A stretch of DNA of 63,949 nucleotides, counting the filler, from Dugesia japonica (taxonomy: Eukaryota), in assembly GCA_001938525.1 (NCBI GenBank). It is 5 parts of 5 records of this genome, joined end to end, with 100 filler letters (N's around TTAATTAATTAA, not from the genome) between each part and the next. Parts side by side here need not be neighbours in the genome. Positions count along the whole stretch, not along the records: positions 11,148 to 24,172 come from MQRL01614224.1; 4 more parts are not named here. The stretch is one strand, 5' to 3'. Within the stretch, counting starts at the first letter, position 1; each line of letters begins with the position of its first letter. Shown piece by piece: positions 1 through 63,949 of this stretch. The notes below the pieces were generated by a model that was given only the letters and a program-made list of their open reading frames with translations, made no database searches and was not told where the DNA came from. The translations under genes and the position numbers were made by a program.

Positions 1-464
1 GTTCTTTTCTAAGACGATTGATATCAAATTCGAAACCATACTATCAAAGTTATCGATATCTTTACCAACCAATTTTTTGAAATTCGACCTTTACTAGGAA
101 TATTTTGAATTTTTCTAATCTAATTCAAAAACGTTTTCTTGCCACAATTCAAACAATTAAATCATCGGCAAACTTATAAATCTCCAGCAAATGAAATCGT
201 AGGTCATTTTGCTAGCGGGAGAGGGAATTGACCTATTGCGCTAGCATCCATTTGCTAATTATTTCAATTTAAAATCAATACAGAACAGTTGGAATATATT
301 TTTATAAATAAATTTTAGTTCGATTATAATAATTATTAAAAAAATATTTCAAAATGCAAATTCGAAAGTAAACGATTAGATAAAGAAATTGAAAGAAGCA
401 AATTGTTGTATTTAATTGAGTCTTGATTTGAAATTAAATAAATAAATTAAATAATAATATTATA

Positions 465-993
465 TCAAAAATGTAAAAAGGTAATAAAATATTTAATGTA
501 AAAATTACTATTTGTGATGATCTTCATTCGTTCAGATGAACTGATATATGCCATTTTATCCCGAATTTNNNNNNNNNNNNNNNNNNNNNNNNNNNNNNNN
601 NNNNNNNNNNNNNNNNNNNNCCAATCATCCTGTAATTCTAAGATATCACATTTATTAAAAACCACATAAAGATTTAAATTCGATTGATTATTTATCAATC
701 TTTGACAAAATCTCTTCATCTGAACATATAATAAATAAATCATAAACAATAAAGAACAAAACTGAATTCCCAATAAGATTTGAAGCATTAACAACCAAAA
801 TGACAACAGCAGCTTTATGGCAGTATTTCAAAGTTTTTTCATCATAACCTTCATCAAAATCAGTTCCTGGAGTATCAAGTATAATATTGTTTGTAAAATA
901 ATCGCTTTCATGAAACTTATAAAATAAATTAACATGACTTCTTCTGTTATTTTCCGATGTAACACTTGTTTTCAATTCTGAAAATGCTTGTCT
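465..993 (-). CDS. Mitofusin/dynamin-like GTPase, partial spliced exons (G3-G4 region)
   Basis: ILDTPG (G3)...VVILVVNASNLIGNS joins via a 43-nt GT-AG intron (762..720) to MKRFCQRL...LYVVFNKCD (G4), then IRDKMAYISSSER after the gap. This matches the mitofusin/Fzo pattern DSPG..VFVLV.N..STL..FF..IFILNNRWD..IFFVSAKE. The P-loop exon was not found. Confidence 0.6.
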
Positions 994-1030
994 CTATTAC
1001 AAAAATAAATTAAACAATTTAATAAATAGT

Positions 1031-1031
<1 letters not shown>

Positions 1032-1096
<65 letters not shown>

Positions 1097-1146
1097 NNNN
1101 NNNNNNNNNNNNNNNNNNNNNNNNNNNNNNNNNNNNNNNNNNNNNN

Positions 1147-1207
<61 letters not shown>
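1032..1207. repeat. (TAA)n microsatellite spanning a gap
   Basis: Directly visible tandem TAA. Confidence 0.95.
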
Positions 1208-1209
<2 letters not shown>

Positions 1210-1428
1210 GAATAAGAATAATTATGATGAGGAAATAATTATTTATTAATTATTATTAGTTATTAATAATCCAATAGAAATGTTTTTTATCTGAATATTA
1301 ATATTGAAATTTTTGTATTTCAATAGTATTTATCTTATGAAACATGTGTTGGAGTAGTAAAATAAATGATGTCTAAAAATATTAATTATGATTTGTAAAA
1401 TGAATTACCAATTGTAGATTTACCGAAC

Positions 1429-2220
1429 ATGGTAACAGCTGTAAATACCGATTCTATTACAGAGAGGTTATTGCCGAAAGTGTTCTGCAGAGGAGATGAT
1501 AATGAGAAATTCATCTAGCAGTGTGAATTGTATTTTGAAGCTAAAAACATCACTCATGTGAAACCACTGGAGACAATAGTCTCTTATTTGTTAGAGGAAG
1601 ATTTGGTGGATGAATATGCAAAGACGCTGAAATAATTTGAACGTTTTCAAGCTCATTTACGTATGGTATGTGATAAAGAGAAATATGTTATCAAATATTT
1701 TCAAAATTTGATTAACAACAGGTTTAGAAATGACGAGATTCAAGTGTTTTTTAAAAATGTAAAAGATTTGGTTGAAAAATTATTTATAAATAAAGATTTT
1801 ACAAAGGAATAAATAGAAGCAAAGATGCTTGTATATTGTTCAGATAATAAAAAAGAAGAGACTTTGAGGAAACGAGAGAATGTAGAATAATTTGAAAAAA
1901 GAATGACGTTACTAGATCAAGTGGAGAAAATCAAAGATTGAGTTGATGCAGTTAGAAGTTACGCTAAAGTTACAAATCGAAATTGTCAGAAACCGCTAAA
2001 TCATATAGTGAATAGACATGTTGAGCAAAGAAAGAAAAAATAAAATTTCGAATGTTAGTTATGTCATAAAATTGATCATACTAAAGCAAATTTTTCGACA
2101 AAAAAGCGGTAGAGTTCTAGAGTTGTCATAAAACAGAACATATAAGTCGAGATTGTCCAAATACAAAACCGACAAAATGTTTAAGTTGTAGAAACGTTTA
2201 ACATATATTCATAATTTGCC
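1429..2220 (+). pseudogene. Degenerate LTR-retrotransposon gag with zinc knuckles
   Basis: MVTAVNTDSITERLLPKVF..FI*QCELYFEAK with multiple stops; decayed CCHC knuckles C*LCHKIDHTKANF and SCHKTEHISRDC. Confidence 0.65.
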
Positions 2221-2375
2221 CCATTTTACCCATATTTTACCCTATTTTACGTTGTTCATCCATATTTTATTCACATTTACCCATATTTTACGCTTAATTA
2301 ACCATATTAAGCTCTATTTACTCATATTTTACCTTGTTTTGTTTCCTTATTTTTTGTAACCTTATTTTACTATAT
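2215..2375. repeat. Degenerate ~11-13 bp minisatellite (TTTTACCCATA-like)
   Basis: Repeated ttttacccata/ttttaccctat/tttactcatat units. Confidence 0.6.
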
Positions 2376-3134
2376 TTTGCCTGATTTTAAATTTTTGAAT
2401 TTTATTTTTTTTGATTCAAGACCGATTCCATTCTTCCTAAAATGAATCAGTACTTATACATGACCTAAAAGACTACTACCAAAAAGTGCTTCGTTTCAGA
2501 AATAAGAATTGTAGCGCATCAGTTCAACCTCTCCCCATATTCGTCGAAGATAAAGGTGGTAGGAAATTAAAATTTAAGCATATATGCAGAATTTAATTCT
2601 AAGAAATTCTGTTATCTCCAAAATCTCAGTTTGTGTGTTTTCAGCATACATATTTCCCTTTGAAGATTTGAAAACAATCTAAATCGGCCATTTTTAAAAA
2701 TGGCTCCAAAAACCTTATACTTAAAAGGTATATAATTTAATTCTCTAAATTTCATCTATCCAATGTTTTTAACAAAAATGGTTGGTTTAAAGAATAATTA
2801 CCGAAAAACGCTTCTTTCATGGTGAAAATTGTGTATAAATGTTTTTTTAATGTAAAACTTGTACTATAAAATGAACATTATCTAAAGGATTAATATTGTA
2901 AATTGTATCAAAACGTTGGAATTGCTTTATTTAAATTTCAGTGGCTTTGCATTTGTATTGCACTTATTTTGCAATTATAAAGTTTAAACAAAGAAATACC
3001 AATCAAAACACGATTGTATTCAAGGTAACACAAATTTTAACTAATTAAATAAATACTTACAAACAATGCATGTAATTACTATCAACACCGAGTATATAAG
3101 CAAAAAACATTTAATAAGTTTTCAGTATTTCAAT

Positions 3135-3835
3135 ATGCAACAAATTATTAGTTTAACACAAGATAATGTCATGTTCATCACTGTGGATTACGGAAAATCT
3201 ACAGAATTTTAGGGAATCCAAATGGAATTCAATCAAGAGACCAATAATATATTCATTTGTTTTACAATTTTTTTTTAAAACTTTTTTTTTGATATGTAAG
3301 TTACTAAAATCTAACTAATTTAAATCAAAATTTAACAAAACATATTGGCACAGAGGTGCAGATGAAGAGCATAGGTTGACGCAATCAAAATTTTGCAACA
3401 TTAAAATGACAATTATAAAGGTATTTGATTCTAATTGGAGAAAGAGATTGAAGCCAAGTGATGTTATCTTAGTAGATGATCTGTATTAGGAGGCAAACAA
3501 AGAAAAAGACTTTAATAATTTATTTACAAAAATAAACAGACATTGTAATGTGACAGTGATATTCATTACTCAAAATTTATTCCATCAAGGTGGAAGTCAT
3601 AGGGTTCTTCTTGGTTCTATTTAAAAACCTTAGAGATAAAACAGTTGTTGATTTTCTGGCAAGACAGGCTTATCCTTATATTAGACAATTTCTTATTGAA
3701 TCATTTCAAGATACAACAATAAATCAGCATGGTTATATTTTTCTCGACTTTACACAACAATGTCCAGACGAACTGAGGGTGAGGACCGATATTTTTAATC
3801 CTGATGGTGTTATTGTGTATAAACAAAGTAAGTAA
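3135..3835 (+). pseudogene. Polinton A32/FtsK-like packaging ATPase
   Basis: Walker B region VILVDDLY*E..F.NLFTK..RHCNVTVIFITQNLF, then FKNLRDK..FLARQ.YP..GYIFLDF.Q..PDELRVRTDIF; stops and frameshifts present. Confidence 0.88.
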
Positions 3836-3850
3836 TTATTATATTTTAAA

Positions 3851-3979
3851 ATGGCGAAATTTAAGAAAATTGTAGTTGATCAGATAAACGGTATTCCTAA
3901 AGGGAAAAATGGTAAAAGAACAAGAAAGCGTATTGTAAAAAATAAAAAAGGTAAAAGAAGAAACAAAGTAAGCAGTTGA
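3851..3979 (+). pseudogene. Small Lys/Arg-rich ORF (putative viral core protein remnant)
   Basis: MAKFKKIVVDQINGIPKGKNGKRTRKRIVKNKKGKRRNKVSS*, located between the ATPase and the PW-like ORF. Confidence 0.4.
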
Positions 3980-4085
3980 ACATTTTTAAGAAACCATTAA
4001 AACTGCATGGTAAGACAATGACAAACGTAAAAAGAAAATTGAAATCATTATAAACAAATACAGGTAAGTTATAGTAAAATGTAAA

Positions 4086-4412
4086 ATGAAAATTCAACGA
4101 AGTATTCCAATTTTTACATCCTTAATTAAATCGCCAAAATCGGCAAGAATACAAATTTTGAAATCATTTCCCACCTTTGTTATGGATGATTTTATCGAAA
4201 TTATTATAAATATTGTTTGCGAAAATTCAAATGTGAGTAACGCTAGAAAGGAGGTATTGAAAAAACATAAAAGAACGCTATTAACACTTGTAAATACAAA
4301 ACATAAGAAATTGATGAGACGAGTAATACGTGATAATCAAAGAGGTGCCAGCACTAGGATTAACTCATTTCAAATAAACAATGGCTGGTTTTTAACTGAA
4401 GTATTAATATAA
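4086..4412 (+). CDS. Polinton conserved small protein (PW/core-protein-like)
   Basis: R..IL....DDFIEIIINIV..N......LKKHK.TL.TL...K...R.VI..NQRG resembles the Maverick ORF that ends in QxGG; C-terminus probably decayed. Confidence 0.65.
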   Translation: MKIQRSIPIFTSLIKSPKSARIQILKSFPTFVMDDFIEIIINIVCENSNVSNARKEVLKKHKRTLLTLVNTKHKKLMRRVIRDNQRGASTRINSFQINNGWFLTEVLI

Positions 4413-4489
4413 ACTCATTTAAAATAACCAATGGGTGATTTACAATATATTACTTAATTTTGATTTCAAATTTTCATCTAATTGTTGTA

Positions 4490-5520
4490 ATGAGCAAGCT
4501 AAAGACGATATGGATGGATGCGAAATAATATCGCAGGTTTTGGTAGCGAAGAAAAATTGATGAAAGCAGCACAAAAAACAAAATCAAAAACCAAAAAGTG
4601 GTTATCGGGTCAACTGGTGTACTGTTTGAACAAACCAATTCCAACAAGAGCATATAAAACGTTTGGTATTGATGATTTATGGCAAATGGATTTGATAAAG
4701 ATGATCCCATATTCATAAATAAATAAAGGATAGAAGTATGTTTTAATATGTATTGATGTATGCAGTAGATTTGCTAGAGCTATTCCGGTAAAATCGATAG
4801 CTTTTAATGATATGGAAGTTGCAATTTAGTCAATATTCAAAGATGGACATGCCGATAATTTGCAACTGGATTTGGGTTAAGAATTTTACAACTTTAAAGT
4901 CAAATCATTTTATCACATTTAAACTTAAACAATTATATTGTATTATCACAGTATAAGGCGGCACATGTAGAGACATTTAATCGCACATTAAGATATGCTT
5001 TAAAAAATACTTTGTGCATACTAATAATAAAATCTGGATAAATGTGTTGTTAAAATTTAATCATAGTTATTATCATTCAAGTCATAAAGTTTTAATTGGA
5101 GCAAGATCGGTTGATGTAAGTTCAAAAATGAACTAAAACTATGGTTATCGCGTAATTAAATTAAAGCAATTAAGAAACCTAAATATAAAGTCGATGAACA
5201 TGTTAGAATCTCAAAAATAAGCGCATCTCCATTCATCAAAAACGTTGATAGTAATTGGAGCGATGAAGTGTTTCAAAAATAAAAATCAATTAACAAATTC
5301 AGGCAATTATGTAATTAAAGATTATGAGAATCATATCATACAAGAAAAATATTATGAGCAAGAATTACAAGTCATTCCACATCTTACTATATATAGATTC
5401 GCAAAAATAATCAAATTGAAAGAAACAAAAATGAATAAACAATATTTTGTAAAATGGCATGGATATCAAAACCCTACTAGGATAATCGTATCACAGTTAG
5501 TTAATAATGACATTGAATAA
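4490..5520 (+). pseudogene. Polinton retroviral-like integrase with C-terminal chromodomain
   Basis: GF.S..KL..WLS.Q.VY.L.KP; IDDLWQMDL; YVLICIDVCSRFARAIPVK; LQLDLG*EFYN; KAAHVETFNRTLR; YYEQELQ; YFVKWHGY; many stops and frameshifts. Confidence 0.92.
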
Positions 5521-5800
5521 TTTCTATACACTTTTACCTATTAATAGCTGTCATCTTATTCATCCGAATAATAATGCTAGTAAATTCATTGAGCTTTAAA
5601 ATCTAATTTATATGGATGGTAGTTGGGAAGTAGCATTGTTGGATTTTACCTTTGTATATCAAACATTTCCATTAAAAAGCAAGTTTAAAATTCAATACAT
5701 GTCTACAAGAAATATATCAAATGAAATAACTGTTACAAAAGATCACAAACAACAAGCCTTAAGTGTAAGTAAAAATAATAATGTTGAAATAGCGATTAGT
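5507..5800 (+). pseudogene. Polinton minor capsid (penton, PX-like) N-terminal fragment
   Basis: NFYTLLPINSCHLIHPNNNASKF..LYMDGSWEVALLDFTF matches the FY.TLPSNS...P.N..S.F...L.G.WEV.L pattern. Confidence 0.75.
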
Positions 5801-7333
5801 GGATATTTAACTAGAAAATGTGAATATCTATATGCTGCTATAATTGGAAATTTTTCAAAATTTTATTGGTTGGTGACTAAAATTTTGCAACAAAATGATT
5901 TTACTGTATTAATTTGGTCACAATTTAAAAAATAATATTTTAAACAAGTAAAAATTAACGAAAAATTTTTGTAAGTTTTTTTATTTATTTTTGATTTATT
6001 TTTTATTCTTATTTTAATTTTAGATAAAATGAATAACGAAAGGAAAATTAATTTAACTTTACGAAAACGATTATATGAAGATCGAAGGTTATTTATAATT
6101 TAAAAGATAACTATTTTAAATTATATTTTTAGGTTATAAACATCGCAAAGGAAAAATATGGAGCAGCTGCTACCGAAAATATGAAGAAAAAAGTAAATTT
6201 ATTATTATTAATATTTGATTGTTATTATTATTTTTATTATTTTAGATTTTTCAACTTTTTAAAAATAAGAAAACTGATCCTGATGATCCTTGCCCATCGA
6301 GAAATGTTGGAAATGCGAGCCGGATAGTACATGCGACGGATAATAGCATTATGATTGTGTTGAATCTGAACTCTATGAAAAGGTTTATGAAAAGTATGTT
6401 TTAATTCATTATATATATTTTTTTATTTTAATATTTTAAATATTTCGAATTATAAGTAAAAATTTTAATTATATGATGAAAGCAGTAAATTTATTTTAAT
6501 TATTAATTCAAATTCATTTGTTTTCTCAAAATCGTTTTTAATAATACCTACTTTATAACCATAAACATTATCTCAACTATGCTTCTACTAAATCATTTCA
6601 TTGAACTGTAAAAACTATTATAAGATTGTTATAAATTCGAATCATAAAGATCATGACACAAATTTGAGAAATGACAAAATTTATTTTAATTACTACTAGA
6701 TCACAATTTTACTATAGTTTTGAATCATAATATTCAGCCAAAATTACAAGTCACTCTATTATTAATAATAATATTTACTAGTTAGATTATAATTATAGTA
6801 ATATTCTATCATATAATAATCTATTGTTCTCTGTATTAATAAATGATTTGTTAAATATTAATCATAATCATAATAGAATATTAAAAATAAATTTAAAAAG
6901 TTTAATTTTATTATTAAAATAACAAATCAAATATATCTCTTAAACAGAAACTTTTAATTAAATTATAATTCTAAAACTTATAGTTTTGATAAAGAAAATT
7001 CTCATAAATTAAAAGTAGAGATTATAAATGTAAATCATTAATCTTAAGCAGTCTTATTGTTTTAATAAGAAAAAAAGGAAAATCCATTTTCAATTTATAT
7101 ATACTTTTATATTTTGATTATTGTTGTATTTATAAATTTATCGACAAGCATAAATTGATTTTAAAATCATAAAATCTTATATCAATTAAATGACTACATA
7201 ATTTGTTGATAAAAATAGTTAATAATAAGCATTTATTAGAATAGCTAGTAAAATTATTTTCAAATACTTAATGAATAAATTTTTATAGATAGCTGCAAGT
7301 TGTATTCAAGGCATTGCTCCAATACAAATCATA

Positions 7334-10300
7334 ATGACGATTGCCATACTATTATGGAACAATATTATTGGGCAATCGTATTATGAGAAAAGGTATTACA
7401 TTTGCACAAAATGTAAAACATTAAGTTTAGAAGACTACATAAGTTTTTATAATAAACATTCGTCACATTTAAGTCAATTTAAAGGATCTAAGAAAAATTT
7501 ATTTAAAAGTATTAAAGANNNNNNNNNNNNNNNNNNNNNNNNNNNNNNATTTAAGCAGGATATATACATCGAATTATCAGATGATGAAGAAATTGTAGAT
7601 GAAGAATGGGAAAAATTCAATCGGATGAATGAAGATTTTTCTGCCGCAGTTGAAGACAATGTCGATCGTGCGTTACTGGAAAAAGATGGCGGTGATTTTC
7701 AGATTGTGGAGAAAACCATTGTGAACGAAGAATGAGAACGATTCAACCAGGTTAATGGAGAAGGTTTCACGAATTTTAAAATTGTTAACGAATTTTATAG
7801 GGAATCGAGTAATGATGAGTTAGTAGATTTGGATGCTATTAAAATCATAGATCAGATGAATAATGAAGCTGTTTTGGTTAGTGGTAGTTTAAATAATGAT
7901 TTATCAGATGTAGAAATAGAAACGGATTTATAAAAATGCCACCAAACACTAAGGATAGACGTAACAAGATGGGGTACAAATGAAATAGTTTTACCTAAAG
8001 TTTTATTAGATAAACTATTTACAATTATTAACGATTTAAAAAAAGTAAAAATAAAATTTGGTATAATGGTGGAATTTATAAAGAAAGATGAGGCAAAAAC
8101 TTGCAGATTGTCGAATCGAGCTGTACCACTCACTAATGACTTTTTTGAAGAAGGAATAAAGAAGCTTAATGAACAAGTATCAATTAGAAGTGAGCTTGGT
8201 TCAAGTTGGATTCTGAAAAACGTTTTGGAAATAAATTTCAAAATAACAAAAGTGACGGACATAAGTAGATTATCTGGTTGTAGTTACATCAAAACCCCTA
8301 TCAGTATACAAAATAAATTTGATATAGTGAACGTCGATAATAAAGATAACAAGTGATTTTTATATAGTGCACATGCTTTTATAAAAAAGAACCAGGTAAA
8401 TGATCATCACATGTATAGAGCATCTCAATATCAGAGATTTATGTCTGACTTAAAGTATGATGAAAAGGACATGCCGATTAAGTGAAAAGATATTCCGAAA
8501 TTTGAAAACTTAAATGCAGGACTATCGATCAACGTTCTATCTTGGAATAATACACCAATTGAAGATGATGATAAAGTTGTAATGAAGCACCCATATCATA
8601 CATAAATCAAAGGATTTTGGCGGTCAACAAATTTATTTGCTACTATTGGAAAATGGTGCCAGTTACCATTATACAGCGGTTTTAAATCTAAATCGAATAA
8701 TGACTAGGGATAAAAAAATTAATGGGGAACAAATAAGATCAATATGGTACCCAAATTGTCTAAACTGATTCAGATTACAAGAAACCTTCGAAAAACATGT
8801 GACCATCTGCGATAAAATTCAAACTGGGACGACACAATATACAATGCCAAAAGACACGAAATTAGAATTCAAAGATTATCAAAAAACAATTAATCCCCCA
8901 TTTGCCATATACGCTGATTTTGAATCAGTGTTGCCGAGCAAAGACAAGTATTTTCAGAAACATTTACCTGTTTCGGCTGGTCTGTTGTTGTTTAATAATT
9001 TTACCAACAAAACTGAAGACAGACAGTTTTTCAGGGATGAGTGTGTATTTGAATTCCTAAAAACAGTGGAAGATATAAGTGAAAATATAGTATTTACATA
9101 CTATAATGAAAATGGAAAAAAGAAAATGATGATTACAAGTTCAGAACAAGTATCATTCAACGCTGCTACAATTTGCTATGGAGAAAACCAGTCAGAGATC
9201 ATGACCATTTTAGTGGTGAGTACAAAGAAGAAGCATGCAACACATGTAATCTGAATATACAAATAAATATACAATTTCCTGTTGTATTTCATAATTTAAG
9301 GTGATATGATTTACATCATTTAATAAAATATGGAATTAATCAACTTCCACAATAGAAAATTTCATACCGACAACAACCGAAACATTTTTATGTTTGATGG
9401 TGCGTTAGGGTAATACAACTATCAGGTTTATTGATAGTTATCAGTTTATCAATTTTTCTCTTGATGCTGCTGTGAATTCTTTAAAAAAGACACCTTTGAC
9501 GAAGAAAGAATTTAATGATGATAGAATACAAATGTCAAAGATGATTTTTCAGTATTATTGCGCAATCAGTTTGCAAGTTCTGGTTGATACAACGAGTATG
9601 CCACCCCGATGAGAAGATATAAGTGAAGAGGATTATAATAAAGCGGTTGAAATGCGGACTATAACAAGTTGCAAGACATTACTGGATTATATGATGCTGT
9701 ATTTGAAACTTAATGTCAAAATCAATAGCACAAAATTAATTGGAACCATTAAATTTCTTTGGCATCCCGGGTATGAGTTGGGAATCAGCACTGATTTCGC
9801 TAAATTAACCAATAGAACTACTTTTAGATAATGACATGTATACGTTCTTTGAAGGAGGAATAAGTGGCGGGCTAACGTTTGTCACTAAGCATCCTGTCAC
9901 CTCTGATCATAAAACGGATTTATTGTATATAGATATTAACAATCTATATGGTTGGACTTTAAGTGAGCAATTGCCCTATGGATAATTAGAGTGGGTATAT
10001 GATGGATTGGATACAATTTTGAAATAATGTGAGACAAGAGACCATGTCTCGTTACCATATGGATACACAATAGAGGTGGACATGGAAATTCCAGCCGATA
10101 TTCAAGATGATTTGAACGATCTCCATGTTGCAGCAGAACATCAAAGCCCTCCAGGATTAAGAGTAAAGAAATAATTACTAACTCATTACCCGAAAAAGAT
10201 ATTTATAATTCATCGGAAGCTGCTGCAGTTATAGATTCAGTTGGGTGTAAAAGTAACAAGTGTACACAGAGGAGTTAGGTTTAAGCAAAGGAATATTTTT

Positions 10301-10450
10301 CAGAAATATCTTGACATAAACACAAAATTGTGATCAGAATGCACAGCAGAGCTGGAGAAAGTTTTTTACAAATTGTAAAACAATAGTTTGTATGGAAAGA
10401 CAGTTGAAAATTTGAAGAAAAGTTTGAATTTACGATTGTGTTTTTAGGCA
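7334..10450 (+). pseudogene. Protein-primed family-B DNA polymerase (lineage A), truncated after motif B
   Basis: GSSW..SGCSYIKTP..IVNVDNKDNK; Exo I IYADFES; RDHDHFSGEY..ACNTCN (endonuclease VII-like insert); PVVFHNL; FIDSYQF; GISGG; motif A YIDINNLYG; motif B YKL*NNSLYGKTVEN; numerous stops. Confidence 0.92.
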
Positions 10451-10511
10451 AAAAATTTAGTATTATTAAAATTATAAATACAACATTTATTTTATGTAAT
10501 ATAATTTATGT

Positions 10512-10536
10512 AGTAGGTAGATAGTGGCGCACTGGA
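10512..10536 (+). repeat. Putative Polinton terminus (AGTAGGTAGATAGTGGCGCACTGGA)
   Basis: 21/25 identical to the reverse complement of 11661-11685; related copies at 23819, 40695 and 49171; Polinton ends typically begin with AG/AGT. Confidence 0.6.
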
Positions 10537-10564
10537 TCACCCCTCGGCTACTTAGACAAAGAAC

Positions 10565-10754
10565 ATGAGTCATCGTGATGTGTCATCGGTTGATAGCACA
10601 AAGACAATGACTCATCGCGATGAGCCATCGTAGACTAAGACAAAGAGTATGACTCATAAATATGATTCATAACGATGAGTCATCGTTTCTGGATCAGTAT
10701 GACTCATCAGTTTTCTAGACCGGGTAAGGAAAAACTTTCTAGATCATGACTCAT
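10565..10754. promoter_or_regulatory. Cluster of AP-1/GCN4-type ATGA(C/G)TCAT sites
   Basis: Perfect 9-mers at 10565, 10607, 10649, 10675, 10699, 10746; one-mismatch copies at 10578, 10620, 10662. Function is inferred. Confidence 0.55.
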
Positions 10755-11091
10755 ACTTTTTCTAGATCATAAGTTATATTTTCTAAATCAATCATTTTTT
10801 AATATTTAATTTATAAAAATAAGTTACCATTAGCTTCAAAATATTTTTCCTCGTCATCTACGGTTGTAGCCCATTCTTTCCATCATATTCTAAAATTGGC
10901 TCAAAATTTTCATTTTGATGATTGTCTTCATTTTGTACATTTTCTTGATTTTGATTATTCTCTTCATTTTGTCCATTTTCTTCATTTTGATGAAAGCATT
11001 CAACATCTATTAATTTCTTTATTAGTTTGAAACACATTTGGAAAAACNNNNNNNNNNNNNNNNNNNNNNNNNNNNNNNNNNNNNNNNNNNN

Positions 11092-11103
11092 TTAATTAAT
11101 TAA
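11092..11103. other. Artificial scaffold linker TTAATTAATTAA within a 100-nt N spacer (also 24217, 40330, 55777)
   Basis: Identical 12-mer with stops in all six frames, centred between N runs, four times. Confidence 0.95.
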
Positions 11104-11147
11104 NNNNNNNNNNNNNNNNNNNNNNNNNNNNNNNNNNNNNNNNNNNN

Positions 11148-11235
11148 TAAATATAGAGACTCCCTCCATCTCATGCAAAATATAGAGACTCCTACCATCT
11201 CATGCTAAATATAGAGACTTCTCTCGTCCCTTGTG
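11148..11235. repeat. 29-bp tandem repeat x3 (TAAATATAGAGACTCCCTCCATCTCATGC)
   Basis: Units start at 11148, 11177 and 11206; the array runs into the gap. Confidence 0.85.
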
Positions 11236-11310
11236 TAATAAATTAATTAAATTAAATTAAATTAAATTTAATTATATTAAAAAAAATTCTCCCGATTGAA
11301 ATGAAAAAAA

Positions 11311-11425
11311 TTTCCAACCAAAAAATTACTTTTAATTTTCCCGCCAAAAATATTTTTTTGAATTTCCCACCAAAAAGATTTTTTTGAATTTCCCGCCAAA
11401 AAAAAATTAAATTTACCGCTAAAAA
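11311..11425. promoter_or_regulatory. 26-bp-period array of E2F (TTTCCCGCC) + CHR (TTTGAA) composite sites
   Basis: E2F-like cores at 11311, 11337, 11363, 11389 and 11412; 11383-11397 reads GGCGG-GAAA-TTCAAA on the minus strand. Function is inferred. Confidence 0.55.
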
Positions 11426-11490
11426 ATTTTTGAAAAAAAAATTTTAAAAAAAAAAGTAAAAAAAGAAAAAAAAGATAAAGAATAAAAAAA

Positions 11491-11590
11491 TTGATCCGAT
11501 CAAAAAAAAAAGATCTGATCAAAAAAAATCTGATCCGATCAAAAAATATCTGATCCGATCAAAAATCAATCAGATCAAAAATCAATAATT
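11491..11590. repeat. TGATCCGATCAAAAA tandem repeat (~19-20 bp unit)
   Basis: About five visible units. Confidence 0.8.
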
Positions 11591-11660
11591 ATCGATTAAA
11601 AAATGCAGCTCAGCGTAATGTGTTTTCGAGCCCCCCCCTCGATAACTGCTTAAAAAGTGT

Positions 11661-11685
11661 TGCAGTGCGCTACTATCCCCCTACT
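11661..11685 (-). repeat. Putative Polinton terminus, reverse orientation (AGTAGGGGGATAGTAGCGCACTGCA)
   Basis: Inverted match to 10512-10536. Confidence 0.6.
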
Positions 11686-12299
11686 TTGGTAGAAAGGAAA
11701 AATTAAACTCTGAATAAAATTAAAAACAAGATTAAATTATTTCTGCAATTCACTAATAACAAAATTAATTTTTAATACTGAATGTTCTTTTTCTAAATCT
11801 AAATATGGAAGTTGGAAAAACAAAAGTACATGAATCACAGTGTTCCAGTTCCGTTCTCTATACTGGAAAGTAAAGAATAATAATTCAAATAATTTCATTA
11901 GCAAAACATGTTAAAGAGTCCATAGACTATATTACATAATTGAAAATAAAAATGAAAGAATTTTTTAATGAATATTTACAAAATTAAGTTCCTAGTTTAA
12001 GTTCATTTAAACAGAAGAAGTATGACTACGTTACATCGAATTGCTAGATTTTTGTCAAAGGATTTGAGTAAGCAATCACATAATACCGAGGCAGTGTTTA
12101 CTCATGATCAGTTTTACCGGAAGTACCTAGGCTTTGCTTTGTGGAGAAATATTTTAAGGTAATTTAAGTTAAACATCTATTAATGACTACAAAAAACTTA
12201 CAATATCTATATTATCATTGCACACGTTTAAACAGTTAATCTATGCTAATGGCATAACTACGACTTCTGCAAGTTATTTCGTCTAGTTTTTGCGTCGAT

Positions 12300-15260
12300 A
12301 TGTTTCATTTCATAAAGTTTGCATTGAAATTCTCAAGAAAGTGCATCTGGGTTTGCATGTAATTGTCCTTTTCGATACTGAATTTCAAAATTATACATAC
12401 TTAGTACATTAATCCAGGAGCAGTACTGTGATGTATTTTGTCTTTTTCAATTCAACATCCATGTTAAACTCTTATGGTTTGTGTAAATAGTAGATTTCTT
12501 CACCAATAAATAATGCTTGTATTTCTTCTCTATATATTAAACCGTCATGAATTCTATCCTGGTAATACAAAACATTTTTTTGCTTTCGAAGATTTCTTAG
12601 ATTCATAACTTATTACTTTTTCTTTGTTATCTTGAATTTAATTTAAAACTTTTCCCACAAAACTATTATCTGTATTCAATACAAAAATATTATTCTTATT
12701 TGAGAACGATAAAACTAGAGCGCTGGTCAGAGCATGTTTCAAACTTTCGAAAGATTCCTTATGAAAATTTTCCCATATTAAATCTACTTTTTTTCCGTTT
12801 CTCGTGATGTATGCATCTTTTAACAAATTTTCTAGAGGTATAACAATTTTGGCATATCTCCAAATAAATTTTCTGTGATAGTTGGAAAACCCTAGAAAAC
12901 TTGATAATTCTTCATTTGTTTTAAGAATACTCCAATTTTTAACCGCACCAATTTTTTCTATATCAGTTCTCATTTCTTTGCTAGATATTATGTGATCCAA
13001 ATCGTTTACTGAAGTTTTCAAAGAAACGCATTTCTTGGGAGATAAATTAACTTTCGACTGCCGTATCTTTCTCTAAAAATATCATCGAGATATATTAAGC
13101 ATTTATCGAAATTTTCTTCTTTGAAAACTAAATTTATTAATCTTTGAAAAGTTGTTGGTGCTCCACACAGTCCAAAAGACATGCAATTAAATTCATACAG
13201 ATCTTTTCATGTAGCAAAAGTTATTTTTCCTCTGTCTTTGTCACTTATTTCTACATTGTAATACCAACTAGGTAAATCAAGTGCACTAAAGAATCTTGAT
13301 CCTGAAAGTGTATAAAACAACTGCTGATTATCTGAAATAGGATGTATAGGTCTATTAGTAACTGAGTTTAATTTTCTAAAATCTATAAATAGCCTAATGT
13401 TTCAAGATTTCTTTTTGAACAACCACAATAGACGAAGACCACGGACTTGAACTCTTGCGTATTATTCCGTTTTATTCACGTTCTTTGATCATCTCGTCGA
13501 TTTTATTCTCTAAATGAAGAGGAGCTCTTTGTAATGGCTGAGTCATAGGTATAGGATCAATGGCATCTATTTAGTGTTTGAAAAATGGACAATAACCGAT
13601 ATCATAATTACATTGATTAAGTATATCTTTAAATTATGTTATTATCTTTATAACAGTATTCTTCGCATTTTTATCGATATCAGCTGAATGTCTGTTCATA
13701 AATGTGTCCATTATACATTGAATATGCCCCATCACGGCATGTTGATATATTCTATTAATATTCCCAATATTATCTTCTGCATTGTCTACAATCTCAATAC
13801 AACCTAATTTCGTATTTCTAAACATTTTAATATCTTTATTTTGGGCTTCGAGGTTTTTGTTATTAATATTTCCTTGTGGACACTTTATCTTGATTCTTTC
13901 TCTATAATCTCTTCTTATTTCCGCATTCGTTATCATAGCATTTTTTAGGGTTAGATATTCCGAATCCGGCAATAATTTGATGACGCCTCGCGCATGGCGA
14001 CATCTAACCCGAGTCCATGCGGAACTATGTGGTATCAGTCTATGAGTTTCCTTCTTTCTGCATGGCTTTAGTTTTTCTTTCTTGTTATTAGTTCAATCAT
14101 TTTCATTTAATCCAGACTAACTGATTTATCAAGAGGTTTTACGCAATTTCAGATCTATTTACAATTCACAATCACATCTAGGATGTATCCTTAATTGTTA
14201 ACACTTCGTATTTATTTTGTATTCTTACTATATCACGATTTTGAGAGCCTTGACTTAGACTATGAACGATTGCTATTGTATTAAACCTCGAATATATTTG
14301 TCCAACTTAATAATATTGTCTGGATAATTGATATTTCTTTTTGTTTTCTTCTGTCTTTCAGTTTTTCTTTCTTTGGAAACAATTTTGAAAAATTTATTAT
14401 TAGCTACAGATTCCTTTTCATAATCACATCTGGCCTCAACGCATTCAATATTCGAATTGTCATTAGTTTTTTCTAGTCTTCGAAAAGCTTTTTTCTGAAT
14501 ATTGGATCTTTTTGCTCCTTTGCAAAATTGAGATATATGTGCGGATTTGTTACAGTTCCTGCATAGCAATGGTTTGTTACAATTTCGAGCAATATGACCA
14601 TTTCCATTGCAATTATAACATTTTATTTCTTGTTTGATCTTTTGAACCACATCATTTGGAGAATCTGCTTCATGGTTTCTTTCCAAATACTTTATACGAT
14701 TTTCAAACTCAATTATTCTCTTTTCTAAGATTTCCATTTCTTGCCACTTTTCCGTGTTGATGTGATTGTTGATAATTCGCAATTTATCATTATAACGAGT
14801 TTAACTTCCTTTTTCATGAAATTAAAAGATTCTACAAGAGTGTTTAATTTCATAATTTCCGTGACTCTGGCAGCAAAACGTTTATTTACTCCTGTCAAAA
14901 ATATTGATGAGAGTTTTCTTCCTATTAAATTCATGATTTTCCGGCATTTCCCGAATTCAAGAAATAGCAGTTAGATACTGTCTAAGAGTCATATCTTTCT
15001 ATTTCAACGATAAAATATTAATTATTGGAGTTACCTTGGTTGACTTGATCTGATAAAATTCAATTAACTTTGTCTTAAGCCAATTGTAATTTGAATTGAT
15101 CCAAGTTCAAAAATGCTTCTTCTTCTAAGTTTTTCAATAGCTTCTCTTAAAGTTGTGTTGAATCTAACTTTTTGTTCTTCCACAAATTTTTCGAATTTGG
15201 TAGTATGAATAGAAATATTTTCTACGATTGTAACATTTTTGGAAAACGTTTTTTTTTTCA
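12300..15260 (-). mobile_element. Degenerate Ty3/Gypsy LTR retrotransposon (gag-RT-RNase H)
   Basis: gag knuckles CYNCNGNGHIARNC and CRNCNKSAHISQFC; RT ID.RKLN, F.ALDL.SWYYNV, MSFGLCGAPTTFQRL, LIYLDDI; SFLGFSNYHRKFI..YAKIVIPL; FVLNTD; many stops. LTRs not identified. Confidence 0.9.
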
Positions 15261-16269
15261 ATTATCCAGTCATTTTTCATTTTATTTTAGTTTGCTTCCT
15301 AAAAATTAATCAGAGTTCTGAATTTGATCTTCGGATTCTCTGTATTTTGTTACAATGAAATTAAAATAATTTCTTAATTTTCTGATTATTAAAACCACTT
15401 ATTTTCATAAGTTTATTTTTGTTATTCATTTTTTCCCTTGTTTTGAATAGATGATTTTTGATTAAAGCAAGTTATTTTGATTGCAATATTTTCTCATGGA
15501 AAATTTTACTTGGCTCATCTTGAAGTCCTTTGCTCTTGGAGCTTATGGGTTTTTGGGATTGTCTATTTTAAATTGGATATTTCTGAAATATTATGTTTCT
15601 GGATTTTATTTTTGAATTTTTTTGGCCGCAGAAATTTCTTTAAAAAGTTAATGCCGTTTTCGCATTTATTTTATAATTCGATTCATCTATTTTGTCAAGA
15701 ATTTATATCTACAGTTCGGTGTGATATATTTCTATTAGTAATATACTAATAATTGATTTTAAAATGTGTTAATCATACATAATTTGTTTTATTGTACGGA
15801 TTCTGTTGTTATTTTGTTACTATTATACTCTGGAATGTTTTACCGAAGTCTTTTATTTACACACTAATATTTACACCAGTTTACTATTGTTAGACTAGAT
15901 TTGAGAATTCATCGGATTATCAACATCGAAATTCAACTCCATAAAATTTGTTTCAAATAAAAACTATAACATCATTATTTGTTTTATCAAACAAATTATA
16001 ACCCGTGCTTTAATTGGAAATTATTTTCTAATAAATTAAAAATTTATTTTAAATACTTCGAAAATTTAAGAAAATAATCATCTGTTATCGAAATTTCATT
16101 TAAAACTTTCACAAACTTTTAAAACAAAACATCATTCGCCATATAAATATTTAATCTGACAAATTTTGGAAACAAAACATCATTCGCTATTAAAATAGTT
16201 AAAAAGTGTTGCGAGAAAATAATTTGGCGGAACATAGCATGTTAACTGTAAGAAGTTTTTGGAAATTGT

Positions 16270-16490
16270 GGATTTTTGCTACTTCTGATAGTATTTTTCT
16301 GTTTAAAGATGAATGATATAAACAAATTGATGGAGTTGCTCCTACTCTCACTTCATTGTTCCTTATGAATACCGAAAATGAGATTGATTTGTTTCCGGGA
16401 ATGAAACCATTAGTATATAAACGCTATACAGATAATACAATTTTTGTGTTTAATAATCAATCTAATGTAGAATCTTTTCTTAATAATATA
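16270..16490 (+). pseudogene. Penelope-like reverse transcriptase fragment
   Basis: FLFKDE*YKQIDGVA...VYKRYTDNTIFVF resembles PLE RT F.F....Y.QIDGVAMG and YKRYVDDTF. Confidence 0.6.
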
Positions 16491-17124
16491 ATGCGCGTTA
16501 TCTGAAGATTTTCAATATTAATAAAATTTTCATTATAAGTAAAAAGATCCAGAATATAAATAAAATGCAAGTTATGATTGGAAAATATAATAGAAAATAT
16601 TTTGTATTTTAATAAATTATTTTAATCCGTTTTAATTATTCAAAATTTTCCCAGCATGTATCACATTTATTTACTAGAATGACTTCACATCAAACGGAAT
16701 GGTTTTTACTTTGATAAGTTTTTAATATATAAAATTTGTTTCTTTCATCATTTCATTTTATTATTTTATCTTCAGTTTTCATAATTTTATTTGGGCAGTT
16801 CAATAAATTTTTATTTATTTCTATCAATAACAATCAAAGGTGTGGAGTCGCTATATTTTGTAACAACTCTGACTCCTCAAAGTTATTTTCTACTCCGACT
16901 ATGACTCCGATTCTAACTCATTGTTAAAAACATTAATTGCCGTGCTCACAAGTTGAAATGCATGCCATAACTAAAAGGTGTTAATATTATACAAATCACC
17001 AATAAATTTAAATGTTACAATATCTTTCGTCTCCCGAAAATACCCCTGTTATATCTTTTATTTTTTTAGCATTAAAGACAATTTGTAGAATATTAACACG
17101 TTTCAATTATGACATGCGTTTTAA

Positions 17125-17750
17125 ATTCTCACGAGAAAGGTTATTGTGTAACCAGAAAAGAAGTTTTAGTTAATCATTAATTTGTTATGCATTTTAAGCA
17201 TAATTCAATAGGAAAAAATTGTAAAATAAGAACTGACCATAAAGCTTTAACTTATATGAAGAAAACAAATGAATCAATTAGTCCACAATTTCAGACTTGG
17301 TTAGCTAATCTTTCTGAATTTAATTTTGATTTAGAATATCGCAAAGGAACGGATCACAGTAATGCTGATGAGCTGTCTAGAAACGCTGAGTACTCAATGT
17401 TCAAGTAAACACCATGATGGTAAAGGAAACAAATCGAAAGTTCGTTTTTTAAACAGTTTAAATGAAAAAGTTTTTTTTGTGTCATTTGGGAAGCAAAGTT
17501 AATATAATAAATTCAACAGATATACTTTTGACCTGATATGAGTAAAAGAATTCAACACAAAATTCAGAAATTTGAAATGTGTGCTACAAGAAAGGTCTAC
17601 AATGGGAGAACCAAAAAACTATTATTACCTAGAAAGGAATTTAAGCCATTGGTGCAAATTGCAATAGATGTGGCCTATTTTTCTTAAAATAATTGCTCGT
17701 TATTATTGATAGATTTAGTAAACTGGTTCGACTGATACCTCTTAGTAAAA
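17125..17750 (+). pseudogene. Ty3/Gypsy RNase H-integrase fragment
   Basis: YCVTRKE..HFKH..IGK..KIRTDHKAL....W...LSEFNFDLEYRKG..HSNADELSR; downstream C..RK, IAIDV, IIDRFSK. Confidence 0.8.
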
Positions 17751-18070
17751 TAATTTTCAATTTTATTATTTTATAGGTTTTGAAAAAATTTTAATACATT
17801 TTAAAATTGAAAACAAAAATTTGTTATATTTTTGAAAAGTTCTTTTTGGTTTCTTTGATTTTTATAAGTTTAAAATGGTAAAAAAATATTATAAAAAATT
17901 TCTACGAATATAAATAAATTTTTTATTGAAAAATTATTAAAATTTTTAAAATTAAGAATTATGATTATAGCTATTTTATATTCAGTATAATTGCTTGAAT
18001 TTTTGTTTAAATAATATAGACTGTATAAACTCATTTTTTCATTTTGATTATGGTGGCTGATTTGTCGAAA

Positions 18071-19350
18071 TATTATGTCTCAAAAGTCTTCGTATTTTAA
18101 TTTTATTATTTCAAAGTAATTTTTGTAATTGATTTAAATATCTTAATCTATATAATTATATATCATTTTGAAGACATTTAAATCCTTTATCAGACGGAAA
18201 ATTAATATATAATAAATAATTGTAAATTATTGTTTTAATTTATTTAGAAGAAATATGGATAAATTTGAAATTAGAGTACTTTTAAAACACTATTGGAAAC
18301 AAAATGTCAATGCAACTCAAATGGGCAAGAAAATATGTGAGGTGGAAGTGGCAGACTTTGTTTCCATTCGTGTTCCTCAAAATTGGTTCAAAAAATTTAA
18401 TCTGGGTCAGGATCACCTTCAAGACCAAGCACGACCCGGCAGACCTATAACAACAGATTTTGAATGTCTACGCAACGCATTGGAGGCTAATCCATCGACC
18501 AGCACTTCGAGAATATCTGACGAACTCGGTATTCCAAAGACATCAGTTTTTAGACATATTCGTTTAATCGGCAAGGTGAACAGATGCTCTCGAAAAATTC
18601 CACACGAATTGACTGAAAATCAAATAAAACAACGTTTGGAGGCGTGTCAAAAACTGCTTTCAAATCCTTCTGATGCCCGTTTTATACGCTGGATTGTGAC
18701 TTTGGATGAAAAATGGGTCTACTTAGATAACCCTAACAGACATAATCAATGGCTTGACTCCAGGCAATTGCCAAATCAGGTGCCAAAGAGAGATGGGTTC
18801 TCTAAAAAAGTATTCTTGTGCGTTTGGAGTAATTTCGACGGTGTTATCTATTTCGAAATTCTTGAAAACAATGGGGCCATTTACACAGACCTCTACTGCT
18901 CTCAACTAGACAGAATGTACACAAAATTTAAGGAAAAATATTCAGCATTGGTAAACCGAAAGAGAATACTTCTACAGCACGATAATGTCAAACCGCACAC
19001 TGATTAGGAAAACAATGGAAAAAATAAAGAAGCTGGATGAACTTTTACAACATCCGGCTTACAGCCCAGATCTCGCACCACCATACTATCATCTTTTCCG
19101 GTCTATGGCGCATTTTCTGCGAGGTTGATGTTTCAATAATTTGGGTGAGGTGCAAAATGGGTGCCAAGATTTTTCAGCTCCAAAGACAAGGGCTGGTATG
19201 AACGCGGGATACAGCAACTTGTCGATAGATGTATTTAAACCATTAATTAAAATGGTCTTTATTTTGAGACATAATATTTATTTGTTCTTCTTTTATTTAG
19301 TATATATTTATTGAATAAAAATACGAAAAGACTTATTGGACACCCTAATA
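18071..19350 (+). mobile_element. Mariner (DD34D) transposon, defective
   Basis: Transposase 18255-~19273 with R.GRP, IPHELT, IVTLDEKWVY, LLQHDNVKPH, then stop/frameshift and HPAYSPDLAPPYYHLF (third D replaced). Degenerate TIRs tattatgtctcaaaagtcttcgta / tacgaaaagacttattggacaccctaata, with TA ends. Confidence 0.93.
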
Positions 19351-19631
19351 TATAACAATAAAATTTTATTTTAAATGGCGTTATTTATTTTTTATATAAT
19401 AAAGATTGGAAATTAAGACCAATCGAAAATTAACCAATAATTCGTGGTTGGTTTTCATTTCTCACTCCAAATATATTCGGAAGTAATATATTGTAGCTTA
19501 TTTTTCATTTAAAAATAATTTCTTTTTTACACTGTCCGCAACTAGGTGTATAAATTCATCACCACTTCTTTCATTTTAATTAATTATTCTCTATTTATTA
19601 TATTTTTGTTGCTCTATAATTGTTTTGTACA

Positions 19632-22600
19632 CTAAGAGATTACTAATACTATTAATATAATTTCAAAAGAACTAACCTGTGCAAACACTCCGTGTCGTTT
19701 ATGTTCAATATCTATATAAGTTGAAAGAGGCTGAATTCCTAAATAAGTTTCAACATCTCCTTTTCCTTTCATAAATACACTTCCTCGGTATTCAAATAGA
19801 AAGTTGTTTCTTAAATAGTTTTCAACAATATCAGAAACTTGTATTCTTCCAGCAGGTGCAGTACTATACATTCTACTTGCAACATTAACCGTATCACCCC
19901 AAATATCATACAACGGTTTCGATGTACCGATAATTCCTGCAGTTACCGGACCAAAATTATATCCAATTTTCAAGTAGAAATTCTTGGTTCCAACAATATT
20001 TTCTTCATTGTAAAATGCTAATTGATTTAATAGATCAAATGAAAACAACATTAACTTATGCAAATGATCTTCTCGGTAGGCTTTTGATGAAACATTCAAT
20101 CCAGAAGCCATCATATAGCAATCATTAACTGTTTTTATTTTTTCTAATCCTTTATACAATGGATTTCTTAATAAATTATCAAATCCACAAATAATATTAT
20201 GCAAGACTTTCAGAGCATTTAAACCCCTCTTAAAATCTTCTCTATAATAACCAGAAAAGAAATTACTTACTGACGCAAATACCACTCCAGCATTTGGAAT
20301 AGTGTTTGCATAACTGAATTTCGTGTTGTTTTTGTCATCTGAACTTCCTGTAATTTGAAAGAAAACGTATTTCGGTATAATATTGTAAAGAAATTTTTCT
20401 GCTGTTTTTTTTTCTTTTTTAGCTTCATCATTAAGAATTTCAGCTTCTCTTGATGCATAAAAATAAATTCGAATGTTTTTTTCATTTTCTCTTGTTAAAT
20501 AATAAATTAATAAACAAATTTGTAGAAGTTGAAATGTATAAAAATACTGCAGTTTTTGAGTTCTTATTTGGACATTTATTACTAAATAATCAACGCAATT
20601 TGTGAATTTATAATCAATTGAATCTTGATTTGATTTCAATAAAATGTAGATAGATGCTCCTGTACACACAGCAGTAGATAATTGTTTGACAACGCTATAT
20701 GAAACGGTGAATATACAATTAGTGATTAGTGAAAAAAATGTTAAAGTAAAATATGAAACCGTGTATTCGTAATCAATATATAATCTTTCTTTATCATACA
20801 ATGTATGAACTAGAAGAGTCGGAAGTGCAGAAATATAAATTCCAATAAATAATCGTATTAAAGGATGACTGAATAGAATAAATAGTTTTTTAAATATCTC
20901 CGTTGGAATTTCGCTTTTATATACCAATGAGACCCAAGCAGATATCAAAGTAATAATAATTCCACTAATATAAATGAGAGCTGTACTTTTTGTTATGCCA
21001 GTACTTCCAATTAATAAAACATGTGCCGAAACCAAGAGAAACGTACTGTAAACTTGGCAGGCTATTGCATCGAACAGTGAAGCAAGCTTAACTGACCCAA
21101 AGTTAATTACTTTTAATTGGTCAACAATATGAAATTGATAATGTGATTCGATTTCTTCGTCGATAAATGTTAACGTAAATGTATTTATCGGTGGATTTTG
21201 AAAAAATTGAACGGTTTTTTCTGGATCACTTTGTAAATGCCTTATCAATTCCAAATCATTTTTCATTTTTTCATCTCTGATTTTAAAAGCAAGTGCAGAT
21301 TTATCAATACCAATTTGTGCTGATTGTTCTTTACTATCCTTTTCTACGTTTTTTCCAATGGTTTTCGATTCATCATTAAGATTTCTATTAAAATATTCAT
21401 CATATTCGGTTGCAGCTGACTCTACAAAATATGTCGATATAGGAACCATAGTTGGAGCGAATCCTTCAAGACCAAATTGTCGTTCTTTTTTAACCATTAA
21501 TTTTTCTCCCTCAACAAAAGTGTATGCATGGCAAACCAATTTGAATGTTTTCTCTGAAATATGAACTTTGCCGGGTTTTCCACTGGATTCTAAAGCATTT
21601 GCAATCGAAACATCATTTGAATAAACGTCAAATCTAAATCGAGAATTTCCAATAATTGCAGCAATAACTNNNNNNNNNNNNNNNNNNNNNNNNNNNNNNA
21701 CTTCTTCATTATGAGCTTTATTAAAAGCCAATATCATTTTACACATTCCTAATCCCATTTCTACACAACACAACGCATGATCAGATCTCGGTACTGGACA
21801 ACCTGAAACACAATAATAGCAATCGCCTAATGTAGCGATTTTTTCACAATTCATAATTTCTCCAAAATCATCAAAACGATTATATAAATCATTCAATAAA
21901 AACACTAACTGTTTAGCTGTTTTATTTGAACTCATTGCTGTAAATCCAACGATATCAGCAAATAAAATACTAACGTTTTTAAATTGTTTACAATAACCGA
22001 GATTGAACAAGTTTTTAGATCGAGTATTTTCGAGAAATTCTCCTCGAACCGCTGCTGGCATTATAGCTTCAATCCAATAGATTTGCACTTTAATAGCGGA
22101 ATCCATTTTCATTTTTGCTTGAGCATTCTGAGCTAATTTTAAAAATGCTGATTTACGTCGGATTGAATTAAATATTCTTAAATAAATGCCAGTTAAATAA
22201 ACCGTAAAGAACAAAATAAATTGCCCAAATAATAGTTGGTATTTATGTTTTATATCATGATTTGTATGTCGAACCATCGTTAATACATTACCAAATTCAG
22301 ATATATTATGTGATGTTTCGTCGTGAGTTTTCAATCGGTAATTAACTGATGATATGAATATTAAAATATAAACAATACTTAGCAACATAGTTATTAGAAA
22401 TCTTAAATGAAATAGTGTGTACATCATCAATATAACAGCAACCATCAATGAAAATCTAGCTTCCATCATTTCATCTCTATCTGACGCTAGTAAAACAGAA
22501 TAGCTCATACAAATAACAACCATTATTGATGCTAATGAAATCATAGTCGATGTTTTTTCTATATGAACTGTAAAACCGAAGAAACATATAAAAGTACAGA

Positions 22601-22814
22601 ATGCAATTAATGCCACAATTGGTTTGAATATCATATTTCTGTCAGCCATATGTGAAGAAATAATTTCACAACAAAAATAAAATATTAAAACTTTGGTTCC
22701 GTTTCTAATTGATTTAATATTGTGGACCGTCATAAGCATGTGGAAATATTCACTGAATGCAGTAGAGTTAAGACTAAGAACTTTTAAAATTCTGTGAATT
22801 TTATCTCTCAGCAT
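19632..22814 (-). CDS. Transmembrane adenylate cyclase, ADCY9-like
   Basis: Two hydrophobic TM clusters and two class III cyclase domains. C1: VSILFADIVGFT, EKIATLGDCYYCVSGCP. C2: EKIKT, YDIWGDTVNVASRMYST, KGKG. YYREDFKRG..KVL..I..FD resembles AC9. Possible terminal 45-nt intron 19676..19632 would give ...FAQCTKQL*. Confidence 0.93.
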   Translation of the reverse strand: MLRDKIHRILKVLSLNSTAFSEYFHMLMTVHNIKSIRNGTKVLIFYFCCEIISSHMADRNMIFKPIVALIAFCTFICFFGFTVHIEKTSTMISLASIMVVICMSYSVLLASDRDEMMEARFSLMVAVILMMYTLFHLRFLITMLLSIVYILIFISSVNYRLKTHDETSHNISEFGNVLTMVRHTNHDIKHKYQLLFGQFILFFTVYLTGIYLRIFNSIRRKSAFLKLAQNAQAKMKMDSAIKVQIYWIEAIMPAAVRGEFLENTRSKNLFNLGYCKQFKNVSILFADIVGFTAMSSNKTAKQLVFLLNDLYNRFDDFGEIMNCEKIATLGDCYYCVSGCPVPRSDHALCCVEMGLGMCKMILAFNKAHNEEXXXXXXXXXXXVIAAIIGNSRFRFDVYSNDVSIANALESSGKPGKVHISEKTFKLVCHAYTFVEGEKLMVKKERQFGLEGFAPTMVPISTYFVESAATEYDEYFNRNLNDESKTIGKNVEKDSKEQSAQIGIDKSALAFKIRDEKMKNDLELIRHLQSDPEKTVQFFQNPPINTFTLTFIDEEIESHYQFHIVDQLKVINFGSVKLASLFDAIACQVYSTFLLVSAHVLLIGSTGITKSTALIYISGIIITLISAWVSLVYKSEIPTEIFKKLFILFSHPLIRLFIGIYISALPTLLVHTLYDKERLYIDYEYTVSYFTLTFFSLITNCIFTVSYSVVKQLSTAVCTGASIYILLKSNQDSIDYKFTNCVDYLVINVQIRTQKLQYFYTFQLLQICLLIYYLTRENEKNIRIYFYASREAEILNDEAKKEKKTAEKFLYNIIPKYVFFQITGSSDDKNNTKFSYANTIPNAGVVFASVSNFFSGYYREDFKRGLNALKVLHNIICGFDNLLRNPLYKGLEKIKTVNDCYMMASGLNVSSKAYREDHLHKLMLFSFDLLNQLAFYNEENIVGTKNFYLKIGYNFGPVTAGIIGTSKPLYDIWGDTVNVASRMYSTAPAGRIQVSDIVENYLRNNFLFEYRGSVFMKGKGDVETYLGIQPLSTYIDIEHKRHGVFAQVSSFEIILIVLVIS

Positions 22815-23818
22815 TTTGAATTAATTGTATTAAATTTATTTCTTACGGTATTGATTATTTATTGGTATAATAAATAATAGTTATCAGTATATTTGTGGAT
22901 TATAATTCAAAATTGATTTATTTTGCTTCAAAATTATTTTATTAACCCGTTTGAATCTAGCGTTTTTTAAAAAGTCTTTAAAATAACGCCAGGTATAAAA
23001 TATTTATTGTTTTTTTTGTAAAATATAATCCTACTGTATTTTTAAAAGCTGCTAAATTACGATAATTACCAGTAAATATTAAAATTTTCTTGCTTAATTA
23101 TTTTAGCATGACAAACAATATCTTTAAAAAGTTACTTATTTTTTTCAAAAATGGATTCGAGGAACAATTAATTACAATTATATATAAGGATATTAATTAT
23201 TACGATTGAATATTGCTAAATAATTCTGTTTGTCTACTCAAATCACAATTATACATATTAATGCAATAATAAATATGATTATTAAACAGCCTTCTAACAT
23301 GGCAACCATGACAGGACATGATAGATTTGCTTCTTTCCATTACAAAAACCTTCGATATTGTAGACCAAGAAGAATATTAAAATTTGATAGACTCACAATG
23401 ACTCGAGGTCCTATTCAAATAATATATCTCAAGGCATTTCTTTTTTCAGATGTTGTGAAAGATATGAATTTGTAGATGATTTAATTGAAGATGATCTCCA
23501 AAGATACAAAAACTGCTTTTAAGAACTTGCGAAGATTTATTAGCTGAATTAAATTATAGCAAAGGAATTGAATCAATAAATTCGTTGTACACAAAAAATT
23601 TAGCGGATAGTATAATCAGGTGCAATTTAACAAAGGAAAATCTATTGAGTTTTTTTTTGAAAAATGCTGTTGAAGATATGGACATTTGAAAAAAATAAAA
23701 ATTAGTAAATCGACAACAAATAAAAGAAAATATTACTAATGTTAAAAGACTGTTTAATTACCATAATATTTATTAATAAAAATTTAGAAAAGGAGGAATA
23801 AATATATATGTAATTATG

Positions 23819-23843
23819 AGTAGATATATAGTAGCGCCCTGCA
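23819..23843 (+). repeat. Putative Polinton terminus copy (AGTAGATATATAGTAGCGCCCTGCA)
   Basis: Matches consensus AGTAGnnnnATAGTAGCGCACTG; the contig breaks ~330 nt inside. Confidence 0.55.
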
Positions 23844-37066: not shown

Positions 37067-39329
37067 GTTGAGTATTTTTTTGAAAAACTTTGTTTGTTTT
37101 ATCGTTTGTCATTCTTTATAATATACAATGAATAAGAAATGCTATTTCAATTTTAAACAAAAATGTGATTTATTTTACCAAAATCATGTATAAATCAATT
37201 TCAATTATTCCAAGAATAATTGTTGGACTTAACTATTGATCGTATTGGAGATTTCATCAAATTAAAAACTTTTATTTTATAATTTTTTAATTTTGTTTTA
37301 AAATCGAAAATTAATAATCTTTAATTATTATTTCGAATACCAAATTTCTGAATATTTAAAGAAAGTATCGCTTTTTTAATATTAATGATTTTTTATTAAT
37401 TTTTAAATTTCATTTACTCATTTTGACATGATCTATAATGACATTTCAACTGATAGCTGATTTTCCGACAATTGAAATGAATGATTACATAAACATTAAA
37501 GAGGGAATACATTGTTTATGTAGATTTAATAGGTCTAGTAACAACCACGAAAACCTCAACTCTCGTAAATAGTGAAATGATGTCATCGAAATAGAAGCCC
37601 AGCGAAAGGTAGGAAGCAACTACTGTCAGTATAGATATCGGGAATTCTCAACTTCTTTCTGAAAACTGGCACTGGAAAGACTAGCTAACTCTCAGAGGAA
37701 CACCTACGGGTACTAGAAGCATTNNNNNNNNNNNNNNNNNNNNNNNNNNNNNNNNNNNNNNNNNNNNNNNNNNNNNNNNNNNNNNNNNNNNNNNNNNNNN
37801 NNNNNNNNNNNNNNNNNNNNNNNNNNNNNNNNNNNNNNTAATAATAATAATGATGAAAATAATAATAACCATGCATAATATATAACTAATTGTTAATTAT
37901 CATTATTGTTAATAAAATGCAAACAGTTTTGAAAGTTTTTCTGATATTGATTATATCAATAGATTAAGAAATTCAATACAGAAAATTATAATCCTGTGGC
38001 CCTCGTGTATATATAACATTTGGGATGAACATAACAAATTTCATTAAATTAAAAGCTTCGATCAAAATGTTTTTTAATGAAGAGTTCACAGGAATAAACA
38101 AGAAGAATTACTAATTAAACAAGATAAACCTAAAGTCAATGCAATTTATAATAATTAAAATAAAGTGATCAATTAAAATTCAATAAATAAAATAAATTNC
38201 AAAGATTTTTCTATTTCAATAATAAATCTTGAATAAATCAAAAAGTTCAAGTTATTCCTAAAGACAAACGTCGAATATTTGAATTACTAACAACATATAA
38301 AAAAAACTATTTGATCGAAGATATTGATTTAATAGAATCAGAAATATGATCAATGGTTAAATCCAATAATTATTCTCGCAATAATTGTAATTGTAAAACA
38401 CAACAAATCATTATTATGGGCATTTATCTGTATTATTAAACATATTTTTTAAATCGTCTTGAATCTTGCGGGACACAAAATTGTCCTCAACAGGCCTTAT
38501 GTGGCAAGTGGGTTTACCACCTCTGATCTAGATTCTAAATTAGANNNNNNNNNNNNNNNNNNNNNNNNNNNNNNNNNNNNNNNNNNNNNNNNNNNNNNNN
38601 NNNNNNNNNNNTAAAAATATTACATGAATTCTAATTTTATTAATAAACTAAGTGAACTAGAAACTTATACAACCAATCAAATTCAAGTTTAGGCAAGCAA
38701 ATTATAATGTAAATAACTATTTATTTAAAATTAAAAACATTCTTTAGAGAAATTAATTGCCTTGAAATATTTTTCATTTATAATTCATTATAATTTATTA
38801 GTAAAAATATTAATTAATCATTTATGTCAAACTTTAATTAAAAGCATTTAAAAATTTTAAATACTAATTTAATAAAAGGTATACTAAATTTAAAGAATTT
38901 TTTATTTAAATTTGATTTAATTTAATTATTAAAATATTTAATTAAATTAATTAAAAGTATAATAAAATTAGCATTACTAATTACAGTAATCGTTTTATTT
39001 TAGGATTTTTTTATTCTTTATCAAGTATGTATTACTTGTTATTCTTTCATTCATATAAACTTTCACATAAGTATGATATTCTGTTAAAGAGTTTTGAAAA
39101 ACACTTTATATATTGACGTTTACTATTAAATACACTTTAGTTATTATTACTTTCAATGTTTTCCTACTTTATTTGCCTTTCATTTTGATTTAACTTTCAA
39201 TGAAATTTTATTATATGAGAATATATATAGGTATTCTACTAAACAATATTTAATTTATTTTACATGAGAATTTTTTTTTATTTTACTTTATATGAGGACT
39301 ATATTCTTCTAACACGGATCTAATAATGT

Positions 39330-40200
39330 TATTATGTTCTTTATATTCCTTAAAATCTTTATTTCCTTTTTTAAAGGAGAAACAATAGATTATTAACATC
39401 AATCCAGTCTTCAATTTGTCTACAGAGACATATCGTGAAAAGTTTGTATAGGCATTCCAACAAGGCAGTCAGACGCCAAGGACCAATCTTTTTATATTGA
39501 TTATCTTTTCTGGTTTAGGAATCACGAGAGTTGAAGATTTTCATTTTTCAGGAACTTTGCTAGTCAAAATAATCTTATTAAATAAGATACAAATGAGCTT
39601 TTGGATAATAAAAACTAATATCCATATAAGTTATATTACTAATCTTTGGGCTACTATTGGACATCGACTTTAAAATCTTGACAATTTCTTCTTGATTAAC
39701 TTGCTTGAATTAGAAAGAAAGGTTCACATTGAGCATGTGAAATAATATTCCAATCGATATCTGGAGGAATCAAGGCTTTTAAAAGAAAGAAACTCTCTAA
39801 GTCTTCTCTGAAAGTGGATTCGTTGACTTTAGTATTGAATTTAATCATTTTATACACTTATTTTTGTGAGTGAAACAACTTTTTGCGAAGGGTAAAGTTA
39901 AGCTTGATCCTAAGATTTCTAAAATTGTTGGAATTGTTGAATCTCTTTCTTTTAATTTCTTTAGTATTCCAAATATATTCTGTCAGTCTGCTTGCAATTT
40001 CTTCTGGTGATGAGTTTTAAAGCTCGTTAAGCATCTGAACAATATTACCAACTCTCTGATGAAGGGTTAAGGTTTTTTTACTATACGGTGATGATTTAAT
40101 TTTAACTTCAATCTTTTCAGGTAAGTCAAGCATAGAGATCAACTTTTGGCGAACTTTATAGGTCTTGAAGGTGACTGATTTTAGAGAACTTTCTCAATGA
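39330..40200 (-). pseudogene. Non-LTR retrotransposon (LINE) ORF2 remnant
   Basis: ICILFNKIILTSKVPEK*KSSTLVIPKPEK resembles the LINE RT L..LFN.....G..P..WK.S...IPK motif. Confidence 0.55.
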
Positions 40201-40694
40201 TTCTACAAGTAATTAAACCATTATCCAAATGATTAACAGAAAAAATGACTAAATGTCATCGAGCAATGCGGAATATTCCTAGAGTNNNNNNNNNNNNNNN
40301 NNNNNNNNNNNNNNNNNNNNNNNNNNNNNTTAATTAATTAANNNNNNNNNNNNNNNNNNNNNNNNNNNNNNNNNNNNNNNNNNNNAATTTCGTGTCTACC
40401 TACGCCATTATATTTGCCTTAATCCGGTGTTTCACCCCAACAGTAATCACAAAAGAATAATTTTGAGATCTACTTTTTTTTACGTGTCTTAAATTATTTT
40501 GTTACAAAAAGTCCGAGAATTTTATCATCACACCTAGTAAAATCTGTTTTAATAAAGAATAAAATATCTTAAAATCCAATTTTTTTGCAATCTCAAAAAA
40601 AGTTGAGAATCTCTACCTTACAAGGATGTAATCGAAAAGCTTGTCTAAAGGTGAGAAGAAGTAGTGTGTGACGGGGGAGAATATATCACTGATT

Positions 40695-40719
40695 AGTAGA
40701 TAGATACTAGCACACTGGA
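40695..40719 (+). repeat. Putative Polinton terminus copy (AGTAGATAGATACTAGCACACTGGA)
   Basis: Aligns ungapped to the 10512 and 23819 motifs. Confidence 0.5.
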
Positions 40720-41538
40720 ACTTTTAGGACCTCCTCCTACGTCTATTCTAGAAATTTGGTGTGTTAAAATTTTGTCTTTGTTCTAGTATAAATATTGTGA
40801 TTGATAATCGAGTCGAGTTGTTAAGATTTCGCGGCTGTATTAGTTTTTTAACCGCATCATATTTTTACCATGAAGGAAGCATTTTTAGATAATATTCCTT
40901 TAAGCAATTTTTAATTCTCTATCCGTATATTGTATAAGTTCAAATGGAGACTGAACACCATTTTAAAATCTGTAGTAACTTTTTATATTTACTTTATATT
41001 GCAAATATAATCACACTATGTTTGTCATCAAAGCACTTTTGTAACTTGACTTTTACCCATTTTTAATAAATTAATGTACCTTTAACCTTTTTTTCATAGA
41101 TAAGGTAAATTTTGCTGATACCCGTTCATGAGACAGAACTAACTTACTTTTTAATTGTTTATCATATGGTACCAGTTTTTATTGGAAAGCTTTATTGATG
41201 GAGAGGGTGGCTCACTGCGCTATTTACTTACTCTGAACTAAAACCTATTTTAAGCATAAATGGAGTGTTTTCTGATATTAGTTTTTTGGGAAATAATATA
41301 GGCAGTTTTTAATTCTATCGAATGCTAAGTTTAAAAATGGTGGCTTTATTAAATCTTTAATAACTTTAATAACTCCTCTAGTTGAAAATTTAATTACATC
41401 ATGTTCATCTTTTTAATGCTACCGAATTTGACATTTTTCTACTGAAATGTATCAACCTTTCTAAATCGAGTATATTGGAACAAAAACAAAACTTTTTACT
41501 AATCAAATATTTTAATTTAAAAAAAACTATCAATCATT

Positions 41539-41741
41539 AATATTAAATTCATTCAGCTCACATCATATCAGTGTTGGTTTCTCTTTATTCAGTATATATT
41601 ACTACAAAATTGTAAGTAGAAAATAATAATTTGTAAATTAATATTAAATTCATTCAACTCACATCATATCAGTGTTGGTTTCTCTTTATTCAGTATATAT
41701 TACTACAAAATTGTAAGTAGAAAATAATAATTTGTAAATTA
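41539..41741. repeat. 101-bp tandem duplication
   Basis: Units start at 41539 and 41640; one visible difference (cagctc/caactc). Confidence 0.9.
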
Positions 41742-41826
41742 AATAAAATTTTACCGAGATTCCCAACAATGAGTTTATTGGCAATATATTAATAAATGAT
41801 TAAATCAAACAAATATCGAACGAAAT

Positions 41827-43167
41827 TTATTTTATTTGTCCACAATCGGTAATCACAACAGGATCATTTGGAGATCCACTTTTCGATCCAACTGATTCCA
41901 TTTTTTTGCAAACATTTAATCCTTCAATCACATGTCCAAATACAACATGTTTCCCATCAAGCCAATCTGTTTTATTTAAACAAATGAAAAACTGCGATCC
42001 GTTTGTATTAGGTCCACTATTGGCCATAGAAACAACACCTGCTGCATCGTGTCTTAAAATAAAATTTTCATCATCGAATTTCATTCCATAAATTGATTTT
42101 CCCCCGGTTCCGTCACCCATAGTAAAATCTCCACCTTGACACATCTGAAAAGTGCGATCATTAAAAATGTAAATTTATTATCCTTTTTAATTACAATTTA
42201 TTCATTTTAATTTAATAACAGGATTTAAATCAATAGAAAAATTAAATCAATAAATTCAAATTAATAATTATTCTAAATTATATTAAAGCAAAAATTAAAC
42301 GAAAAATGAATTAAAAAGTAAAAAAAATTGCAAAACTAACAAAGCCGGGAATGATTCTGTGGAATTTTGAACCTTTAAAACCAAATCCTTTGGAGTGGGT
42401 GCATAAACTGATAAAATTTTCACAAGTTCTTGGAACAACATCCTTTCGTAATTGAATAACTATTTTACCGATTGGTTGATTTCGAATGGAAATATCAAAA
42501 TAAATTTGTGGCAGTTCAGTAGAGTTTGATCCACTAATAGATTTTCCTACATCAGCTTGCTATGGATTTAATTATGCTTTATTTAATATATATATATAAT
42601 AAATCTACAACCATTTCAATTTGTTTCTTATCAAATTCCTCTTCTGATGCTTTACCACTAAATACTTTTAACCAATTTTCATCAGACCAAACTAAAGTTT
42701 TTAAAATTAATAAAACAATAAATTAATAAAAATAATTGTTATTACCCGGCTTGCTCATTCCTTCCTTAATTCTCATCGGTCTTGCTATATTAACTCGGAT
42801 AGTTTTTCCACACAATTCTCCATCGTTCTTTATTTTACAACTGGTAAAATTATAACAACTAAAAATTAAACTAACCATGTTGTCAATTGCAGCTGATGCG
42901 TCTTCAACCAGTTCATATTCTATAAAACCAAAACCTCGGTGCTTTTCTATTTAAAATACCATTATTGTTAAAAATTATTATTTAAAAAAAAATTTACTAA
43001 CGAGTTGAATAGTCAATAGGGATAGAAATATTAATTATGTCACCGAATTTGATAAAATTATTTTGAAGAATTTCGTCATTAACTTCATCAGCTAAACCAC
43101 CAATATATAAAATTCTTTTATTAATTGGGTTGTAACTTCCAGGTGGTATGAATAAATCATCAGACAT
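41827..43167 (-). CDS. PPIE: Peptidyl-prolyl isomerase E (Cyp33; RRM + cyclophilin), 6 exons
   Basis: Exons 43167-43002, 42946-42876, 42827-42746, 42691-42612, 42559-42341, 42144-41827. RNP2 LYIGGL, RNP1 [73 protein letters not shown]. Confidence 0.97.
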
Positions 43168-44896
43168 TATTTAAATTATTTAAATTTAAAATATCGAAAT
43201 AAAACACCGAATATTTAAACAAACTAAATAGGTTGATTAATAACTTAGCAAAACACTTATTTTGAAAATATTGGGAAATAATTTAATTTCAAGTATAAAA
43301 ATTTCAGGATTTGAGTACTATATTAATCAAAATAATGTTCTTGTAATTAGATATTATAGCTATCAGTTTAAGGCAGCAATAATTAAGTCATTATCTTAAT
43401 TCTTTGTGATACTTACTTGTTCATTCTCAAGACGTCATAATTTGGTTAGTTATCTCAACTGTAGCTTCAATGTATTTAAAAAATTCGGATTTTTTTAGTT
43501 TTAAGCTTGTTTATATAACATTTTAGACTTTATCGCCCAAAATAATTTCGTATAAGTGTTGAAGGAAATACTACTCAATAACTTCGCTTTTAATCATCTT
43601 ATAGATCAGGGGTATCAAACACATCAGTCTATTTAATAATTGAAAAATTAATGAAGCCAATAAATTTTTTTGAAAAATTACTAAAATTAATCATTTAAAA
43701 TTTAGTAAATTATATGTCATTTTAAAATACTATGAATTTATTTTATAAAAATTCGTAAAATGTATATTAATACTAATTTCTGTTTAAATATTCATTTTTA
43801 GTTCTTAGAGCTTTTAAATTTAAATATTTTATGAAAATTTAATTGATATTATTCATCATGAGTACTCTATTTAAAAGTAATAAGAAATCAAAAACATGAA
43901 GAATTTTTCATACATGTACTTGTTTAATTTGTAGTTTTACAGTCACTTTACCAAAAGGAAATAATTTAAATAGGCACTTTAGTACTGTACATGGAAACTT
44001 TGATAAATATTCGATAAATACATAATTATTCTCAAAATATTTCAGTCAAATAGTCGTAATAATAATAATTCAGAAAAGCAAGCAACTCGTAATAAAAATT
44101 TCAATTAATATTGTTAGATCAGTCTGAAACTCACCGTAGAATTTAAAACATTTTTAGCATCCAATATTTTATTAATCAAATAAAAACAAATTTTTAAAAA
44201 TAGCTTTTCAAACAAATTAACTAAAGCCAAGCAACTGGAATTTCAAATTTTATTGTTAAACCAAATTTTGATAATTTTGAATTTAATTTTAATTTACTAA
44301 CTTTTTATAATAGTGTCCGTGCTTAAATTCTGCGTATGTCGGCAATTTAACGGTAGTTCCACAACTTCAGAGTGGAAATATATACTGTACAGTTATCAGT
44401 AAACTTAGTATGACTCCCATAGTGCATAATTGTTTTAAGAATTCAACATTTGTATTCTGATTATCTAATATTCAAATGTATGCAAACATTCCGGTGAATG
44501 TTTAATAACTAATGAATGGTAAAAAGTATATTAATTCTAGTTATTTACTCCATTTTACCAGAAAATGGCGAGAATAATAGGACTCAGTCCAAAACATGCA
44601 CTTTATAAACATAAATTAACCAGCTCTCTCTTGAACATTGAGAACTAGGACACTCGATCAAATTCTTGCGGGTGTCCAAGAGTAAAGAAATCTCTTAATA
44701 GAGGCACAATAGCAACATATATTTTAATGATTTCTTGGTTTTCGAGGTGTTATAGACTTAAGCTTTTTCTTGCACTCGTGTTTCTATATGCTTCATTAAT
44801 CATCTCTCTACGGGTAGATACCCCAAAGTCATTAGAGTTTTGATGATACCCCGATTCATGCAGGTGTTTGCGGTAACCCGTCTTTTGAAAATTGTG

Positions 44897-45350
44897 TTGA
44901 TATAGTTTTAATTCAACTGAATTGTGTAGCTTAATTTAATAGTTTAATAACAGTTATTTTTCCAACATAGATCGTGTTTTCGTAATATTTTTTAATATAA
45001 TTTATTATTTAATTGACCAATTTGTTCTTATATAATTTAACCAGAAAAACAAATCTACGTTATTTCATTCTCAGTAAAATATTTACAAAAATTAGATCAG
45101 TTATTAACAACAATTAAATCCTTAAAGTAAATGATTAATAACAATCTTATCTAAAGTGCATTTTGATCCTGAAAATTAAAAGTTAAACTAACTAAAAATA
45201 AATGGAAAATGTATTTATACAATTAAAAAAAAGTATTACTTGAATACTATTAAGAAACTATAAACCTATTATGCAAGCACGATATACATTGGAAAAATAA
45301 CTGTTTTTAAACTATCAAATTAAGCTACACAGTTGAATTAAAACTATCAA
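44897..45350. mobile_element. MITE-like element with ~80-bp imperfect terminal inverted repeats
   Basis: 44897-44977 (tgatatagttttaattcaactg..tgtagcttaattt..cagttatttttccaac..atcgtg) is the reverse complement of 45278-45350. Confidence 0.7.
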
Positions 45351-46624
45351 TCGATAAACTATTCCAATGGTTACATTAAATTATTAAAATCAATGTTTAA
45401 AAAATCTTCAAATAAATGTATTATGATTTAATTAATGATTAATAATTTACGCAATTAATTATTAATATTATGCTAAAATCAAGTATTGTAGTTACTATAT
45501 TCAACTGCTGATTATTAAATTATTAATGTTATGATAAAATTATAGTTCTTTTTCAAGTCAAATTGTGGTCCTGAATTAAATTATATTATCATATTAAACG
45601 TCGTCGTTATTAAAATAAATTATTACTACTCTGATGTGAAAGGTTGTTAAAATCGTTATTCGATCACAGTGCATGATAAAAAATTCATTACTTAAGATAA
45701 TTGATGAAAGCCAAATTAAAAAACAATTCTTTAGAAAATTTTAAATTACTAAAATGCAAATCAAGCTTATTTTAAATGTCCAATAAGATTCCTTAAAATT
45801 AAGATTTTAACATAAAATTAAAGGAAATAAGACTTGTTACGAGTAAAAATATAAAATCACTGCATTAATTAAACGAAATAATCTTACAATCATTGGCATA
45901 TAATACGAAAATATACAAGACTCGATTATCACCAGAATTTAATAAATATTCGTAACCAAATCGTCATGATTTTATTTAAAAAAAACGATTTCTCCTTTCA
46001 TAATTAAATAATTCGAAAAAATCCACTCAATCTATAAAAACAATTTCTTCTCAAAAATATTAATCATCTCTATTAATATAAAAGCAATTCCTCTTGTCAA
46101 TAATATTAATCTTTGACTGATTTTCGCCACATGATCCCGAGAAAGATTTTATTTGTTGTTTAAACCTATCATATTCGGTAGGACAAGTTAGAACATTAGC
46201 AAAATTACAAGATAAATTACATCAATATAAACTAAAATTTACTTTTATTCAAATGGATTTCTGTAATTCTTCGGATAAAATAATTTTGAGTATGGCTTCT
46301 ATAATTTGAATAAATAATCGTCTGTCTCAGTAGCGTTCAGACAATTTTGAAAATAGATTTCAAATTCATATTTCAAAAACCTTTGAATTTTTCAAATTGT
46401 TTGATGGTAAAACTTGTTTTGATCTTCTAATTTTTTTTCTTTCATTGTTTGTTGCATACGCAAACGTGTTTCATTGTTAACTTCTTTTTGAGATTAAAAT
46501 CGACACGTTCTTATGCTCATTGTGCTACTATTGTTTGCACACATATTCAAATGTAAATAATACATTCTGCGAGTTAATTCTCGCTTTTTGGATTTCCATA
46601 AAAATGATAATAATAATATTAACT

Positions 46625-46638
46625 CTAATAATAACAAC

Positions 46639-46680
<42 letters not shown>
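46625..46680. repeat. (TAA)n microsatellite
   Basis: Directly visible. Confidence 0.9.
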
Positions 46681-46681
<1 letters not shown>

Positions 46682-47480
46682 GTAAAGATTACAATACATA
46701 TAATTTAATTCTTAAAAACAATTTTTTGTTTTAATTCACTCTTTAATAATTATAATTCCAGTTCTACTTTAGCCAAATATTTTCAGAGTTCCAATAATAA
46801 TTATTATTTTGTTTTAATTGATATTTAATATATTTCATACAGTAATTATAATTCTGTAAATATTGTATTATAATAAATAATAATCATGCACTAAATTATA
46901 ATTAATATTACTTCAACGATTTTTATTTTAGCTTATGTTAATACCAAATTTTATTAAAATAATTTATTTCTTATATATATATATATATATATATATATCC
47001 AACACTTAAAATAAATTCAGATTCACGTTATAACGAGAACTTGTGGCTAAACAACATTTTTAAAATTTCGAAAATGTCTCCCATACATAAACTTCTGAGC
47101 AACCCTGAAATATAATATAAATTTTAAAAAAATATATCATGCAACGAAGAGCTAACATTATTATTATAACAATTTATACCACTCGTAACATAATTTCTTT
47201 AAATGCCGCTCTCATAATTTACTGGCATAAAATCATCATTAGCAAAATTAAAACAAAACTTCATTCATAATTAATATTCAATAAATTCAACTTGCTTTCA
47301 TTTTAAGCGACTATCTCAAGAATCTTTATTCAACAATATGAAAATAAATCAATATCAGTAATAAATCATTATAAAATCAATAACGAAAATAAAATTTATT
47401 ATTATAAAATAAACGAATGATAATTTCTCAAAATTTATTTATCGAAATATGAAAGACAAATACGATGCAAAATAATAATC

Positions 47481-48121
47481 TCATCTAGAGTAGGCCAATA
47501 TTTTCGGTTTTTGATTCGGTATCGAGCTGGGACCATAATTGAATTTAGCTCGATTGAGAAATGCGTCGACCATTGTTTCAACTATATGATCGAAAAACAT
47601 TCGAGCGACACGAAAATACAGTATTGATTTGAATTCGAAAGTAATCTTAACGAAATGTTTATTTTAATAGATAACAAAGAAAAATAATTACAGAGAAATC
47701 TAAAATACTAGTATTTGGAATTTCTGACAAGGCTTGGCGAAATTTCCATGTGGTTGTTAATTCATTAAATACTGAACTGTCAGAACCTGTAGCTTGCACA
47801 AAATATGGCTTATCAAGTGTAACATTTGAAATATATGACACTTTTAAAGGAGGAAATCCAATAATTAAATCAGCTTTAAATGTGTTGCCTAATTGACTTA
47901 TTATTGTAGATTTATCACAATAAGGTACAAATTGATAATATTCTTTAACATCTGCGACCACATTGAACATCTGAGATCTTGAATAACTACAAGTAACATA
48001 ATTTGATATAATATTAATTACGTAATTACCCAATAATTCGTTTTTCCTGGTATTTCATTGATTTTGAAAAATAGTTAATTGAAAAAAATCTCTTACAAAT
48101 AAAATTAATAGAATTCGTCAT
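47481..48121 (-). CDS. COQ10: Coenzyme Q-binding protein COQ10 (START/polyketide cyclase fold), 3 exons
   Basis: Exons 48121-48030, 47986-47692, 47645-47481 (introns 43 and 46 nt). YQEKRIIGYSRSQMFNVVADVKEYYQFVPYC..ADLIIGFPP...Y.S.VT..F.EL.T.WKF..LDFSITFEFKS..FFD.IV..MV.AFL.RAK..YGP; N-terminus looks like a mitochondrial presequence. Confidence 0.95.
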
Positions 48122-49170
48122 GTCGAAATAAAAGATAAACTTAAAATATTAATTAAAATAATAAAAAATGAAATTTTAAATATTAATTTTATAAACGATA
48201 AAATTGAAGATTTTAAACAAATTTTGATAAAGTTTAAATTTAGGATTGTGAAAATCTAATTTTTTATAAACTTTACTACTTTATTGTTTTTATATTCTTA
48301 CATTCCATGTGGATAATAATGCCTTTTTTCGAATAATTTATTTTATGTTGGATTATAATATCAAAAATATTAAAATTATACTATTTCAGTAAAAATATTT
48401 TCATAAAATTTACATTTTTAAAACATTGACTTATTTTAATATTGGCTATTTTAGAAAACTATATTTTTTAGGAAAATAATCAAAAGGGAAATGGTTTATT
48501 ATATATATATATATAATTCTATAATTATTTTTAAAAATCTAATGTTATTTTGTATTGTTTTTGATGATTTAAATGCTTTTATTAATTTTTTTTTCCAAAT
48601 TCTAATAATCTTTGGAAGTTAAAATTTTTAATTTTCAAAAAAGAATATTATTTTTATAAAATATTTTGGCATAATTAAATAAATAGGTAAAAAGTTATTT
48701 GCTAATGAATAAAATAAGACTTGTAGATACTTTAAAGATCATCAGATTTAAGTAAAAATGAATATAATAAAAAACTATTATATTTTTCAAGAACGACAAA
48801 AAATTGATTCTAACGTTGTTATAGGCATAACTTTCGCAGTGAAAAAGTTTAAAGCATAAATATAGTTGGATAAAAAATTTGCTTTATAAATATGTTGGTA
48901 TTGAATCCAACTAAACCAATAACCCAAATAAACACTACAATAAATTTTACTAAATCACAAGAAAATAGATTATTGAATTTGAAAAAGTTACGTCAAGAAT
49001 GATCCATAAGAAAATAAAATCAATATTAAAAAAAATAATTATAGAAATATTAAAATAATTAATCATAACAATGAAAAATATAAAAATTATTTAAATAATT
49101 TAATTAGATTAAAAATATCTAGAATAAATATAATATATAAATCAATTAATTTAGAAAGCCTTTATCTTTG

Positions 49171-52100
49171 AGTATGTATGCATGAGCGCACTGGGTCCAG
49201 TCACTGATATCTTAAAGGGAGTTACTATTTTGTGTTATTTATTATTGGTGAAAATTAAATAAAATTTAGTACTGATATGATTACATAATTTTTCTCGTAA
49301 AATTTGCGTGAGTCTTTTAATTTTTTTAGTTTTACATTGTTTTTTAATTTTTGTTAAAGTGTTTTTGTTTAATCATATTTAATTATTATTTAGAATCACA
49401 TCATAATTTTTAATTTTAAAATTTTTTATTAAATTAATAAAAGTTATCTGAACTGTTACGATTTAACATAATAAATTAAAAATTACAAATATTCTAAAAT
49501 ACCACAATACAAAATTTTTAAAAATTTATAAACATAACTACTATAAATAAATATCTTTAAATTAACTGCATAGATAAAATTTTAAATAAATTTCATTGAT
49601 AAAAATTTAGAATTAATTATTTTAATTACATTTTCTTTAAATTGAATCTATTTTAATGATACAGCTGTCATTTAGTGATTTAGTTTTAATTTAATTTTAA
49701 AAAATCGAACTTTAAATCAGTTTTAACCTGTGTTAAATTTTATATATTACTTTAGAATTTACTAAAAATAGTATGTAAAAATAGATAATTTTGAAAATTT
49801 AACAAATAATTAAATAAAATTACTTTCAATAGTAATAATTTTTTTGATATTTTCCAATGTTACTATGTGTAATTAAAAAATCATTCAATTTTTTATGTAT
49901 TAATTATTCCACAGAGGAAAATTTTCAAATTTCAAAGGAAAAATTTTTAAAAATTACATAGAAGTCGGTGAAATACTAAATTCCTTTGTAAATCAAAAAT
50001 CCTTATTAACAAGGATAATAATATTAATAGGAATAATAACGGAATATTAATGCAAACAACATTACCCCGACACTGTCAAATCGTGATGTTGGCGATAATG
50101 AATGATCCTATTAGTCCCAATTGCCGTAACAATGTTTGGCAATGAATGTAGGCGAGGAAGCTCTACCGGAGCATGCAGATAAAAGAAAAATGCAACTCTA
50201 ATCTAGTGGTCGTGGTCATACCTTTTGATAATAACAAGACATCATAAAACATATATTATCAATATTTATAACAATTAACGAACATCAACCCAATATAATT
50301 TTTCAAGCCAACAGAAATGTTAACCTGGATCGTGAAGGGAGTTGCAATTATCTGGTTGAGGACAGTTTAATCCTACTATGAACACTATTTTTTAACCTTC
50401 ATTCCGAGAATAAAATAATCCAATTATCACGATCATGTTATTAATTATGAGGTTCATCGTTCGTAGGTATTGGTTGTGTGATAACTCGACAATTATATCT
50501 AACACCGGGACTCCACTTTGGTTAGGATATTATAAAATCCAGAGAATAGAAGGAAAAATTAATCCATTGTGAATATATTTCATTATATAGCATCTATATT
50601 CCTTCTAATAGCGATAAAATGATATCTGATTATTTCTGACGTTATAGCAGCGCTGGTATTATATTAGCCAGTTGCGGAGTTTATTAATCGGATAAATTCA
50701 TTCTGATTATTAATACAATGTTACATAACAATGCTATGAGTAAGTGAAAATGTGTGCTGGTGGTCTGACTAGGTTGACTCATTCATTCTACGTGTATGCA
50801 TACTGAATTTAAGGTTATACAATTTTTTAGTTCTACGTTGTCAATTCTAAATATAAATATAACGCTTTGTGTGTATATTTTATAGTATTAAATCATCGAC
50901 GCCGTAGTGAGCTAAATTTTGTCACTAAAAAGGCATAATCAGGCAACGATCATTATACACACCAACTCTGGGCTGCTTGTTACTATTGAAATGAAAAAAT
51001 TGTTTTTTCTTTTTCAGATCAATTTTGAAAGAATAATGTTTTATCCTGAATGTTTTTTCTTGATTTACTTTATTATTTATAGACTGAAATTATTATTCCC
51101 TTCAATCATAACATAGTAATACATGAAATCAAACATTAACATATTTATTATGAATATAATAAAACATTATTCAATAACATAAGATAGTAAACAACACTTA
51201 CTGATAAAATAAGGATTTCTGCAACGGTTTAATCTCCAATCAACAAATAACAAAACAATTACGATTTAACTTTAATTGGTAGTTTCCCTCGTACACTTCT
51301 CTTCTTTAGTTGATAGAATCTTTTGTTGCTATAAATTCAAATTGGACACCTATGAACTAATTTAGCATAAATTATGATCTTACAAATTGTAGATTGATAA
51401 GTTGTAGTCTAATATTTTCTTACAAATGTTCTCCAAGTAAATTAACGTAGTATAATATTATTATACTGACAAAATTTAGAAATCGTTAGTTTTTCTTCTA
51501 AATTTTGGGGTGTTTATATACCATTTTCTTTACAACCCGATTCTCTTCGTATTGGGTGTCTATTTTTGTTTTCTGTTTCTTTATTCTGATTGGGATTTTG
51601 TCTAAAATTCTAAACATTTTGACAAATTTCTGCTACACTATTCGTGCATACTTTTGGAGCAACTTGTGATTTTTATGTCTTTGTTTTATTTTTCTTTTCT
51701 GGACTAATTAACCTTTATTAATCAATGGTGTCAGCACTTTGCATTGGATATTCATCTCTAATCAATGTTTCTCCTTATCAATACTCGTTATGATGCGTGG
51801 GGGTTTGAGCATGTGATCGAGTAATTAAAGTGACCTATATTGTAGTAAAATTTCAAATTCATGAGTGAAAGTAAAGTGCCATGTGAGCTTAGTGTAGTCC
51901 TGAGGCCCAGATTTTATAACAGGAAAATTAATTCATACCCCTCCTTGTGGTCAATTACACATTGTCAATAAACTGTTAATATCAACACGACTGGTCACCA
52001 ACACTATTATTACATAACCTCCCAATTCGCTCCAAATTTCATCATTATTTCGAGTCAATAACACTACCTGAGAGGCACTGCTTACTAGAAAAGAGAAGTT

Positions 52101-54000
52101 AATCTAGCTGAAAAATCTGTTAAAACTTATCATCAGCGGAGAACCATAATATGTTAGGTAGTTGTTCCTAGTATGAACATTTTTAATTTATCATTTTACT
52201 TATTACTTAGTTCCTAAAAAAGTGAGTTAATTTTAGTTCTAATCATTGGTGTCAGTTTAACAAAAGAATTTAAATAAAATGAAACCATATTAAATAAAAG
52301 AAATCTGGTTATGGAAAGTTATATTATTGTTACTTCCATCCATTACACAATAAATTAAAGTTACAACAATAAAACTAAAAACTAACATAGACTGTATCTC
52401 GATCTGGAGCAAGCACACAGGAGTTATTTGGCCTATTATGACTACCAATTGTTTTCCACTTAACCATCATGTTGGCTTCTATAATTTCTGTAATCCATCA
52501 AGTCGGAAACCGTTATAAATCACCAATTTTAAAACGAGTAATACCTCTTCAGATAAATTCCGATCCAAAATTTGCTTGAGTATAAGTTTTGATTGTTTTT
52601 TTGCTGATTTTTTATGAAAAAAACATCGGTATTTATACCGGTTTCTTTTCACACCCTCGTCCTTTTCATTGGTTATGCCACCATTTTTATTTTTCGTACC
52701 AGGTGTTTCACCCCAACAATAGTACAAATTAATTAGTTTAAATAACAAAATAAATTACCTGTAAATGTGCTTCCTTTCATCTGAGTTTTGTTTATTAGGA
52801 GATAGAATAATGCCCGTATAGTACGTTTATGTTTTTGTCAGTCCATGTTCTTTTGTCGTCATTGTTGGTTAATGCGACTTTTGGTCCTAAGAAACTATAC
52901 AACTGGTAGATTTTCGTTTTTATTCCTAATTGTTTCACTGAGACCGGTAATTGTAACAATCAAGGTATGAGTGATGATTAGTATTTTTTAATGTTATGCC
53001 ATTGGCCTTCATTGATTCCTTCTCGCTAAGTAAGCTATAACACTTCGGTCTCAGAAAAATCCATTCTTTATATTTACTTACTTTATTTTCGTCCTTAAAC
53101 TTTCCTAATACCGAAATGAGTTCCATGTCATAAAGAGTATGGTCTGATGAGTACTTTGAAGTATCTAATAGTCTGTCTTTTAGCATCAGTGGCAATAACT
53201 TTTCCAACCTAATGTTCCCCAGCTACTATTCCTATCTCACAATTTTCTTGTTTCCTATACTTTTCTAGCTAATTGTATTGAAGTCGATACATTCGTAATT
53301 TGCTTAAATCGAGAACTGTCTGTCCTATGTAACTCGGCCTTTTCAGACACACAATATCTTTATTTAGTTGTACTGCTATTAAATCTTTATCGATCTTAAT
53401 GGTTCTCCTAAACCCTGATTTTAAGGTATAGGTCACCAACTTCTTTGCTGAATTACATATTGTGAAGTTTATTCGATTTTTCATATTTTCAAATGATTTG
53501 CCATACAAACTGTTGTTCATGAGCTTAGTAATTTTATCCAATTCATTATTTTTCAGTCCTTTATCTGGTGGTAACAGAAATGTATTGCTTGAAAAAATGA
53601 TCTTGTGAAAATCTAACTGCCCTATGAACATTTGTAACTTGCACACCCAATTGCAAGTACATTTGCAGTAATCTCCAGTGTACTACGTAACTTAACTTTG
53701 GATATGTAAACATTAATCTCTTGATCTTGCTTCTTGGAGCACATTGATGTTCGGCTGCAATAGCTAAATCACTGAGATAATCGTGAAGTTCGTTGGGAAT
53801 CTCAATGTCAACTTCTAGAGTGTATCCATATTATAACGACTCAAGATCTGCATTCTACTAAAATTACTTCAAATCCACAATATACTCATTCCAAATCTTT
53901 TTATGGTAACTTCTGGTTCAAAGCCCAACCACACAGGTTATTTATATCAATGTTTAACAACTCTGTGTTTTCATCTGACATAACATGGTGTTTGTTGATT
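49171..54000. mobile_element. Second decayed Polinton copy (lineage A): terminus-like motif at 49171, unassigned decayed interior, PolB C-terminal half
   Basis: AGTATGTATGCATGAGCGCACTGGG at 49171 and PolB at 52.8-54.0 kb; linking them into one element is inferred. Confidence 0.5.
52830..54000 (-). pseudogene. pPolB C-terminal half, lineage A
   Basis: LLNIDINNLCGWAL..LP; GYTLEVDIEIP..LAIAAEHQ (close to the 9.9-10.2 kb copy); KLMNNSLYGKSFEN; PSYIGQTVLDLSK; motif C broken at IVAG|; LGKFKDE; LRPKCYS; KANG. Confidence 0.9.
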
Positions 54001-54054
54001 TAGAAATGGTAACATTACATTTATTAATTTGTGCAAACATTAAAATAAATGTTT

Positions 54055-54360
54055 TCATTTGTTAACAATTAATCTGTATTTATCAAATAAAATTTATCAA
54101 AATGCAAAGATCAAAATTGTTGTTTTCTAACCGATATTTAATGTTTTAATTTTTTAACCAATAAAACTCGATCTTAATCGCATTAGTTCGAATTGTTTCT
54201 TATTAAGATTTTGTATCTAGAATAAACTGTTGTTGTTGTTCTTGATGAAGACTATTTCGAAATATTAAACAATCTACGAAATTTTATGAAAACAATTTGG
54301 ATTTTTGCATTTTGAAAGTTTTTTTTTTGATAAATACGGATTAATGGTTAACAAGTTTAA
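54055..54360. mobile_element. MITE-like element with ~70-bp imperfect inverted repeats
   Basis: ttgttaacaattaatctgtatttatcaaa..caaaatgcaaagatcaaaattgtt (54059-54128) is the reverse complement of 54287-54354. Confidence 0.65.
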
Positions 54361-54570
54361 TAATAGACATCTTTAATAATTAATAAATAACAGGAAAACA
54401 AATAGTATTCAGTAAAAATAATTTCTTTTAAAATATCGATTAAATTTATTCACTAAAATTTTCTTAGACAAAGTTATTGTTAAATAAACTAATTAAGTAT
54501 TAATTAATTAATACAAAAATTAATTAATAATAAAAAAATAATTAATTTAAAAAAAATATGAACATTTTAT

Positions 54571-55560
54571 TCATTGAAAAAAACACAATTTGTCAACAAA
54601 ATCTTTGGAAAAATTCCGCTTTAATAATTGAGAATTTTCGCAGCAAATAAGAAACTCCTCGAGAGCTTTATCATTATCCGGTTGCAATTTTAAATTTCTA
54701 TAAGAATCTATTAAAGTTTTAAGCGGTTGTAAAAGGTTTATGTTGAAAAATTCATGGAGATTTTTTCGTCGTTTCTTTTCAACGTTTTCTTCTTGAAGTT
54801 GATTTGATTCATTTCGAAAAAATTCCAACTGACTCATTAGAATCTCGTTTTGAACTTTTAATAATTGTAATTTATGATAAGACAATTGAGAATATTTCAA
54901 TAGTAATTCTTGATCTTTAGCTCGAATTTTACTATTATAATTTTCTATCATTTCACCAATTTGTTTATTCTTTTTACTATTATGAAATATTAAATAAGAA
55001 AACTGAGCAACTATTTCCAAAAGATCTTTATGATGAGATTTATAATGAGCAAATGAATTTTTGAATTCATCATTTTGTTGGCTGATAAATTCTTTACTTA
55101 AACCAATTTTCGATTGAACAGAAATGAGTATCATAATTTTATACAAATCAAGCAGTTTTTTCTCTAAATGTATTATGTCAAATACATTTAATGAACTAGC
55201 ACTTGAAATGGTTTGATGGAAATTTTTTGAAGACGGAAAGATATTATTATGTCGATAAAGAATAAATAAATTATTTGGAAATTTATCATTTATACAATTT
55301 GATGTGCATATAAATAATAAATTTCTGAGTTTATTTGCTAGATTTAACAACTCTGATATTTCTGAATGTGAAATAGTACACTGATCACCAAAAAACTTAA
55401 TTTGAAATACATTTTTAAGTTTATTGATAAATTGTAATAGATTATTATAAATATTCTGGAAATTGTCTTGTTGTTGTTGAATATTTTGCTGAATGATGAA
55501 AATTTGCCTTTCTAGCAAAACTATTTGATTTTTTAAACTTTTAATTTTTAACAAACTCAT
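54571..55560 (-). CDS. Hypothetical coiled-coil protein (329 aa)
   Basis: Uninterrupted ~1-kb ORF in very AT-rich DNA with Q/L/E/K heptad-like stretches; no family recognised. Confidence 0.55.
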   Translation of the reverse strand: MSLLKIKSLKNQIVLLERQIFIIQQNIQQQQDNFQNIYNNLLQFINKLKNVFQIKFFGDQCTISHSEISELLNLANKLRNLLFICTSNCINDKFPNNLFILYRHNNIFPSSKNFHQTISSASSLNVFDIIHLEKKLLDLYKIMILISVQSKIGLSKEFISQQNDEFKNSFAHYKSHHKDLLEIVAQFSYLIFHNSKKNKQIGEMIENYNSKIRAKDQELLLKYSQLSYHKLQLLKVQNEILMSQLEFFRNESNQLQEENVEKKRRKNLHEFFNINLLQPLKTLIDSYRNLKLQPDNDKALEEFLICCENSQLLKRNFSKDFVDKLCFFQ

Positions 55561-55832
55561 AAAAGTCTATTCTCATATAGTTTTTATAATTACAAAATTT
55601 TTTTTATAAAAATTGATATTTCAAAATGTGATTATTAGAACTCTAGACAATGATTGATTAAAAGAAAGATTAATTTAAATTCTAATTCACAAATGTAATA
55701 ATAAAAAATGAAGTAATTTAATTATTAAATACNNNNNNNNNNNNNNNNNNNNNNNNNNNNNNNNNNNNNNNNNNNNTTAATTAATTAANNNNNNNNNNNN
55801 NNNNNNNNNNNNNNNNNNNNNNNNNNNNNNNN

Positions 55833-56236
55833 TTTTTAGTAATATCTTTTAAGTTAGGATCTTCAATAATATTTTTTAAATATTTATGTATTGCATTTCC
55901 TTGCCACGGATTTAAATAAATACCACTGCCTGTTTTATTTTTACTGGTTTTAGCTTTTTCTAAAAGTTCAATCTCTTTTTGTTTTTTAATAGCATCTCTA
56001 GAATTTGAAACAGTAGATGCAATTCCAGATGCAATACTAGCAGTTCCAGCTAACGCACCAATAATTGCTGGTATTGCAGCTAAAAATGCAAATCCTCCTT
56101 CATGTGATTTCTTTTTTAATTCATCTTTAACTTTTTTACTAATAAAATAATTTTTACCATCTATCTTTACAGATTTACATTTCTTTGCATTTATTATCTT
56201 TTCTAATTCTTCTTTAGTTACATTTGTGTTGCTCAT
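55833..56236 (-). CDS. Polinton/adintovirus core-type protein with GG-F hydrophobic segment (3' end in gap)
   Basis: KKSHEGGFAFLAAIPAIIGALAGTASIASGIA...GSGIYLNPWQG matches the Maverick GGFL..AG..GG.A..G.GLYL.PY.G family; directly downstream of PolB. Confidence 0.75.
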
Positions 56237-56319
56237 TTTCTTTTATATAAAAATTGAGTATATGTTAAATTTTTATTTATTAAATCTAATACTAAATAAC
56301 ATTGATTACAGAAAGAACA

Positions 56320-59300
56320 TTCATATTCTCTTCCATGTCCTTAAGTTGTTATTCCATCATCTTCAATAATTCTTTTATCGTCATATTATTAAAGCAATAT
56401 TTTCTTGTTCTACAATTTGAATTTCATGTAAGTTAGATCTTAATGAAAAATTTGTTCCATAAATCTTTTTCTTTGGATCTTTTAAAACTTCATCAAAATC
56501 TTTCATTAATAGTTTATTATTTTTCTTTACACCTTTATTTTTTAAATCAAATACTTCACAATCATTGATAATATAACTAAAACCATAAGATTTTGCTTTT
56601 ATAAAATTAGCTTGAATTATTTCAGAATTAGGCATTTCGTCTTTCATCTGAAATAAACCATCCTCTAGTAAAGTTTGTAATTTTGTTAAATTATCTTCAC
56701 TATATTGAATTTTATAATTATCATTTCCAATAAATGGATCCATTTGATTATATACAAAATCATACATTACTTCTTTTGCATATTCTAAAATGGTAAATCC
56801 AATATATGGAAATTTATTATATTTTAAATTACCTTTTATCATGTTCATTGCCGCAACTTCTGCTTCATTAGTATCATTTCTTGTGAAGATTTTACTAGAT
56901 TTAAAATTACTTTAGATGCAAACTTTTGATAGTCTTTGTTACTATCTACAATTTCTATGTTGCATCTATTTCTTATATTCTCGAGTGTTTTTCCATAAAA
57001 TGCATTTAACATTAATTTATAAATGTAATCGCCAAACACATCTCTATTTCTTTTAGCTTCTTTTCTTAAAATCACTAATTTTAGAACATGATTTTTAAAC
57101 CATGGGGATGTTGGCATTTTAATTTTCTTATGAACTTTTGTTAATTTCATCCCAAGTTTTAAATATAAATCTAATGGTGATCCAAGTACAACATAATTTT
57201 TCTTATTAAAATGATTTAATGTGAGTTTTATATTATCCTTTGATATTTTCTTATTAAAACCTTTTTGATAATTGCTTAACATTTCAGGTCTAATATTTAT
57301 TCTTTCTGGTGCTAATGNGAAATATTTAGTTTTATCATGTATTTCTCTTGGGTAATCAAGATCAACTTCATAAATGTAATTTAATGAGTCGGTTGCTATT
57401 TCATGTGGTAAATCTTTACACTCATATAATTCACCTGTGGGTAATGGTTTAGTCATCCAACTGGCGTAAAGACTATTTTCATCAATATATTTTATAAATG
57501 AGTCTTCATAATAATGATCTGAAATTTCTTGTCTCGAATTCATAATTTTTCTTAAATCTTCAAACTGTGCTTTATTTAGTTGTCTAATATGTGGATCTTT
57601 ATTTTTATTATAACTAAATACTTGTCTATTTCCTAAAACTCCAGAATAACCACCTCTAATTCCTGATTCAATTGTTAAGAAAATGTCATATGTTTCAACT
57701 TTGGCGTATTTAAGTTTTACATTTGCATTTAACATTCCTGTATCCCATGCATAACCTGGAGCTGAATATGAATAAGATGGATACAATTTAAGAATATTAT
57801 TTAGACATGAATTTCTTAAGTTTTCTAGGAAATCTGTAAGAATTAATACGTCAAGTTTCATGTAATGTAATATGTATTCCCACATATTTTTAAAATCTAA
57901 ATAATCTATTAAAAATTCATCATATTCATCGTTAGATATTCTTTTTTGTGTAAGTGTATTGATGAAATCTTTTTTAGTTGGTGTTTTATTTGATTTTATT
58001 AATTCTTTCACTTCTTGAATATTATTTCCTTTCACATATTTATATAGAAAGTGTGCTTTTTTCGGTCTTAAATTGAAAGAATTTAATGTTGGATAATTAT
58101 TAGATTGACTTAATATTTTTCCCATTACTTCAACTGATGTATTTGTAAGTAATCTCGCGGAGTCAAAAAATTTAATATTTCCAAAATCAAATAAAATATA
58201 ATTATCAGATGAATGGGGAAGTATTCTTTTAACTTTTCCTGGAAATTTTGTTAATAGTTCCCTAAAGAATAAATGATTATCATAACCTGATGCGTTATGA
58301 AAATAAAATGGTATAAATAAATTTTTAATTGAAAGATCATTTATGTTACAATTATTACACGACCACCCTCTAAATTCTCCATTAAAATGGTTATGATCTT
58401 TAACTGGAGTGTCACATATAACATTTTCACAATATCTACATTTTGTTTCTTCGGATAATTCTGGATTCTCTCCTGTGTATTCTTTTATTAATTTATTTGC
58501 TTTGATATCTTCTAATGTATCATTAACTTCTTCTAAAAATTTAAAGAATTCATCATAAATGTTATCTCCTGAAAATTCATATTTGCTTTTTAATAAATTT
58601 GTGTAATCACTTTTGAGATAAATCCCTAATGATAATGCTTTTTGTTTTTTAGTAAGTGTATCTGTGTAAGCTTCAAAATCTCCAAGAAGCACAAATGGAA
58701 TTTTGTTTTTCTGGTAAAATTTATTAAAATAATAATAATCATTATATTCAAATACAATGTTGTTTGGCTTGTGTTTAATGCATGCATTTTGATGTTTTAT
58801 TAAAACTGCTTCGCTTGAATAGCAATTCATACATCTTATGCATGGATAATTTCTATTTCCATTTGTTGCAAAAAATACAGTTAGATCTCTGCATAAAATG
58901 TAATGATTTTTATATTTTAACAAATTACATTTATTTTCTTCTGGTGTTGGATTTCTTGTGTAATGTGAAATATGTAAGGGCTCCAGTTTTTTATTATCAT
59001 TTACACCAAACACATTTATTTGAAAATTATTTAATTTTTCAAATTTACTTATCTCATCGATGTTCATTGGAAAATTAAAACCATCATATTTTAATTCTGT
59101 TAAATATGGAAAATAATTACTTGCACATGTTGGCTTTTCAATTAGATATTTATGTGCTAAAATTGAATATAGAAAACATTTGTTATCTTTATTTTCTATA
59201 TTAATAACGCCAGGTTTTCTAAATGGTAATTTGCAATATGTTGCGCCTGCTAATGATTGATATTTAGAAAGATCTAATTTAAAATCTATAATATGTGACA

Positions 59301-59998
59301 TACTCCATCCTGATCCTTCTCTATCTTCATCTTCAATATATCTTTGTAATTCATCAAACATTACATTGATGCCATTTTTAATTTCACTTTCTAATATAAA
59401 TCTTTTATTTGATGAATATGATGTAAAATCTTTTTCAACATGTTTATTATTTATTTCTTTTTCATATCTGCATTTAACCATCATACTTATAACAATCTTT
59501 TTTCCATATCTTAAATATTTTGTGACAATTTCTTCTACTTCCTTTTGAAATATATAAATATTATTAACTGTTTCATATATTTCATCTACATTTAATTTCA
59601 TTTCCACTTTACTCTCTTTGAAATATTCAATTTTATAATCTTCATATTCTTTTAATAATTCTCTAATTTCTAATTTAGAATTAATTACTTCTCCACCTGA
59701 TTGATTACGCACCATTTTTTTNATGTCTGTCACAATTATAATGTGCTCTTGCATGATTTTGTCTTGTAAATCTTTTGTTACAAATTTCACAGAATAATGG
59801 AACAATCTCTGGATTACCAAATCTTGTTGCATTTAAATGTTCTTGTAGTCCATTTTCTGAATTGAATTTTTTACGACATTTGTCACATTCAAATTCTTCA
59901 TTTACTCTGTAACAAATTCTAAATCTAACATGGGCTTTCAACCCAGCTAAGCTTTTAAACACTTTATTATAATTATTAAATTTGTTTGTATCACTCAT
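56320..59998 (-). pseudogene. Near-complete protein-primed PolB (lineage B) with N-terminal C2H2 zinc fingers
   Basis: C2H2 fingers (CDKC..F..L..H; CEIC..F..H..H) joined across an ambiguous homopolymer (n at 59722) to QSGG, EGSGW, INIENKDNKCF, LGDFE, KDHNHFNGEFRGWSCNNCN, FHNASGYD, FFDS, GIRGG, YIDENSLY, YKLMLNAFYGKTLEN. Frameshifts at ~56900 and ~56390; motif C absent (IQYS|EDN); QMKDE, KAKSY, KNKGV present. Confidence 0.93.
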
Positions 59999-60119
59999 TT
60001 TCTAAAGGAATAATTTAATCATAGACACAATAAAATGGTGTAGATTTTATTTCCTCTTTTTATTTTATATTTTTTCCTCTTAAACATTATTTCCTCTTTA
60101 AATAATGTAACATTCGAGA

Positions 60120-60475
60120 TGTTACACTAAATAAGTTACTCCGTTTATTTTTTCCTAAAAATATTACACTAAAAATATTACACTAAAAATATTACACTAA
60201 AANNNNNNNNNNNAAAATATTACACTAAAAATATTACACTAAAAATATTACACTAAAAATATTACACTAAAAATATTGCATTAAAAATATTGCATTAAAA
60301 ATATTACACTAAAAATATTACACTAAAAATATTGCATTAAAAATATTGCACTAAAAATATTGCATTAAAAATATTGCATTAAAAATATTGCATTAAAATA
60401 TGTCAGATTAAAATATTACACTAAAAATAATGCATTAAAAATATTACACTAAAAATATTACACTAAAAATATTAT
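60120..60475. repeat. 14-bp tandem array (AAAAATATTACACT / AAAAATATTGCATT), roughly 22 copies
   Basis: Directly visible; two alternating variants; starts ~120-160 nt upstream of the PolB start. Confidence 0.95.
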
Positions 60476-60569
60476 TTATATTTTTTTATGGTACGGGTAG
60501 TATACCATATGGTTCCTAAAAGTTATTATTATATTACTTATATATTATATGAAATACATATATGAAATA

Positions 60570-62900
60570 TTAGACAATGATTTTAAAAATGTTTATCTTT
60601 TAACATATGATATATGATCATTAAATTGTCAGTAAAGTAACAACTTAGTATAGTATGAATTTGGAGACGACCCATTAAGAATTCCGTAAAGTAACATCAT
60701 AAAACAGTACATAACTACAGTACTGTAATAAATTATATTATTACAAAAAAATTAGAAAATTTTAAGTGTTAAATTATAATTTTTTTGTAAAAATAATTTT
60801 ATATTATTTGCGAGAGTTCATTGAATAATAAGTGAGACAAGAAGAAAGTATTTAAAATATTAAAATTTACTATATAATAACCATGAAGTAAAATTTGAAA
60901 TTGATCTTGATATTAAAAATACAAAATAAAATTAAAAAATCAGAATTGGTAAAACTTACCCAAGGTTAAGGTTTTTTATAACAATAAATGGCCTTAGTCA
61001 TAAGGAATTTAATACTAATAATGATCAAACCATTGATAATGAAAGTCAAGTAATCTTTTTAACTTTATTACATGGTTGTGGAATACATTAATATTTAAAA
61101 AACACCAGAAACTCTCAAGACTGTAAATTAAGATAGTTTCCAAAATGATTTAATTTCATAAGCTGAAAAGTTGAAAAATGGCAGGGATTTAAAATTATAA
61201 CGGGATGAAAATAAAATACTTTTTATCCCCTTAACTATTTTAATTAGAATGGAGAAATTTATGAGTTTTCTACTAAAAGGTAATAAAATTGCTTCTAACA
61301 CTACAGGGATATCAGTTTTAAAACAATTAATTTTTGAATGTGAAAAATATAATAATTTAGTTAATACAGATACTACAGACAGTCACATAGGAAGGTTAGA
61401 ACGATCGGAAGGCACCATTTTTGGGTAGCACTATTGTTTATATTAATCAATGAAGATGGATGAATTACCCATATCAATTTTATTCCAATAGCAGTTTCAT
61501 AATTAATTAAAAATATTCCTCTATAACTTTTTCAAAACAATAAAAAATTGCACTGAATTGAATCAATTTTCCTGACGTTGTGTGAATGTTGTGAGAAGGA
61601 GTCAAATTTTAGAGACGGTCCGGGCAGCATATACCATCAATACGCCACTGACTACAGAATCTGTAACATTACAAGAATGATTATCTTTTGAAAAACACTT
61701 ATAACTACATCAATTGAAAAAATATAAAATAATGATGTAAAAGTATTTGTAAATAAATAGGCATGTAAAAATTCTTTTTCATTGATACCAAAATAAATCC
61801 AGATATTATATTCCCCATAACAGTTATTCCTAAAATAATAATTGGCGAAAGTTTTGAAAATAGGAATTATCTAAATATAATAATTGATAATACTGTACTT
61901 TTTCCAGTATTAACAAATAATCAGATACATGTCATCATAAACAATAAAATTGATATCTTGTCAACAGTTTTTCCATTTAATAAAGAATTAGAAAATTTTA
62001 TAATGGGTTATTAATCTTATGATGAAGATGAAAGCATATTTGTTATTTATACAAATAAACAAGCAACTAATAGTGGATATTTAAAAGAACTAAGATATAT
62101 TGTATCCATAAATATAATAAAATATATTGAAAACAGTTAAATCAGAAATAACAGACATCTTAAATTTTGAAAATATATTTATTATTTACATTTTAATATA
62201 CAAACAAAACTTCAAGGTTACATTTATTTCCAACTAAAACGTTAACAATATAAAATAGAAATAGTGAAACAATAAGAAATTAAAAAAATGAACAAAAGCT
62301 GTTGATATTGAAAATCTTAAACTTGTCAACATTAAAACTTCTGACTTCAGAACTAAAGAAACTATTCAAAATGGATGACAGCAAAAACCTTGCGAAAAAG
62401 AGATTAATAAATTAAATTCTTTTAAAGCCAAAAAATAAAGTTGTATTTCACAAATCACCATACCCAAGAAACGTTCATCCGACAATTGAAGACTTTTCCC
62501 AGTAGTGTGATAACGAAAAAAATTATTCTTGAGTAAGAAATATTTTTACTTAGAGAATTAGCTACTAAAAACCACATTTTTATATGGGAAAGCAACTTTT
62601 AAAAATTCTTAAAAAATTAAAAGATTATAAATGAATAGTAAAGGATAAATATAAACGTTGGAAACAAAAATATGTGATTAATTACTCAGGTAAAATACCT
62701 GTGAAATAAAATTGATAACATGAACTTATCAATTATATTGTCAATGCTTTCTTCTAAATTTTCTATTAGTATATCTGAACAAAAAACAACTAGAGAATTT
62801 AAAATAATATTTCAAATTCCAATAAATTTAAACCAAAGTTTTAATTATGAATTTGGAATTTTATTGTCTTGCTGCTATAACCATTAAACCGATTTATTAT
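60570..62900 (+). pseudogene. Heavily decayed putative Polinton structural-gene region; penton-like start at ~62720
   Basis: MNLSII...TREFKIIFQIPINLNQSFNYEFGILLSCCYN resembles the minor capsid F..PI.L....YE.GL....YN motif; the upstream part is coding-like but full of stops. Confidence 0.4.
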
Positions 62901-62999
62901 TTAAATCAAATAAAGTTGTACTACCTCTGTACCATAAAAAAGTGAATTTGTAGGTTTCAATATTAATTTTGTTTTAATGAGCTATTTTGTTTATTTTTA

Positions 63000-63460
63000 T
63001 GAAAACTTTTCAAATTTTCAAATTGATACACTTTCAGAAGAAACACTAACTTTTCTTTTCAACACTAAATCACGTATCATAAACCACATTATTGCTTCNN
63101 NNGGATCGGCTGTTGATATTAAGCATAACTGATAAGTAAAATATACATTTTCATTCTTATTCACCTAAAATCTACAAATCCATTTTGTTATGGGACAGAG
63201 ATTGTACATCATTTACAGATTCCACATTATTACATGATTTGATAATGTTTCAATATGAATGGAGTCAATATTTTTTTCACTTTCCAAAACTATTTGTTGA
63301 TGCTGTTCAGTTTCTAGTAATGTTTGTGTATTGGAGTATTCCGCTTATTGTAGCTTTGTTTTTTTTTCAAAAACTAGCCATCCAATCTCTAATCTTTTTC
63401 TATTCATTTTCAATTTCTCTTTTCTAGCATCAGCTCCACTTAAATTTCTTCCCAACATAC
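63000..63460 (-). pseudogene. Possible hAT-type transposase N-terminal remnant
   Basis: MLGRNLSGADARKEKLK resembles the LSGA..RK.K start of many hAT/ZMYM-like transposases; the rest is decayed. Confidence 0.3.
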
Positions 63461-63509
63461 TAAAAATTTTAAAAAGAAAATATTTTTTAACGTTATTAAG
63501 ACTCGAAAT

Positions 63510-63949
63510 GTAAACTTGTTTTTTCGGTAAAAAGATGCTCCATATTATTTTGAAAGAATGCCAATTGGAATTGCCGCTTCTCCTGCTTCTTTTAAAAAAT
63601 TGACGAATAAAGTTTTAGATCCCGTAAATTGAATAAATTAATGGTTTATCTAGATAAATTTTTAATTTTTTCAAATCTATTAAANAGTATTATAAAATAA
63701 TTGATAATATTTTGAAACTTATAAAAAGAAACATGTTTAGAAATACGTCCATTTAGATGTCATTTCATTGAAAACTAAATCAATTTTCTCAGTCATAGTA
63801 TTAATTTAAAGACGACATAATTGAAGTAATATTTAATTTTGAAATTCTAAATGTGTTAAAATGTTGTGAATTATATTGGACATTTATGTAGGACTTTGCA
63901 TATTATTCAAAATGTTCAGAAAACATTTATTGTAATAACCAAAATAAAT
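63510..63949 (+). pseudogene. Ty3/Gypsy reverse transcriptase fragment
   Basis: FERMPIGIAASPASFKKL.NKVL...LMVYLDKFLIFS. Confidence 0.75.

What the first reader, a model, noticed from the sequence alone, without database searches (positions are those of the whole stretch)
11311..11425. Phased E2F-CHR (DREAM-type) composite array inside a second putative viral terminus
Seen: E2F-like cores recur every 26 nt (11311, 11337, 11363, 11389, then 11412), two of them perfect TTTCCCGCC. Units read GGCGG-GAAA-TTCAAA, GGTGG-GAAA-TTCAAA and GGCGG-GAAA-ATTAAA on the minus strand, ~270-370 nt from the terminus at 11685. Known: an E2F/CDE core followed by a 4-nt spacer and a CHR-like hexamer is the DREAM/MuvB (E2F-DP + LIN54) arrangement, and adenovirus replication genes are E2F-controlled. 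Inference: the element end is wired to the host cell-cycle/germline switch (silent in quiescent soma, active in cycling cells). With the AP-1 array, this suggests subterminal host-sensing cassettes behind a common origin motif, the best candidate for an undescribed system here.
Basis: partly seen in the sequence, partly recalled or inferred. Interest (0 to 1): 0.72.

Follow-up and report, generated by a model that had tools for sequence, protein, structure and literature searches.

The report
DREAM-type sites in flatworm transposon end
A very abundant mobile element of a flatworm, likely a virus-like Polinton, carries just inside its end a short tandem repeat shaped like the DNA site of the cell-cycle repressor DREAM, which would likely let it read the host's cell-division state, although binding is untested and similar site arrays occur in unrelated transposons.

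Summary
The array is real: five E2F-like cores 266-375 nt inside an element end that stops exactly at 11685 (82 different loose flanks in one DNA run). It is a 26-bp minisatellite, so the units are not independent, and only one of five is a perfect E2F + 4 nt + TTYRAA site here. Sister units are very abundant in four runs, mostly fit the motif better, and vary at the CHR's degenerate purine. The sites face inward behind a T-rich tract, as a promoter would. Not shown: that this end belongs to a Polinton (a gap cuts it after 538 nt), binding, or activity in cycling cells; published planarian Polinton RNA rises with differentiation. The composite is not Polinton-specific: tandem copies occur in 12 metagenome loci, one a transposon-like end, and in 0 of 27 Polinton-like viral loci. 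Precedents: E2F arrays in plant MITEs and the E2F site at adenovirus nt 280. The scan noted this array twice before on other pieces of this genome. Verdict: new variant of a known kind; likely a host E2F/MuvB-bound end module, unproven.

The parts
11661..11685 (-). Terminal 25-nt motif of the element, starting AGTAG; element end at 11685
   Evidence: 82 contigs of run X1 end loose behind 11685 with 0.38 agreement, summed depth falls from about 9,200 to under 50, and a low-depth contig aligns only from 11686 on; related motifs at 10512, 23819, 40695
11484..11586 (-). 20-bp tandem repeat with GATC-rich cores and T-tracts
   Evidence: TRF period 20, 4.2 copies; high depth in 4 of 4 runs
11411..11585 (-). 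T-rich tract on the inward-reading strand, upstream of the array (11 T-runs of 5 or more, 1 A-run)
   Evidence: skew reached by 1 of 4677 sliding 175-nt windows (region chosen after looking)
11309..11420 (-). 26-bp minisatellite of E2F core + 4 nt + CHR-like hexamer, five cores, facing into the element
   Evidence: deepest part of the end in 4 of 4 runs
11383..11397 (-). The one perfect composite site in this copy (GGCGG-GAAA-TTCAAA)
   Evidence: TTYRAA with R = A counts as optimal in PMC4974476
11239..11281 (.). 5-bp AT-only microsatellite inward of the array
   Evidence: TRF
11149..11219 (.). 29-bp tandem repeat, continuing into the gap
   Evidence: TRF; loose ends before 11149 continue the repeat
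11048..11147 (.). Scaffold gap (two N runs around a 12-nt pad); the element's interior is not in the window
   Evidence: the same 44+12+44 pad recurs at 24173, 40286, 55733
10512..11047 (+). A different end of the same motif family, with an AP-1-type array, facing the gap; not shown to be the partner of 11685
   Evidence: 29 nt at 83% identity only; flanks give no target-site duplication
3319..10474 (+). Decayed Polinton (fragments of ATPase, integrase with chromodomain, protein-primed polymerase) that the 10512 end abuts
   Evidence: tblastn of the 56848-59832 polymerase hits 8198-10438 at E 8e-12 to 5e-8; Chromo E 0.004, below cut-off; ATPase and integrase labels are from recalled motifs
12638..14970 (-). 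Fragments of a Gypsy-like retrotransposon on the outer side of the end
   Evidence: RT_RNaseH_2 and zf-CCHC hits

Best explanation
The array is a 26-bp minisatellite built into the end of a high-copy mobile element of a flatworm, likely a Polinton, and its unit likely binds host E2F4-Dp together with MuvB/LIN54 as part of a predicted inward-facing promoter of the element. Shown: the end, the repeat, its abundance, the fit to the composite motif, the inward orientation and the upstream T-rich tract. Inferred: one E2F+CHR site arose or was captured, was multiplied by slippage and spread with the element; DREAM would hold the element's first genes off in non-dividing cells and release them in S/G2 of neoblasts and germ cells, the cells that pass insertions on, much as the E2F site at adenovirus nt 280 gates E1A.
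For: Exact 4-nt spacing and CDE-before-CHR order on the inward strand, as in DREAM-bound promoters and the C. elegans hybrid motif. Composite in 2 of 5000 shuffles; CHR at that position in 1.1% of shuffles given the core. Among laid sister copies, differences of 5% or more inside the three 15-nt sites (45 positions) fall at 3 places: the degenerate purine of the CHR (both variants fit TTYRAA) and two places where this copy departs from the motif and most sisters do not; the linker centre and its T-run vary by substitution and indel. The same pattern holds in 4 of 4 runs, one labelled as a second organism. T-biased tract upstream resembles neoblast and constitutive promoters. Host factors E2F4-1, Dp, Rb, lin-9, rbbp4 are reported in S. 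mediterranea and e2f4-1 is neoblast-enriched. Adenovirus uses a conserved E2F site at nt 270-290 for repression and persistence. E2F binds MITE-borne sites in vivo in Brassicaceae.
Against: No binding, chromatin or RNA evidence for this element was obtained. Only 1 of 5 units is perfect here, and a core variant that departs from the E2F consensus holds 19-31% of the depth at 11369. Conservation seen by laying is biased towards copies alike enough to be laid, and young high-copy repeats are alike anyway. Polintons as a class gain RNA and H3K4me3 on differentiation and are piRNA-repressed, the opposite of neoblast-only activity. No TF motif was enriched at neoblast promoters. No gene is seen downstream: the gap starts 160 nt inward. 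LIN54 was not found by name in the supplements searched. 0 of 27 Polinton-like viral loci carry the composite, though only 3 show terminal repeats at their ends. The host is shown to be a flatworm but the species is not, so the S. mediterranea papers may not apply exactly.
Confidence: 0.4

Rival explanations
1. Host E2F/MuvB does bind, but the use is not transcription: bound factor plus A/T tracts keep the element end open or early-replicating and so favour copying or integration in S phase; most copies may be non-autonomous.
For: E2F arrays were amplified by gene-less plant MITEs and are bound in vivo; the same composite sits 128 nt inside a different, CACAGTG-starting element in two metagenome loci, which suggests a benefit that does not depend on Polinton genes; the array is 87-433 times deeper than this terminal sequence.
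Against: Inward polarity and the T-biased upstream tract fit a promoter; depth ratios from contigs are not copy numbers.
Confidence: 0.22
2. A neutral minisatellite: one E2F-like site of chance or host origin was duplicated by slippage among A/T tracts and hitch-hiked with a successful element.
For: The end holds four different tandem repeats in 538 nt; units decay towards both edges; tandem arrays near ends are common in other Polinton-like loci too.
Against: A 15-nt bipartite match with exact spacing is rare (1.5e-5 of unit shuffles for the composite); the common CHR variation stays inside TTYRAA; the same composite recurs in tandem in unrelated eukaryotes.
Confidence: 0.2
3. The repeats are binding sites for an element-encoded protein (integrase, packaging ATPase or zinc-finger protein) and resemble E2F sites by convergence.
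For: Adenovirus packaging repeats overlap the same region of its left end (figure legend); the piggyBat right end, which its transposase binds, contains the same core with its A-tract; the other Polinton in the window encodes a C2H2 protein next to a 14-bp array.
Against: The recalled adenovirus A-repeat pattern (TTTG-N8-CG) does not occur in this end; sister ends with the same terminal motif carry other arrays, which a shared element protein would not predict; the CHR half is unexplained.
Confidence: 0.13
4. The end is not a Polinton's but that of another DNA transposon family whose non-autonomous members carry different TF-site arrays.
For: No Polinton gene is joined to any of the 4 AGTAG ends in the window, and the Polinton at 54571-60474 shows no such end; the 25-nt motif was not found in 27 Polinton-like loci, IMG/VR or GTDB. 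This rival concerns identity and can hold together with any mechanism above.
Against: AGTAG fits the (AGT)2/(AG)3 type of Maverick ends and an IMG/VR Polinton-like locus has inverted repeats with an AGTAGT-starting arm; 3 of 4 ends run into assembly gaps within 540 nt, as long high-copy elements do; one abuts a Polinton remnant.
Confidence: 0.2

Closest known systems
CDE/CHR elements bound by DREAM (LIN54 structure, PMC4974476; C. elegans hybrid Motif 1, PMC3093354; passages read)
   Same: GC-rich E2F core, 4-nt spacer, TTYRAA hexamer, same order
   Different: Here in tandem at 26 nt inside a mobile element end, not a single site at a host gene start; binding untested
E2F sites amplified by MITEs in Brassicaceae (Henaff et al. 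2014, seen only as cited in PMC5950925 and in the retracted PMC6268010)
   Same: Same E2F core in short tandem repeats inside high-copy DNA transposons
   Different: Animal host, a CHR half-site in addition, probably a Polinton-type end; in plants binding was shown
Adenovirus E1A enhancer E2F site at nt 270-290 (PMC4726734, passages)
   Same: E2F site about 280 nt from the end of a protein-primed replicon, upstream of the first genes; E2F/Rb represses and allows persistence
   Different: One or two sites without CHR in a free virus; here an array in an integrated element whose Polinton identity is inferred
Polinton/Maverick terminal inverted repeats (PMC8097293, PMC10748475, passages)
   Same: AG-starting end with short repeats, long non-coding subterminal region, many insertion sites
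   Different: Second end, 6-bp duplication and genes not visible; no E2F/CHR array is described in the passages read or seen in 27 related viral loci

Membership tests
CDE/CHR (DREAM) element | E2F/CDE core followed by 4 nt and TTYRAA | tested here: met
   1 of 5 units perfect, 2 with one mismatch; most sister units fit better; consensus
CDE/CHR (DREAM) element | Lies at a transcription start site | tested here: inconclusive
   Inward polarity and T-rich upstream tract, but no RNA data were obtained and the gap hides what follows
CDE/CHR (DREAM) element | Bound by E2F-DP and LIN54; confers cell-cycle-dependent repression | not testable with these tools
   Needs EMSA, ChIP or reporter
CDE/CHR (DREAM) element | Host encodes E2F, DP, pocket protein and MuvB including LIN54 | tested here: inconclusive
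   E2F4-1, Dp, Rb, lin-9, rbbp4 reported for S. mediterranea; lin-54/tesmin not found by name in supplements searched; no genome held
Polinton/Maverick | End begins with AG and short repeats | tested here: met
   AGTAG at 11685, end fixed by loose ends; types listed are (AGT)2 and (AG)3, so the fit is close, not exact
Polinton/Maverick | Long terminal inverted repeats at both ends | tested here: inconclusive
   No partner in the window; 10512 shares only 29 nt; gap at 11048-11147
Polinton/Maverick | 5-8 bp target-site duplication | tested here: inconclusive
   No match between the flank of 11685 and the flanks of the 3 plus-strand ends; the true partner is probably outside the contig
Polinton/Maverick | pPolB, integrase, ATPase, protease and capsid genes between the ends | not testable with these tools
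   Interior lost in the gap; Polinton genes in the window are not joined to this end
Mobile element (any) | Same end at many unrelated insertion sites | tested here: met
   82 loose ends behind 11685 in X1; a contig in X1 and X3 carries the flank with other DNA in place of the element

The most novel reading that the evidence does not exclude
Planarian Polinton-like elements keep one terminal origin motif and swap host-sensing cassettes behind it (E2F/CHR here, AP-1 in the neighbouring end), and tandem DREAM-site arrays are a recurrent, convergent device by which unrelated DNA transposons of many eukaryotes tie themselves to the host cell cycle.
Probability: 0.22. Interest if true: 0.78.

Novelty: new variant of a known kind. 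Interest (0 to 1): 0.46.

Why it matters
If bound, it would show how an endogenous DNA virus-like element chooses the cells in which it becomes active in an animal whose only dividing somatic cells are stem cells, and thousands of such sites could also sequester DREAM or rewire nearby genes. It makes a direct test possible: E2F4-1, Rb or lin-9 RNAi with element-resolved RNA-seq and CUT&Tag. The metagenome hits suggest that the pattern extends beyond flatworms and beyond Polintons.

Tried and rejected
No whole genome is held, so ends could not be collected or followed into genes. Terminal motif: 0 hits in IMG/VR and GTDB. Tandem composite: 0 hits in IMG/VR. Triple E2F core in IMG/VR: 28 hits, most of them coding Gly-Gly-Lys repeats, 0 of 28 with a CHR composite nearby. 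The window's polymerase alone found no related locus in IMG/VR or GTDB; an alignment of 30 homologues found 27 loci. Rfam: 0 matches in 10400-12000. That 10512 and 11685 bracket one element: rejected as unproven, no duplication and unlike subterminal DNA; the read test across the gap was not obtained. Adenovirus-type packaging repeat: absent. An LxCxE motif in the ORF at 54571-55566 could not be tested for conservation, no homologues (0.05 expected by chance). Depth ratios (array/flank about 84,000-150,000 in X1-X3, 7,000 in X9; end/flank 750-965 and 17) are sums over overlapping contigs and were not taken as copy numbers. Kapitonov and Jurka 2006 and Henaff 2014 were not obtained. Four supplementary files of PMC4494696 were not searched and could name lin-54. 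Searches that showed no paper on E2F/CHR arrays in Polinton ends: (listings only; subscription journals and Repbase reports are not covered).

Full report
Setting. The window is an AT-rich animal scaffold with many gaps. Its adenylate cyclase has named flatworm proteins as best named hits, so the host is a flatworm; 'planarian' comes from earlier scan notes and the species was not determined. No whole genome is held. The window holds two Polinton remnants with protein-primed polymerase (3319-10474 on +, and 54571-60474 on -), Gypsy and mariner fragments, and four ends that share a 25-nt motif starting AGTAG, at 10512, 11685, 23819 and 40695.

The observation. They lie 266-375 nt from 11685. 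TRF calls 11309-11402 a 26-bp tandem repeat of 3.6 copies, so spacing and recurrence come from duplication and the proper test is on one unit. Only 11383-11397 has both halves perfect; two units have one mismatch, one has two, one lacks the CHR. The 15-nt composite arose in 2 of 5000 shuffles of the 538-nt end and in 0 of 100 shuffles of the window; with the core held fixed, TTYRAA lands at the 4-nt-spacer position in 1.1% of shuffles. TTCAAA and TTTAAA both fit the optimal LIN54 consensus, and DREAM promoters carry the CDE four bases upstream of the CHR (PMC4974476, passages); a related hybrid motif recruits DRM in C. elegans (PMC3093354, passages).

The end is real and abundant. Laying contigs of 4 of the 24 listed runs on 11148-11800 showed 82 contigs of X1 ending loose behind 11685 with unlike flanks, a fall of summed depth from about 9,200 to under 50, and a low-depth contig in X1 and X3 that aligns only from 11686 on and has about 890 other letters before it, i.e. 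an empty site or a paralogous flank. The array is the deepest part in 4 of 4 runs, 87-433 times the terminal bin; these sums are not copy numbers, but even divided by 31 they imply thousands of units in X1-X3. Differences of 5% or more within the three 15-nt sites fall at 3 of 45 positions: the degenerate purine of the first CHR, where both variants fit TTYRAA, and two positions where this copy departs from the motif and most sisters do not; one of these core variants still holds 19-31% of the depth. The linker centre varies in 43-62% and its T-run by indels. Laying favours alike copies, so this is suggestive, not a selection test. X9, labelled as a second organism, shows the same pattern.

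Anatomy, read inward from 11685: terminal motif; a GC-richer spacer; 20-bp GATC repeats and a T-rich tract (11 T-runs against 1 A-run; skew reached by 1 of 4677 windows, region chosen after looking); the E2F/CHR array with the E2F half first; an AT microsatellite; 29-bp repeats; then a gap at 11147. This order is that of an inward-facing promoter, and T-bias before the start marks neoblast and constitutive promoters in S. mediterranea (PMC10558129, section 10). The end at 10512 across the gap carries an AP-1-type array (about six sites by eye), shares only 29 nt with 11685 and gives no target-site duplication; the two are not shown to be one element.

Is it a Polinton? Likely, not shown. AGTAG resembles the (AGT)2 and (AG)3 ends of vertebrate Mavericks (PMC8097293, passages), three of four ends run into gaps within 540 nt, and one abuts a Polinton remnant. 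But no gene is joined to any of them, and the motif was absent from IMG/VR, GTDB and 27 Polinton-like loci.

How general is the array? 0 of 27 Polinton-like viral loci carry the strict composite; only 3 of them show terminal repeats at their ends, so this negative is weak. A scan of JGI metagenomes for two composites in tandem gave 12 loci, short contigs, several with eukaryotic genes (SPRY-LisH, 7tm_1, ephrin-receptor-like) and no Polinton gene among 14 ORFs from 11 of the 12 loci. In them 36 of 41 E2F cores are followed at once by TTYRAA, 26 of these required by the pattern and 10 of the other 15 not. Two loci (L030, L034) share 971 nt at 99.7% that begin at CACAGTG with different flanks, a transposon-like end (Transib label recalled), with the composite 128 nt inside and facing inward. 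No spacer control could be run on that collection. The piggyBat right end printed in a methods section holds the same core (bioRxiv 10.64898/2026.07.15.738711, passages). So the device is neither unique to this element nor evidently Polinton-wide.

Host side. S. mediterranea has one Rb, one Dp and E2F4-1 (PMC5176148, passage); e2f4-1 and rbbp4 are neoblast-enriched and lin-9 exists (PMC4494696, passages and 10 of 14 supplementary files); lin-54 was not found by name. These are class-level results and do not exclude one family behaving otherwise. RNA over this end was not obtained.

Mechanism. Most likely (0.40) the array binds host E2F4-Dp and MuvB and gates an inward promoter, repressed in non-dividing cells and released in cycling ones. 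Rivals: bound but serving chromatin opening or replication timing of the end (0.22); neutral hitch-hiking minisatellite (0.20); site for an element-encoded protein (0.13). Separately, about 0.2 that the end is not a Polinton's.

Comparison and novelty. It works like, if anything, the adenovirus E1A enhancer, whose conserved E2F site at nt 270-290 represses and permits persistence (PMC4726734, passages), and it is built like the E2F repeats of Brassicaceae MITEs, which E2F binds in vivo (as cited in PMC5950925, passages; PMC6268010 is retracted and served only as a pointer; the original was not held). PMC6431247 and PMC10748475 (passages) gave general Polinton features. Seven literature searches (listings) showed no report of E2F/CHR arrays in Polinton ends. 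The full DREAM composite in tandem in an animal Polinton-like end is therefore a new variant of a known kind. The scan noted it twice before on other pieces of this genome. Interest 0.46; the bold reading, swappable host-sensing cassettes and a convergent DREAM-array device, has probability about 0.22 and would deserve 0.78.

Noticed in passing
L030:841-971 (minus) and L034:145-306: Two insertions of one element starting CACAGTG (Transib/RSS-like, recalled) with inward-facing tandem E2F+TTYRAA sites 128 nt inside the end, in an unidentified eukaryote.
   Followed up: partly
L035:1-484, L031:6-128, L039:1-168, L036:1463-1667: Further tandem E2F+CHR arrays (19-35 nt periods) in metagenome eukaryote contigs, often at contig ends.
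   Followed up: partly
L001:5663-5719 and L020:10001-10200: Non-coding tandem E2F-core repeats without CHR in contigs that look like large eukaryotic DNA viruses (kinase, NUDIX, Bro-N genes); L001's lies between divergent genes.
   Followed up: partly
window 54571-55566 (-), residues 304-308: An LxCxE motif (Rb-binding type, recalled) after acidic residues in a 329-aa Polinton ORF with no homologues; 0.05 expected by chance.
   Followed up: partly
window 60155-60474: 23 copies of a 14-bp repeat upstream of the C2H2 zinc-finger ORF and polymerase of the second Polinton; no AGTAG end found beyond it.
   Followed up: no
window 23819-24172 and 40695-41500: Two more ends with the 25-nt motif, each with different subterminal DNA and no E2F array.
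   Followed up: partly
window 11149-11219 and 11577-11645: The 29-bp repeat holds octamer-like ATGC(A/T)AAT words and the spacer holds TATCGAT-like words (Oct and DRE labels recalled; untested).
   Followed up: no
window 11686-11800: In runs X1-X3 the only contig over 11746 differs from the window and lacks the element, so this insertion may be polymorphic between strains or haplotypes.
   Followed up: partly
window 19632-22814 (-): A 1060-aa adenylate cyclase 9-like gene in a single open frame.
   Followed up: partly
window 18255-19007 (+): Mariner/Mos1-type transposase fragment.
   Followed up: no
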